NCBI GenBank assembly: GCA_964441445.1
Contig: CAYTYO010000002.1
Location: 1-48,382 of the forward strand
Direction: 5' to 3'
DNA length: 48,382 nt
Origin: an uncultured Gammaproteobacteria bacterium
GTDB lineage: Bacteria > Patescibacteriota > Microgenomatia > CAZETR01 > Amesbacteraceae
The position numbers and the translations under genes are program-made. The notes under the pieces are model-generated. The model was not told the origin of the DNA, did not search any database, and was given only the letters and a program-made list of their open reading frames with translations. Position 1 is the first letter of the stretch; every line of letters begins with the position of its first letter. Below, one piece after another: positions 1-48,382 of the stretch.

Positions 1-77
1 GATAAACGTCGATAAATAGACATTTTCACAAATAATTGTTTTCACATCGGCAGGGGAGAGGGGACTATCAAAAATAA

Positions 78-1049
78 TTAGTCTTTAACTGGGTGAAATT
101 TATGGTGTGTTTCTTCAGCAAACTTATCTGAAGCATGTACATACCTTGTTGTCGTATCAAGCGATTCGTGACCTAAAAGCACCTGAATAGCTGCCGGATT
201 TGCACCGGACTCGGCTAAGTAAGTCGCAAATCCATGTCGCAAACTGTGTGCTGATGTGGGCACATTTATTCTTAATTTCTCCCGATAATACTTAATTTTT
301 GCCTGTAAGTAGTTTGTGGATATCCTTCGGGTTATTTTCCCCCCGTTCAAGCCTCTTTGCGGCACAAACATTGCCGGAGCGGCATCTTGCCGCATAGCTA
401 AATATTTCTCCAGCCAGCGTACCGCCCGCTCAGTCAGATATACAAACCGTTCCTTTTTACCTTTACCGCGTATAAACAGTCTTCCGGAACCATCCAGCTG
501 GGTTTTATTCAAAGATACCAGTTCCGAGATACGCATTCCTGTCGACAAAAGCACTTCCAACATTACCCGGTTTCGCAGTCCGATAATTTCATCTTTCTCC
601 AAACGTTGCGGAGACTCCACTAACTTAACCAATTCTGAAAGTTCAGCGACTTGCTTAGTTTTTTTGGGTGCCTTAACCATCTTGATCGCGTCAGGAGGTA
701 ACGGCACCTTCTGGTCTATATCGATAAGATACCTTAAATATGTCCGAATGGACGACAAACACCTATTTACTGAGCCTGGCTCGAGGCTATGAGGCGCTGT
801 AAGGCGCGTAAACGGCTGTTTCCGGTCTCTGCTGACCAACCATGCCTTAAACCGGTTAAACATCTGCTTATTAAGGTCCTTGTAGTGCAGTTTTTCATCA
901 TCCAGGAAATTTATAAGATACACCAAATCCCGTTCATAATTGTATAAAGTTTCTTCGGCATAATTTTGGGTCTTCAGATATAGAAGGAAGTCGTCAAAGT
1001 AGGGTAAAGCCGGTTTCTTATGTGGGGCAGGTGTACTTGTAGGCATCAC
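78..1049 (-). CDS. Tyrosine-type site-specific recombinase (XerC/XerD-like integrase)
   Basis: 323-aa ORF. N-terminal SAM-like core-binding region (FLLYLKTQNYAEETLYNYERDL). C-terminal catalytic signature TGMRISEL ... HSLRHGFATYLAESG ... LLGHESLDTTTRYVH (R, HxxR, H, Y). Confidence 0.9.
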   Translation of the reverse strand: MMPTSTPAPHKKPALPYFDDFLLYLKTQNYAEETLYNYERDLVYLINFLDDEKLHYKDLNKQMFNRFKAWLVSRDRKQPFTRLTAPHSLEPGSVNRCLSSIRTYLRYLIDIDQKVPLPPDAIKMVKAPKKTKQVAELSELVKLVESPQRLEKDEIIGLRNRVMLEVLLSTGMRISELVSLNKTQLDGSGRLFIRGKGKKERFVYLTERAVRWLEKYLAMRQDAAPAMFVPQRGLNGGKITRRISTNYLQAKIKYYREKLRINVPTSAHSLRHGFATYLAESGANPAAIQVLLGHESLDTTTRYVHASDKFAEETHHKFHPVKD

Positions 1050-1200
1050 ACTTATTGTAAATCAATATTGATAAGACACCAGGTCTTCTCCATACGTAGT
1101 AAACCGAGTGTTAGAGATATTATACTCAGTTATTTAAATATGTAAATACCTGGTATGTAACCCAACGGGGAAGGGTCCGTAAACCGTCTCCACCATTTTG

Positions 1201-1490
1201 GTACAACATGTTAATTAATTCGTCATTGTTTTGTACTCTTCTCCTCCTCCTTATACTTATATTTGAGGCAATAGCACCAGTCCTCCGAGGACTTAGCACT
1301 TATCCACATCTCCTGATATCTTGTAGTGTAAACATTTATGTATCAAACTATATCATTTGAGGCTATACATCGCGATATTCTTAGTCCTATAAAGTGTAAA
1401 TTCGTGAAAACTACTCCTCTACCCGTGTGAAAACATATCCTATAATTAATTGCGTAAGGTTTGTCCTCACTCCTCCACTCTTATACTACT
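1201..1490 (-). repeat. Two imperfect ~60-nt direct repeat units (1201-1260 and 1425-1490) in an AT-rich spacer
   Basis: Read on the minus strand, both units share the ordered blocks AGTATAAG / GGAGGAG / ACAAA / ACG / AATTAATTA / ATGTT, about 228 nt apart. Only 3-27 codon ORFs follow them. Confidence 0.4.
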
Positions 1491-1506
1491 GACAAAGAAA
1501 TGACTT

Positions 1507-1740
1507 CTAGTGATTTGTCCAATCATCAGAATAATCCGGCCATTTAGAAGTATCGGGGCTACTGGATCCTCCATTATTTCCTCCTGCTCCCGCCCCCTTC
1601 GTTCGTGGAGTATCCTGGACCCAAACTTTTCTTTCTTTTATGTTTCCGCCACCATCAACATATCGTTCCGTTTCCCAATGCCCATATCCCCCTTCCTGGT
1701 TGTTCCATACACGAGGACCACTCAAATCTTCTGTAGCCAT
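1507..1740 (-). CDS. Hypothetical small Gly-rich protein (77 aa)
   Basis: ORF only, starting 16 nt downstream of the upstream membrane-protein gene on the same strand. No recognisable motif. Confidence 0.4.
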   Translation of the reverse strand: MATEDLSGPRVWNNQEGGYGHWETERYVDGGGNIKERKVWVQDTPRTKGAGAGGNNGGSSSPDTSKWPDYSDDWTNH

Positions 1741-1755
1741 ACCAGCATTATACGC

Positions 1756-2526
1756 TTACACTCCCCACCCAACCGTAGCTAACATTGTGATTGTCACGGC
1801 TATTCCTACAGTCACGTACTCCCCTACAGTCCGGCCAAATAACCGATCCGCAAACTGATGTTGGGCAATTCCTAAAAACGCATACAGTACCGTCGACAAA
1901 AATAATGACGACACTGAAATACTCACCGGTAAGAATGTAATCGACATGGCAATTATTCCCATAAATATGGCCATCCACACACTGTAGCTTGCTACCCTGG
2001 AAGAAATTTTCGGCAACAACTCCACCGACCATAGAGCTGGCAGTAATAACAAAAAACTAGCTATCGCAACCGACAAACCGATAAATGGGAAAAACATCCG
2101 AAACGAAAAGATTGTATCGAACAGAAAAAAACCCGTAACCAGACACATTACAAATCCTACTGCCGAAGCTGCCCTAAACAAGGCAATTGTCCGGATTGCC
2201 GCTACTGAGAAGATATTCGCAGTCAGCAGTAACGCATACTGCCCGACAGCAAAAACCAGAGCAATTACCAGCCTTGCCCACCAGGCTGCGGGCAAGAGAA
2301 TATAAAACATGCCCACTGCAATCGTAAACAAAACCGAAGGCAATATCGAAGTCACCCACTCGATTCCGTTTAATCCCTCTTTTAGAGCCCAGCCCGAGAA
2401 CAGCCACGAAGCCAAGCCTAAACCACCAATCAAAATATATCGAATTTCCAAAGGCAACGACTGTACTCCGACAAGTCCGATTGACAAAAGCAAAGCTGAT
2501 AAGACCATTTTCTGCCTTTTTCTCAT
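1756..2526 (-). CDS. Polytopic integral membrane protein, unknown function
   Basis: 256-aa ORF with about 7-8 hydrophobic helices across its length. Antisense ORFs in the same span are low complexity. Confidence 0.75.
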   Translation of the reverse strand: MRKRQKMVLSALLLSIGLVGVQSLPLEIRYILIGGLGLASWLFSGWALKEGLNGIEWVTSILPSVLFTIAVGMFYILLPAAWWARLVIALVFAVGQYALLLTANIFSVAAIRTIALFRAASAVGFVMCLVTGFFLFDTIFSFRMFFPFIGLSVAIASFLLLLPALWSVELLPKISSRVASYSVWMAIFMGIIAMSITFLPVSISVSSLFLSTVLYAFLGIAQHQFADRLFGRTVGEYVTVGIAVTITMLATVGWGV

Positions 2527-2538
2527 AATATATTCAAC

Positions 2539-3273
2539 TTAAAGCGCTCCTCCATAATTAGTCCACACCTTCGAAATATCATCTAACTCCTCCAAGTTTT
2601 CCAACGCCGCTTCAATCCCCCCTCTCACTCCTGCATCAGCCACTTCGACAGTGGTCTCAGGCTTCATCACAATCTCCGCGGATACCACTACAAATCCTCC
2701 CGCTTCTAGTTTATTTTTTACCTCATATGTCGCGTCTTTAGCGCAGTATACAGCCAATTTATCCCCATCCAGCTCTAAATCACTAGCCCCGGCATCGATG
2801 GCTACCAGTTCCGCTTCATCACCATCCTTGCCGTTGAGGTCAATCCAAATCTCGCCCTCATGTGCAAACATGTGAGCCACCGCACCGGATCTGGCTAATG
2901 TCCCTCCGGCTTTCTCCAATACCAGCCTTACCTGTTGAGCAGTTCTTGCCCGATTATCGGTAATGCCCTCCATCACCACAGCACAACCTTCCGGTAAAAA
3001 TCCTTCGTATACTACTTCTTCTAAGTTTGAACCTGATCCTGACCCCGTCCCCTTCTCTATTGCCCTGGCAATATTTTCCTTCGGCATATTGTATTGCCGG
3101 GCCTTATCCACAGCCAATCTCAATTTAAAATTCTTCTCCGGATCAGTTATTCCCCCGCCCTGCTTCACTGCCATCGTAATATTCATTGCCAGTTTAGTAA
3201 ACGCCGCCCCTTTTTTGGCGTCTTTTATTCCTTTAGCACGATGAATTGTGGCCCATTTAGAATGCCCGGACAT
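2539..3273 (-). CDS. yebC: YebC/PmpR family DNA-binding transcriptional regulator
   Basis: Canonical N-terminus MSGHSKWATIHRAKGIKDAKKG and NFKLRLAVDKARQYNMPKENIARAIEKG. The start is set at the internal ATG (3273) rather than the track start at 3327. Confidence 0.93.
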   Translation of the reverse strand: MSGHSKWATIHRAKGIKDAKKGAAFTKLAMNITMAVKQGGGITDPEKNFKLRLAVDKARQYNMPKENIARAIEKGTGSGSGSNLEEVVYEGFLPEGCAVVMEGITDNRARTAQQVRLVLEKAGGTLARSGAVAHMFAHEGEIWIDLNGKDGDEAELVAIDAGASDLELDGDKLAVYCAKDATYEVKNKLEAGGFVVVSAEIVMKPETTVEVADAGVRGGIEAALENLEELDDISKVWTNYGGAL

Positions 3274-3344
3274 GTTTTCAAAAGATTTTACTCTATATCT
3301 CTGCAGTTGACATCCTCTTGACAACATTTATACTCAACACCTGT

Positions 3345-4151
3345 ATGACAACCAATCCCGCAGACATTGCTAATACAGCGATAGACGCCGCTCTCAAACA
3401 CGACTGGAAAAAGGCCGCCAGCCTCAACCTTCAGCTGCTTAGAATCAATTCCAAAGACACCGATGCGTTAAATAGACTTGGAAAAGCCTACCTTCAACAG
3501 GGCCTGAAAACAAAATCCGAAGAAACATACAAAAAAACCTTAAAAATAGACAAATTTAATTCAATTGCCACCAAGGCTCTGGAACTTATCAAAACCTACA
3601 AAGTTGAACGTGGTGTCGCTCCCATCATCCCCACGTCCGCCTCTCCCATGTTTTTAGAAGAACCGGGCACGACCAAAAACGTTAACCTCGCCCGTATTGG
3701 TGACGTTCATGTTCTTTCCCGCCTTCAACCTGGCGACGAAGTTTTTTTGGCTCCGCGCGAGCATTGTGTTGCGGTAATTAATTCTCACCAGGAAAACATC
3801 GGCCGGCTTCCAGACGACTTGGCCTCAAGACTGCTTCCTTTTCTCAAAGCCGGCAACACCTACCAAGCCTGGGTAAAATCGGTTGATATTCACTCCACAA
3901 ATCACATCAAACAAGGTGTCCGTATTTTTATCCGTGAACTTCAGCGAGCCCGAAAATTTAGCCACATCGCTTCCTTCCCTTCCACCGAAAAACTTACCTA
4001 TGCTGCCTTTACTCCTCCGGAACTTGTTCACACTGAAAAACCCGATATTTCAACCCCGGAAGAGGACAATGAAAGCTTTAGCCCCTCAGACGACTCTTTT
4101 GACGAATCCGAACAGGAAAAACTTTCCCCTGTGCCTCAGGACAACGATTAA
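3345..4151 (+). CDS. TPR-repeat protein with HIRAN-like central domain and acidic tail
   Basis: N-terminal TPR-like repeats (DALNRLGKAYLQQGLKTKSEETYKKTLKID). The central segment LQPGDEVFLAPREHCVAVINSHQENIGRLPDDLASRLLPFLKAGNTYQAWV resembles a HIRAN domain. ATG at 3345 is preferred over TTG at 3318. Confidence 0.7.
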   Translation: MTTNPADIANTAIDAALKHDWKKAASLNLQLLRINSKDTDALNRLGKAYLQQGLKTKSEETYKKTLKIDKFNSIATKALELIKTYKVERGVAPIIPTSASPMFLEEPGTTKNVNLARIGDVHVLSRLQPGDEVFLAPREHCVAVINSHQENIGRLPDDLASRLLPFLKAGNTYQAWVKSVDIHSTNHIKQGVRIFIRELQRARKFSHIASFPSTEKLTYAAFTPPELVHTEKPDISTPEEDNESFSPSDDSFDESEQEKLSPVPQDND

Positions 4152-4975
4152 TCTCCCCAACTTTCAAATTTTTTCCCGACAATCAATTTCAATTCGTTGG
4201 TATCCAGGTTATCCGCTGTAGCAAATTCGCAACTGAAATTATTTTGCAGCCAAGTTAGCCCCAAACTTTCTTTCTGTTCCAGCCTCCCCTCCACCCGACA
4301 ACTTTGCGGCGTATCAGCTCCTTGTGCCAAGGCAATAACTTTATACCCGGCAGCCTCGGCAATGCGTGCCACTTTAGCCCCCAAGCCTGAAACGCTTGTA
4401 GTATTAATTACTGATAATTTCCATCCCTCAGCCGCAATTGCCGAGGAAAAAAATATCTCCTCAGCCTTTTGTTTCCAAGCCGAAGATAAGTGAAAAACAT
4501 TTAGTCCGTCCGGTGCCACCTTTTGTGTTAGCCAAACTGAACCTGCCATTTTTACCTCCTTAGTTTCTTTTCCCCATTGCAGTGTCATCCAACTTAAAGT
4601 ATCCCAAAATCCCATATGTCCGCTCACTCCTGTCAGTCCCACTCCCAAAAAAGCCGACACCGAATCTGCCGCCCAGTCCACCCCATACTTTTTTGCAAGC
4701 TCCGGCATAGCCCTGGCCGCCCATACCCCCTTACCAATGGTTGATACTTCTAAATCATCCGGCACCACAAGTTTTAAAATTTGAGTATCACCTCGCTCCA
4801 TTGTCCAGATCACCACCGGATTTGCTAATTCAAGCACTGTAAATCTGCTTCTGCCGTCCCAACTTCTTTTTACAAAACCAGACCACAGCTCCACCGCACC
4901 CGCGGCTGCAGCCAGCACTACCACTCCCAAGACAATTGCCGCCAAACCCATCCGTGACTGCTTTCTCATAGCCAC
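4148..4975 (-). CDS. Membrane-anchored LytR_C domain protein
   Basis: N-terminal TM anchor. The C-terminal KLSVINTTSVSGLGAKVARIAEAAGYKVIALAQ matches the LytR cell-envelope regulator C-terminal domain pattern. Confidence 0.7.
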   Translation of the reverse strand: MAMRKQSRMGLAAIVLGVVVLAAAAGAVELWSGFVKRSWDGRSRFTVLELANPVVIWTMERGDTQILKLVVPDDLEVSTIGKGVWAARAMPELAKKYGVDWAADSVSAFLGVGLTGVSGHMGFWDTLSWMTLQWGKETKEVKMAGSVWLTQKVAPDGLNVFHLSSAWKQKAEEIFFSSAIAAEGWKLSVINTTSVSGLGAKVARIAEAAGYKVIALAQGADTPQSCRVEGRLEQKESLGLTWLQNNFSCEFATADNLDTNELKLIVGKKFESWGD

Positions 4976-6675
4976 CCGGTCCCAATCCCGCCCGACCGTC
5001 TTTTCTTTACCAGATAATCCTTTAGTTTGTCACCAGCTCCGTAGTGTTCAATCATGTGGCTCAACAAATCTCCTCCTAAACTGTGTGGCACCAACACATA
5101 GTCAGCTCCCAATTCATACAACCTGTCTGCATCAATTTGATCGCTGGCGGTTACCACGACCAAGCCGGCCGTTTTGTTCTTTGTATTTTTACGTAAACTA
5201 TTCAGACCTTTCAATAAATGTATATTGTCGGTTAAGTCGGGCACGGTCGAAATTATTATCGCTGCTTCATGTACGCCCAAATTGTCATATAGTTCATGAT
5301 CCGACATATCCCCATAAACAGCATTTGCTCCTTCCTGTTTTAACCGTTCAACTACTTCCGGATTGAAATCTACCACCACTACATCAGAGATTATTTTTTC
5401 TAAAGCCGGCCGAATCCGGCTCCCCACTCGGTTATGTCCGAACAATATCGCGTGACCGATGTACTTTTTCAAAACTGATATTCGGTCTCTCCCCACACCT
5501 TTTCTTTCAAAGAAACCTATTTTCCCGCGGATTGCGTCGTATAGTCTGTTAGCGTGCAGGATCATGTAAGTAGACCCTGACATCGTCACTAAGGCAACTA
5601 TAGTCATCATGGATACAATGCTTCGGTCAATCTGCCCCAGCGCCGCGGCATTGGCTAAAATTATTAATGAAAATTCCGATATCTGAGCAACAGCCATACT
5701 GGCCAAAAAATATGTCCTTCGCCCAAATCCTAAAGCACCTAAAATCGCCATAACTATCAGCGGATTTCCGATCAGTACATAGGCTGAAAACAACACTATC
5801 GGCCCGACCAATGCTGCTACACTTCCCCAATGAAAGCTCGCCCCGAGGTACACGAAAAACCAGGTCAGAAAAAAATCTCTCAGCGGCCTGACCCTGGCCA
5901 TTATTTGTGCCTGCTCTGCCACATTCGCCAGGGCTAACCCGGCGAGTAAACCCCCGATTTCAGCTGAAAACCCAATACGTGAGCTGGAAACTACTGCCGC
6001 CACACACAAACACCACCCGAGCGAGGTAATGAATAATAACTCTGAGGATTTAGCTAACTGGTCAACCAGCCTGGACATCACTTTCCCAGATAATGCCACA
6101 GCCAGCATTACCATAACTGTTCCTTTAACCAACACCCACCCTAAATCCACAATATTCACTCCCTCCGTTGCCATTCCGGACAGCACTACCAAAAGTCCCA
6201 CCGCCACAAAATCCTGCACTAATAAATAGCCAATCGCGATTTTTCCCGGCAGACTTTGCAGATCGCCCTTTTCCGACAAAAGTTTAACCATCATAATGGT
6301 ACTACCGAAAGTTAAACCTACTCCGATGTATATTGAGGTCAACTGATTAAATCCCAACCATTGGGCCAACCCAAAACCCAAAATTGAAGTCACGACAATC
6401 TGCCCGATACCGGTTATCGTCGCCACCCTACCCATCTTTTTCAGCTCCGACAGTGGCAATTCCAGCCCGGTAAGAAACAGCAATAGGGTCACTCCCAGCT
6501 TCCCCATCACCGCTACCATCCCCTCAATTGGCCCCAAAAATGCACTTCCGAATATCGACAACACCATCCCCGAAACAATATATCCGATTAAAGGCGGCTG
6601 CCGCAAAACCCGGGCAGCCATTCCGCCCACGGCCGCCAAACCCATTATTAAAGCTAATTGGGCAAATACATCCAT
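4966..6675 (-). CDS. Cation:proton antiporter (CPA2, Kef-type) with C-terminal TrkA-N/RCK domain
   Basis: 569 aa. About 12 TM helices start at MDVFAQLALIMGLAAVGGMAARVLRQPPLIGYIVSGMVL. A Rossmann-like soluble domain follows (AILFGHNRVGSRI ... VVVDFNPE). Confidence 0.9.
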   Translation of the reverse strand: MDVFAQLALIMGLAAVGGMAARVLRQPPLIGYIVSGMVLSIFGSAFLGPIEGMVAVMGKLGVTLLLFLTGLELPLSELKKMGRVATITGIGQIVVTSILGFGLAQWLGFNQLTSIYIGVGLTFGSTIMMVKLLSEKGDLQSLPGKIAIGYLLVQDFVAVGLLVVLSGMATEGVNIVDLGWVLVKGTVMVMLAVALSGKVMSRLVDQLAKSSELLFITSLGWCLCVAAVVSSSRIGFSAEIGGLLAGLALANVAEQAQIMARVRPLRDFFLTWFFVYLGASFHWGSVAALVGPIVLFSAYVLIGNPLIVMAILGALGFGRRTYFLASMAVAQISEFSLIILANAAALGQIDRSIVSMMTIVALVTMSGSTYMILHANRLYDAIRGKIGFFERKGVGRDRISVLKKYIGHAILFGHNRVGSRIRPALEKIISDVVVVDFNPEVVERLKQEGANAVYGDMSDHELYDNLGVHEAAIIISTVPDLTDNIHLLKGLNSLRKNTKNKTAGLVVVTASDQIDADRLYELGADYVLVPHSLGGDLLSHMIEHYGAGDKLKDYLVKKRRSGGIGTGWL

Positions 6676-6696
6676 AACCGACTTAAAGTCTACCTA

Positions 6697-7407
6697 CTAG
6701 TGTATCAGTTTTTGACTAACTTCTTCCAGCTCCCGGGGTAATTTTGTCTCACATGTCATCTCGCTTCCGCTCATCGGATGCATAAAACGTATCACTTGAG
6801 CGTGTAGAAACATCCTCGGACACCAGGTCCGGTCAGCCGCCAATATTTTCCGTCCGGTATATAACACATCTCCCACAATCGGATGCCCTAAATGCTTTAA
6901 ATGCACCCGCAGCTGATGTGTCCGTCCTGTCATTGGGAAAAGCCGCACTAAAGTTAGTCTTTCCGGCCCGCTATACTCGTCTTCCACCCTCCATTCCGTT
7001 ATAGCCGCCTTCCCGGGCGTTCCACCCACAGTAAACTTCCCCCAGGACTTAGGATGGCGCATGATCGGCTCACTTATTATTCCGGTTTTTTCTCTAAGTA
7101 TTCCGTGCACCAATGCCAAATACTCTTTTTTTACTTTCCGATCCATAAACTGTGACTTTAATATCTCATAAGCCGCAGCTGTTTTTGCAAGTATCATCAA
7201 CCCGCTGGTGTCCTTATCCAATCTGTGCACCACTCCCCCTTTTTGCCCGAACTCTAAATCCAGATTACTATTAATATCCGGGTTTCGTTTAACAAACCAA
7301 TCCTGCAGTGTTTGTTGTTGGCTGGTAACAGAATTATTCACCACCATTCCTGCCGGTTTATTTACAACCATCAACTCACCGTCCTCGTACACTATCTCAG
7401 GTTCCAT
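6697..7407 (-). CDS. RluA-family pseudouridine synthase (no S4 domain)
   Basis: Catalytic motif VHRLDKDTSGLMILAKT and the conserved GRTHQLRVHL block. Confidence 0.9.
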   Translation of the reverse strand: MEPEIVYEDGELMVVNKPAGMVVNNSVTSQQQTLQDWFVKRNPDINSNLDLEFGQKGGVVHRLDKDTSGLMILAKTAAAYEILKSQFMDRKVKKEYLALVHGILREKTGIISEPIMRHPKSWGKFTVGGTPGKAAITEWRVEDEYSGPERLTLVRLFPMTGRTHQLRVHLKHLGHPIVGDVLYTGRKILAADRTWCPRMFLHAQVIRFMHPMSGSEMTCETKLPRELEEVSQKLIH

Positions 7408-7425
7408 AAAACTTTGTTAAGGCGG

Positions 7426-7827
7426 TTATTTTTCCCTTTTTCGTTCGCACGAAACACAAATTGTCGTCTCCGGCATAATCATCAATCTGTCGGTATCAAT
7501 CATCTTTCCGCATTTTTCGCAAATACCGTATTTACCCAACTTTATGCGGGTCAAAGCTTTTTTAATCTGAATGGAGCTCTTGTCTACCAACTGTTTCAAA
7601 GCCGATACCTGCATGTGCCCGACCCTTTCCGCTGCATCCGCATCAATGGCCGCATTATCATCCAGCCTGGCCTTGTCCTCAAACGGGTCCTCCCGCGTCA
7701 GTTCCTTTTTCCGCTTCTCCAACCCGAATAATTTATTAGCCAAGTAATCCCGCACGGGTCTTAAGACCTCCATCGGATACTCAATTACATTGCTCTTTTG
7801 CTTATTTTCTTTCGCTACCTTTTTCAT
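7426..7827 (-). CDS. DksA/TraR-family C4 zinc-finger protein
   Basis: Coiled-coil N-terminal part and C-terminal CEKCGKMI ... CVSCERK four-Cys finger. Confidence 0.85.
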   Translation of the reverse strand: MKKVAKENKQKSNVIEYPMEVLRPVRDYLANKLFGLEKRKKELTREDPFEDKARLDDNAAIDADAAERVGHMQVSALKQLVDKSSIQIKKALTRIKLGKYGICEKCGKMIDTDRLMIMPETTICVSCERKREK

Positions 7828-8528
7828 GTCTTTCGTTTAGACATTTTAACATTTAAATGAAACTCATTGCCACCCCGAAGATACATGATCACCAGGCAAA
7901 TTGCTATCACCCAGGCAGCAATTGTCTGGCTTAATGTCAGCCCCCACCAATAAACTCGTACCGGATTAATAATCGCAGCCACAATTTCATATACAGCAAA
8001 TGCCAGTACTGAAAAAAGACCGACTATTCCGTCTTTTCCACTTGGGTACCATCTGAACTTACGATAGTTCTTCCTTACTATCCAGGTGACCATGATCGCG
8101 GCAAACGATCCGGCCAACGCAAACCTGGCTCCAAAACCGTAAAATATGCTTCCCCAAAACCACAGCCACAAACCAAACAGTGCTGACCAGTCAAACAATT
8201 CCCAAAAATCCCATTTATTCATCGTGCACCATCTGCGTAAAGCCCACCAGCCACCGATAACTATGCCCCAGGCTGAAAGTCCGGGCAGTCTACCAGTTTC
8301 AATTACGCTGCCGATCAGGCACCCGACTGTCAAACCGAAAACCAGGTTTAACGTAAATCCGAATATCTCATCACTTGTAAAATCACTTCTCATTTTCCGC
8401 CATATCGAAAAACTGGAAATGACTAACGCCGATATTAAATAAATCCCCCACCAGGTAACCTTTAGACCTCCTATATTGATTAATTCTGGCCACATACTCG
8501 TCCTCGAGTATACATTATCCACCTCCAT
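7824..8528 (-). CDS. Integral membrane protein, weakly Lgt-like (prolipoprotein diacylglyceryl transferase-like N-terminus)
   Basis: The N-terminus IGGLKVTWWGIYLISALVISSFSIWRKMR resembles the Lgt start. I could not find the Lgt GRxGNFxNxE signature, so the function call is weak. 4-nt overlap with the downstream gene. Confidence 0.5.
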   Translation of the reverse strand: MEVDNVYSRTSMWPELINIGGLKVTWWGIYLISALVISSFSIWRKMRSDFTSDEIFGFTLNLVFGLTVGCLIGSVIETGRLPGLSAWGIVIGGWWALRRWCTMNKWDFWELFDWSALFGLWLWFWGSIFYGFGARFALAGSFAAIMVTWIVRKNYRKFRWYPSGKDGIVGLFSVLAFAVYEIVAAIINPVRVYWWGLTLSQTIAAWVIAICLVIMYLRGGNEFHLNVKMSKRKT

Positions 8529-8610
8529 TACCTTCTTGAGAACTCCTCAAAACTTCAACTTACCTCTTTCCATCAGCTATAATACGAAGGCGCTAATAAA
8601 GTTAAATATT

Positions 8611-8695
8611 GGGCAAGTGGCGGAATGGCAGACGCGCAGGTCTCAAAAACCTGTGGGCCTTAAAGCCCGTGTGGGTTCGACTCCCACCTTGCCCA
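8611..8695 (+). tRNA. tRNA-Leu (anticodon CAA), class II with long variable arm
   Basis: Acceptor GGGCAAG pairs with CTTGCCC, discriminator A. Anticodon stem CAGGT/ACCTG with loop CTCAAAA. Variable arm TGGGCCTTAAAGCCCGT. T arm GTGGGTTCGACTCCCAC. No encoded CCA. Confidence 0.93.
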
Positions 8696-8754
8696 CAAAT
8701 TTTTTCTTTGCATTTTTTGCAATGTGACACTTCAAATGCTTACAATATATTGAC

Positions 8755-9486
8755 ATGAATGCTTTTCAAATAAATAGCTCTCAGGAAAATAGCAGCGCGC
8801 CAAATATATCCGCTTCAAATGAGCCCTCTCACCGCACTGGACCCTTGCCAATAGTTGTTGGTGTCACACTTTTAGTAATCGCTTTAGCGTCTGGTTTTTA
8901 CTACAAAAGTCAAAAACCTGCCGCTTCAATTCTCACGGATTCTACCTCCACTTCTGCGGCTCCCACCCCCGAAGATGAAATTTATCCCCCGGTTACCGGT
9001 GCCATCGTCTCACCTTCGCCCACCTCATTAAATTATTCGGTCCCCGCCAATTGGAAAAAAACTTTCTTACCCAATCATTCCATTACTGTGTGTCTTCCCC
9101 CTAAATGGGAACTGGATCAATGGGGCGGCATCTTCTTTAATCGCGACGCCCGATATCAACCCAACATCACCTACCTTCAGAACCTTCCTTTCACATCAGG
9201 TACACAGCAAGATGCGTATTTTCAATATTGGCAATCCGAATACCCTCAAATTAGCTCCCTGGTCTCGTTTCAGGAAACAATCCTCGGCAATAACACTGTC
9301 CTGACAGTTCTTCCTGCCGATACATCCGAACCCAAATCGGCTCCTGACGGTGGCTTGGCAGTGATCTGGTTTGCAAACGGTAAACTCTGGAAAGCCGGGC
9401 TTAGCAATTGGAATATGGTCAATCCGTCACAAACAGCTTTCCTTAAAGATTTTTACACCGCCATCAGCTGTAGTTTCACCGATTAA
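8755..9486 (+). CDS. Hypothetical membrane-anchored extracytoplasmic protein
   Basis: 243-aa ORF with a single TM (LPIVVGVTLLVIALASGFYY), then a Ser/Thr/Pro linker and a globular part. No known motif. Confidence 0.6.
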   Translation: MNAFQINSSQENSSAPNISASNEPSHRTGPLPIVVGVTLLVIALASGFYYKSQKPAASILTDSTSTSAAPTPEDEIYPPVTGAIVSPSPTSLNYSVPANWKKTFLPNHSITVCLPPKWELDQWGGIFFNRDARYQPNITYLQNLPFTSGTQQDAYFQYWQSEYPQISSLVSFQETILGNNTVLTVLPADTSEPKSAPDGGLAVIWFANGKLWKAGLSNWNMVNPSQTAFLKDFYTAISCSFTD

Positions 9487-9706
9487 AAAATTTGCACTTG
9501 ACAGAACTATCCCTGTCTCCTCATACTGTACTAACAGTGACAAAACACAACCGCGACATAGCCAGATACAGGGTTTGGGGATTGGTAATCATCATTGCAG
9601 CTTTATTCTTTCTTTCTTTTTCACTTCTTCTCTTCCAAGAACAAATGCAATTGGCTGCTAGGTCGCAACAGTTACTTGTAAGTCCCCGTTAATTATTTTT
9701 TAACTC

Positions 9707-9868
9707 ATGGCTAAATCAACTCCCAAAAAGTCCTCGTTCCTGGAGCTGCTGTTCCTTCTTGTCTTCGTTCTCTGTCTGGCTGTAGGTGTCACAGTTATGT
9801 ACACTTCCTCCAGCTCAAGAACCAGCACTAAGGCTTACGCCGTTCCTCTTTTTCCTTCCACTCCGTAA
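9707..9868 (+). CDS. Possible 53-aa single-TM peptide
   Basis: ATG ORF below the track cut-off: MAKSTPKKSSFLELLFLLVFVLCLAVGVTVMY... It overlaps the dnaB 3' end convergently. ORF evidence only. Confidence 0.2.
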   Translation: MAKSTPKKSSFLELLFLLVFVLCLAVGVTVMYTSSSSRTSTKAYAVPLFPSTP

Positions 9869-11154
9869 AATTTGATCCTGTCCCCTCTAAATCTTAACTT
9901 GATTGATTTCAGCGGTCCGTTCCTGTGCTTCGCGATATCCAATGTCATGTTCTCCAGATCTTCATCGTTTTCCCGCCACATAAACATCACCACATCGGCA
10001 TCCTGCTCAATCGCTCCGGACTCCCGCAGATCTGCCAACTGTGGCCTCTTCACCCCCCGAGACTCTACCTGCCGGGATAACTGAGATAAAGCGAGCACCG
10101 GCACCTTCAACTCCCTGGCCAAATTCTTCAAGCCCTGTGAGATCTCAGATACCTCCTGCACCCGGTTATCCAAATTCCGTGTGGGTTTTGCCAGTTGTAA
10201 ATAGTCGACTACAATCAGTTTCAAACCATGTTCCGCCTGCAATCTCCTCGCCTTGGTCCGCATTTCCAAAATTGACATCCCCGGAGTGTCATCGATATAT
10301 AACGGAGTTTCATACAGCTGTCCCATAGCGTCCGATAGCTTGGAAAATTCGTCCTCATCCAGCCTTCCGGTCTTCATCTTCCACGCATCGATCTCAGCCT
10401 GCGATACCAATAACCTATCCATCAATTCTTCTTTGCTCATTTCCAATGAAAAAAATCCCACCGGTAACTTATGTTTAAAAGCCGCAAATAAACCGATATT
10501 TAATGCCAAAGCCGTTTTCCCCACTCCCGGCCGGGCCGCCAATATTAACAAATTAGAGTCCTGCATCCCCGCCAGTGTCTCGTCCAAGTCCGGAAATCCC
10601 GTCGGCACTCCTCGCAGTGATCCGGCACTTTTATGCAATTCATCCAATCGGTCAAACGATTCGGCTAAAATACTTTTTACCGGCGTAAACACCTGTTTCA
10701 AATGCTGTTGCGCCAACGCAAACACGGTTGATTCTGCGTTATCCAATATCTGCCTTACATCCCCGGAATCGTCAAACGACATCTCCGAAATCTTAGCTGC
10801 CGCACCGATCAGTTGCCTTTTAGTAAAGTTATCCTTAACTAACTTACCGTAGTGGTCAGCATGAGCCGCAGTCGGAACTTTATTTACCAGTTCCGTCAGA
10901 TATTCAGCTCCGCCGATATTCTTTAATGCTTTGATTTTCTTCAATTTTTCCGTCACAGATACTACGTCAATCGGTTCCCGATCCTGATACAAGTCGACAA
11001 TTACTTCAAAAATTCTCTGGTGCTTATCTTCATAGAAATGTTCCGGTCGTAAAAACTCAACCACAGCTATCACCGCGTCTCTATCCATCAGCAATGCCCC
11101 CAAAACTGACTGTTCAGCGACGGCTGAATGAGGGGGTACTTTTAAATCCGCCAT
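9835..11154 (-). CDS. dnaB: Replicative DNA helicase DnaB
   Basis: PPHSAVAEQSVLGALL N-terminal motif, Walker A LAARPGVGKTALALN, VVDYLQL, ALSQLSRQVE. The start is set at MADLKVPPHS (11154). Confidence 0.95.
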   Translation of the reverse strand: MADLKVPPHSAVAEQSVLGALLMDRDAVIAVVEFLRPEHFYEDKHQRIFEVIVDLYQDREPIDVVSVTEKLKKIKALKNIGGAEYLTELVNKVPTAAHADHYGKLVKDNFTKRQLIGAAAKISEMSFDDSGDVRQILDNAESTVFALAQQHLKQVFTPVKSILAESFDRLDELHKSAGSLRGVPTGFPDLDETLAGMQDSNLLILAARPGVGKTALALNIGLFAAFKHKLPVGFFSLEMSKEELMDRLLVSQAEIDAWKMKTGRLDEDEFSKLSDAMGQLYETPLYIDDTPGMSILEMRTKARRLQAEHGLKLIVVDYLQLAKPTRNLDNRVQEVSEISQGLKNLARELKVPVLALSQLSRQVESRGVKRPQLADLRESGAIEQDADVVMFMWRENDEDLENMTLDIAKHRNGPLKSIKLRFRGDRIKFYGVEGKRGTA

Positions 11155-11268
11155 ACGCCCCAAATATACACCATAACCCACCAATCCACATAGCCCATTT
11201 AAAAAAAAATTAAAAACCATTCCAACTCAAATCATGTTCTGGTTACTTAAAACTGACCTACTTCGATG

Positions 11269-11907
11269 TTACTTTTTCTCCAACACCACTACTTCCATTT
11301 CCGTCGGCAGCTTATCAGCACTTATCACCAATTTCGGTATCGGTACTATGTCCGCCTTTCCCATTTCCTTCATAAATTCCTCCAACCCCGCTATTTCCTT
11401 TAATCCGAAATCTGCCGTTTTATAGTGCATCGGAATGGCAATCCACGGATCAACTTGCGACACAACCTCCTTTGCGGCCTTGGCGTCAATAGTATATGTA
11501 CCCCCGACCGGCACCAATACCACATCTACAGCCCCTATCTCTTCCAGATTTTCCTCGCTCAGCTTATGCCCCAAATCCCCTAAATGCACTATCCTCAACC
11601 CATCAATTTCAATTACAAACACCGTATTCGACCCTCTTTCCTCTCCTGACACTCCATCGTGAAATACTGGTACCCCCACTACCGAAACCCCTCCCACCTC
11701 ATACTCTCCCGGACCGTCAATAATGAAAGATTTAGTCTTCAGTTTATCTACGGCATTATGATCGTCGTGTGAGTGGGAAACAGTTACAATATCCGCTTCG
11801 ATATCCCGGGGAAATTTACCAACGCTATCTCCATACGGATCCGTGACGACGGTTTTCTGTTTACCCTTAATTTTAAAAGCTGAATGGCCCAAATAGACTA
11901 TTTCCAC
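11269..11907 (-). CDS. MBL-fold metal-dependent hydrolase (UPF0173-like)
   Basis: MEIVYLGHSAFKIKGK ... VTVSHSHDDHN (HxHxDH) ... HLGDLGH. Confidence 0.85.
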   Translation of the reverse strand: MEIVYLGHSAFKIKGKQKTVVTDPYGDSVGKFPRDIEADIVTVSHSHDDHNAVDKLKTKSFIIDGPGEYEVGGVSVVGVPVFHDGVSGEERGSNTVFVIEIDGLRIVHLGDLGHKLSEENLEEIGAVDVVLVPVGGTYTIDAKAAKEVVSQVDPWIAIPMHYKTADFGLKEIAGLEEFMKEMGKADIVPIPKLVISADKLPTEMEVVVLEKK

Positions 11908-11965
11908 AAACTCAAAGATACACTAGAAATATTGTCTTGACAAGTTCCCCTATGTCGATTAATCT

Positions 11966-12445
11966 GTGAAGCACGTTAAGACATATATGAAAAAGGAAGT
12001 ATTTTTAGCCGTTCTTGTTGGTTTTGGCCTTGGCCTACTCATCACTTTTGGGATTTGGACTGCCAATAAAAATTTGAAAAACGTCACTACAACTACAGAC
12101 AATCCCGTAACTACCCCCGTTATCACTCCGGTCCCCACAGCAGATCCGCAGGCCAAGCCCTCTGATAATTCAGCTGTTTCCTTAGAAATTACCTCTCCCT
12201 CGCAAGATGAATTGCTCGTAAATTCCTCCAGTTTTACCCTCACTGGGAAGACCAACCCGGGAAATTCAATCGCAGTAACTTTTGAAAACGGCCAGAAAAT
12301 CCTTACCGCTGATGAAACGGGTCTCTTCTCCCTTGATTTGAAACTTGAAGGCGGTTACAACCGAATTTCTCTGGTTGCCTATGACGCCGCAGGTAAATCT
12401 GCCGCTAAAGAAATGCTGATCACTTATTCTACTCAAAAAATATAA
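11966..12445 (+). CDS. Hypothetical membrane-anchored protein with Ig-like beta domain
   Basis: N-terminal TM, Thr/Pro linker and a beta-rich C-terminal region. It sits 3 nt upstream of the next secreted-protein gene. Confidence 0.6.
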   Translation: MKHVKTYMKKEVFLAVLVGFGLGLLITFGIWTANKNLKNVTTTTDNPVTTPVITPVPTADPQAKPSDNSAVSLEITSPSQDELLVNSSSFTLTGKTNPGNSIAVTFENGQKILTADETGLFSLDLKLEGGYNRISLVAYDAAGKSAAKEMLITYSTQKI

Positions 12446-12447
12446 TT

Positions 12448-13092
12448 ATGACCAATAAACCATTACAAATTTTAACCACATTTTTAGTCTCTTCCCTCAT
12501 TTTGACTAATTTGGTATCTGCCCAGACCTCGACCGAAAGCGCTCAGGGTTTACGCGACTCAGTCAAGCAAAAGGTCGAGGAAGAACTGTCTCAGATTAAA
12601 AAGGCCGTCTCTAAAAAAGCCTTTTTAGGAACCATTACTGCCAAAAGTGAAGCTACTGTAACCCTTAACAACTACCGCAATGAACCCCGTCAGGCCTTAG
12701 TCACCACTGACAGCACCATCAAACTCAAAAATAGCCGTGACGGTACACTTAAAGACTTAAACGTCGGCGACTTCATTCTAGTTATGGGCGATGTCGACAG
12801 CCAAAACACTATGACGGCCAAGAGACTCTTAGTAATCGCTCCCCCGTCAGAAGATATGCGCAAATTTACTTTCGGTAAAGTTACTGCCATCGGCAGCACC
12901 ATAACTTTTGAAACCCCTTCCAAAGAAACCTTAGTTGCCAAACTCTCCTCTTCAACTATTGTTACCCGTTTAGAAGCTGGCAAACCGTTAAAAGCCAAAA
13001 CAACTGACCTGAAAACTGGCGACACAGTGGTCGTGATTTCCAAACCCGGAACTACGTTTGCCGTCACCGATATACAAATTATCACTCCGTAG
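12448..13092 (+). CDS. Secreted protein with two DUF5666-like repeats
   Basis: Signal peptide (LVSSLILTNLVSAQ). Two similar segments: LKDLNVGDFILVMGDVD...AKRLLVI and DLKTGDTVVVISKPG...VTDIQI. Confidence 0.65.
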   Translation: MTNKPLQILTTFLVSSLILTNLVSAQTSTESAQGLRDSVKQKVEEELSQIKKAVSKKAFLGTITAKSEATVTLNNYRNEPRQALVTTDSTIKLKNSRDGTLKDLNVGDFILVMGDVDSQNTMTAKRLLVIAPPSEDMRKFTFGKVTAIGSTITFETPSKETLVAKLSSSTIVTRLEAGKPLKAKTTDLKTGDTVVVISKPGTTFAVTDIQIITP

Positions 13093-13110
13093 GGGTAAAA
13101 TTAACTCCAC

Positions 13111-14319
13111 ATGACCCAAAACACTCAACCTCTAAAGGGCTTTCGTGATTTTTTGCCCTCTGACGCCTCAGCCCGTATGTGGCTTCGTTCCCAGATGATA
13201 AAGGTCTTTTCAAAATGGGGCTATGAACCTCTGGAGACCCCCACACTTGAACCTGCCGCTTTATTTACCGGTCAGGTAGGAGAAGACGAAAAACTTTTTT
13301 ATAAATTTATCGATTTTGGGGGCCGTGAGGTCATCCTCCGCTATGACCAAACAGTTCCGACTTGCCGTATTCTTGGCCAATATTTCGGCCAGTTGACCTT
13401 CCCATTTCGCCGCTATCAAATCCAATCCGCGTTCCGCGGTGAAAATCCTCAGGCCGGCCGGTTTCGTGAGTTTACCCAGGCTGACTTGGACATATTCGGT
13501 GTCGCCTCCCCGACCGCCGATGCCGAAATTATTGCCGCCACTTTGGATTTGTATCGTTCGTTAGGCTTTAAAGAAGTTGTGGCTTTGATCAATAGCCGTT
13601 CCCTCATGACCAATATTCCTTACGCTGCCATTGTCGCCATAGATAAGCTCCCGAAGATTGGTGAAGCGGCAGTCATTAAAGATATGGAAGCCAAAGGTAT
13701 TCTCGCCGCTCAGGCAGAAATTTATCTGAATTTCGTCAAAAATCTCCAACCCAACACCGAAATAAACACTATATTCTCCTACCTTAAATCAGCCGGTTTC
13801 CCGCAGGAATCATATCGCTTCGAACCCACACTCGCCCGATCATTCGCATATTCCGAGGGCCCGATTTGGGAAATTAAAATCCCGGGTTATGCCCCAGGGT
13901 CCGTAGCCGGAGGTGAACGTTACGATGCCATGGTGGAAAAAATTTCCGGCCAGAAAATCCCCGGCACCGGGATCGGAATTGGTTTTGACCGCACCTTAGA
14001 TGCCTGCCGCCAGTTCGGATTAGTTCCCGGCTATGTATCGCCTACTAAAGTTCTGGTCACTGTATTTTCACCCGACCTTTTCTCTCTTTCGCTGGAAATT
14101 GCCAACTCGCTCCGCCTTGAGGACGTGGCCACTGAAGTCTACCCGGAACCGGAAACAAAACTCGACAAGCAACTTAAATATGCCTCTAAAAAAGCTATTC
14201 CTTTTGTAGTCATTATCGGCCCGGAAGAAGCCGCAGCCAAAACAGCCGTCTTAAAAGACTTAAATCTCAAAACTCAGATCACTATTCCCCAATCCGAAAT
14301 CGCCAAACAATTGTCTTAA
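13111..14319 (+). CDS. hisS: Histidine--tRNA ligase
   Basis: GFRDFLP start. Class II motif 2 FRGENPQAGRFREFTQADLDIFG. GGERYD region. C-terminal anticodon-binding domain (VLVTVFSPD ... IPFVVIIGPEE). Confidence 0.9.
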   Translation: MTQNTQPLKGFRDFLPSDASARMWLRSQMIKVFSKWGYEPLETPTLEPAALFTGQVGEDEKLFYKFIDFGGREVILRYDQTVPTCRILGQYFGQLTFPFRRYQIQSAFRGENPQAGRFREFTQADLDIFGVASPTADAEIIAATLDLYRSLGFKEVVALINSRSLMTNIPYAAIVAIDKLPKIGEAAVIKDMEAKGILAAQAEIYLNFVKNLQPNTEINTIFSYLKSAGFPQESYRFEPTLARSFAYSEGPIWEIKIPGYAPGSVAGGERYDAMVEKISGQKIPGTGIGIGFDRTLDACRQFGLVPGYVSPTKVLVTVFSPDLFSLSLEIANSLRLEDVATEVYPEPETKLDKQLKYASKKAIPFVVIIGPEEAAAKTAVLKDLNLKTQITIPQSEIAKQLS

Positions 14320-14333
14320 AAAAAAGATTCATC

Positions 14334-15269
14334 ATGTCTGCCCGCACCCGCGCCTTTATCATGCTCACGGCTGTCGCCGCAATTTGGGGATTTGCCTCTC
14401 CGATTATCAAATTTGCTCTCCCCCATTTTCCTCCGCTGATTTTTCTCACCTATCGCTTTCTGATTTCCGCCGTCATTATGCTTCCGCTACTTCTTTATTT
14501 GGAACCGGACACCTTTGTGCGTTTGGGCCGTCTGCCTCTTACAGGTTGGTTCTGGTTAGTCGTCAGCGGCATTCTCGGATCCACTGTCCAACTAACTTTG
14601 CTTTTCCTCGGACTTAATCTCACCACCGTCATTGATAGCACAGTCATTAACGCCATTTCTCCTCTATTTGTAGCCGCCGCCGGTTACCTTTTCCTCAAAG
14701 AGCATCTGCAAAAAAATGAAATTATCGGCCTTGTTTTGGCCTCGTTCGGAACTGTAGTCATTATTTTGCAGCCAATCTTTGAAGGTCAATCCTTTTTTTC
14801 CGGCAGTCTCCTCGGTAACTTATTAGTCCTTTTGGGTACCTTTGCCTGGGTGGGCTACGTTATCCTGACCAAAAAACAATTAAACCATCGCATTTCCCCT
14901 CTCTTCCTTACCACAAATATGTTCATTGTCGGTTTTTTCACTGAGTCTTTACTGCTATTTTATTTCTCCACCCCGCAGGAACTAATTTTTCAGTTCACCA
15001 CAGCTCCCTGGTCCGCCCACTTGAGCGTAATCTATATGGCAATTTTCTCCGGTACACTTGCCTACTATTTGTACCAAAAAGCTCAAAAACTTATTGAGGT
15101 CTCCGAAGCTAATCTGATTCTTCATCTCTCCCCGCTCTTTGCTATTCCGTTATCCTACTTCTGGCTCAAAGAGGTTATCACTCTTCCCTTCATTGTCGGT
15201 GGCGTCATAATTGCCTTGGGCGTGACTATTTCCGAGTTCGGCCGCAAGCGTCTCAAACACGTCGTCTAA
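14334..15269 (+). CDS. DMT-superfamily transporter (EamA family)
   Basis: 311 aa with 10 predicted TM helices arranged as two EamA-like halves. Confidence 0.85.
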   Translation: MSARTRAFIMLTAVAAIWGFASPIIKFALPHFPPLIFLTYRFLISAVIMLPLLLYLEPDTFVRLGRLPLTGWFWLVVSGILGSTVQLTLLFLGLNLTTVIDSTVINAISPLFVAAAGYLFLKEHLQKNEIIGLVLASFGTVVIILQPIFEGQSFFSGSLLGNLLVLLGTFAWVGYVILTKKQLNHRISPLFLTTNMFIVGFFTESLLLFYFSTPQELIFQFTTAPWSAHLSVIYMAIFSGTLAYYLYQKAQKLIEVSEANLILHLSPLFAIPLSYFWLKEVITLPFIVGGVIIALGVTISEFGRKRLKHVV

Positions 15270-16127
15270 GTTCCCCTCGATTATTTTGTCCAGTTTGTGC
15301 CAGCTCTTTCCAATTCTGTGATCCGTAACTCGGTTTTGCGGGTAGTTATAAGTGCGTATCTTTTCAGCCCGCATACTTCTTCCGATTGCTGACCTCTGGT
15401 CAGCCAATTTGGACAGTTTTTTCTCCTGCTCCAATTCCCACAATTGCGACCTTAAGAGTGCCAACGCAATCTTGCGATTTTGTTCCTGAGACCTTTCCTG
15501 CCGGGATTGCACCACCATTCCGGTTGGCTTATGGGTCAGTCTTACTGCCGTTGCCACTTTGTTTACATTTTGTCCCCCATGCCCGCCCCCACGGGTAAAC
15601 TCCCACACCAAATCATCCTCCCGGACCTCGACTTTATTTTCGGGTACTTCCGGCAACACTACTACTGACGCTGTTGATGTATGGATCCGTCCTGCCGCCT
15701 CAGTCTCCGGCACTCGCTGTACCCGATGCACACCGGTTTCCCATTTCAGTAGATCGTATGCCCCCTTACCGCTGATTTTTATTACCCCTTCATCCAGTTG
15801 CTCCACTTTCCAATTTCTAATGGTCGCAAAGCGCGTATACATCCGTGCCAAATCATCGGCCCAAATCTTCGCCTCGTCACCACCCACCCCCTGGCGTGTC
15901 TCCAGCATTAAACTTCGGAAACTCTCTGTCGGACCGTCAATCTCATCACTTGGTCCTCCACCTTCAATAGCCGCTTTAATATTGGCAATCTGACCCGCCA
16001 GTTTAGTTGTCTCTTCCTCTGCCATTTCCCGCATCCCGGCATCTTTCCCCAGATCCTCCACTTCGGCCAACTTAATCTCCAGCCTAGAAAGCTCCTCTTC
16101 CAAATATTTGACTGCCGTATCTGCCAT
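15150..16127 (-). CDS. prfA: Peptide chain release factor 1
   Basis: GGQ motif (RGGGHGGQNVNKVATAVRLTH). RF1-type PxT tripeptide (RVQRVPETEAAGRIHTSTASV). The 3' end overlaps the EamA gene by 120 nt. Confidence 0.92.
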   Translation of the reverse strand: MADTAVKYLEEELSRLEIKLAEVEDLGKDAGMREMAEEETTKLAGQIANIKAAIEGGGPSDEIDGPTESFRSLMLETRQGVGGDEAKIWADDLARMYTRFATIRNWKVEQLDEGVIKISGKGAYDLLKWETGVHRVQRVPETEAAGRIHTSTASVVVLPEVPENKVEVREDDLVWEFTRGGGHGGQNVNKVATAVRLTHKPTGMVVQSRQERSQEQNRKIALALLRSQLWELEQEKKLSKLADQRSAIGRSMRAEKIRTYNYPQNRVTDHRIGKSWHKLDKIIEGNLDDVFETLAAELGNSHAQGNYDATDNEGKSDNLFEPEVG

Positions 16128-16457
16128 CTAATCTACTTTGGATCGCACCCGATCAAACATCTCTTTCAGATTCTTCGGTTTGGCTGCCTCAGCTTCATCT
16201 TCCAGCTTTTTCTTCATAGCCTTACGCACCTTCTTTGACATCGACACCTGGCCGGAGGGAGTTGACGCCATTTTCTGGGTAAACCTCTCCACCCTACCCA
16301 TTGTGTCCACAAATCTCATTTCACCCGTAAAAAATGGGTGACACTTGGAACAAATTTCCACCACTATCTCAGGTTTTGTTGACCCCACCACAAAAGTATT
16401 CCCACAGGAACAAGTCACGGTCGCATCAAAATAATTAGGGTGGATAGCTGTCTTCAC
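16128..16457 (-). CDS. rpmE: 50S ribosomal protein L31 (Cys-containing type) with Lys-rich C-terminal extension
   Basis: (V)[62 protein letters not shown] start at 16457 leaves 19 nt after the htrA stop. The track ORF extends further upstream from a TTG. Confidence 0.9.
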
Positions 16458-16476
16458 GAAGCTTATTTTACCAAAT

Positions 16477-17670
16477 CTACTCCGCTTCTTCCAGAGTGAT
16501 TTGTATCTCCATAGTTTTGCCCTCCCTGTAAACCTCCGCCCGAACAGTTTCCCCCACTTTATGTGCCCCAATTTCGCGAGCTAGCATTCCTTCGTCATCC
16601 CCCGATATCTTCTTTCCGCCCAATTTAGTAATGATATCTCCCTGTTTCATCCCGGCCTTGTCCGCCGGCGAGCCGGCAATCACTTCCTGCACATACGCCC
16701 CGGGAACAATCTCCTCATACTGCAACGCCGTGTCCGGACTTATTAACCTGTAACGTACCCCCAACCATGGACGCGAAAACTGACCAGTTTTATTAAAATT
16801 ATCTATTGCCTCCTTAATTACATTTATCGGTATGGCAAACCCGATGTTCTGACCCTGAGTTGATACTGCTGTATTCACCCCAATCACCTGTCCGCTTGAG
16901 TTTATCAGCGGTCCGCCCGAATTCCCGGGATTTATCGCCGCGTCAGTTTGGATAACTCCGTCCAGTTGCTCCACCGCTCCCTGCAATGGGTTACCGGCAG
17001 CAATTCCTCTCCCCAGTCCTGAAACCACTCCTGTCGTCACTGTGTGCCGAAACTCACCCAAAGCTGTACCAATCGCCACTACAAATTGTCCTACTTTCAA
17101 TTTACTGGAATCACCGAGCTGCACCGGTTTTAAATCCGGATCATTGCTTGGTAAATCAATTTTTAAAATAGCCAGATCATTAACCGGATCCCGGTATATC
17201 TTTTGCACTTCGTATGTTTTGTCTTCATTAGTAATTACCTTGTATTTGGCCTGCGTATCATCAACCACATGCTTATTAGTTACTACCAGCCCATCATCAG
17301 TGATTACGAACCCGCTGCCGATATCTTCCTCGACTGTTTCCTCCTCCACTTTTCCGCCAACTTGTTGCCCAAAAAAATCAGACGGGCTAAAGCTACCCGG
17401 GCTTAACACTTTTTGCGTCGTTGAGATGTTAATGGTTACCACAGATGGACTTACCTTTTCTGCCACCTCAACCACCACCGACTCTTCGCTTACTACCTTA
17501 AGGTTATTTTCCCCCGAACTGCCTCCGTCACCTGTTCTGGGCCACCATTTATCCAAAATTTTGTACCCGAACAGTCTCTCTGAAATCGCTCCCCCGGTCA
17601 CCGCTCCTAAGACAACCAAAACCACTGCTCCGCCTGTTAGAACTTTTCTGATTGTGCCTTTACTCACCAT
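16477..17670 (-). CDS. htrA: HtrA/DegP-family serine protease with PDZ domain
   Basis: TM anchor, NKHVVDD, catalytic [22 protein letters not shown]-terminal PDZ ([20 protein letters not shown]). Confidence 0.92.
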
Positions 17671-17718
17671 AACGAAAATAAATTAAATACCAAGACGTAT
17701 AAAAAATCAAATGTCTGA

Positions 17719-19008
17719 CTACTTTACCAATTCGACCGCCTTCATCAGCTGCGGGTCGTCCGTAATCTTAGCACTGTCGGTTGCGGTTCCCGCCTCAACA
17801 ATTATGTCCGGAGTAATGCCTTTCTTATCAATCCAGTCGCCTGATGGCCTTAGCCATTTAGCAATTGTGACATGAATTCCTGATCCGTCGGCAAAATCTT
17901 CCGGTTTCTGTACGCTCCCTTTCCCGAATGACTTTACCCCGACTATTTTTGCCCTGGCATGATCCTGCAATGCCCCGGCTAAAATTTCCGAAGCTGAAGC
18001 GCTCCCCTCGTTAACCAGCACAACCAACGGGGTGGTCATCAACCTTCCGTTCCTGTTTCCTACCTTATTTTCTTCCCGGGTCCCGTCCCCGTACTGTTGT
18101 GATACCACCACATTTTCCGGCTTCAAAAACTCTCCGGCCACATATACTGCCATATCAAGATATCCTCCGGGGTTATTTCTCAAATCCAAAATCAACCCCT
18201 TACAATCCTTACCTGTACTTGCACATTTTGCCGCAATTTCAGCTGCAATTGCTGACCATTCTTCCTTTGTCTTATCCCCAAATCGGCTTAACTTTACCCA
18301 GGCTGCACTATTTCCTTCGGGTCTGGATGGATCCGTCGGGATATACTCGACGGTCACACTCTTAACTACTATCGTATCCCGAACCAGCTCTACATCGAAC
18401 GTCTTATCCATTCCCTGTCGGTACATAGTCAGCAACACTTTTGTTCCGCGTACGCCCCTAATAAGTTTAACTGCTTCGGTTAAAGATATCCCGTCAGTTT
18501 GCCGATCAACATTATTCTTTTCATCTTTAATCCGTAAAATCAAATCACCCGACTTAACTCCCGCCCGAAAAGCCGGTGTTCCGTCCAAAGGTGACACCAC
18601 AGCCAGTTGTTTATCTACATACCCGAGCTGTATCCCCACTCCTTCAAACTCACCACCCAAATCCTCTTTGGCTTCTTTATTTTCCTGCGGGGGTAAATAC
18701 ATGGTGTACGGATCACCTATGGCAGCCACCATTCCGGAAATAGCTCCGTTGACCATCTTCTCCGTATCCAAATCTGATTTATCTACATACAACTGAGCCA
18801 CTGTATCCCAAACTTTCCAAAACATTGAAAAATCAGCGTCTTTTGCAGCGGCAGACATTGCAGGTTCTTTGTTAAAAACTACAGCCGGTTTCCAATTCGC
18901 AAAAGAAAACTTCAGTCTCTCCTGTCCGACAGCCATACCTGCCCAGGCCGAAAAAATCATCAATATACCAACTAGAAAAAAATTTCGAAACTTCATAAAA
19001 AAACTCAA
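17719..19008 (-). CDS. ctpA: S41-family C-terminal processing peptidase
   Basis: PDZ (GTPAFRAGVKSGDLILRI), LDLRNNPGGYL, catalytic GSASASEILAGALQD ... SFGKGSVQ. Confidence 0.9.
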   Translation of the reverse strand: MSFFMKFRNFFLVGILMIFSAWAGMAVGQERLKFSFANWKPAVVFNKEPAMSAAAKDADFSMFWKVWDTVAQLYVDKSDLDTEKMVNGAISGMVAAIGDPYTMYLPPQENKEAKEDLGGEFEGVGIQLGYVDKQLAVVSPLDGTPAFRAGVKSGDLILRIKDEKNNVDRQTDGISLTEAVKLIRGVRGTKVLLTMYRQGMDKTFDVELVRDTIVVKSVTVEYIPTDPSRPEGNSAAWVKLSRFGDKTKEEWSAIAAEIAAKCASTGKDCKGLILDLRNNPGGYLDMAVYVAGEFLKPENVVVSQQYGDGTREENKVGNRNGRLMTTPLVVLVNEGSASASEILAGALQDHARAKIVGVKSFGKGSVQKPEDFADGSGIHVTIAKWLRPSGDWIDKKGITPDIIVEAGTATDSAKITDDPQLMKAVELVK

Positions 19009-19013
19009 TCTGC

Positions 19014-19247
19014 TTACAACCCAGCCACAAATGGCAATAGCGCCAAATGTCTCGCCCTCTTAATCTCGACTGTCAATCCGCGTTGATGTTTAGCACACGT
19101 ACCGCTTCTGTCCCTACCGACAATTCTCCCCCGCTCACTTAAGAAACGGGACAAATTTGCCACTTCTTTAAAATCGGGCTCTATTTTCTCCTTGCAGAAG
19201 AAACAATTTTTAGGTACTTTAATTCGTCTTTTCTTTTGCATCATCAT
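19014..19247 (-). CDS. rpsR: 30S ribosomal protein S18
   Basis: CFFCKEKIEPDFKEVANLSRFLSERGRIVGRDRSGTCAKHQRGLTVEIKRARHLALLPF. Confidence 0.93.
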   Translation of the reverse strand: MMMQKKRRIKVPKNCFFCKEKIEPDFKEVANLSRFLSERGRIVGRDRSGTCAKHQRGLTVEIKRARHLALLPFVAGL

Positions 19248-19251
19248 ATGA

Positions 19252-19791
19252 TTAAAACGGAATATCTTCCGCTACTTCAGCCGGCTGATTCTTTTTCGCC
19301 GTCTTCGATTTAACCGGTTTTTCTTCCGCTACCTGCTCTGTCGCAACTTGTGGCTCTTCTGCAACTGCAGTTGATTCTGCACTAGGAACTGAATGCACCT
19401 CATCTTCACCCGCCGGATATGCCGCTTCCATCTCTCCGCCCTCATCTCCCTGTCGTTTGGAATCAAGCACCAGCATATCTTCGATTACTATTTCTGTGGC
19501 TTGCCTAGCGGCTCCGTCCTGACCTGTCCATTGCCTGGTCTGCAACCGGCCTTCCACAAACACTCTGCGGCCTTTAAACAGCAACTGCGAACATAATTCC
19601 GCCAGCTTATTCCACGCAACTATGCGGTGAAATTCGGTTTCTTCTTTTTTATCTCCGCTGTCCGTTATCCACGTCCTATTTGTCGCCAAACCCATTGTAC
19701 AAACTGCCGTCCCCTGCGGGGTATACCGCAACTCGGGATCCCGGGTTAAATTCCCAATCAACATTACTTTATTCAGTGATCTTGTCGCCAT
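19252..19791 (-). CDS. ssb: Single-stranded DNA-binding protein
   Basis: OB-fold LNKVMLIGNLTRDPELRYTPQGTAVCTMGLATNR ... TEFHRIVAWNKLAE. Acidic tail ends in EDIPF. Confidence 0.95.
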   Translation of the reverse strand: MATRSLNKVMLIGNLTRDPELRYTPQGTAVCTMGLATNRTWITDSGDKKEETEFHRIVAWNKLAELCSQLLFKGRRVFVEGRLQTRQWTGQDGAARQATEIVIEDMLVLDSKRQGDEGGEMEAAYPAGEDEVHSVPSAESTAVAEEPQVATEQVAEEKPVKSKTAKKNQPAEVAEDIPF

Positions 19792-19795
19792 GTGT

Positions 19796-20080
19796 TTAAA
19801 CTCTTACTAAAAGATGCCTCAATACGTCGTTATCAACGACTAACTTCTTTTCCAATTGTACCACTCCATCTCCAGGTATCTCAAGACTGACGCTTACATA
19901 TATTCCCTCTGCCGCCTTTTTAATCCGGTAGGCCAGTTGTTTCTTGCCCATATCCATGGTTTTATCCACCACCCCACCCAAAACTTTAATCAGCTTTTCG
20001 TATTTTTTGACCATTTCGTCTTTGCCATCGTCCTTAAGATCAGGGCGCAGCACCAATGTCAATTCATATTTCGGTTTCAT
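19796..20080 (-). CDS. rpsF: 30S ribosomal protein S6
   Basis: MKPKYELTLVLRPDLKDDG... The start is set at the internal ATG (20080). The track extension overlaps ychF. Conserved rpsF-ssb-rpsR order. Confidence 0.9.
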   Translation of the reverse strand: MKPKYELTLVLRPDLKDDGKDEMVKKYEKLIKVLGGVVDKTMDMGKKQLAYRIKKAAEGIYVSVSLEIPGDGVVQLEKKLVVDNDVLRHLLVRV

Positions 20081-20094
20081 ATTCGCGTATTGTA

Positions 20095-21129
20095 TCAAAC
20101 CCCCACCTTGAATTCCACCACATCCCCTTCCTGCATTATATATTCCCGGCCTTCCTGTCTCACCTTCCCCAACTCTCTCGCCCTTGCCCACCCACCCACT
20201 TTCACAAACTCATCAAAAGCTACAGTCTCGGCCTTGATGAAGTTCTTTTCAAAATCAGTGTGGATTACCCCGGCCGCCGTCGAAGCCGTCATTCCTTTCT
20301 TAATGGTCCACGCCCTTACTTCAATTTCCCCGGCCGTCAGAAAGGACTGCAACCCCAAAATCTCATAGCCCTTTCTGATCAGTTTAGCCAACCCGCTCTC
20401 GCTTACCCCTGCCTGGATCAGGTACTCTATCTGGTCCGCTTCGGGTAATTCTGAAAGTTCAGCTTCCATCTTCGCGCATATCCTCACTTCGTCCCCGTCA
20501 CCGGTTAACTTATCTTCGTCGACGTTAAGCACCACGATTACCGGCTTGGAGGTCAGAAGGCTCATCTGCTTTACTGCATTTGTATCCTCATCATTAAAAA
20601 CCATCTCTGACACTTTCTTTCCGGCTTGAAGCCCGGCTTTAACCTTTTCCGCCAGCGCCAATCTGGTCTTATCCTTCCCGGAAAGAATTTTTTCCACAGT
20701 TTCCAAATCTGCTAGGATTAATTCCGTTTCTAATACTTCTCTGTCTGATTTTGGATCAAACGACCCCGCCCTGATCACGTTATCATCACCAAAATCACGT
20801 AGCACCATTGCGATGGCATCGACCTCACGGATGTGGGACAAAAATTTATTTCCCAATCCTTCACCAGAACTCGCCCCTTTCACCAGTCCCGCAATATCTA
20901 CGAACTTTACAGTCGCATGCACTTCAGGGGGTAAGTGCTCCATCTTTTCAGCCATCTTTACTACCTCCGCTAACATTGCCAACCGTTCATCCGGAACTCC
21001 CACCACTCCCACATTCGGCTCAATTGTCGCAAATGGGTAATTCGCGGCCAGTGCCGCCTGCTTCTTAAGCAAGGCGTTAAATAACGTTGATTTACCGACG
21101 TTCGGCAATCCCACTATCCCTATCTCCAT
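20095..21129 (-). CDS. ychF: Redox-regulated ATPase YchF (Obg-family)
   Basis: MEIGIVGLPNVGKSTLFNAL, NYPFATIEPN, FVDIAGLVKGAS, C-terminal TGS-like IHTDFEKNFIKAE. ATG at 21129 is preferred over TTG at 21153. Confidence 0.93.
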   Translation of the reverse strand: MEIGIVGLPNVGKSTLFNALLKKQAALAANYPFATIEPNVGVVGVPDERLAMLAEVVKMAEKMEHLPPEVHATVKFVDIAGLVKGASSGEGLGNKFLSHIREVDAIAMVLRDFGDDNVIRAGSFDPKSDREVLETELILADLETVEKILSGKDKTRLALAEKVKAGLQAGKKVSEMVFNDEDTNAVKQMSLLTSKPVIVVLNVDEDKLTGDGDEVRICAKMEAELSELPEADQIEYLIQAGVSESGLAKLIRKGYEILGLQSFLTAGEIEVRAWTIKKGMTASTAAGVIHTDFEKNFIKAETVAFDEFVKVGGWARARELGKVRQEGREYIMQEGDVVEFKVGV

Positions 21130-21238
21130 AAAAACATCCCAACTTTTGGTCAAAAAGGGTTAAATGCCCCCCTAACGCAACTTGGCCTCCTTCATATACC
21201 GTTATTTTAACAATAAATCCTCATTAATTGTCCTTAGT

Positions 21239-21715
21239 TCACTTAGCACTCCACAAATTTGGCAATTTATTACTGTACAGGGCGGTTCCAAACCACGCCC
21301 AGTTTTGGATATAGTAGTTTTTCGCATCTTCCCAATAACTGGATCCTGTATCAAAATCCTCATAAAACTTAGCTAAAATCTTTTCCTTGTATATCAAATC
21401 TGCAGTCTCGGGAGAAGTTACAGAAAAATTAACCATGCTCATCGCGTACCCCAATACCGATTCATATTTCTCCCACGGCTCACCACTGTGCGTATATCCA
21501 ACTAGAACTTTTCCGTCATTTATCCACCTGTCCAGCAAAAACCTGCCGCTAAGATCCAATAACTCCTTCGCCCTCTGCTCAGAATTCCATTTATAATCCA
21601 AGGCCAAACGCCACATCGTCCTCACGGCATCATACGAGTAATCCGTCGACTCCAAACCCGGCTCTTCGGCACGACTAAATACTCCGTTTTCATCCATCTG
21701 TAACATGAGCATCAC
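21239..21715 (-). pseudogene. Glycoside hydrolase family 8-like C-terminal fragment (5'-truncated remnant)
   Basis: The 158-aa ORF carries only GH8 C-terminal-type blocks (YSYDAVRTMWRLALDYKW; DAKNYYIQNWAWFGTAL, compare BcsZ SYDAIRVY.W and DAYYNY). An in-frame TGA lies directly upstream (21716-21718). No N-terminal catalytic half is present. Confidence 0.45.
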
Positions 21716-21760
21716 TCATTGTGTAACCTGAGTAACACGATTGAAGCTGATAAGTCAGAT

Positions 21761-23971
21761 CTATTTTCGCCAGTGTGCAGAAATATACTCGTTAGCCTCG
21801 CGCACATCCAACTCATGGGAGGCGTTTCCGGACCTGACATGAAACTCTGCCTTATAACCATCCGTGAGGTAAACCGGGATCACAAACTTTGGTACATCTA
21901 TAGTCAATACTGTTTTCCCTTTCACCTGAACAAATTCTGTGTTCAAATGTGGTCTTATCTCCTTACCTAAGTAGTTAACCATCACGTTGGTAAATGCCAG
22001 CTCATACTTATCGGGGTTTCTCTCGACCAAAGTCTCTAAATCCTTTTCGATGCCCACAATCTCTCCCTGGTCACTCACTCCTATTAATAATCTTCCCCCT
22101 TCCGAATTGGCAAAAGCCGCCACAGTCCTGGCTATTACTTTTTCCAGTACCTTATCTACCTGTTCAGTCCTGTAATTCCATCGCATGGATGCTTTAAACT
22201 CCAACCTGCTACTTTCTCCGCCAGCAATTTGCTCCTCTAATAGTTCTTCTGCGGATTTAGTCGCCGAAATAGGTAAATGCTCAATAAATTCATTTATGGT
22301 CCTGGCAATTTCCGACCTCCTGTATTGCAAAAACTGCCGGAAGTTGTCCACTTCCCACAATGCCCGGTCCTCAGGTATCAATTGCGATTTGAGGGTCTCC
22401 TGTCCCCGCTTCGAGATTATTTCCTTTTCAAAATATACACTCGGGGGGGTATCGGAAATCTTTCTATTGGTACTTCCGCCTAAGAAAACTAAGTTTGCAA
22501 TGTCGTTTATCTCCTTCTGGTCATATTTTGCCTTTGACAACAAGGCTTTCGGAAAAATGTGGTGGGCTTGAATTTTATGGCTCATTCCCAAATGAGAACT
22601 GGATAAAGCCAAACCTGTAAACCAATCTTTTGCACCCCTGGATTTAAAAACGGTATACAGCATGGAGAAAAATGGACTATTGGTAGTCTTGTTTACCAGA
22701 TCATCTGGTGTCACCTCAAACTTCTTAACGTGAGCCTCCAATATGTTAAGAAGATCATTAACGTCCGCATTCCTGAATAGTGACGCTAAGTCTGCATTTA
22801 GAATTGATTCAGAAGACCCCATACCATAGTGCCCGCGCATGTGTGCCAGATATAACCATCTTAAAAGCAGCCTCTCTTCGTCCAGGCTCAAATGGTAATT
22901 TTTAAGATGTGCAAATACCGCGATAGGAATAACCAAACTGGAAGCTGCCAAATCTTCCAGCTTCTCAATCGCAGCATTAGTTCGGACAAAATTAACCGCG
23001 AACCTCATCCCTTGTTTAGCTTTCTCCCACGCTTCCTGAAGCTGAACTACTTTATACTTTCCGATGGTATTAAATTTCGCTTGTTTAGTAGCAAAGACTG
23101 TCAGTGTTCTTACCGCCAACCAATCTGCTACATATTCACCGTCTTCTCCAAACTCTGCAGCAAATTCATCCAACTGGTTCATAAAGCCTTTCCACTTGCT
23201 GGATATTTGCGCGATAGCCAAATCAGATCCCCGCAGCTTTATGCCCAGAGAATTAACCCGGACAAAAATCTCGGTTACTTCCTCATATGACATGCTCTTT
23301 TCTAAAATTTGCATCACATACATATATTCGGTAATTTTTCTTACTCTCTGCAATCTGTCGGCATACTTATCCCACCGCGCATCATCAGAATTTATGCCTA
23401 ATGGTTTTAGCAAATCCCTATCCGGCATCTTAAAAATATCTGATACCGATACCCATGAAGGATTATTTTGTAGTGCTCGATAGCCAACCACAAAGGTCCT
23501 CTTCCTCAGTTCCTCCTGAATATCTATCTGGTTTGACTCACCGTTCTCATTTTCGTCCCCATCAGACATGGAATCGTTTTCATCGACTTCCATCACTTCA
23601 ATCGGTGGCCCGTCGGGGTGATCTAGGTTAAACATAATCTCAATCGGCCGCTTTCGCCTCCGTACCGTGATCGGCTGGCCTGTTAAAACTGCTGATAATG
23701 AAGTAATCCTTTGTTGCCCGTCCAGAAGCAACAACCTGCTTGATGAACTTGGAGTAGAGGTCGGTCTTGAAGCCAATTCTTTTGTCTCTACATCTTCGTC
23801 GGTCTCCCAAACCAATATGGTTCCGGAAGGGTAACCACGATACAATGAGTCCAACAAGTCTCTAACCCTGGTAGCCGGCCACACATATCGTCTTTGCATT
23901 TCCGGTAGTAACAATTCCCCCCTCTGAGTTTTGTCTACCAACTCCCTGACGGAAATATCAGTTTTAGCCAT
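21761..23971 (-). CDS. DUF262 (GmrSD-type ParB-like NTPase) / His-Me finger nuclease / AlbA_2 (Schlafen-type) fusion protein; candidate stand-alone defence nuclease
   Basis: 736 aa. Motifs: LPEMQRRYVW, DGQQR (nt 23708-23722), IFVRVNSLGIKLRGSDL. QAHHIFPKALL...NDIANLVFLGGSTNRKISD lies at nt ~22457-22579. C-terminal GGESSRLEFK...VAAFANSEGGRLLIGVSDQGEIVGIE lies at nt 21764-22222. Confidence 0.88.
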   Translation of the reverse strand: MAKTDISVRELVDKTQRGELLLPEMQRRYVWPATRVRDLLDSLYRGYPSGTILVWETDEDVETKELASRPTSTPSSSSRLLLLDGQQRITSLSAVLTGQPITVRRRKRPIEIMFNLDHPDGPPIEVMEVDENDSMSDGDENENGESNQIDIQEELRKRTFVVGYRALQNNPSWVSVSDIFKMPDRDLLKPLGINSDDARWDKYADRLQRVRKITEYMYVMQILEKSMSYEEVTEIFVRVNSLGIKLRGSDLAIAQISSKWKGFMNQLDEFAAEFGEDGEYVADWLAVRTLTVFATKQAKFNTIGKYKVVQLQEAWEKAKQGMRFAVNFVRTNAAIEKLEDLAASSLVIPIAVFAHLKNYHLSLDEERLLLRWLYLAHMRGHYGMGSSESILNADLASLFRNADVNDLLNILEAHVKKFEVTPDDLVNKTTNSPFFSMLYTVFKSRGAKDWFTGLALSSSHLGMSHKIQAHHIFPKALLSKAKYDQKEINDIANLVFLGGSTNRKISDTPPSVYFEKEIISKRGQETLKSQLIPEDRALWEVDNFRQFLQYRRSEIARTINEFIEHLPISATKSAEELLEEQIAGGESSRLEFKASMRWNYRTEQVDKVLEKVIARTVAAFANSEGGRLLIGVSDQGEIVGIEKDLETLVERNPDKYELAFTNVMVNYLGKEIRPHLNTEFVQVKGKTVLTIDVPKFVIPVYLTDGYKAEFHVRSGNASHELDVREANEYISAHWRK

Positions 23972-24050
23972 TTATAATCGGAATTATATACCCTCTTGAG
24001 GCCAAAAACCGCCAAATCCCAGAGCGCCCTCAACTCCCAAGCCCGCTTGA

Positions 24051-24173
24051 AAGGTTAGCACTATCTATGGAACCTATTTTTCAGACAATCCGCCTGCCAG
24101 AGAAATGGTGTGTGTCAAAGAGCTGCCTCATGGAGCAAAAATCGAAATTAGCGTGATTGCCAAAAAACCCTAA
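24051..24173 (+). pseudogene. RidA/YjgF-family C-terminal remnant (40 codons)
   Basis: The frame opens just after an in-frame TGA at 24048-24050. It reads KVSTIYGTYFSDNPPAREMVCVKELPHGAKIEISVIAKKP*, matching the RidA C-terminal pattern (VY..YF...PAR..V.V..LP....EIE.IA). The first ~85 codons are absent. Confidence 0.55.
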
Positions 24174-24204
24174 ACCACAACATTAACCCCCAACTCAAGT
24201 AAGT

Positions 24205-24720
24205 TCACGAAACCTGACTACTAATCAACTCATTTTTCAGTTTGGTTACATACTCAGTTCTTTCTTCAGGTTTAGACAAAATACTTTTCTTTGCCGAGTT
24301 TTTGTTATATGAATCACCTTCATATCTGGGAAATATATGGTGATGATAATGAAAAGCGTGTTGATTCCCGGCTGGCTCATTATTTTGCCTTGTCGTTATT
24401 CCATCACATCCATAAGCGTTCTTCATAACAATAGACATCTTTTTAACCACTTCAGAAATTCTGTGTCCTACTTCATCAGGTAGCTCATAAATATTCTCAT
24501 AATGTTCATTTGGAACAACTATCACATGCCCTTTTACTGTATCAATCCAAAATGAATTCAAAAACACGCTCACCAAATCATCTTTATAAATTAAATCTGC
24601 CTGTTTTAATAAAGTATCTTCGTTCTCTATTCCACGAACACCTAGGCAAATAGGACATTTATAATTTTCTGGTGCGTGTTTAATAAGAGTTGACTTTCTC
24701 TTTAAATTTATCAAATCCAT
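24205..24720 (-). CDS. HIT-family (histidine triad) nucleotide hydrolase/transferase
   Basis: CPICLGV N-terminal motif, GHVIVVPNEHYENIYEL, histidine triad NQHAFHYHHHIFPRY. Visibly AT-rich. Confidence 0.85.
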   Translation of the reverse strand: MDLINLKRKSTLIKHAPENYKCPICLGVRGIENEDTLLKQADLIYKDDLVSVFLNSFWIDTVKGHVIVVPNEHYENIYELPDEVGHRISEVVKKMSIVMKNAYGCDGITTRQNNEPAGNQHAFHYHHHIFPRYEGDSYNKNSAKKSILSKPEERTEYVTKLKNELISSQVS

Positions 24721-25316
24721 TATAAAACGCCAATATTATTTAAATCGTTTTCCAACTTCTCAGGTGACTCAAACACTAATCCTGTTATGCCTATTAGGCT
24801 GGCTGGTTCCAACATCTTTGGTTTATCATCAATAAATATAGTTTCCTCGGGTTTTGCGTCACCTTTTTCTAAAGCAAACTCATAAATTTTTGGGTTGGGT
24901 TTCCGCACTCCCACCTCATGGGAAAATATACCGCCATCAAACCAAGAAATAAACCCAAATCTTGCGTCTAACTTGTTTACTCTCTCCTTCACATTATCTG
25001 ATAAATACATTACCTTATATTTACCCCGTAACTTATCAATTATCTCTTTGGTACCTGAAATCAATTCATAATTCCCTATCCATTCTTTTTCCAAATCATC
25101 AACCGACTCCTTCAAAGGCAACTTCTCCAAAACCAACCTCCAAAATTCATCTCTGTCAATTTGTCCTTCCCTGTACTTAGTCCCAATATCTCCATCCAAA
25201 ACATTTAATGCTGTTTCTGAAGCTATCCCATATCTAACTGTAATATCATGAATAAATCTCTTAGTCCCATTTGTAAACACTACCCCTCCCAAATCAAACA
25301 AAATCAGTTTATACAT
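24720..25316 (-). CDS. HAD-superfamily hydrolase (subfamily IA-like)
   Basis: Motif I LILFDLGGVVF, SHEVGVRKPNPKIYE (motif III Lys), FIDDKPKML (motif IV). 1-nt overlap with the HIT gene. Confidence 0.85.
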   Translation of the reverse strand: MYKLILFDLGGVVFTNGTKRFIHDITVRYGIASETALNVLDGDIGTKYREGQIDRDEFWRLVLEKLPLKESVDDLEKEWIGNYELISGTKEIIDKLRGKYKVMYLSDNVKERVNKLDARFGFISWFDGGIFSHEVGVRKPNPKIYEFALEKGDAKPEETIFIDDKPKMLEPASLIGITGLVFESPEKLENDLNNIGVL

Positions 25317-25902
25317 ATCGATTTACTGACGATCTTACATCATCAGGGCTTGTAAATAACCTTGCATCTATCCCTAATTCATGTGCCACAGCTACGTTTT
25401 TTTCATCGTCATCCCAATACATCACTTCCTCTGGTTCAACTCCCAACCTTCTCAAAATCTCTTCAAAAAACTCCGTGTGTGACTTTTTTACCCCTAAGTC
25501 GCAGGAAAAAAACTGACCATCAAAATGTTCACCCAATTTCATTTCTTCCAAAAGATATCTCACCCGATATTTCTCCTGATCAGTAGCTAAATAGCACTTA
25601 ACTCCCTTCTGCCTTAAACCATCAACTACCTCCAAAACCTCTGTATCTACTTCCTTTTCGCTACTAAACCAATATTCCATTAATTCCTCTACCGTTCCAG
25701 TCCACCCCCAACCTGCTAAATACTTACCAATTTCCTGTTTTAAATCAGCTTTACCAACCGTACATAAACCAAATTCACCCTTAAAAAACGGCATTACTTG
25801 TTCCAACGGTATCCCCTGCCTTTTTGCTAACTTCTCACTAAAAAACCCTTCTCTCTTTACTACAACTACATCATCCGCATCCCAAAGTATATCCTTTATC
25901 AT
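25309..25902 (-). CDS. HAD-superfamily hydrolase, divergent paralogue
   Basis: Motif I ILWDADDVVV, SCDLGVKKSHTEFFE, MYWDDDEKNV. 8-nt overlap with the downstream HAD gene. Confidence 0.8.
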   Translation of the reverse strand: MIKDILWDADDVVVVKREGFFSEKLAKRQGIPLEQVMPFFKGEFGLCTVGKADLKQEIGKYLAGWGWTGTVEELMEYWFSSEKEVDTEVLEVVDGLRQKGVKCYLATDQEKYRVRYLLEEMKLGEHFDGQFFSCDLGVKKSHTEFFEEILRRLGVEPEEVMYWDDDEKNVAVAHELGIDARLFTSPDDVRSSVNRYV

Positions 25903-25913
25903 GGACTAATTTT

Positions 25914-25932
25914 AACTGACAAACGGTCAGTT
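25914..25932. promoter_or_regulatory. Perfect 7-bp inverted repeat AACTGAC-N5-GTCAGTT just upstream of the HAD-HAD-HIT operon start
   Basis: Seen directly, 12 nt upstream of the start codon at 25902. It could be an operator or a hairpin. Its function is unknown. Confidence 0.25.
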
Positions 25933-26027
25933 TTCTATCATCACTTTAACCCTGCATTTAAGGTAAATGGTACACGCAATTTCTAATCTATCTTCTTATT
26001 TAAGTATTTTCTTATATCGGAGATTAC

Positions 26028-27650
26028 TTATAGCTGCCTGTTATTTATGTCCTTATAGGACCATCTTTTTTTAAACCTGACAGCAAACTTAGTTAGCCTG
26101 CTAACAATCATCAATAGTACTATCCCCACTCCTACTAACACTAACCCTACCTGAAAATTGCCCAGATTATAAAAAGTACTCTGCAGCAATTGGCCGTCTT
26201 CCAACTTAGATTTAAAAATGTCACCTGGAGCTTCAATCCAGATCTTTCTCTCCCCCGTTAATGCCGGCTTAAACATATTCAGTTGTCCCATCCAGCCCAT
26301 AAATATTGAAAACATCACAGCTGCACCGAATAACAATTTAGCCGTCCACCATTTTGTAGTCCGCATTTTGTTAACCACTAATCCCACCGGTAGAATTAAC
26401 CCTGAGGCAAATGGATAAAAGTACCTGACATCATATTGATTACCACCCCAAAAATTTAACACCTTTGCATTAAGCCCTACCCCGAAAATAAAAATTATTA
26501 GCGAAAAAAGCACCACATCCCTTTCCATCCGATCAAACGACTTATACCAAAATCCGCTCAGTAAAACGAAGAGCAAAAACGGCGATATGGCAAATATCCC
26601 GTAAAAATTGTACCTTTGGGCAAAATCAGCCGACGCAAAAACCCTAAGTTCTTTGGGGTAATTGTCAAAATTACTGAAACTATCCGTCCCCAACTTACCC
26701 CAGTTGAACAACACCGACCGGACAGCCGGCCACCATGGCGTTGACAGCCACACTTCGTTAATCCTATTCGGTCCGACAATACCAAGAACAGTGGGCTGCT
26801 TAGTTGTCCCCCACGAACTAACCTGCCCATACCAGTGGAAATTCAATAACACCTGACACCCTACCGTACACATAGCCAGGGCTACTATCTTGAACATCAG
26901 CCTTCGCGGCGTGTTTAGCCACAACCAAACACCCAAGAACAAAGACAGTCCCACAAACAAACTCACATCAATTCCCAGAGCAGTTCCCCACAGACCACCC
27001 AAACACCACCACATACTCTTTCCATTATTTTTTCCCTTACTAAACTTCACCACTAGATAACCGACCATCCCTATGTAAAATACTTCCAATCCGTGCCGAC
27101 TAATCAAATTTGCGTATTTCCATGCATATGTTCCTAACCCCACGGCTAAGCCCAAGAACCATCTCATCCATCTTCCCGTCCCCATCATTGCCAATACTGC
27201 CACCAGATACCCTATTCCCAAAGCCGTAAACGCCCCAAACAATCCTGTTACCACGAGCTCGGTTTTAAAGTCGGCTGCAACTGTAGCCTGAACTGGAAAC
27301 CCATCAGTATTAACTAAGCCGGACACTAATTGTCCCACCTGATAAAAGGGTATTGTCATAACACTTGTCATATATCCCCTCACCCCAAAAGTTTCCCCGT
27401 TCCGTCCGTAAAAAATATCCGGAAACACAAAATAATGCGCACTATTTGCATACCCGGATATATCGACAGAATTTTTTTCTAGCAATGATTTGACCGTGAA
27501 GTACTGTGGCGCATCAGCCGAGTTGTACAACCCCGAGGCACTTATAAAGTACACTACGAATAACACCGCCACCAAACTAAAAACCGACCCTAACTTTTTT
27601 TCTAACAAAAATTTCGTTCCCACTAACCTGCAATTGTACATCGACACCAC
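26028..27650 (-). CDS. Large polytopic membrane protein, possibly GT-C-type glycosyltransferase
   Basis: 540 aa with more than 10 TM helices and a loop-rich N-terminal part. No firm motif, and the start is uncertain. Confidence 0.75.
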   Translation of the reverse strand: MVSMYNCRLVGTKFLLEKKLGSVFSLVAVLFVVYFISASGLYNSADAPQYFTVKSLLEKNSVDISGYANSAHYFVFPDIFYGRNGETFGVRGYMTSVMTIPFYQVGQLVSGLVNTDGFPVQATVAADFKTELVVTGLFGAFTALGIGYLVAVLAMMGTGRWMRWFLGLAVGLGTYAWKYANLISRHGLEVFYIGMVGYLVVKFSKGKNNGKSMWWCLGGLWGTALGIDVSLFVGLSLFLGVWLWLNTPRRLMFKIVALAMCTVGCQVLLNFHWYGQVSSWGTTKQPTVLGIVGPNRINEVWLSTPWWPAVRSVLFNWGKLGTDSFSNFDNYPKELRVFASADFAQRYNFYGIFAISPFLLFVLLSGFWYKSFDRMERDVVLFSLIIFIFGVGLNAKVLNFWGGNQYDVRYFYPFASGLILPVGLVVNKMRTTKWWTAKLLFGAAVMFSIFMGWMGQLNMFKPALTGERKIWIEAPGDIFKSKLEDGQLLQSTFYNLGNFQVGLVLVGVGIVLLMIVSRLTKFAVRFKKRWSYKDINNRQL

Positions 27651-27686
27651 TCACACCTCACCTATTGCAATTCTTTGATTATCTCC

Positions 27687-28151
27687 TTACTTGTAATAAC
27701 TCTTAATCTGGTACAGGAAATACAACCCCAAACCGGTACCGATTATTAATCCCAAAATATTGTATTGGACCAGAGAATAAACCCCACCCACTAATGTGGC
27801 ATAAAACAATAGCTTCCAACCCCGCATCTCTCGCTTCATCAACCCTGATATTGCCGCAAACTGCAATCCCATTTGCACTAGTGCGACCAGCATTCCCAGC
27901 ATGTAGTTAGCGCCAAACCTACCCCCAATGCCCCAAGCTATCGGAGAAAGTATTGCCCCCAACCCAAACACCGCCAAAACTACCGGTAACAACAAAAGAC
28001 CCAATACCAAACTTATCCACGGTCCAAACTTAACCAAAAACTCTTTAATCTCCCCGGGAAGTGGAGGTGCCTTCTTCACTAAGTACTCAGTTAACAATGT
28101 ATCCAATTGCTCAAGTCCCATCCCGGTCGTTTCTTTCTGTTTGTGCTCCAC
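27687..28151 (-). CDS. Small integral membrane protein (4 TM), unknown function
   Basis: 154-aa ORF with a hydrophilic N-terminus followed by four hydrophobic helices. Confidence 0.7.
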   Translation of the reverse strand: MEHKQKETTGMGLEQLDTLLTEYLVKKAPPLPGEIKEFLVKFGPWISLVLGLLLLPVVLAVFGLGAILSPIAWGIGGRFGANYMLGMLVALVQMGLQFAAISGLMKREMRGWKLLFYATLVGGVYSLVQYNILGLIIGTGLGLYFLYQIKSYYK

Positions 28152-28274
28152 ACAAGCAGTATCATCCCTAAGTATAAAAAAAGCAATCCCTCAAAAAGAG
28201 GAGCCCTTTTTTATCTTAAACTCCTAAAAAAACTTATCTGACAAATGATCTTCAAAATAGCATAAAATGAGTAT

Positions 28275-28937
28275 GTGGCCCTTCTAATTATCATTCTGCT
28301 CTTGCTTGAATCGGTTCTTCACTGCTTCTCCGTCCAAAAACTCGCCGTCCTTACTGGCATAGTTATCACTTTTCCGGTCATCTCCAGTCAAATACCCGAG
28401 CAAAAAATAGTTTACCTCCTTCTTATCAGCCTGTTTTGGTCTATCTATCGAATATTCAAAGGCCACATTGTCGGCAAAATCTCCTGGCTAATCTGTCTTT
28501 TAATTCTCATCTTTTCTGTCCTGGCAGCAAACAGTGTTATCAGCGCCGATTTTCACTTTGACGCCGAAAGAACGTTCATTGTAGACAATGACTATCCCGA
28601 AACCATCACCCGGTTTCAAACCACATCCGTCTATTTGCCATATCGTTTCCGCTCCATATTTTTTGCTTCCTGGATTATCCCCATTTCCCTCCTCGGCCGT
28701 GGTTTTTCTCTTTTTTGGTTCGATCAGATTGTCCCCGCCATAGGCCTCGTTGCATTATTACCTTTAATAATCAGTTTATCTCTCCGGCCCAAATTTTTGA
28801 CTCTCGTGCCAATATTTTTTGCTGCTGTAACTGCCGGTCTGAGCCGAAATCCCGACACTTCAGGTTTATATCTTTTGTGTCTGCCTTTCTTAATTACCCT
28901 TATTTCCGACAGTCTAAATATTACGATCAAAAGATGA
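28275..28937 (+). CDS. Integral membrane protein coupled to the downstream glycosyltransferase
   Basis: Hydrophobic 220-aa ORF with a GTG start. It ends in an ATGA overlap with the next gene. The true start is uncertain because an antisense 60-aa ORF covers its 5' part. Confidence 0.55.
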   Translation: MALLIIILLLLESVLHCFSVQKLAVLTGIVITFPVISSQIPEQKIVYLLLISLFWSIYRIFKGHIVGKISWLICLLILIFSVLAANSVISADFHFDAERTFIVDNDYPETITRFQTTSVYLPYRFRSIFFASWIIPISLLGRGFSLFWFDQIVPAIGLVALLPLIISLSLRPKFLTLVPIFFAAVTAGLSRNPDTSGLYLLCLPFLITLISDSLNITIKR

Positions 28938-30445
28938 AAATCAGACTTATATTGCTAGGCGTTATCGTTTTTATTGCCGGATTTTTGCGTTTGTATCAAA
29001 TAAATTCCGTTCCCCCGCATCTGTCAAATGATGAAATTTCTCTGGCTTTCGACAGCTACAGTCTGCTCACCACCGCCAAAGATCAACACGGCCGCCCATT
29101 TCCTGTGTCTTTGAAATCTCATGGTGATTACAAAGCCCCCCTTTACAGTTATTTAGCCACACCTTTTGTTTTTCTTCTCGGCAACACTACCTTAGCTGTC
29201 AAACTACCCTCCGTAATTGCCGGAGTACTTACTGTACTGGTTATTTTCTACCTCTCGCTCCACCTCACCCGAAATCCCCAGGTTTCCCTCTTTTCCGCTT
29301 TGGTTGCTGCCACTTCATTTTGGTCAATCACCACCTCCCATGGCGTAGCTGAGACCAATCTTGCTTTATTGTTCCTGTGTTTAGGCGTACTTTTCTTAAT
29401 CCGGAAAAAATCTCTTCCGTTATCAGCCCTATTTTTGGCCATGTCTATGTACGGCTACCACACCGAAAAGGGTCTTGTTCCTCTGATCATTCTCGTTTGG
29501 TTATTCGTCTTCCGGCCCAAACTGAAAGCCATATTAACGCTCCTGCTGCCGTTAGGCTTATTGCTTCTTCCGCAAATCTTCGACCTTGGAACCACAGCCA
29601 GAGCCGGAGCCGAAGTTATCTGGAATGAGACCGGCAATAATTTCCCCAAAACCATATCCGTTTTTGTTTCAAACTACTTTGCCTACATCAATCCGGGCTA
29701 TTTATTCTTCTCCGGCTTGGGTATCTTTCATGGCCAGCACCCTTACAACCCCGGCCTATTCACCTGGCCTTTAGTTATTCCTTTTTTTCTAGGTCTTTTT
29801 CAGCTCAAACCCACACGTTTTCCGCCCATCAAATTCCTGTTGCTGTGGTTAATTGTTTCACCCGTTATCCCCGCTCTGACACATGGTGGTCCGAGTTTAC
29901 TACGAAATTTAACCAGCCTTGCACCTTTGTCACTAATAATTGGCCAGGGCATGCATTTCCTGTTTAAACGTCTCCCGCGTTTGTTTTGGATCTTAGCTGT
30001 AGTCTTCGTCATCTTTACCGTTTATTACCTTCCGGTTTACTATTATCATTTCCCCCGCGAACGTGCCGGCACTTACCAGGGATATCGCCCCATTGCCGAA
30101 TACCTCCGCAATCACGTTAATGACTTTACCCATGTCCAAATTGACGATCGTTTCGGTCCCCTGAATGAGTTCATAGGTGTGCCGCATCTCTTTATTGGCT
30201 TTTACTCTCCCCTTTCCCCTTCAGTCATCCAAAGTCCCGTTCATACTCCGGAAGGAAGTTTCTATGCTGACATTTTTTCTGTCTCCTGGATTAACTGGAC
30301 TTCACAAACTCCCGTTCCTTCCACCTGGTATATTGTCGGTGTCGGCAACACCCCGCCGGACAGTGTTAAAAAGAACTATCGTCTGGTTACCGACTTTCCC
30401 GACATTTCCGGAAAAACTGCCTTTGAAATTTGGACTGCGATATAA
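28934..30445 (+). CDS. GT-C glycosyltransferase, family 39 / ArnT-PMT_2-like
   Basis: MKIRLILLGVIVFIAGFLRLYQINSVPPHLSNDEISLAFDSYSL shows TM1, then the first-loop DE motif, then many TM helices and a C-terminal soluble domain. The start is set at the internal ATG (28934). Confidence 0.85.
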   Translation: MKIRLILLGVIVFIAGFLRLYQINSVPPHLSNDEISLAFDSYSLLTTAKDQHGRPFPVSLKSHGDYKAPLYSYLATPFVFLLGNTTLAVKLPSVIAGVLTVLVIFYLSLHLTRNPQVSLFSALVAATSFWSITTSHGVAETNLALLFLCLGVLFLIRKKSLPLSALFLAMSMYGYHTEKGLVPLIILVWLFVFRPKLKAILTLLLPLGLLLLPQIFDLGTTARAGAEVIWNETGNNFPKTISVFVSNYFAYINPGYLFFSGLGIFHGQHPYNPGLFTWPLVIPFFLGLFQLKPTRFPPIKFLLLWLIVSPVIPALTHGGPSLLRNLTSLAPLSLIIGQGMHFLFKRLPRLFWILAVVFVIFTVYYLPVYYYHFPRERAGTYQGYRPIAEYLRNHVNDFTHVQIDDRFGPLNEFIGVPHLFIGFYSPLSPSVIQSPVHTPEGSFYADIFSVSWINWTSQTPVPSTWYIVGVGNTPPDSVKKNYRLVTDFPDISGKTAFEIWTAI

Positions 30446-30456
30446 TAACCGTCACT

Positions 30457-30732
30457 ATGGACGAAAAAATTCTTGTCATTAAACGCGATGGATCGAAAGA
30501 ACCCTTTGATCCGGAAAAGATTTCCCGCGTCACTTTGGCGGCCGGCTTAAACCAGGATCAGGTTCAACTCTTGTCACGTAAACTCACCCTCTGGGCATCA
30601 TCTCTCGGTACGAACGAGATCTCGTCATTGGATATCCGCGACCAGGTATTAAATGAATTGGAAAGCATTGATGAAAATGTCGCCCGGTTCTTCCGTTGGT
30701 ACCAAAAAACCAAAGACACTCCTCATTCATAA
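30457..30732 (+). CDS. Stand-alone ATP-cone domain protein
   Basis: MDEKILVIKRDGSKEPFDPEKISRVTLAAG... fits the ATP-cone start (KRDG..E.FD..KI). There is no zinc ribbon and no RNR catalytic domain. It starts 11 nt after the GT39 stop. Confidence 0.75.
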   Translation: MDEKILVIKRDGSKEPFDPEKISRVTLAAGLNQDQVQLLSRKLTLWASSLGTNEISSLDIRDQVLNELESIDENVARFFRWYQKTKDTPHS

Positions 30733-31677
30733 ATTCTGCAGCTTTTCTGTTAGTTCCGCATATGAATTTACTCCCATCAACGTTTGCCTTTCCGCCGCTG
30801 CACCTTCGTACCCAGCTACATACATTTTGATGTTTTTTTTCATCTCGCCAAACGGCTTCTTACCCTGCCATTCCGCTTCATACAGGCGAGCGTGATCACT
30901 AAGGGCCATAAGTCTTTCCGTCTTTGTTAATATTCTTCGCTCAGCTGCAAACGCCGCCGGATTTTCAAATACTCCTCTTCCAATCATCACCCCGTCCATT
31001 TGAAACTGCAAAAATAGTTCTTTTGCCTGTTGTCTGTCTTTAACATCCCCATTCCCACAAATTAGCGTCTCTGTCTTTTTCCTCCTTTTTATGTCCACGA
31101 TCTTTTCCATTTCCTCCCAGCTTGCGGGCACTGCGGATTGTTCAGCCGCAGTTCGTAAGTGAAAGGTTATCTCCGCCAAACCCTGATCCAAAAGAAAATC
31201 CGCCCAATCTTCAGTTACGACCTTTTTATAACCAATCCTGGTTTTTACCGACACCGGCAACTTCCCGCCTTCTCTTGTCGCTGCAATTATTTCCTTCACC
31301 CTTTGCCACTGCTCTTTCTCAATCATTCTGCTGCAGGCGCCAATTTTAACCACATCCCTAACCGGACAACCCAAATTAATATCAATGCCGTCAACTCCAA
31401 GCTCGGAAATTTTGTGAGCTGCCGCAAAAAAAATCTCCGGATCCACTCCCCATATTTGCGCTACAATTGGCCTTTCCTCCTGAAGGTATTTTAGCCTGAC
31501 AGAGACCTTATCAAATCCTTCTGAACATATTCCGTTTACATTTGTAAACTCGGTGTAAAACACATCCGGTCGCCCGAACTTGGCGATTGACCGGCGAAAC
31601 ACCGTATCAGTAACACCTTCCATCGGTGCCAGTGACACAAACGGTCTGGGTAGTTTTTTCCAAAATCCCATTTCCAT
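30727..31677 (-). CDS. dus: tRNA-dihydrouridine synthase
   Basis: LAPMEGVTDTVFRR, DGIDINLGCPV, SVKTRIGY, TFHLRTA. Confidence 0.92.
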   Translation of the reverse strand: MEMGFWKKLPRPFVSLAPMEGVTDTVFRRSIAKFGRPDVFYTEFTNVNGICSEGFDKVSVRLKYLQEERPIVAQIWGVDPEIFFAAAHKISELGVDGIDINLGCPVRDVVKIGACSRMIEKEQWQRVKEIIAATREGGKLPVSVKTRIGYKKVVTEDWADFLLDQGLAEITFHLRTAAEQSAVPASWEEMEKIVDIKRRKKTETLICGNGDVKDRQQAKELFLQFQMDGVMIGRGVFENPAAFAAERRILTKTERLMALSDHARLYEAEWQGKKPFGEMKKNIKMYVAGYEGAAAERQTLMGVNSYAELTEKLQNL

Positions 31678-31746
31678 ATCGCCAATTATACCGGCTAACC
31701 AAGGTCAACCATTAGAAATCGCCTGACTTTCTTATATAATCTCCTT

Positions 31747-33345
31747 GTGTTGAAAAGATTTTTGTTTCACCCGCTGACGTGGATCTTTATTTTAGCCTTG
31801 TTTCTCCGTTTTTGGCATCTGACCTCTCTTCCCTCCGGCTTCCATGTCGATGAAGTGAAAGTCGGCTGGAATGCCTACTCCCTGTTTAAAACCGGCCGTG
31901 ACGATTGGTGGCATGCATTTCCTCTCCACTACGATACTTTCGGTGATCAACGGCCAACGGGCCTTTTCTACGCCTCTGTTCCGGCCATAGCCGCCTTTGG
32001 TCTGAACGAATTTGCGGTTCGTTTTACCCCGGCCATCTTTGGGGCTTTAGCAGTTCTGTCCGTATTTTTTCTCACCAAGCAGATTACCGGTAATAATTCC
32101 GCGGCCTCGCTTTCCGCCCTCATGTTGGCCATCTCTCCCTGGCATATTACCCTCAGTCGGGCCACCTCCGAAGGTATCGTTGCCACAACCCTCATATTGC
32201 TGGCCATGCTTTTTCAAATCCGCGCCTTATCCAAAAAACAGTTTGCTCCCACTCTCATTTCCCTCTTATTTTATCTTTCCTCATATTTCTTCTACCACAC
32301 CTCTCGCCTGCTAATTCCGCTTTTTGTCTTTGCCATCATCATCTACTTTAGAAAAATCCGCATTTCTTCACTCTTACTTCTCGGCTGCACTTCACTTTTA
32401 ACTGTTGTACTGGCGCTCTCACCTGCTGCCCGTGGTCGATTATCTCAGGTGTCTATATTCTCAGACCAGAGCATAAAAATCGAGTTGGATCGTCTTCCGT
32501 TTGAAGAAGGCGATAACCACATTTTTGTAGCCCGGGCCCTGCACAATAAAATTGTGTTATACGCCTCGCGCTTCTTCAATGAATATTCACAATATATAAG
32601 CGGAAAATTCCTCCTCTCCTTCCAGGAAGCCAAACCCTCCCGGTATCAAACTGCCACCAAGGGTTTACTCCTTTATTCCGAATTTGTTCTCCTAGGCATA
32701 GGATTAATCTCCGTTGCCCGGAAAAAGTTTCCTTCCCTCCCCGTTCTGCTGCTGCTTTTAAGCCCCCTTCCGGCTGCCCTTACCACCGAAGACGCTCCCA
32801 ATCTCCATCGCTCCCTGGTCATGTCCCCCTTCATCTCCATGATCGCCGGATTTGGCCTACTTCATATCTTACGCATTCGTCGCCGACTTTTTGCCATTAC
32901 TGTTCTTATTTTAGCTGTCGAATTATTTCACTACTCCCACCTGTATATTGTCCACAACCCGGTCCGGGACGCCCTCACCTTACCCCGGAATGTCGGAGCC
33001 ACCGAACTTATTACTGCCATCGGTCGGCTTTCCCCTCAGTATACGAATATCTATCTCACTAACCGACCCGACCACCTTTATCCCTGGTTTGCGTTTCTTA
33101 CCGGTAAGGATCCGCGTCAGTTCAATCCTCTGCTTTCATTCGGAAAATCCCGCGACTGGACGTATACCAATCTCGTCTTTTCCCAATTCCGCTGTCCTTC
33201 CAGTTTCGTCCAGGATCATAACCTCCAGCACACTCTGGCGGTTGACGCCGAAGGCTGCCCCACGCCCACAAGATTGGTTAATGTCGAAAACATCAGCCGG
33301 ATCAGCGGCGGCACAACTTATACTCTCTGGAGTTCGAAAGACTAG
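31747..33345 (+). CDS. GT-C glycosyltransferase, family 39 / ArnT-PMT_2-like (paralogue of 28934-30445)
   Basis: FLRFWHLTSLPSGFHVDEVKVGWNAYSLFKTGRDDWWHAFPL has the same TM1/DE-loop layout as the paralogue. About 12 TM helices and a soluble C-terminal domain. GTG start. Confidence 0.85.
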   Translation: MLKRFLFHPLTWIFILALFLRFWHLTSLPSGFHVDEVKVGWNAYSLFKTGRDDWWHAFPLHYDTFGDQRPTGLFYASVPAIAAFGLNEFAVRFTPAIFGALAVLSVFFLTKQITGNNSAASLSALMLAISPWHITLSRATSEGIVATTLILLAMLFQIRALSKKQFAPTLISLLFYLSSYFFYHTSRLLIPLFVFAIIIYFRKIRISSLLLLGCTSLLTVVLALSPAARGRLSQVSIFSDQSIKIELDRLPFEEGDNHIFVARALHNKIVLYASRFFNEYSQYISGKFLLSFQEAKPSRYQTATKGLLLYSEFVLLGIGLISVARKKFPSLPVLLLLLSPLPAALTTEDAPNLHRSLVMSPFISMIAGFGLLHILRIRRRLFAITVLILAVELFHYSHLYIVHNPVRDALTLPRNVGATELITAIGRLSPQYTNIYLTNRPDHLYPWFAFLTGKDPRQFNPLLSFGKSRDWTYTNLVFSQFRCPSSFVQDHNLQHTLAVDAEGCPTPTRLVNVENISRISGGTTYTLWSSKD

Positions 33346-33347
33346 GC

Positions 33348-34664
33348 ATGATCTTTTCTAACCCCTTCAAAGTACAGCTTTCCCGTCCCGGCCTTTTTGT
33401 CGCCTGGGCACTTGTCTGCGTCACCATAGGGCTTTTCCTCCTCTCCAAACCCTCGCTAGCTTTTGTTTCTCCCACCAATTTAATCCTCACCGTCAGCCAG
33501 GTTACTGCTCTTTGCGGAATAACTCTCTTAAGTTTTACCTATTTTCTTTCCAGCCGGGCCGGTTTTCTGGAAAAAATATTTGGTGGTTTAGACCAGGTTT
33601 ACCGCCTTCACCACCTTATGGGTGTCACCAGTTTTATCTTACTAATTACCCATCCCGTGTTCTTAATCCTCAATGTTTTCCCTTACCTTCGCTTGTCAGT
33701 AATTTACCTTCTTCCCACAATTTCCGGACTTGACTATGACTTTGGAATATTAGCTTTTTACACCTTAATCATCCTCGTATCGCTTACACTTTTTGTGCGA
33801 CTTCCATATCACATTTGGAAATCAACCCACGAATACATGGGGATAGTTATTTTTCTCGGCTTTCTTCATACCCTCTTAATTGAAAGTGACATCTCCCGCT
33901 TTCTCCCTTTGCGAATTTGGATCTTGTCCCTGACATCTTTGGGGTTACTTTTTCATTTCTACCGTCGCTTTTTCTATGACCGTTTCGGTCCTGTGCATAA
34001 ATATCAAGTTAACCGGGTAAGCAAGCAAGGTGCAATCACGGAAATTTTTCTTTCTCCCTTAAACCGGCCGCTTCGCCATCATCCGGGTCAGTTTGTCTTT
34101 GTAAAATTTTCCGGTTTTCCGCGTCTGGCCGAATCACATCCGTTTTCCATCTCCTCCGCCCCAGGAAGTTCTCTGCTGCGGTTGTCTATTAAACGTCTTG
34201 GTGACTACACCGAACGGCTAAATAAAATTGAAATAGGAACCCCAGCCGTCCTGTCAGGTCCGTACGGCCTGCTTTATAGTCGCTTTAATGATTGTGATAC
34301 AGCCGTTTGTATAGCCGGAGGTATCGGCATCACCCCGTTCATAAGTCTATTTGAATCAAAAATCCGTTCCTTTTCCAAACCCACGTATCTGTTTTACTCA
34401 GTTAAAAACCTGACCGATGCATATTACTCTTCCCAGCTTTTAGAACTTTCCCGTCATAAAAAATTCTTTTACCGTTTGCACAATACTGCCAAACAGGGTC
34501 GCATTACTGCCGCCGAAATTATTAATAAAACCGCCGTTGATCATCGGGTTGCCACCTATTTTATTTGTGGTCCTCTGCCGATGATGATTTCTCTCCGTGA
34601 CCAGCTTTTAGACCTCGGTGTTAAACCTTCCCGTATAATTTTCGAAGACTTCAATCTTAAGTAG
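33348..34664 (+). CDS. NOX/FRE-type flavocytochrome (ferric-reductase TM domain + FAD- and NAD(P)H-binding domains)
   Basis: Two His pairs lie in TM helices: LHHLMGVTSFILLITH and HEYMGIVIFLGFLH, with spacing 13-14. Also HPGQFVFVKF, the HPFSISSAP FAD motif, CIAGGIGITPF and YFICGP NAD(P)H motifs. The ATG is 2 nt after the GT39 stop. Confidence 0.85.
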   Translation: MIFSNPFKVQLSRPGLFVAWALVCVTIGLFLLSKPSLAFVSPTNLILTVSQVTALCGITLLSFTYFLSSRAGFLEKIFGGLDQVYRLHHLMGVTSFILLITHPVFLILNVFPYLRLSVIYLLPTISGLDYDFGILAFYTLIILVSLTLFVRLPYHIWKSTHEYMGIVIFLGFLHTLLIESDISRFLPLRIWILSLTSLGLLFHFYRRFFYDRFGPVHKYQVNRVSKQGAITEIFLSPLNRPLRHHPGQFVFVKFSGFPRLAESHPFSISSAPGSSLLRLSIKRLGDYTERLNKIEIGTPAVLSGPYGLLYSRFNDCDTAVCIAGGIGITPFISLFESKIRSFSKPTYLFYSVKNLTDAYYSSQLLELSRHKKFFYRLHNTAKQGRITAAEIINKTAVDHRVATYFICGPLPMMISLRDQLLDLGVKPSRIIFEDFNLK

Positions 34665-34683
34665 CGATACCGAAAGATTGTGA

Positions 34684-35385
34684 CTACTCTCCCACAATCA
34701 CTACTGCATCCACCCCTCCGGAAGCCGCCAGCAACTCATCATCCGTCGTAAAACCATCGACCACCGTATATTTGCCCCCCAAATCCTTCTTTAGCATCGG
34801 CCAATAAGCCGACTTTGCCTTAGCCAAAACTATTTCAGTCTTCACGTAATCCGTTTTCTTTGCATTCCCTGTTTCCACATTCATATATCCTAAACTTTCC
34901 AGGTAAATCTTGGCCGCAGCGGCGACACCTTTACCGCCGGTGCCGTTTAGAACCTTGATCTTCAGATCAGCTCTTTTTTGTTCAACTGCTGCTGGCGTAG
35001 GTGTAGCCTCTGGTTTTACCGTAGGCGACACCGACTGCTCCTGCACATCTGTCGCTATCAAACTGTTAATTCCCAAACTTAATCTTTGCCCCCACAACAC
35101 ATAACCCGCAACTATTCCTAAACACAATCCCAAAATAAAAGCTATCGACATACCTAAAAATCCGCCCTTTCTCCCGCCACGTCGTGTAGTTTTCTCATCT
35201 GAATTTTCTGTCTCCGCTGCACGAACCGGAGTATTACCTTGATCCACCAGCTTTGCCAAAGTATCAATAGATCTGGTCAAATCGCCTCCCTCTTCTGGTT
35301 TTTCCACTTCCGCTTCCAAAATCACTTTTGGTTGTTCTTCCTGTTCAACCACTGCTTCTAAATGGGCTTCTGTTTTCTTCATCAC
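34684..35385 (-). CDS. Membrane-anchored LytR_C domain protein
   Basis: Acidic N-terminus, one TM, and C-terminal LKIKVLNGTGGKGVAAAAKIYLESLGYMNVETGNAKK. Confidence 0.7.
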   Translation of the reverse strand: MMKKTEAHLEAVVEQEEQPKVILEAEVEKPEEGGDLTRSIDTLAKLVDQGNTPVRAAETENSDEKTTRRGGRKGGFLGMSIAFILGLCLGIVAGYVLWGQRLSLGINSLIATDVQEQSVSPTVKPEATPTPAAVEQKRADLKIKVLNGTGGKGVAAAAKIYLESLGYMNVETGNAKKTDYVKTEIVLAKAKSAYWPMLKKDLGGKYTVVDGFTTDDELLAASGGVDAVVIVGE

Positions 35386-35539
35386 TACATACTACCAAAT
35401 ATCACCAACCCGGATCAATCCTTCGCGCATGTCTCGCCGCAAAACACCCTCGTAGACTGGCCGGCAAATATATTATCTGTTCCCTCTACTAACAACATTT
35501 CATCTCTTCTCAATTAGATTGATTTCCCTTTAACCTACC

Positions 35540-36697
35540 TCACTTTGTATCTTCAGTCAACTTGCTGAAATACTTTTTTCCGCGCAACTTTTCCGGTAAC
35601 AGACTATCTCTGGTGTATTTGTCATATCCTTTTCCGTATCCCAATTCCTTCATCAGTTTCGTCGGAGCATTCCGCACCCGCATCGGTATCGGTAAATTCC
35701 CGTGTTGGTTCACGTCAGCTAGTGCTTCCATATATGCGTCATATGCCCGGCGATCTTTTTTACATGCTGCCAAATAAGCCACCCCCGCAGCTAAATTTTC
35801 CTGACACTCCGGATATCCGATTGTCTCACATGCCCGGAACACCGCATTGGCGACTACCAGTGCCGTCGGCACTGCCATTCCGACATCTTCAGACGCAAAC
35901 ACGACCATCCGTCTGGCGATAAACAAAGGATCTTCACCGGCAGCTACCATCCGGGCCAGATAATACAATGCTGCATCAATATCACTTGCCCGCATAGCTT
36001 TTATAAACGCTGATATCGTGTTGTAATGCTCGTCACCCAGCTTGTCATACCGCAGATGCTTAGACTGTAGTGTATTCTTCAAAGTCTCGACATTTACTTT
36101 CCCGTACAGCTCTTGGGTATTTTCAATCATGGTAATCACCTGCCGGGCATCACCGTTTGCCATCGCCACCAACCACTCCCTCGCCTCTTTATTCATCGTG
36201 ACCCCAGTTCTCTTTACAATCGCAAGCATTTCCACTTCATTCAATTCATTTAGCACAAACACCCGGCATCTGGATAGCAAAGGCGAAATTACCTCAAAGC
36301 TGGGATTTTCTGTGGTCGCCCCGATTAACGTAATCGTCCCGTTTTCCACATGCGGCAATAGATAATCCTGCTGGGCCTTGTTAAACCGGTGTATCTCGTC
36401 CAGGAACAACACTGTGGGTATCAATGCTCCTCTGGCGGCTTCCACCACCTTTCTGACATCATCCTTGCCGGCATCCACCGCCGACAGATTTACAAACTGG
36501 GCCCCCAACCCTTCAGCATAAATCCGCGCCAATGTGGTTTTACCTACACCCGGTGGCCCCCACAGGATGAAAGAAAATTTATGTTTATTCTCAATTGCAA
36601 TCCTCAGTGGTTTATCTACACCCACTAAATGTGTCTGCCCGACGTAATCACTTAATTGTTTCGGTCGAAGTCTTTCCGCCAAGGGTGCGAGTTCCAT
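35540..36697 (-). CDS. rarA: Replication-associated recombination protein A (AAA+ ATPase)
   Basis: LAERLRPKQLSDYVGQ, Walker A LWGPPGVGKTTLARI, Walker B LFLDEIHRFNKAQQD, C-terminal MgsA helical domain. Confidence 0.93.
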   Translation of the reverse strand: MELAPLAERLRPKQLSDYVGQTHLVGVDKPLRIAIENKHKFSFILWGPPGVGKTTLARIYAEGLGAQFVNLSAVDAGKDDVRKVVEAARGALIPTVLFLDEIHRFNKAQQDYLLPHVENGTITLIGATTENPSFEVISPLLSRCRVFVLNELNEVEMLAIVKRTGVTMNKEAREWLVAMANGDARQVITMIENTQELYGKVNVETLKNTLQSKHLRYDKLGDEHYNTISAFIKAMRASDIDAALYYLARMVAAGEDPLFIARRMVVFASEDVGMAVPTALVVANAVFRACETIGYPECQENLAAGVAYLAACKKDRRAYDAYMEALADVNQHGNLPIPMRVRNAPTKLMKELGYGKGYDKYTRDSLLPEKLRGKKYFSKLTEDTK

Positions 36698-36747
36698 ATC
36701 CGTAAGTATATACCCAAATAAAACCCAAATAAACTCTCTGCTTTCAC

Positions 36748-36954
36748 CTACCCTACTACCTTATACCCTTGGCCTTCAATCGCTGCTATTATTTTTTGCT
36801 CACTCACTGCTTGCGGATCAAACTCCACCTTAACTATCTGTTTTACATAATCGCAATCGGCCTTTGCCCCCAAATCTTCAATCTCGCCTTCAATTAGCAA
36901 ACTGCAGGAAGTACAGTGCAGTCCGGATAACTTAAAGATTTTTGTCGCAATCAT
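36748..36954 (-). CDS. Heavy-metal-associated (HMA) domain metallochaperone, CopZ-like
   Basis: 68 aa with an LSGLHCTSCSLLIEGEI CxxC metal-binding loop. Confidence 0.85.
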   Translation of the reverse strand: MIATKIFKLSGLHCTSCSLLIEGEIEDLGAKADCDYVKQIVKVEFDPQAVSEQKIIAAIEGQGYKVVG

Positions 36955-36969
36955 ATTTTTAATAATTAT

Positions 36970-38025
36970 TTAATTAACAATTGCCAGTCGGCCCTCATAC
37001 ATGCCCATACTGCACGCAAATGCTAATTCCTTCTGATCTGTGGGCACCGTCAGTTCAACCGTTTTCTGCGTCCCCGGCGGCACCAACTGGGAAATCCCCA
37101 GTGTCGGAATTGTAAAAGCCTGAACGCACCCATATCCCCCTTTATTAACCAAATTTAGTTTAATCTTGCTTCCCGCCTTTACTACCTTTTTGTCTGTCGC
37201 ATACCCATAACTGTTAAAAGTCACTGTAATCTCGTCAGCAGGTGTACTTGCTGACAACACCTCATTTCCTTCACAATAGCTGATTGTGCACTTAATCTCC
37301 TGCCAAAGTTTTTGCGCCGTCACCCGGCTGCCATTCAAAACCAATGCCGAATTAATACTCAACAACGCCATTCCCAAAACTACAACTCCGGCCACTTTCA
37401 AAAATATTTGTTTCTGCAAATCTCCGAACTTTGACAGCACCAACCCGAAAGCCAAAAACAACGGACTGGTTCCTAAAACAAAACTTCCCAATATCCCCGC
37501 CCCCCACATGGGACTACCCGAAGACACAGCCAGTGCCATCATGGCCTGAGTAATGCCGCAGGGGATAAAAATCGTCGCAGCGCCTAATACCGCCGGTGCA
37601 AAAAAATTCCCGCTTTTAGAAGTGCTGCGGATAAACTTTTTTAAAAACCCCGGAGTTTGAATTACAAACCTCCTGAAAAACGGGTGCACATCCAGCATTG
37701 CTCCAGCTACACCCAACATGTAAATCCCGATCAACCCTTGAAATATTCCTGATGTTCTAGGATTTAGTACCACTGCCGATCCGATTAATCCCAAGATCGC
37801 ACCTACTAAAATATGTGCCACTAACTTCGCCACTAAAAATATTCCCACCTCGGCAAATCCCACCTTGGTATCAGGGTCATTACTGCCTTTCACCCTTGCA
37901 GCAACTGTTGCCGTCAATAACCCCCCCTGCACCGCCATACATGTTATTCCGCCCGTTAAAAGACCTGTCAAAAATATCAACCACAAACTCGGCATGTTGT
38001 ATATATTACTTCCAACCCCCCCCAT
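36970..38025 (-). CDS. DsbD_2/TauE-like permease fused to a C-terminal cupredoxin-like domain
   Basis: About 6 or more TM helices with Cys in TM1 (GGITCMAVQGG). A ~110-aa beta-rich soluble tail ends FACSMGMYEGRLAIVN. The start may be the internal MPSLWLIF (37995). The function call is tentative. Confidence 0.6.
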   Translation of the reverse strand: MGGVGSNIYNMPSLWLIFLTGLLTGGITCMAVQGGLLTATVAARVKGSNDPDTKVGFAEVGIFLVAKLVAHILVGAILGLIGSAVVLNPRTSGIFQGLIGIYMLGVAGAMLDVHPFFRRFVIQTPGFLKKFIRSTSKSGNFFAPAVLGAATIFIPCGITQAMMALAVSSGSPMWGAGILGSFVLGTSPLFLAFGLVLSKFGDLQKQIFLKVAGVVVLGMALLSINSALVLNGSRVTAQKLWQEIKCTISYCEGNEVLSASTPADEITVTFNSYGYATDKKVVKAGSKIKLNLVNKGGYGCVQAFTIPTLGISQLVPPGTQKTVELTVPTDQKELAFACSMGMYEGRLAIVN

Positions 38026-38048
38026 AAAGTCAACCGGACTTTACTTCG

Positions 38049-38080
38049 TTATCACTTTAAGTCACAAACTCCTGTGATAA
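38049..38080. promoter_or_regulatory. Nested inverted repeat (TTATCAC...GTGATAA; inner TCACA-N6-TGTGA), candidate operator of the metal module
   Basis: Seen directly 24-55 nt upstream of the 38025 start. TCACA at 38062-38066 pairs with TGTGA at 38073-38077. Confidence 0.3.
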
Positions 38081-38181
38081 AAATTTTTATACCAAAAATA
38101 CAATAACAATCGTCTTATTTTATTCGGGTTATATTCGTAAGAGAATTTCTTCCAAGCCGGCTATAAAAGCCTTTCACTCTA

Positions 38182-38856
38182 TTACTCGATATTACCAACT
38201 ATTTGCTTTAAATCGGATATATCCTTAAGCAAATAATCAGTCCCAATAGACTGCAGTACTGTTTCCTGTGCGTACCCGGATATAAGACAAGCCGCCTTCA
38301 TCTCAATCTCCTTAGCCGCCCTTACCCCAGCGATTGCATCTTCGACCACTAGACAGTTTCTCGGATCAATATCCAGTTTTTGCGCCGTCAGCAAATATAT
38401 TTCCGGATCGGGCTTTGAAATTATCACTTCCTCTCCGGTTGTCGTAACTCCGAAAGCCAATATTAAATTCAGTGCCTCCAATTCCTTCTCCACTATCCCC
38501 CACGTACTCCCCGTAGACAAAGCCGTTAAAAGATTTTTTTCACTTATTACTGCCATCACGTCTTCCAGCCCATCCCGCAATTTAACCTGTAAATCGGCTA
38601 CTAATTTCCGATATTCATCTACTGTTTCTCCCGTCAGCTTTCGCTCAATCTCCGGACTGTACTCCCCGTTTTCCGATAATACCCTTCTCCAATTAGACCC
38701 GAGGCCAATTCCCGGTTCGTGCACCCATCCGTTCTCCAGCCGAAACTTACTCATTATTTGATACTTTGCCATTACGGTTGTAAACGCCTGTTCCCAGTCC
38801 ATTTCATTATCGAGGACTGTTCCGTCTAAATCAAAAATCACTGCCTCTATTGCCAT
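38182..38856 (-). CDS. HAD-superfamily hydrolase (beta-phosphoglucomutase-like, subfamily IA)
   Basis: AVIFDLDGTVLDNE motif I, ALSTGST, KPDPEIYL, LVVEDAIAGVRAA. Confidence 0.85.
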   Translation of the reverse strand: MAIEAVIFDLDGTVLDNEMDWEQAFTTVMAKYQIMSKFRLENGWVHEPGIGLGSNWRRVLSENGEYSPEIERKLTGETVDEYRKLVADLQVKLRDGLEDVMAVISEKNLLTALSTGSTWGIVEKELEALNLILAFGVTTTGEEVIISKPDPEIYLLTAQKLDIDPRNCLVVEDAIAGVRAAKEIEMKAACLISGYAQETVLQSIGTDYLLKDISDLKQIVGNIE

Positions 38857-38868
38857 ATATTAATTATT

Positions 38869-39558
38869 TTAATTTTCTGTAACAATTTTTAACCGTCCGT
38901 AATTATATACTGCCGTGTCAGCTGTCAGAGTTTTGGCTTGTACCCGGATCAGATTTTTGCCAGCCCAAAAGTTTAACTTGCCCGAAGTATATATCCCCGC
39001 AGGTTGGCCGGTACTTGTCACTTCACTTCCGTCCACCCCAATGCTGTGCGCAGCGTCATATAACCTCACAAACGCCTTTCCGTTCCCGTTTAATAAATTC
39101 ATATTTGCTTCAAAATATATTTCTGTTAACCCCGGATAATCGCTCTTATCAAAATAAAACTCCGTCCCGCTGATATTTTCCCATGTCACCAACTTAGAAC
39201 TCCCCGAACCGGGGATGGTCACGTATGCTACCGCCCGAACTTTTTTAGTCGTAGCCGTCGCACCAGCACCTCTGGTCGGTATCACAGTACTGGTAGGGGC
39301 ACCAGTCATCATCACCGGCTCATCTTCTCTGTCTTCTGTCCCTGAAGCCTTGGAGCTGATTAGCGCTACCTGGCGCTCGATCTGTGCCATACACACCTCC
39401 CCACAGGTGTCTTCCCCCAAAGCTACGTCTTCCGCTGTCTCTGTCATAGGAGTTGTAAAAAATACCTCACGTACGACTAAGCCCAACGCCACATTAATCA
39501 TCACCAGGTTAATCACCCCGGTAATCAACCCCACCTTTTTCCAATTTACTTGCATCAT
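38869..39558 (-). CDS. Hypothetical membrane-anchored protein with beta-rich C-terminal domain
   Basis: 229-aa ORF with one N-terminal TM. No known motif. Confidence 0.6.
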   Translation of the reverse strand: MMQVNWKKVGLITGVINLVMINVALGLVVREVFFTTPMTETAEDVALGEDTCGEVCMAQIERQVALISSKASGTEDREDEPVMMTGAPTSTVIPTRGAGATATTKKVRAVAYVTIPGSGSSKLVTWENISGTEFYFDKSDYPGLTEIYFEANMNLLNGNGKAFVRLYDAAHSIGVDGSEVTSTGQPAGIYTSGKLNFWAGKNLIRVQAKTLTADTAVYNYGRLKIVTEN

Positions 39559-39570
39559 TTATTAATTGTA

Positions 39571-40992
39571 TTACACCCCGACTTTTTTTACGCTCAATCC
39601 CATTTTCCCGTCTTCAATCTTAAAGCCCTGCTTCTCAATTTCCACCCTCAACTGATCCGCCTCAACATACTTTCCGGCCAGTCTCAATTCTTGTCTCTTT
39701 GCCGCCATATCCACAATCTCCTCCGGAATTGCCGTTTTCGAAAATCCTGCCTCACCTAAATTCAGTCCCAATATCCGGTCAAAATCGAGTATCTGGTCCA
39801 GCTTGTCATAATCAGGAATGTTACTCTTTAACATCTCCCACACTACAGCCAATCCTTGGGGAAAGTTTAAATCGTTGTTTACGGCCGCCAAAAACCTTTC
39901 TCTGTAGCTTTCAAGCTTCTTCATCTTTTCCTTCGTCAGTGTTGTTCTGGCCTCTTCGCCTTTTCTTTTGGCCTGTTGTACAAACTGCACTAATTTATCG
40001 TAAGCCGTCTGCGCCGATGCCAATGACGACCAGGTAAAGTTCAATGGAGTTCGGTAATGGGCGGTCAAAAATAAATATCGTAATGCCAGAGGTGAAAATC
40101 CTTTTTCCATCACCTCCGGAACCCGATATACATTCCCCAAGGACTTTCCCATTTTCTGCCCGTCCACCTTCAGAAAAACATGATGCACCCAGTATTTTGC
40201 CATCGGCTTTCCCGTTGCAGCTTCAGATTGCGCTATTTCATTCGGGTGATGTATCGACAAATGGTCCTCTCCCCCGGTGTGAATATCAAAACTCTCCCCC
40301 AGATATTTCATCGACATCGCCGAACATTCGATATGCCATCCCGGAAAGCCTTTTCCCCACGGACTTTCCCATTGCATCGTGTGATCGGCAAATCTTCCGA
40401 CGGCCTTAAACCACAAAGCAAAATCAGCCGGATTTCTTTTATGCTCGCCCGTCTGTACCTCTTCCCGCACAGCCACCCGCTTATCCGCTAGCTGCTGCCC
40501 GAACAACCCGTCATATCGGGGGAACTTAGCTACCTCAAAATACACGGCCTCTGGCGTGTCATACGCAAATCCGCGTGTCATTAGGCGCTGTACCAACTCA
40601 ACCTGTTCCGGAATGTGATCTGTCGCTTTACACACGCGTGAAGGCCGCAGCACATTTAGCAAATCCATTGAAGCATAAAAATCTTTCGTATAAAAATCGG
40701 CCACTTCCCATACCGTCTTACCGGCCGTTCTTGCACCTTTTTCCATTTTGTCTTCACCCTCATCAGCGTCCGAAACCAAATGCCCGACATCGGTAACATT
40801 TTGTACATGCATTACCTCAAATCCGTTATATGTCAGTAGTCGTCGCAGCAAATCATCCCCCACGTATTTCCGTCCGTGTCCGATTGAAGCGTACCCGTAA
40901 ACCGTAGGACCACAGGTATACATCCCGACAGCCGGAGGTTTAATCGGCACAAATTCTTCAACTTCCCGGCTTAAACTGTTAAAAAGTTTCAT
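39571..40992 (-). CDS. cysS: Cysteine--tRNA ligase
   Basis: MYTCGPTVYGYASIGHGRKY (HIGH region), GFPGWHIECSAM, KMGKSLGN (KMSKS). Full-length 473 aa with the C-terminal anticodon-binding part. Confidence 0.95.
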   Translation of the reverse strand: MKLFNSLSREVEEFVPIKPPAVGMYTCGPTVYGYASIGHGRKYVGDDLLRRLLTYNGFEVMHVQNVTDVGHLVSDADEGEDKMEKGARTAGKTVWEVADFYTKDFYASMDLLNVLRPSRVCKATDHIPEQVELVQRLMTRGFAYDTPEAVYFEVAKFPRYDGLFGQQLADKRVAVREEVQTGEHKRNPADFALWFKAVGRFADHTMQWESPWGKGFPGWHIECSAMSMKYLGESFDIHTGGEDHLSIHHPNEIAQSEAATGKPMAKYWVHHVFLKVDGQKMGKSLGNVYRVPEVMEKGFSPLALRYLFLTAHYRTPLNFTWSSLASAQTAYDKLVQFVQQAKRKGEEARTTLTKEKMKKLESYRERFLAAVNNDLNFPQGLAVVWEMLKSNIPDYDKLDQILDFDRILGLNLGEAGFSKTAIPEEIVDMAAKRQELRLAGKYVEADQLRVEIEKQGFKIEDGKMGLSVKKVGV

Positions 40993-41726
40993 ATTTTATA
41001 ATCGGAGTACTTATATATGCACTTAGATTGGTCTGTGACTACATGGTACCACTCGAAATGATTTATGGCCATAAACATCCATAAAGGTATCGGTAGCCCT
41101 TTCCCTAATTTCTGGCTTTTGTGCGCCCTCACTGCCTGCCATTTTAAAAGCCAATTCCACCCCAAATTCAACCGATAAGTCGGCTCGACCATTTGTCCGA
41201 GCACCTTCTCCATTCCCGTAATTTTCCATCTGCCCTTAAACAACTCCGGTACTGCCATGAACCACAACTGCCAACCCTTCTCACTTCCCATCTGCATATA
41301 TTTACCGTACAAATATTTGCTTACGGCAATATGGTCAGGGTGTCCGTAAAATCCGCTCGGATCGTATGTTACCACTACCTCCGGTTGATATTTATCCATC
41401 ATTAAGTCGACCCACTTTTTCCACCCCAATTCGGTTTTCAGCTTCCCGTCATCAAAATCGCCCACTTCCACAATATCAACTTTCATAATCCGGGTCGCCT
41501 CTTTCAACTCCTCACCCCGTATTTCAGCCAGTGACTTACCCTGTCCCTTAATATGAATTCTTCCCGCCCCTCCCGGGGTCAAACTGACAACTATCGTTTT
41601 CCAACCCCACTTTTGTGCGGCGATTAATAGTCCCCCCACCGGCATACTCTCATCATCCGGATGCGGAAAAATCGTCATCAGGGTTTTCCCTGAACCTTGC
41701 TTTAATAGTTTTGTTATATCTTCCAT
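40989..41726 (-). CDS. PIG-L/LmbE-family N-acetylglucosaminyl deacetylase
   Basis: IFPHPDDESM and GHPDHIAV zinc-ligand motifs. Its stop overlaps the cysS start (ATGA). Confidence 0.88.
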   Translation of the reverse strand: MEDITKLLKQGSGKTLMTIFPHPDDESMPVGGLLIAAQKWGWKTIVVSLTPGGAGRIHIKGQGKSLAEIRGEELKEATRIMKVDIVEVGDFDDGKLKTELGWKKWVDLMMDKYQPEVVVTYDPSGFYGHPDHIAVSKYLYGKYMQMGSEKGWQLWFMAVPELFKGRWKITGMEKVLGQMVEPTYRLNLGWNWLLKWQAVRAHKSQKLGKGLPIPLWMFMAINHFEWYHVVTDQSKCIYKYSDYKI

Positions 41727-41740
41727 TATTTTTAAGGACT

Positions 41741-41762
41741 AAAAAACCCGCTCATCGCGGGT
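41741..41762 (-). terminator. Rho-independent terminator hairpin
   Basis: On the minus strand: ACCCGC-GAUGA-GCGGGU followed by UUUUUU. It ends 15 nt before the PIG-L start codon. Confidence 0.7.
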
Positions 41763-41877
41763 ATTTGCAGCCGAAGTAAAACCCCGCCATGGGGGATCTA
41801 CTTCGACCAATAAGGACAGCCGACGACTAATTTCATTTCCATCTTTCCATTTTCCCTTCGCTTTCCCCACTTGTCAA
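41763..41877 (-). ncRNA. Candidate ~100-nt structured leader or small RNA (promoter-like TTGACA-17-GAAAAT plus 9-bp/4-bp extended hairpin)
   Basis: Minus-strand TTGACA at 41877-41872 and GAAAAT at 41854-41849. The hairpin at 41770-41807 (GUCGAAGUA...UACUUCGGC, inner CCCC/GGGG) has a G.U pair only in the minus-strand transcript. Confidence 0.35.
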
Positions 41878-41945
41878 TCATATATATTAATCAACTCGCA
41901 TCGACCACAAAACACACATACTACACTCAATTTAAACCCAACTTC

Positions 41946-42113
41946 CTACCTGCTGCCTCTTTTAAAACCGGTGAAACCTTTCTTCACCTGGCCTGCTCCG
42001 AAGTTCTTGAACATCGCTCCCCGACTACCTCGGAAAAAATCTCTCGGTCCCTTATCAAATCCTGCTATCTGCGGAACTTTTTTCTTTTCCTCTTTTGTAT
42101 TGTTATCAGCCAT
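41946..42113 (-). CDS. Possible 55-aa basic Gly/Phe/Lys-rich peptide
   Basis: ATG ORF below the track cut-off: MADNNTKEEKKKVPQIAGFDKGPRDFFRGSRGAMFKNFGAGQVKKGFTGFKRGSR. It starts 29 nt after the upstream gene stop. ORF evidence only. Confidence 0.3.
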   Translation of the reverse strand: MADNNTKEEKKKVPQIAGFDKGPRDFFRGSRGAMFKNFGAGQVKKGFTGFKRGSR

Positions 42114-42142
42114 GAATATAAATTGTCTAAAACTATTCTACC

Positions 42143-42601
42143 TTATTCTGCAACTCTTTTCTGCGCCTCATGAGATCCTTTACGCAGCATTTTTCGCCAC
42201 AACGGCTCTCTCTGCTCTTCCTGCTTTTTCACTTCCTTCTTCTGTTCCTTTTGTTGGGTATCTTTTTTCTGCTCCTGTTGTTTCTTCTGTTCCTTCTCCT
42301 GCCGCACCCTGGCAATCTCCGCATTAATCTTTTCTAAGTTTTGCCGGGTCTGGGACAATGCCTGCTGGCTTTGATCCTGCACCTGTTGCTGTTGTTGTTG
42401 TGACAGCATTTTCTGTTGGGCACTTTCTTGGCCCGCATCCTGTCCGTAATCCCCGGTCAGCTGCCCTTTAGCGTCACCCGCCATAGCCACAACTGTTGTC
42501 CCTACCGCCTTAGCCGCCTGCTTCGCATACTTTTGTGCCCGCCCGGAAATCCCTTCAATACTTTCAAACGAATCCTGATTTCTTGGTCCCAGTACCGCCA
42601 T
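42143..42601 (-). CDS. Hypothetical Gln/Lys/Glu-rich coiled-coil protein
   Basis: 152-aa ORF with a low-complexity QQQQQQ / KEQKK tract. No motif. Confidence 0.55.
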   Translation of the reverse strand: MAVLGPRNQDSFESIEGISGRAQKYAKQAAKAVGTTVVAMAGDAKGQLTGDYGQDAGQESAQQKMLSQQQQQQVQDQSQQALSQTRQNLEKINAEIARVRQEKEQKKQQEQKKDTQQKEQKKEVKKQEEQREPLWRKMLRKGSHEAQKRVAE

Positions 42602-42645
42602 ATACCTAATATATCAAATATTTTTTAATCCCGTTTAATTTTCCG

Positions 42646-43245
42646 TTAATATTCCCGTCTTCCTTCCAAAGCCCGTGTCAGGGTGACATCGTCTGCATAC
42701 TCAATATCCGCCCCAACCGGCAACCCGTGAGCGAGCCTGGTCACTTTCACGTCCGGATATTTATCCTTTATATATTTATTCAGATACATACAAGTAGCTT
42801 CACCTTCCATGTTTGGATTTAAAGCCAGAATTACCTCTTCCACACCGTCACCCAATCTTTTTACCAACTCATTTATTCTGATCTCGTCCGGTCCGATATT
42901 GTGCAACGGATCAATTATTCCGCCGAGTACATGATACCGGCCAGTAAACCCGTTTCCCCGCTCGAGTGCCGGCACGTCCAGCGGATGTTCAACCACACAA
43001 ATAATGCTTTTATTCCTCATCATGTCACTGCAGATATCACACGGGTCTGTTTCCGCCACATTAAAACACACCGCACATTGCTTCGTATTTCTTTTCAAAC
43101 TTCCGACCGCTTCCGCAAATTTGTCCAGTTCTAATTGTGGTACTGCCAATAAATAATATGTCAGTCGCGCTGCAGTCTTAGGCCCGATCCCGGGCAACCG
43201 CTCAAATGCTTCAATCAGATTATTTACCGCCCTAGCTATCCTCAT
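42646..43245 (-). CDS. recR: Recombination protein RecR
   Basis: HhH LPGIGPKTAARL, C4 finger CAVCFNVAETDPCDIC, Toprim VVEHPLD. Confidence 0.95.
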   Translation of the reverse strand: MRIARAVNNLIEAFERLPGIGPKTAARLTYYLLAVPQLELDKFAEAVGSLKRNTKQCAVCFNVAETDPCDICSDMMRNKSIICVVEHPLDVPALERGNGFTGRYHVLGGIIDPLHNIGPDEIRINELVKRLGDGVEEVILALNPNMEGEATCMYLNKYIKDKYPDVKVTRLAHGLPVGADIEYADDVTLTRALEGRREY

Positions 43246-43257
43246 ACAACCGTAAGT

Positions 43258-43563
43258 TTACCCCATTCCGCCAGCCCCGCCCGAAACATTCATCAACTCT
43301 TTTGCCGCCATTTCCTGGCTCTTCCTAATCGCTTTATTAATAACTTCATTCAATACGTCATTTGAAATTCCCTGAATGGACAGTTCCTGGATCCTCTGGT
43401 CACCGGTAATCACAATCCTTACCCCATTCTCTTCCACCGTAATTGTCTGCCCCGACAAATTCTTCTGCATCTGCATCGCCTGCTGTCGCAGTTTATTGAT
43501 ATCGCCCAAATTTTTGATTGTGTCGCCAATACCCATATGTCCCGTAAATTGTAGTTTACTCAC
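43258..43563 (-). CDS. ybaB: YbaB/EbfC-family nucleoid-associated protein
   Basis: About 100 aa with the NKLRQQAMQMQKNL helix, in the conserved dnaX-ybaB-recR position. Confidence 0.88.
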   Translation of the reverse strand: MSKLQFTGHMGIGDTIKNLGDINKLRQQAMQMQKNLSGQTITVEENGVRIVITGDQRIQELSIQGISNDVLNEVINKAIRKSQEMAAKELMNVSGGAGGMG

Positions 43564-43619
43564 TCCCTTTTGTCCATACCCACCCCAACCCGAAACACTT
43601 CAACCGCCAGCTTAAAAAG

Positions 43620-45143
43620 CTATACCGCTTCCACCCCGAATATTTGTTCCGCAGCCTGGACAATATCCTGATCCACTCCGTCAGCCGTTACCTCTTCGGT
43701 CTTTTTCTTTTGTCCCTCTCCGAGGCGCAAATACAGTTTCACCGTCCGCACGGAAAACAATTCCTTCACTGCTGTTTCTACAATTGCCCGGCATTTCTCC
43801 GTTTCCAGTTTATCCTTATGAAACTTATAAAAAACCTCCAACTCCAACTTCTCTCCGTCAAACCCGACCGGCCTGGTTGATCGCAGTAATGCTTCCACGG
43901 AATGATTTTTAGGTCTCACTAACTTCATTACCTCTGCCCATTTAGATTCCAGATCAGCCAAACTGTATTTCCCCTTTCCCCCTTCGGCCATAATTACCTG
44001 TTTTTCTGTCTTTTCCTTAATTTTTTCTTCCGGTACATCTTCTTTCACTGTCGGCGTTTCCGCCGTCCGGGTTTCTTTAACTGCCTTTCCGCCTGTGTTA
44101 TTGCCCTTTCGGCCCTTTCCCACCACAAACATCTCCAGCGGTAATTGCGGTAGGACACTCAACTTCATCTGTTCATATACTCGGTCCATCTCCGTCAACC
44201 AGGACAGCAACCTGGTTGTATCTTGTGTCCCGCCTTTAGCCGTGTCCAGTAGTTCGTCCCGCCACACTTCCACTACTGCTTCCACGAACCGCCGCCAGTT
44301 AGTCCCCTGTTGCTCTAACCGGTCAATCATGGCCAGCGCTTCATCGGTTTTACCTTCGCTAACCAGTTGTGCAAAAGCCGCAGCTTCTCCCTCAGTTGCC
44401 ATCCGCAAAACCATTTCTACTGATTTCTCGCTTACTTCTCCGGCACTTAAAAACACCTGTTCCAATAATTTAGTCCCGTCCCTGAAACTGCCTTTAGCCG
44501 CCTTAACCAATCGTTCTAATGCCGCCTTCTCCGCTTTCATTCCCTCGCCTTCGGCGACCCGCATCAAACTGGCAACTCCTTCGGCAGTACTGGGCTTCCG
44601 GAAAGTTATCCTCGTGCATCTGGACACTACCGTTTCCGGCAGCTTATCCGGCTCCGTCGTGCACAATACAAAAAACGCACTTTCCGGCGGCTCTTCTAAA
44701 GTCTTCAATAATGCGTTGGCCGCTTCAGTGGTCAACATATGCACCTCATCAATAATGTAAACCTTATACCTGCCCTGCATCGGAGCCAGTCTGATCTTTT
44801 CTTTTAAGTCCCGGATCTCGTCAATACCCCGGTTTGAAGCCGCGTCTATTTCGACCACATCCATCGCCGTTCCGGCCGATATCTGCAGACACATATCACA
44901 TCCGTTGCAGGGTTCGATCCCCTTTTTCTTCGTGCAGTTTAAAGCCTTGGCCAAAATCCGGGCGGAGCTGGTCTTCCCCGTCCCTCGCGGGCCGGAAAAT
45001 AACCACGCATGCGGCAACTTATTAATTTTTCCGCTTTCAGCTCCGGAGAGAAGCTTGGTCAGCATCTCTCTCACCTCAACAAGGTCTAACTCTTCAACCC
45101 GCATTGGTCGATATTTCAAGTACAGCGTCGTTTGCATAAGCAA
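43620..45143 (-). CDS. dnaX: DNA polymerase III subunit gamma/tau
   Basis: LYLKYRP, Walker A GPRGTGKTSSARILAKALNC, zinc module CNGCDMC, Walker B YIIDEVHML, SRC motif VSRCTR. Confidence 0.93.
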   Translation of the reverse strand: MLMQTTLYLKYRPMRVEELDLVEVREMLTKLLSGAESGKINKLPHAWLFSGPRGTGKTSSARILAKALNCTKKKGIEPCNGCDMCLQISAGTAMDVVEIDAASNRGIDEIRDLKEKIRLAPMQGRYKVYIIDEVHMLTTEAANALLKTLEEPPESAFFVLCTTEPDKLPETVVSRCTRITFRKPSTAEGVASLMRVAEGEGMKAEKAALERLVKAAKGSFRDGTKLLEQVFLSAGEVSEKSVEMVLRMATEGEAAAFAQLVSEGKTDEALAMIDRLEQQGTNWRRFVEAVVEVWRDELLDTAKGGTQDTTRLLSWLTEMDRVYEQMKLSVLPQLPLEMFVVGKGRKGNNTGGKAVKETRTAETPTVKEDVPEEKIKEKTEKQVIMAEGGKGKYSLADLESKWAEVMKLVRPKNHSVEALLRSTRPVGFDGEKLELEVFYKFHKDKLETEKCRAIVETAVKELFSVRTVKLYLRLGEGQKKKTEEVTADGVDQDIVQAAEQIFGVEAV

Positions 45144-45187
45144 TGACCAATTTAGCGGTCCGTCACCTAAAATACAACCCCGTGATT

Positions 45188-45583
45188 TTACTCGTGATGC
45201 ACCCCTAAAAGGTGCAAACAGCCATGTCCTGCCAAAAACGCCATCTCCTCATCCACAGTCCTATTTTTTCCGGTTTTAGCCTGGGCCACTGCCACCGGAT
45301 AACAAATCACAATGTCGCCGAGGTGAATAACTCCGTCAGGCACCGGTACAAACTTTATCCCCTCAGTTTGCTCACTTAAAGGGAACGATAAGACGTCAGT
45401 TACTTCAGCAGTTTCCATGTACTGCTGATGCAGTTGTTTCATCTTTCGTCTTCCCACAACCACTAAACACACTTCCATATCCCCTGACCGACCCTGCTCC
45501 ATGATCATTTTTTCAATTTCCCGTCTTACCATTTCCCGGTCAAACGTATAACCCGGTCTTGAATAAATTTCCAACTTCACCAT
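45188..45583 (-). CDS. ybeY: rRNA maturation endoribonuclease YbeY
   Basis: C-terminal HGCLHLLGVHHE zinc-binding motif (H...H.....H). Confidence 0.9.
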   Translation of the reverse strand: MVKLEIYSRPGYTFDREMVRREIEKMIMEQGRSGDMEVCLVVVGRRKMKQLHQQYMETAEVTDVLSFPLSEQTEGIKFVPVPDGVIHLGDIVICYPVAVAQAKTGKNRTVDEEMAFLAGHGCLHLLGVHHE

Positions 45584-45589
45584 GGTATT

Positions 45590-46039
45590 TTATTTCACTT
45601 CCAACATTTCTTTTACCAAACCGGCGACCATTGATCCATCCGCCCGTCCCTTAAACTGCGGTGATACCACTCTCATAATTGCCCCGAACTCCCGCACCTC
45701 AGCTGCTGCAATTATAGGTTCCAGTTCTTTTTTAACTTCTTCACGGCTCATTTGTTCCGGCATGTATTTTTCTAATATAGCCAGCTCCTCTGCTTCAACG
45801 CCAGCCTGCTCTGCCCTTCCCGCCTGAGTGAACGACTCAATCGCTTCGCGCCGTTTCTTCACTTCCCGTGAAATTACCGCCACGATGTCAGTGTCAGCAA
45901 GCTCCCGGCCCAGTTCAATCTGTTTGTAGTTCATTTCCGACAACACCATCCGCACCACGGATACCCGTAATGCCTCACCGGCCTTCATTGCCGTTATGAG
46001 ATCAGATCTTATTCGCCCGTTCAAATCAGCGGATAACAC
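45590..46039 (-). CDS. yqeY: GatB/YqeY domain protein
   Basis: LNGRIRSDLITAMKAGEALRVSVVRMVLSEM and AEELAILEKYMPEQMS are typical YqeY blocks. Confidence 0.85.
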   Translation of the reverse strand: MLSADLNGRIRSDLITAMKAGEALRVSVVRMVLSEMNYKQIELGRELADTDIVAVISREVKKRREAIESFTQAGRAEQAGVEAEELAILEKYMPEQMSREEVKKELEPIIAAAEVREFGAIMRVVSPQFKGRADGSMVAGLVKEMLEVK

Positions 46040-46214
46040 GTCGCCTCCCGCTTCTTCTTTCTTTAATCTTTTCTTGTTTCACAATGGACGGTTTCCTGTA
46101 AAACTCCCGTTTTTTTAGTTCGATTAAAATTTCGTCATTAATCACTTTCTTACGAAAGTCGGCGATCAATTTATCATCTGATTGGCCTGGTTTTTTGCGT
46201 ACTACTGTAGGCAA
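46026..46214 (-). CDS. rpsU: 30S ribosomal protein S21
   Basis: (M)PTVVRKKPGQSDDKLIADFRKKVINDEILIELKKREFYRKPS. A TTG start directly abuts the upstream stop. Confidence 0.88.
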   Translation of the reverse strand: MPTVVRKKPGQSDDKLIADFRKKVINDEILIELKKREFYRKPSIVKQEKIKERRSGRRRVIR

Positions 46215-46616
46215 TTAAATCCCCCCCTCTCTCAATTTATCTGCAATCTGATCTAACTGTTGATTGTCCAATTTCTCAAACTTTTGTATATCCACCAAAG
46301 TCTGATGCAAATCATTGGTATATCTCGGTATTACCCGGATATGTGCATGGGCCACTTCCATTCCCAAAGTAATATAGCTGATCCACTCAGCCCCCAATTT
46401 TTCCTTGGCCTTCAAACCGATTTTTTTGGCCACTTCAAAATACTCTCCGAAATTCGGCACATCATCCACCCATCGATAATGTTTCTTAGGTATTACCAGG
46501 GTATTTCCGGACGTAAGTGGCCTGACATCCAAAAAAGCCAAAAAGCTTTCGTCCTCATAAACCCGTCTCGCTGGCACCTCACCAGCCACAATTTGACAAA
46601 ATATACAGTCACTCAT
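46215..46616 (-). CDS. HIT-family protein (Hint-like)
   Basis: CIFCQIVAGEVPARRVYEDESFLAFLDVRPLTSGNTLVIPKKHY and the histidine-triad region VAHAHIRVIPR. Confidence 0.88.
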   Translation of the reverse strand: MSDCIFCQIVAGEVPARRVYEDESFLAFLDVRPLTSGNTLVIPKKHYRWVDDVPNFGEYFEVAKKIGLKAKEKLGAEWISYITLGMEVAHAHIRVIPRYTNDLHQTLVDIQKFEKLDNQQLDQIADKLREGGI

Positions 46617-46671
46617 ACCGGCGGATTATAACTTACAAACCTATCCCGGCACAAGCTAAAATAAACTCCTA

Positions 46672-46914
46672 CTACAGGTCCTTTACCATGTTTTTAAGCT
46701 GAGCAAATTCACCCGGCCTGTCAGCCGAATTTGTTCCTTCCAGATCCAGCATCCATTCATTCGGTGTCTCCTGCATCACAGTACTCTGATGCAAAACCTG
46801 TGATCTTCCGTTCTCACTACTCAACCGCAATAAAAATACCGCCGTAGACATCAAAATCACAGCGAGAAGCGCTAACATAAACTGTTCATCCCGGTGTTGT
46901 TTAGATTTAGACAT
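46672..46914 (-). CDS. Hypothetical single-TM protein (80 aa)
   Basis: ORF with one TM (FMLALLAVILMSTAVFLL). No motif. Confidence 0.5.
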   Translation of the reverse strand: MSKSKQHRDEQFMLALLAVILMSTAVFLLRLSSENGRSQVLHQSTVMQETPNEWMLDLEGTNSADRPGEFAQLKNMVKDL

Positions 46915-46921
46915 ATACTTT

Positions 46922-47581
46922 TTAATCGACAGTCACAGGCTTTGTCGGCAACGGAGTTCCCATCACTTTAGCCAGAGCCCGGATCGCATCAGACACTGCT
47001 GTGCGGGCAATCTTTACTTTCTCGTTAACTCCACGCAATGTCTGTTCCAAACCGGATACCGCCCTTCCCACTTCTCCTGAAAGACCGGTTGTGGATCCGG
47101 AAATATTAATGGTGCAATCGGCATTGGCTTGATTAGAAACTGCCGTTTTAGCTTCCGCAATTCGGCTCTTTGCCCTCTCCACCGCCGTTTTAACTGCACC
47201 GACATCCTTACCCCGTGCACTGGCGCTAGCTGCTCTAAGCTCAACTTTTTCAAGTATCTGTCCCATCCGGTTCAACTGATTCATCATCGTACTAGTTCTG
47301 TTTTTATTGATGTTGCACATCTGCGTCCCGATCCTTTCCACCAATCTCTGTTTCGTCTCGTCCTTAATCTTAGCGAGATTTTCTTCAAACCTTGCTCTGA
47401 ATATTTCTTTTTTCACCACAGCACTTCCTGTCCCTGCTCTGGCTTCTACCTTATTGATTATCCTTACCTCTCCGTCATTTGCTATTACTGTGCTTGAAGC
47501 TCTTGCCACCGCCGTCTCAGCTACCACCCTTACCGGAAAAAAGGCTATTGCTAAAATCATCACTCCCAATAACTTTTTCAT
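46922..47581 (-). CDS. Hypothetical secreted alpha-helical protein
   Basis: Signal peptide MKKLLGVMILAIAFFPVRVVA, then an Ala/Arg/Lys-rich helical sequence. Confidence 0.6.
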   Translation of the reverse strand: MKKLLGVMILAIAFFPVRVVAETAVARASSTVIANDGEVRIINKVEARAGTGSAVVKKEIFRARFEENLAKIKDETKQRLVERIGTQMCNINKNRTSTMMNQLNRMGQILEKVELRAASASARGKDVGAVKTAVERAKSRIAEAKTAVSNQANADCTINISGSTTGLSGEVGRAVSGLEQTLRGVNEKVKIARTAVSDAIRALAKVMGTPLPTKPVTVD

Positions 47582-47639
47582 ACTGCTTTGCTGTTGGGTA
47601 GTACATCATAAAACCGGTCCCTATGTCAAGGCCAACCGG

Positions 47640-47645
47640 TATAAT
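47640..47645 (+). promoter_or_regulatory. Consensus -10 box TATAAT 7 nt upstream of the tgt start codon
   Basis: TATAAT-tcacatt-ATG seen directly. No good -35 and no Shine-Dalgarno in between. Confidence 0.35.
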
Positions 47646-47652
47646 TCACATT

Positions 47653-48382
47653 ATGTTCGAATTTATTCCTCAAAAGCAGCTTGCCGGATCCGGCCGGACC
47701 GGAACTTTAATTACCCCGCATGGACCAATCCACACTCCGGTTTTTATGCCCGTAGGTACTACTGCAACTGTTAAATCACTCTCTCCGGAAGATTTGGAAA
47801 GTATTGGCGCCCAGATTATTCTCGCCAATAACTACCACCTCTTTTTAAGACCGGGATCGAAAAACTTAAAAAAACTTGGCGGGCTGCATAAATTCATGAA
47901 CTGGTCCCACCCCATCTTAACTGACTCCGGCGGTTTCCAGGTTCAGTCCTTAAGCCGTGAGGGCGTAGATTTGTGTCGCATAAAAGAAGACGGTGTCGAG
48001 TTCCGCTCTCACTTGGATGGTGGCTCTCTGCATTTCCTCTCCCCCGAAACCGCTACCCGTTCCCAAATTGACATCGGTGCCGACATTATTATGGCCTTTG
48101 ACGATTCCACCCCTGCCGACGCTACCCGGAAAAGAACCCTTCAGGCTATGGACCGCACTCATCGCTGGTTATTAGCCTGCATTCATACTTGGAAAGAACA
48201 CTTGCCCAAATCAAACCCCTTTCCCCAGGCGTTATTCGGCATAATCCAGGGCGGCGATTTTCCAGATTTGCGCCGCCAAAGCGCCGAGTTTGTCATTGCC
48301 CAAAATCTTCCCGGTATCGCCATTGGCGGAGCATCCATCGGTAAAGAAGCAAATGAAACAGCAGAAAACATCGCCATGGTCC
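47653..48382 (+). CDS. tgt: tRNA-guanine transglycosylase (queuine tRNA-ribosyltransferase), 3'-partial at window end
   Basis: My own translation: MFEFIPQKQLAGSGRTGTLITPHGPIHTPVFMPVGTTATVKSL...ILANNYHL...LTDSGGFQV...IMAFDD...FGIIQGG...GIAIGG. The frame stays open to the last base, so the ORF is absent from the track. Confidence 0.93.
   Translation, partial: MFEFIPQKQLAGSGRTGTLITPHGPIHTPVFMPVGTTATVKSLSPEDLESIGAQIILANNYHLFLRPGSKNLKKLGGLHKFMNWSHPILTDSGGFQVQSLSREGVDLCRIKEDGVEFRSHLDGGSLHFLSPETATRSQIDIGADIIMAFDDSTPADATRKRTLQAMDRTHRWLLACIHTWKEHLPKSNPFPQALFGIIQGGDFPDLRRQSAEFVIAQNLPGIAIGGASIGKEANETAENIAMV

What the first reader, a model, noticed from the sequence alone, without database searches (positions are those of the whole stretch)
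21239..24173. The fusion gene sits exactly between two 5'-truncated gene remnants whose missing ends point into it (replacement scar)
To the left is a minus-strand ORF holding only GH8 C-terminal-type blocks, cut off by an in-frame TGA at 21716-21718. To the right is a plus-strand 40-codon RidA/YjgF C-terminal remnant (24051-24173) that opens just after an in-frame TGA.

The missing N-terminal halves of both would lie where the 2.2-kb DUF262 gene now is. This implies that a divergent GH8/RidA pair and their shared promoter region were overwritten by the incoming cassette. I found no direct repeats, integrase or transposase at the junctions.

This is direct sequence evidence that the gene is a recent acquisition. 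It also defines the cassette limits at about 21716-24050.
Basis: partly seen in the sequence, partly recalled or inferred. Interest (0 to 1): 0.65.

Follow-up and report, generated by a model that had tools for sequence, protein, structure and literature searches.

The report
Defence gene replacing deleted resident genes
A phage-defence-type gene with its own promoter sits where resident DNA was lost in a small uncultured bacterium, leaving the tail ends of two broken genes beside it; this is a clean but ordinary example of gene replacement.

Summary
The ORF at 21239-21715 (-) is the tail of a GH8 glycoside hydrolase, and 24051-24173 (+) is the last 40 codons of a RidA gene. Their broken 5' ends face the 2.2-kb DUF262 gene.

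- The GH8 piece is the last 153 of about 880 codons of a membrane glycosyltransferase (GT-C)-GH8 fusion that is intact in more than 30 Patescibacteria.
- In the three closest relatives with an intact gene, the upstream neighbours are a co-directional GT2 and a Crp-like regulator, not RidA. RidA lies near none of about 45 relatives of this gene.
- The lost DNA was therefore larger than supposed, and a "divergent GH8/RidA pair with a shared promoter" is not supported.
- GH8 homology starts at 21700, not at the TGA.
- DNA shared with other copies of the inserted gene spans about 21759-24012, including a conserved TATAAT box 11 nt before the ATG. About 58 nt and 38 nt of junction filler remain unexplained.
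- There is no integrase, transposase, tRNA or flanking repeats. A 23-nt imperfect tandem duplication straddles the left breakpoint.

The GH8 tail shows no decay (dN/dS 0.05), so the truncation is recent or the tail is still constrained. The inserted gene's base composition matches the host.

The parts
21239..21700 (-). Remnant of a GT-C-GH8 fusion gene: the last 153 codons plus the stop, equivalent to residues ~697-849 of the 849-aa L001 protein. The mechanical ORF runs on to 21715.
   Evidence: PDB CelA GH8 hit at E 8e-7. Homologues carry PF01270. tblastn/blastn homology to intact genes starts at 21700. 82% aa and 80% nt identity to L142.
21693..21738 (-). 23-nt imperfect tandem duplication (17/23) straddling the GH8 breakpoint: GTGTTACTCAGGTTACACAATGA / GTGATGCTCATGTTACAGATGGA.
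   Evidence: None of 1000 local shuffles reaches it. Only 2 such repeats occur in the window, against 0.7 expected.
21701..21758 (-). Left junction filler of unknown origin. It is not GH8 and is not shared with other copies of the DUF262 gene.
   Evidence: Local alignment to L142 GH8 upstream sequence is not better than shuffles, p 0.2. Homology to L140/L085 stops at the stop codon.
21761..23971 (-). Inserted gene of 736 aa: GmrSD_N (DUF262), a weak GmrSD_C/HNH region, and a C-terminal SLFN_AlbA_2 domain. It belongs to the BrxU/HEC-05-like type IV restriction family.
   Evidence: Pfam PF03235 E 8e-29, PF04326 E 4e-20, PF07510 E 1.5e-4. PADLOC HEC-05 E 3e-56 over residues 2-564. PDB BrxU 7p9k E 2e-13.
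23972..24012 (-). Upstream region that travels with the gene. It contains GGGTATATAAT (TATAAT at 23983-23988), 11 nt before the ATG. This is a putative -10 box giving a near-leaderless transcript.
   Evidence: DNA homology to L140, L141 and L085 extends 23-41 nt upstream of the ATG. The box and its 11-nt spacing are conserved while the spacer sequence is not.
24013..24050 (.). Right junction filler of unknown origin. It ends with the TGA at 24048-24050.
   Evidence: No homology to other DUF262 loci or to RidA.
24051..24173 (+). RidA/YjgF remnant: the last 40 codons plus the stop, equivalent to residues 87-126 of the L163 RidA. There is no start codon and no N-terminal part.
   Evidence: PF01042 30.1 bits, above gathering. 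TIGR00004 E 3e-9. 67% identity to L163 RidA, E 2e-10.
20095..21129 (-). YchF, the left anchor. It is the first gene of the conserved YchF-S6-SSB-S18-CtpA block.
   Evidence: Pfam. Synteny in more than 20 Patescibacteria loci and in L142.
24205..24720 (-). HIT-family gene convergent with the RidA remnant. It is the first gene of a low-GC HIT-HAD-HAD block that runs to 25902.
   Evidence: Pfam. Composition. The HAD-HIT pair recurs in relatives.

Best explanation
The locus is a deletion-plus-insertion scar in a variable stretch of a Patescibacteria (Microgenomates-type) chromosome. The stretch lies between two conserved anchors: the YchF-S6-SSB-S18 block and the homologue of the gene at 27687-28151.

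A self-contained unit now occupies the place of resident DNA. It consists of a GmrSD/BrxU-type (DUF262, HNH-like) gene fused to an AlbA_2 domain, plus about 40 nt of its own upstream sequence with a TATAAT box. The lost DNA included:
- the first ~727 codons of a GT-C-GH8 envelope-polysaccharide gene;
- probably, by synteny with relatives, its GT2 and Crp-like partners;
- on the other side, the first ~86 codons of a RidA gene.

No recombinase, tRNA target, terminal inverted repeats or target-site duplication are present, and both junctions carry short filler. The most likely route is therefore recombinase-independent: illegitimate or homology-facilitated recombination of imported DNA. The deletion end points were limited by neighbours that had to be kept (the YchF promoter region on the left, HIT on the right).

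Shown: the identity of the remnants, the breakpoints, the synteny, and the promoter box that travels with the gene. Inferred: that it was one event, the recombination mechanism, and the defence function of the inserted gene.
For: - Remnant identities and breakpoints.
- The intact ~870-900-codon GT-C-GH8 gene is present in more than 30 genomes.
- Crp, GT2 and GT-C-GH8 occur in that order in L001, L142 and L143. None of these genes is elsewhere in the window.
- L142 shares both anchors, but the DNA between them is entirely different.
- The closest DUF262 homologues lie in unrelated contexts.
- Homology among copies is limited to the ORF plus 23-41 nt upstream, with a conserved GTATATAAT box at a fixed 11 nt from the ATG.
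- No mobile-element genes, tRNA or flanking repeats. The 3' flank has no attC-like hairpin.
- The GH8 tail is undecayed: dN/dS 0.05, and branch dN about equal to that of the intact orthologue.
- GC3 skew of the inserted gene is weaker than its neighbours, z +1.8.
Against: - No relative close enough to show the pre-insertion allele was found. The best is 82% aa in GH8 and 62% in YchF.
- The whole 6 kb between the anchors differs from L142, so several events may be stacked.
- RidA is not a neighbour of GT-C-GH8 anywhere else, so its origin (resident or imported with the cassette) is open.
- The inserted gene's GC and GC3 match the host, which does not mark it as recently foreign.
- The 23-nt duplication is 26% diverged. 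That fits poorly with a very recent junction if it arose afterwards.
- Read support for the two junctions could not be checked.
Confidence: 0.62

Rival explanations
1. Multi-step history. The interval upstream of YchF is a hot spot of gene turnover. The GH8 and RidA truncations came from earlier deletions or earlier inserted cargo. The DUF262 gene arrived later, possibly bringing the RidA tail with it from the donor.
For: - All 6 kb between the anchors differs from L142.
- The region upstream of YchF differs in every relative examined.
- L142 has its own 2.2-kb block placed exactly at the YchF start.
- The HIT-HAD-HAD block beside the RidA tail is compositionally odd.
- Both junctions carry filler of unknown origin.
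- RidA is never a neighbour of GT-C-GH8.
Against: - Both remnants are free of stops and frameshifts, and the GH8 tail shows no excess non-synonymous change. Old, separate truncations would be expected to show decay.
- The broken end of each remnant directly faces the cassette, with only 58 and 38 nt between.
Confidence: 0.22
2. The GH8 tail is not a scar but a functional stand-alone small protein kept by selection. Relatives would carry such short ORFs as genes.
For: - dN/dS is 0.05 with all family-invariant residues kept.
- An independent free-standing 135-144-aa GH8 tail exists in an Amesbacteria genome and in two other samples.
- P0004 (100 aa) sits after a flavodoxin gene.
- The source annotation calls the window ORF a gene (P0001).
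Against: - More than 30 relatives have the full ~880-codon gene.
- Several 'short' database entries are contig-end or frameshift artefacts.
- The tail covers roughly a third of the (alpha/alpha)6 barrel. By alignment to CelA and the catalytic residues as I recall them for CelA, it lacks the N-terminal part that carries the catalytic acid.
- Its first codons are junction filler, and it has no TATAAT box or Shine-Dalgarno upstream.
Confidence: 0.07
3. Assembly chimera. The 2.3-kb DUF262 segment was joined into this contig by the assembler from another population.
For: The contig is a metagenome assembly. The family is very widespread, with more than 7,600 homologues.
Against: - Two independent misjoins would be needed, with no shared repeat at either junction.
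- GC, GC3 and the sign of the strand skew of the segment fit the contig.
- No second copy is in the window.
Confidence: 0.05

Closest known systems
GmrSD-family type IV restriction enzymes, BrxU / PADLOC candidate HEC-05 (Picton et al. 2021, PMC8565348; bioRxiv 10.1101/2024.01.29.577857)
   Same: - N-terminal DUF262 with the DGQQR motif, and a DUF1524/HNH-like region (HHIFP...N).
- The PADLOC HEC-05 profile is matched almost end to end (22-594 of 600, E 3e-56).
- BrxU structure 7p9k is matched at E 2e-13.
- It is a single-gene unit.
   Different: - It carries an extra C-terminal Schlafen/AlbA_2 domain (residues 586-721) that BrxU and most of the 568-aa homologues lack.
- It is not embedded in BREX or Hma.
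- Its activity is untested.
Defence-gene turnover at variable hot spots between core genes (defence islands). General knowledge, not tested here.
   Same: A defence-type gene lies in a stretch whose content differs between relatives that share both flanking core genes.
   Different: There is only one clear defence gene, no integrase or mobile-element backbone, and pseudogene tails are visible at both junctions.
Homology-facilitated illegitimate recombination after natural transformation, as described for Acinetobacter and Streptococcus pneumoniae. From my own knowledge.
   Same: Foreign DNA replaces resident DNA without site-specific recombinase signatures. The junctions are irregular, with filler or a short duplication.
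   Different: No homologous anchor segment could be identified. DNA uptake by this organism is assumed, not shown.
GT-C (PMT_2-like) glycosyltransferase-GH8 fusion genes of Patescibacteria, with adjacent GT2 and Crp-like genes
   Same: The left remnant is 66-82% identical to the C-terminal 153 residues of these proteins.
   Different: Only 17% of the gene survives. The GT-C domain, most of the GH8 barrel and the partner genes are absent from the window.

Membership tests
Glycoside hydrolase family 8 (PF01270) | Significant sequence match to GH8 catalytic-domain proteins | tested here: met
   The Pfam model itself does not hit the fragment. CelA 1cem is matched at E 8e-7. PF01270-bearing homologues are 45-82% identical.
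Glycoside hydrolase family 8 (PF01270) | Complete (alpha/alpha)6 barrel with the N-terminal catalytic acid | tested here: not met
   Only the equivalent of about CelA chain residues 230-363 is present. About 727 upstream codons of the fusion are missing. It is a remnant, not an enzyme.
RidA/YjgF/YER057c (PF01042, TIGR00004) | Match to the family profile above threshold | tested here: met
   PF01042 scores 30.1 bits against gathering 27.3. The conserved PAR and EI motifs are present.
RidA/YjgF/YER057c (PF01042, TIGR00004) | Full-length domain of about 125 aa with a start codon | tested here: not met
   Only model positions 82-120 of 121 are matched. TIGR00004 scores 37 bits against cutoff 106. 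No ORF and no upstream homology.
GmrSD / BrxU type IV restriction enzymes | DUF262 N-terminal domain plus a DUF1524-type HNH nuclease domain in one chain | tested here: met
   PF03235 E 8e-29. PF07510 is weak (22.1 bits against 23, E 1.5e-4). HEC-05 profile matched end to end.
GmrSD / BrxU type IV restriction enzymes | Modification-dependent DNA cleavage and phage defence | not testable with these tools
   Needs expression and phage challenge.
Integrase-mediated genomic island or prophage | Integrase gene, tRNA or att target, flanking direct repeats | tested here: not met
   No integrase in the flanking genes. The only tRNA is at 8611. No repeats flank the insert.
IS element or transposon | Transposase, terminal inverted repeats, target-site duplication | tested here: not met
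   There is a single ORF with no transposase domain. No inverted repeats lie at 21701/24050. The best pairs are 70-80% chance-level matches.
Integron gene cassette | Promoterless ORF followed by an attC hairpin, with an integron integrase nearby | tested here: not met
   The gene carries its own TATAAT box. The 3' flank folds no better than shuffles, z -0.8. No integrase is present.

The most novel reading that the evidence does not exclude
BrxU-like DUF262 genes of this clade are minimal autonomous mobile units: a gene plus about 40 nt of leaderless-type promoter. They would spread between Patescibacteria and DPANN archaea without any recombinase, perhaps aided by their own HNH nuclease in a homing-like way, and settle by overwriting dispensable envelope-polysaccharide loci next to essential operons.
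Probability: 0.07. Interest if true: 0.6.

Novelty: new member of a known kind. Interest (0 to 1): 0.3.

Why it matters
It gives a well-delimited example of how a single defence gene enters a reduced, recombinase-poor Patescibacteria genome. Both breakpoints are resolved to within a few bases. The gene's own promoter travels with it. The cost is a resident cell-envelope polysaccharide cluster, and no mobile-element machinery is visible.

It also corrects the picture of what was lost: a GT-C-GH8 fusion and probably its GT2 and Crp partners, not a small GH8/RidA pair. The case is useful for studies of defence-gene flux in CPR bacteria, but the type of event is familiar.

Tried and rejected
- Pfam and NCBIfam on the GH8 fragment gave no hit. 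Identity had to come from PDB and homologues.
- A homologue search with the 40-aa RidA tail found no candidates.
- An exact look-up of YchF found nothing, probably because the called start differs.
- Eighty species-representative genomes found through YchF were 43-59% identical. None had GH8, RidA or any of the window's upstream genes next to YchF, so no empty site was found.
- HIT relatives showed a conserved HAD-HIT pair. RidA was near HIT in only one of them, on the same strand.
- I considered whether the left filler is diverged GH8 and rejected it (p 0.2).
- I considered TGA recoding as the cause of both 'in-frame TGA' cut-offs and rejected it. Long ORFs throughout the window read normally in table 11, and homology ends at the junctions, not at the stops.
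- 'Recurrent short GH8 ORFs in relatives' turned out to be mostly contig ends or frameshifts.
- The first genome scan with the DUF262 protein found nothing. The alignment-based scan showed the family is pan-prokaryotic, but the promoter box is confined to the closest clade.
- Rfam and folding of the conserved YchF leader, and of the cassette's 3' flank, gave nothing.
- The sigma-70 consensus scan found no promoter in the region.
Full report
**What is there**

The window is a Patescibacteria (Microgenomates-type) contig. YchF relatives are 43-59% identical and come mainly from Gottesman-, Ames- and Woesebacteria and other Patescibacteria.

Around the finding, almost all genes lie on the minus strand. 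Read along that strand, the order is:
- gene at 27687-28151;
- a 540-aa membrane protein;
- HAD, HAD, HIT (24205-24720);
- the RidA tail on the opposite strand (24051-24173);
- the DUF262 gene (23971-21761);
- the GH8-tail ORF (21715-21239);
- YchF, S6, SSB, S18, CtpA.

**Checking the two fragments**

RidA tail:
- It scores above Pfam's gathering threshold for PF01042 (30.1 against 27.3 bits, E 5e-7) and covers model positions 82-120 of 121.
- It covers TIGR00004 positions 88-124 of 125.
- It is 67% identical to residues 87-125 of a full-length 126-aa RidA in a Patescibacteria contig, L163 (E 2e-10).
- Upstream of 24051 no frame resembles RidA. The gene is cut after the equivalent of residue 86.

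GH8 tail:
- It is missed by Pfam and NCBIfam.
- It matches the GH8 endoglucanase CelA at E 8e-7.
- Its homologues at 45-76% identity carry PF01270.

**The truncated gene is not a small GH8**

In L001 the homologous ORF is an 849-aa protein. Its N-terminal 550 residues form a multi-pass membrane domain of the PMT_2/GT-C type, and its C-terminus is the GH8 domain.

A scan of species-representative genomes found 49 loci. More than 30 of them carry an uninterrupted reading frame of 868-903 codons with the same architecture. The window keeps only the last 153 codons.

tblastn, blastn and a three-way DNA alignment all place the start of homology at window 21700, at CAG ATG GAT. The TGA at 21716-18 and the first codons of the ORF therefore lie in junction sequence, not in GH8.

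No other part of the fusion is anywhere in the window.

**Relatives and the ancestral arrangement**

The single metagenome scan found L142, a 20-kb contig. Its identities to the window are:

| Gene | aa identity |
|---|---|
| GH8 tail | 82% (80% nt) |
| SSB | 92% |
| S18 | 84% |
| YchF | 62% |

L142 shares the order GH8, YchF, S6, SSB, S18, CtpA and onward. At its other end it carries the C-terminus of the homologue of the window gene at 27687-28151. Both anchors of the region are therefore conserved.

Between the anchors, L142 has 8.4 kb with no similarity to the window's 6.0 kb:
- a cupin-like gene;
- a HAD gene;
- a 319-aa protein;
- two small membrane proteins;
- a Crp-family regulator;
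- a GT2 glycosyltransferase (weak cellulose-synthase similarity);
- the GT-C-GH8 gene, which starts 17 nt before the GT2 stop.

L143 and L001 show the same Crp, GT2, GT-C-GH8 order. L095 also has GT-C-GH8 upstream of YchF-SSB-S18.

RidA is found within 10 kb of this gene in none of about 45 relatives. Among all 257 fetched loci (2.9 Mb) it occurs only in L163, where it follows HIT and a glyoxalase on the same strand.

Conclusions from this:
- The GH8 tail is a resident remnant.
- The lost DNA comprised at least 2.2 kb of the fusion and very likely GT2 and Crp as well.
- The proposed 'divergent GH8/RidA pair with a shared promoter' has no support.
- The origin of the RidA tail is open. It could be resident beside HIT, or it could have been imported.

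**The inserted unit**

The 736-aa protein has these matches:
- GmrSD_N (E 8e-29), a weak GmrSD_C/HNH region, and a C-terminal SLFN_AlbA_2 domain (E 4e-20).
- The PADLOC HEC-05 profile nearly end to end (E 3e-56). HEC-05 is the BrxU type of GmrSD-like type IV restriction enzyme (bioRxiv 10.1101/2024.01.29.577857).
- The BrxU structure 7p9k.

The closest homologues are 78, 74, 72 and 56% identical and lie in four unrelated gene contexts, with no GH8 or RidA nearby.

DNA homology between the window and these copies covers the ORF and stops at the stop codon on the 3' side. On the 5' side it extends 23-41 nt beyond the ATG. That stretch holds a conserved GTATATAAT box whose TATAAT (23983-23988) ends exactly 11 nt before the ATG in four copies, although the spacer sequence differs. 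More distant family members do not share it.

Many genes of this window have a TATAAT-like box 6-11 nt before the start and lack a Shine-Dalgarno. The box is therefore plausibly a -10 element giving a near-leaderless mRNA. This is an inference.

By homology the mobile unit is about 21759-24012. The outer limits set by the remnants are 21701-24050. That leaves 58 nt and 38 nt of filler that match nothing examined.

**The junctions**

- No integrase, transposase or other mobile-element gene lies within 10 kb or more.
- The only tRNA is at 8611.
- No direct or inverted repeats flank the insert.
- The 3' flank forms no significant hairpin.
- The one non-random feature is a 23-nt imperfect tandem duplication (17/23) at 21693-21738, which includes the first 8 nt of GH8 homology. 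None of 1000 local shuffles reaches it. Only one other repeat of that strength exists in the window, against 0.7 expected. It may be a by-product of the joining event, but its 26% divergence is unexplained.

**Timing**

- A codon comparison of the 153-codon tail with L142 gives dN 0.090 and dS about 1.7, so dN/dS is 0.05.
- With three different outgroups, the window branch has dN 0.046-0.052 against 0.038-0.044 for the intact L142 gene.
- All family-invariant residues are kept, and there are no stops or frameshifts.
- If the tail is a pseudogene, it has been one for only a few percent of the branch at most. Otherwise it is still under constraint.
- The inserted gene has GC 0.437 and GC3 0.464, equal to the host means (0.456 and 0.475). 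Its closest homologues have GC3 0.34-0.37. Only its GC3 skew is somewhat weaker than its neighbours, z +1.8.
- 'Recent' is therefore supported by the remnants but not by composition. A donor of similar composition, such as a close relative, would reconcile the two.

**The refutation test 'relatives carry the same short ORFs as intact genes'**

Most short database entries are artefacts:
- P0002 is cut by a contig end.
- P0003 is a mis-called start across a scaffold gap.
- P0005 and P0011 are frameshift splits.

One real free-standing tail of 135-144 aa exists in an Amesbacteria genome and in two other samples. P0004 may be another. This keeps a small probability for a functional-fragment reading. 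The norm, however, is the intact ~880-codon gene.

**Verdict**

It is a genuine gene-replacement scar with a promoter-bearing BrxU-like gene. What was replaced is different from and larger than proposed, the one-step history is not demonstrated, and the region is a generally plastic interval upstream of YchF. L142 itself has a 2.2-kb block placed exactly after the first three YchF codons. The kind of event is well known, and the interest is moderate to low.

Noticed in passing
window 24205-25902: The HIT-HAD-HAD block has GC 0.33-0.39 and GC3 0.27-0.35, against window means of 0.456 and 0.475 (z about -2 to -4), yet it keeps the strong strand skew. A HAD-HIT pair recurs in other Patescibacteria (L144-146, L160, L165, L175). 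The HIT protein also hits the PADLOC ThsC HIT profile (E 5e-13).
   Followed up: partly
whole window: GC skew on the + strand is about -0.31 (GC3 skew -0.46) in every gene, whatever its orientation. This is an unusually strong, uniform mutational strand bias with no switch in 48 kb.
   Followed up: partly
window, gene starts (e.g. 30727-31677, 31747-33345, 46215-46616, 35540-36697): Shine-Dalgarno motifs are nearly absent. Many genes have a TATAAT-like box 6-11 nt upstream of the start codon, which suggests widespread leaderless or near-leaderless mRNAs.
   Followed up: partly
window 21120-21198; L142 10048-10127 and 10128-12327: An ~80-nt element upstream of and overlapping the YchF start is 83% conserved in L142. 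There, a 2.2-kb block (radical SAM 476 aa plus a 174-aa protein) sits right after ATGGAAATAG, the first three YchF codons, and YchF has a new start with GGAGG. The element has no Rfam hit and no significant fold. The window's YchF probably starts at ATG 21129, not TTG 21153.
   Followed up: partly
L142 7037-7151: The otherwise intact GT-C-GH8 gene of the closest relative has a frameshift (two overlapping ORFs, 6402-7151 and 7037-9052). This is either a sequencing error or incipient decay.
   Followed up: no
L002 9974-10408 (= L100, L003, L004): An Amesbacteria genome (GCA_027331445.1) and two other samples carry an independent free-standing GH8 tail of 135-144 aa. It lies downstream of an unrelated 532-aa gene and upstream of an RNase J-like gene.
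   Followed up: partly
window 26028-27650, 28715-30445, 31747-33345: Three further large multi-pass membrane proteins lie close by. Two have PMT/PMT_2 (GT-C) domains and one has no Pfam hit. None is similar to the lost GT-C-GH8 gene.
   Followed up: partly
L178-L257: The DUF262 family is 58-64% identical between Patescibacteria and DPANN archaea (Pacearchaeota, Nanoarchaeota, Micrarchaeota), which implies inter-domain transfer. The AlbA_2-fused ~735-aa form also occurs in Acidobacteriota, Verrucomicrobia and Bathyarchaeota at 42-50% identity.
   Followed up: no
window 42233-42290: An imperfect tandem repeat with a 27-nt period (19/27) lies inside the ORF at 42143-42601. It is the only other tandem repeat of that strength in the window.
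   Followed up: no
window 22941-22985 (-): A sub-threshold Rfam match to Ms_IGR-8 (25.4 bits against gathering 44, E 0.016) lies inside the DUF262 coding sequence. It is most likely chance.
   Followed up: no

Follow-up and report, generated by a model that had tools for sequence, protein, structure and literature searches.

A predicted single-chain anti-phage enzyme with a BrxU-like core and a Schlafen tail from a probable Patescibacteria genome

Results

A protein of three modules

The window, by which we mean the whole 48,382-nucleotide stretch of DNA analysed here, carries on its minus strand an open reading frame of 736 amino acids with an ATG start, taken from the ORF listing of the window (Table 1). 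A reading made from the sequence alone had divided the product into a DUF262 module, a His-Me nuclease and a Schlafen-type domain. This division is borne out by Pfam, by the PADLOC profile HEC-05, by Foldseek and by alignment to BrxU. Pfam recovers PF03235 (GmrSD_N/DUF262; E 8.3e-29, 101.6 bits against a cut-off of 33.2) and PF04326 (SLFN_AlbA_2; E 4.2e-20, 72.9 bits against 25.3) above their cut-offs, and PF07510 (GmrSD_C/DUF1524; E 1.5e-4, 22.1 bits) slightly below its cut-off of 23 bits. The AF2 model of the full 736-residue protein has a mean pLDDT of 86. The DGQQR motif lies exactly where it had been reported, and the acidic low-complexity insert that had been noted is real and is disordered in the model.

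Table 1. Features of the gene and of the encoded protein; nucleotide positions are those of the window
Feature	Residues (aa)	Position (nt)	Strand	Basis
Whole gene, 736 aa plus stop; DUF262 / His-Me / Schlafen (AlbA_2) in a single chain	1-736	21761..23971	-	ORF list, Pfam, PADLOC HEC-05
DUF262 / GmrSD_N (ParB/Srx-like NTPase) module	9-252	23216..23947	-	PF03235, BrxU N-domain alignment
DGQQR, NTP gamma-phosphate / hydrolysis motif of GmrSD enzymes	84-88	23708..23722	-	Alignments
Acidic disordered insert within the DUF262 module	128-147	23531..23590	-	pLDDT < 50
Helical middle/linker domain between NTPase and nuclease modules, BrxU-like	253-463	22583..23215	-	Model, BrxU alignment
His-Me (beta-beta-alpha-metal) finger in the DUF1524 position	464-511	22439..22582	-	PF07510, BrxU alignment, model
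HHIFP in the His-Me finger	470-474	22550-22564	-	Aligns with BrxU DHIYP
C-terminal helices of the BrxU-like core	512-573	22253..22438	-	Alignments
Schlafen / AlbA_2 module	586-721	21809..22216	-	PF04326, phmmer, Foldseek
Schlafen catalytic motif E586-x4-E591-x-K593	586-593	22193-22216	-	Motif definition of PMC13056530
D634 of the Schlafen module, third acidic residue	634	22070-22072	-	Conserved column

A full-length counterpart of BrxU

Residues 1-573 are collinear with the whole 587 residues of BrxU from the E. fergusonii plasmid pEFER (PDB 7P9K/7P9M; PADLOC HEC-05), which is also a single-gene system. BLASTP aligns residues 1-573 with 1-586 of BrxU at 21% identity (E 3e-19). HEC-05 is the best PADLOC family and matches residues 2-564 over profile positions 22-594 of 600 (E 3.4e-56), and BrxU (7p9k) is the top Foldseek match of the model (E 7e-15 over 660 columns). 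The PADLOC match to SspE is weak and N-terminal only (E 1.2e-5, residues 7-98), and there are no sspABCD or dnd genes in the window. Unfused relatives of about 568 residues end after ...INEFxxxF/L in the alignments, as does BrxU.

In an end-to-end alignment the RLFDS, DGQQR and DHIYP motifs of BrxU fall on DLLDS (residues 38-42), DGQQR and HHIFP, and the two proteins also share the Asn residues downstream of the nuclease motif. S42 is invariant and equals the nucleotide-binding serine S42 of BrxU. DGQQR is invariant in both alignments, and 52-53 of 54 long relatives have it. Residues 229-444 are all-helical in the model, and the linker is collinear with BrxU residues ~221-470. Judged by sequence, the hallmarks of GmrSD/BrxU (HEC-05) proteins are all present: a DUF262 module with DGQQR, the RLFDS-type serine, a His-Me finger and full-length collinearity.

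The weak Pfam call for the His-Me finger is backed by the full-length HEC-05 match, the BrxU alignment, Foldseek and a beta-beta-alpha element at residues 467-505 of the model (strands 467-471 and 494-498, helix 499-505). N493 is invariant, H471 is kept in 43 of the 54 long relatives, and most fused relatives keep H471, P474 and N502. The first residue of the nuclease motif is His here, in place of the mutated Asp or Glu of BrxU and HEC-06. In the family as a whole HHIFP predominates and is not a decayed form. In BrxU, D474 and H475 are essential, and defence is lost on mutation of DGQQR as well as in D474A and H475A (PMC8565348); motif mutants of HEC-06 had the same outcome (bioRxiv 2024.01.29.577857). 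BrxU cleaves modified-cytosine DNA in an NTP-dependent manner and leaves unmodified DNA uncut (PMC8565348).

The present protein differs from BrxU in its Schlafen module, in having HH in place of DH in the nuclease motif, and in the acidic insert. This insert occurs in both fused and unfused Patescibacteria and DPANN relatives, whereas BrxU and the rhizobial and haloarchaeal relatives lack it; in the alignments, it is confined to the Patescibacteria/DPANN clade.

A Schlafen tail with its catalytic residues

The C-terminal module is matched by phmmer to SLFN12, SLFN8 and SLFN14, and by Foldseek to DIP2311, the tRNase domain of SAMD9 and SLFN14, 11, 13, 5 and 12. The translated frame reads ESSRLEFK at residues 586-593 and AAFANSEGG at residues 618-626. 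D634 stands at the position that, through an alignment to SLFN12 and the literature numbering of SLFN13, we take to be that of SLFN13 D248. The Schlafen catalytic columns are conserved in ~41-50 of the 54 long relatives, which includes essentially all that bear AlbA_2, and the AlbA_2-bearing relatives keep those of the His-Me finger and DGQQR too. Given this joint conservation, all three active sites look to be under selection.

E586-SSRL-E591-F-K593 fits Ex4(E/D)xK, the catalytic motif of prokaryotic Schlafens (PMC13056530), and also the metal-holding E-D-K triad of CbCash (PMC13462974). RorSlfn5 and CbCash (Cash) have the same triad, and in both a fused sensor triggers cleavage of the tRNA anticodon or T loop. 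Their sensors are, however, an Ig-like domain (for a phage tail chaperone) or Csx15 (for cA4) rather than a GmrSD-type nuclease, and their catalytic residues lie near the N-terminus (15-24), whereas the Schlafen domain is C-terminal here.

Distribution of the fused architecture

The survey of the architecture that the sequence-only reading had proposed, which drew on an exhaustive search of cluster representatives and a scan of genomes, found the same three-domain design in many lineages. The AlbA_2 module is present in 40 of 57 long cluster representatives, and all three motifs occur in one open frame in 39 further species genomes, of bacteria and archaea. The same full-length fusion is found in four other metagenomic proteins (56-78% identical) and in three plasmid genes. 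In this clade, unfused 568-residue relatives are far commoner than fused ones, and the unfused sister proteins (60-65% identical) have the His-Me finger as their only nuclease.

Two sister proteins, P0266 (46% identical to the protein described here) and P0341, carry a HEPN_Swt1 domain exactly at the position of the Schlafen module. Toxin domains of the HEPN superfamily are mostly RNases (PMC3710099). This replacement argues for a swappable RNase effector in the C-terminal slot.

By N-terminal distance, P0005 lies nearer to unfused proteins (71%) than it does to P0001-4 (62%); fused and unfused forms are thus intermingled. Between fused lineages, Schlafen domains share only 35-43% identity, and small AlbA_2 proteins are roughly as far from them. 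Several gains of the tail and one gain followed by repeated loss are both compatible with this pattern. P0125, P0128 and P0132 were considered as a stand-alone AlbA_2 family and set aside: they start inside the ...ALWEIxNYxxFLxxRR... helix of the core and derive from fused genes, as fragments or as truncated calls. Among the apparent stand-alone relatives, only the membrane-anchored P0121, P0122, P0126 and P0131 represent a truly different AlbA_2 architecture.

Genomic context

Pfam and PADLOC scans of 51 ORFs of at least 100 residues in the window, which cover its plausible genes, found no methyltransferase, BREX, Dnd or Ssp partner, as the sequence-only reading had maintained. The same tools found no defence neighbour in the 48 kb; BrxU, in contrast, is embedded in a BREX operon. 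The flanking genes are of the housekeeping kind (YchF, S6, SSB, HIT and HAD). A composition break in the window, which would be a sign of recent insertion, was looked for and not found, and promoter and terminator scans around the gene gave nothing usable.

Relatives often do have defence neighbours; for the DUF262-Slfn class of prokaryotic Schlafens such proximity is a statistical tendency that need not hold for every gene. Unfused genes lie directly after hsdM-hsdS-hsdR or ahead of an N6/N4 methylase and a ResIII helicase. Fused genes adjoin NERD and helicase genes, type I R-M genes, Abi and RES toxin genes, or DUF1156/DUF499 Hma-like genes, and 14 of the 39 fused loci matched a crude panel of ten defence proteins. 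The closest relatives (72-78% identical) have quite different neighbourhoods, which indicates that the gene moves.

Discussion

Proteins of this design have been described before. The view that a Schlafen module is not part of known GmrSD-type proteins, held by the sequence-only reading, is contradicted by Jablonska et al. 2017, by PMC13056530 and by the survey reported here. In the 2017 classification of His-Me nucleases, AlbA_2 is a usual C-terminal addition to GmrSD proteins. The combination catalogued there by sequence analysis (group 3, DUF1524) is exactly DUF262, DUF1524 and AlbA_2, with AlbA_2 read simply as a DNA/RNA-binding domain (Jablonska et al.). In turn, DUF262-Slfn is one of 55 prokaryotic Schlafen architectures and makes up 1.8% of 5,930 proteins (Perez Taboada et al. 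2026, PMC13056530). A member of this class, EcoSlfn7 of E. coli UC4224, lowers T7 plating ~540-fold (PMC13056530). Compared by Pfam composition alone, the class shares with the present protein DUF262 and PF04326, the Ex4(E/D)xK motif and the single-gene format. The gene of a Nitrosomonas relative, used as a blastn query against E. coli genomes, gave no match. The three-part design is already catalogued, it occurs in dozens of unrelated microbes, and one tested relative is known from E. coli. An existing named and characterised family of exactly this architecture had been put forward by the sequence-only reading as grounds for its own rejection; this largely applies, since the architecture has a name and a defence phenotype, although the characterisation does not extend to mechanism.

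The published Schlafen classification applied a Pfam i-E-value limit of 1e-4 (PMC13056530), which would miss the His-Me module of proteins such as the present one. Our alignments suggest that the DUF262-Slfn class holds a complete and apparently active His-Me nuclease that this classification does not list.

Looking across the analysis, the protein has the DUF262, His-Me and Schlafen domains, is collinear with BrxU over the full length of the latter, and conserves all three motif sets. The earlier proposal of a stand-alone candidate defence nuclease is supported by the profile, structure and BrxU matches. We consider it somewhat probable that the gene belongs to the DUF262-Slfn class and encodes a single-chain anti-phage enzyme in which a BrxU-like, NTP-dependent DNase core is joined to a Schlafen tRNase. 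Weighing against it are the below-cut-off His-Me match, the His at the head of the nuclease motif, the housekeeping surroundings of the window copy, the published view of the fused domain as a sensor only, and the dependence of type IV restriction on phages whose DNA is modified.

By analogy with known enzymes, we infer which substrates are cut, that both nucleases are active and how the two are coupled, as follows. The BrxU-like core would sense foreign DNA and, as BrxU does, bind NTP, hydrolyse it and break down invading DNA with modified cytosines. The Schlafen module would act as a metal-dependent endoribonuclease on tRNA loops, in the manner of RorSlfn5, CbCash and SLFN11/13. An NTP-driven change in the conformation or oligomeric state of the core could license both nucleases, so that the DNase would attack the phage genome directly, with tRNA cleavage and the resulting shutdown of translation as a back-up. 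More broadly, and with rather less assurance, we offer the tentative suggestion that an interchangeable RNase cassette (Schlafen here, HEPN in the sister proteins) sits at the C-terminus of GmrSD/BrxU scaffolds and couples recognition of modified phage DNA to both DNA restriction and tRNA cleavage. The trigger would be an NTP-driven dimer-to-monomer switch of the BrxU core, and the whole would provide a compact, all-in-one defence for a probable reduced genome of the Patescibacteria.

Other readings divide the labour differently. The BrxU-like part could only sense, through binding of DNA or NTP and without cutting DNA any longer, and leave the Schlafen tRNase as the sole effector of an abortive or translation-arresting response. 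This is the general model for all pSlfn fusions, in which the fused domain is purely a sensor and not a second effector (PMC13056530). The sub-threshold Pfam score of the His-Me finger, the His in place of Asp or Glu at the start of its motif and the replacement of H471 in ~11 of the 54 long relatives are all consistent with it. Counter to this, N493 is without exception, the other finger residues persist in most fused relatives, and HHIFP is what most of the family has. In addition, the His-Me finger is the sole nuclease of the unfused sisters, which are found in R-M operons; the DNase is thus presumably functional in this clade. We regard a purely sensing core as unlikely. Slightly less likely still is a plain type IV restriction enzyme in which AlbA_2 is a non-catalytic, nucleic-acid-binding accessory for substrate recognition or regulation. 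That reading agrees with the 2017 description of the domain on GmrSD proteins, with the AlbA_2 domain of SAMD9, whose structure was initially determined as that of a DNA-binding domain (7ksp), and with the absence of catalytic residues from some mammalian Schlafens (PMC13462974). The present module, however, has the full set of E586, E591, K593 and D634, conserved in essentially all fused relatives; prokaryotic Slfn domains that bear Ex4(E/D)xK cleave tRNA; and the domain that takes its place in the sister proteins, HEPN, comes from a superfamily in which most toxin domains are RNases.

Two further explanations would remove the protein from defence, or from biology, altogether. The housekeeping flanks and the lack of any defence gene in 48 kb could point to a role in the DNA or RNA metabolism of a reduced genome, and ~30% of pSlfn genes have no known defence gene beside them (PMC13056530). 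Arguing against such a role, which we think very improbable, are the mobility seen among the closest relatives, the patchy occurrence of the fused design in distant phyla of bacteria and archaea alike, the R-M and Hma contexts of the family, and the defence function of every one of the nearest characterised homologues. As for an assembly or frameshift artefact that joined two genes, the greater abundance of unfused relatives in the clade is what it would lead one to expect. The junction is nevertheless in frame, the linker is conserved, and the fusion recurs in the metagenomic proteins, the plasmid genes and the 39 species genomes, such that we give this explanation virtually no weight.

Returning to the dual-nuclease enzyme, the finding is mainly a gain in annotation, in that a gene of a probable member of the Patescibacteria receives a well-supported assignment to defence. 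If the dual-nuclease reading is true, a type IV restriction enzyme would be wired to an effector of translation shutdown within one chain. A sensor of DNA modification would then be added to the signals already known to trigger Schlafen tRNases, which belong to a family that human antiviral immunity also uses. The exchange of HEPN for Schlafen at the same position offers a natural experiment for the idea of two effectors.

Domain architecture of the protein

The three modules proposed by the sequence-only reading are all present in one open reading frame, with the DUF1524 match just under its cut-off, and the motifs it quoted, DGQQR among them, lie where it had placed them. NCBIfam holds no model for the 736-aa protein.

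Features of the protein and of its surroundings in the window
Feature	Nucleotides	Residues	Strand	Evidence
ORF, 736 aa	21761..23971		minus	ORF listing
GmrSD_N/DUF262 domain		9-252		Pfam, E 8.3e-29
DGQQR motif	23708-23722	84-88		
GmrSD_C/DUF1524 domain		464-511		Pfam, weak: E 1.5e-4, 22.1 bits vs curated cut-off 23
SLFN_AlbA_2 domain		586-721		Pfam, E 4.2e-20
ORF, 158 aa, GTG start	21239-21715		minus	
ORF, 152 aa	42143-42601		minus	PADLOC, weak: Cmr5, E 2.3e-4
Tyrosine recombinase	78-1049		minus	Phage_integrase, E 1.3e-33
tRNA-Leu(CAA) gene	8611-8696		plus	

Residues 1-573 constitute a complete enzyme of the BrxU type. The PADLOC profile HEC-05, a candidate that proved to be BrxU (bioRxiv 2024.01.29.577857), is matched over its whole length (residues 2-564 against profile positions 22-594 of 600, E 3.4e-56). 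BrxU of plasmid pEFER, encoded between brxC and pglX, aligns end to end with residues 1-573 (21% identity, E 3e-19). Its RLFDS, DGQQR and DHIYP motifs correspond to DLLDS (S42), DGQQR and HHIFP (H470, H471), and conserved asparagines N493 and N502 follow downstream of HHIFP. The AlphaFold2 model (116 sequences in the alignment, mean pLDDT 86) has a beta-beta-alpha finger here, with strands 467-471 and 494-498 and a helix at 499-505, and the top Foldseek match was BrxU 7p9k (E 7e-15, 660 aligned columns). The sole segment with pLDDT below 50 is the acidic insert at residues 128-147, which in alignments is confined to the family's Patescibacteria/DPANN branch. BrxU degrades 5mC, 5hmC and glc-5hmC DNA in an ATP-dependent manner, and its D474A, H475A and DGQQR mutants lose defence (PMC8565348).

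The C-terminal tail is a Schlafen-type domain whose active site is intact. Searches of PDB sequences with phmmer matched it to SLFN12, SLFN8, SLFN14 and a RecG-related AlbA_2 protein, and Foldseek to DIP2311, the SAMD9 DNA-binding/tRNase domain and SLFN14, 11, 13, 5 and 12. By the SLFN12 alignment and literature residue numbering, D634 lies where mammalian Schlafens would be expected to carry their third acidic residue. The ESSRLEFK segment (E586-x4-E591-x-K593) fits Ex4(E/D)xK, the defining motif of prokaryotic Schlafen nucleases (PMC13056530), and corresponds to the E-D-K triad that holds a metal ion in CbCash (PMC13462974).

Outside GmrSD proteins, the tail has its nearest true relatives in four small proteins (P0121, P0122, P0126 and P0131; 41-46% identical) with two or three predicted N-terminal membrane helices before the Schlafen domain. 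We found no discussion of this architecture.

A Schlafen module had been thought new to GmrSD-type proteins, a view that does not survive the literature, with which our own surveys agree. Jablonska et al. 2017 had already catalogued AlbA_2 as a C-terminal addition to GmrSD proteins, and Perez Taboada et al. 2026 (PMC13056530) sorted 5,930 prokaryotic Schlafens into 55 architectures, with DUF262 fusions at 1.8%. One of these, EcoSlfn7 (DUF262-Slfn) of E. coli UC4224, cut T7 plating by a factor of 538 and was active against a broad range of phages. The Pfam i-E-value limit in that study, 1e-4, would miss a His-Me finger like the one described here, so the label 'DUF262-Slfn' may conceal three-module proteins. 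The window protein adds a new and divergent member to this catalogued architecture, of which one representative has been phenotypically tested, and it probably derives from a Patescibacteria genome.

Distribution and genomic context of relatives

Close fused relatives among metagenomic proteins number only four (P0002-P0005, 56-78% identical), and unfused proteins of 565-570 aa in Patescibacteria and DPANN archaea, 60-65% identical to the core, number in the hundreds. Full-length three-module genes (99% coverage, 27-30% identical) were found by tblastn in three plasmid records: Sinorhizobium meliloti pSymA, Haloquadratum walsbyi PL100 and the halophilic archaeon DL31. Searched exhaustively with a profile, 1.84 billion cluster representatives yielded 1,672 matches below 1e-30; 56 of the best 150 were at least 640 aa long, and these with the query carried PF04326 in 40 of 57 and PF03235 in 56 of 57.

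One genome per species was scanned with a single narrow pattern around HHIFP; this gave 80 loci, at 39 of which DGQQR, HHIFP and Ex4(E/D)xK follow in order within one open frame of ~700-770 aa. These 39 genomes include Chloroflexia, Saccharibacteria, Woesearchaeota, Planctomycetia and Nitrospinales, as well as cultured Sphingomonadales, Bacteroidales, Halobacteria and SAR116. Across 54 aligned long relatives, conservation extends to the catalytic columns of every module: DGQQR in 52-53, H471 in 43, N493 in 54, E586 in 50, E591 in 43 (Asp in two more), K593 in 42 and D634 in 41.

Between Patescibacteria and DPANN (Pacearchaeota, Nanoarchaeota, Woesearchaeota; loci L024, L031 and L053) the unfused core is 60-65% identical. 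Such unusually high identity across domains suggests recent transfer between these episymbiont groups.

In the core tree, fused proteins are interspersed among unfused ones, and tails of different fused lineages share only 35-43% identity. These data fit several gains of the tail or one gain followed by repeated loss. Several seemingly stand-alone relatives of the tail proved to be fragments of fused genes.

Relatives often lie in defence neighbourhoods. Some unfused genes stand directly 3' of hsdM-hsdS-hsdR, and others have an HTH gene on one side and an N6/N4 methylase with a ResIII helicase on the other, adjoined by a serine recombinase. Fused P0003 has NERD and helicase genes alongside, and the rhizobial fused copy has a RES toxin pair, a recombinase, type I R-M and an Abi gene nearby. 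The DL31 plasmid copy has a second, separate and divergent DUF262 gene (L015 5857-7719) immediately upstream and a DUF1156 gene downstream. A crude panel of ten proteins found defence neighbours at 14 of the 39 fused loci, a lower bound. On metagenome contig L018 (2922-6951) an IS with a DDE transposase splits a fused gene into a 393-aa DUF262 part and a 316-aa His-Me and Schlafen part; SNF2/DUF1016 genes lie on one side and DUF1156 and DUF499 on the other, the latter pair being, as we read it, an Hma-like system.

The window gene itself lies among genes for YchF, S6, SSB, a CtpA-like protease, HIT and two HAD hydrolases, and the rest of the 48 kb is likewise housekeeping. Pfam and PADLOC scans of 51 window ORFs of at least 100 aa found no methylase and no known defence gene, which bears out the earlier remark that partner genes are missing. 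A lone gene is nothing unusual in this family, BrxU and EcoSlfn7 each being a single-gene system. The gene is mobile, as its closest relatives occupy unrelated neighbourhoods.

Neither Pfam nor PADLOC matched the 158-aa ORF, which begins only 45 nt downstream of the gene and may be a gene fragment. The 152-aa ORF lacks a Pfam match, and its Cmr5 match is probably due to chance because no other Cas-like gene was seen in the window. A tyrosine recombinase, which may be XerC/D or a mobile-element integrase, sits at the left window edge, ~7.5 kb from the tRNA-Leu gene. All 1-kb bins show strongly negative GC skew (-0.08 to -0.56) and the minus strand carries most of the long ORFs, consistent with co-oriented genes on one replichore. 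Within 21100-24300, no sigma-70-like promoter was matched (6.0 +/- 2.8 expected from shuffles) and the single terminator-like site lies inside coding sequence.

Discussion

The reading with the best support is that of a defence enzyme on a single chain, pairing a BrxU-like, NTP-dependent DNase core with a Schlafen tRNase; the earlier guess of a stand-alone defence nuclease was reasonable. The analysis shows the domain identities, the collinearity, the conserved motifs and the setting of the family, and from these we infer the substrates, the activity of both nucleases and their coupling. The BrxU dimer is intertwined and thought to open on nucleotide binding (PMC8565348), and CbCash Schlafen domains switch between closed and open states (PMC13462974). 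Hence a nucleotide-driven change in the core could plausibly gate the tail, although this is speculation.

Less probably, the tail might be no more than a binding domain. Counter to this, the complete active-site set is kept across fused relatives, and exactly the Schlafen position is taken by an HEPN_Swt1 domain in P0266 (46% identical to the query; residues 607-735) and P0341 (residues 547-661), two sister proteins. HEPN toxin domains are mostly RNases (PMC3710099), and this replacement suggests a swappable RNase slot on a BrxU-like scaffold. Both points speak for a tail with RNase activity. Other long relatives (P0277, P0350, P0374 and P0411) have C-terminal extensions of at least 140 aa with no Pfam match.

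Three further rivals concern the core, the fusion and the role of the protein. The core might, less probably, act as a sensor only, a reading to be set beside its conserved catalytic columns; that the fusion is an artefact is effectively refuted by its independent occurrences, the 39 single-frame genes among them. For a role outside defence, which is unlikely, the housekeeping surroundings in the window are to be weighed with the defence neighbourhoods of relatives. What is moderately interesting about the enzyme is its putative use of two nucleases and the way in which the core would govern the tail.
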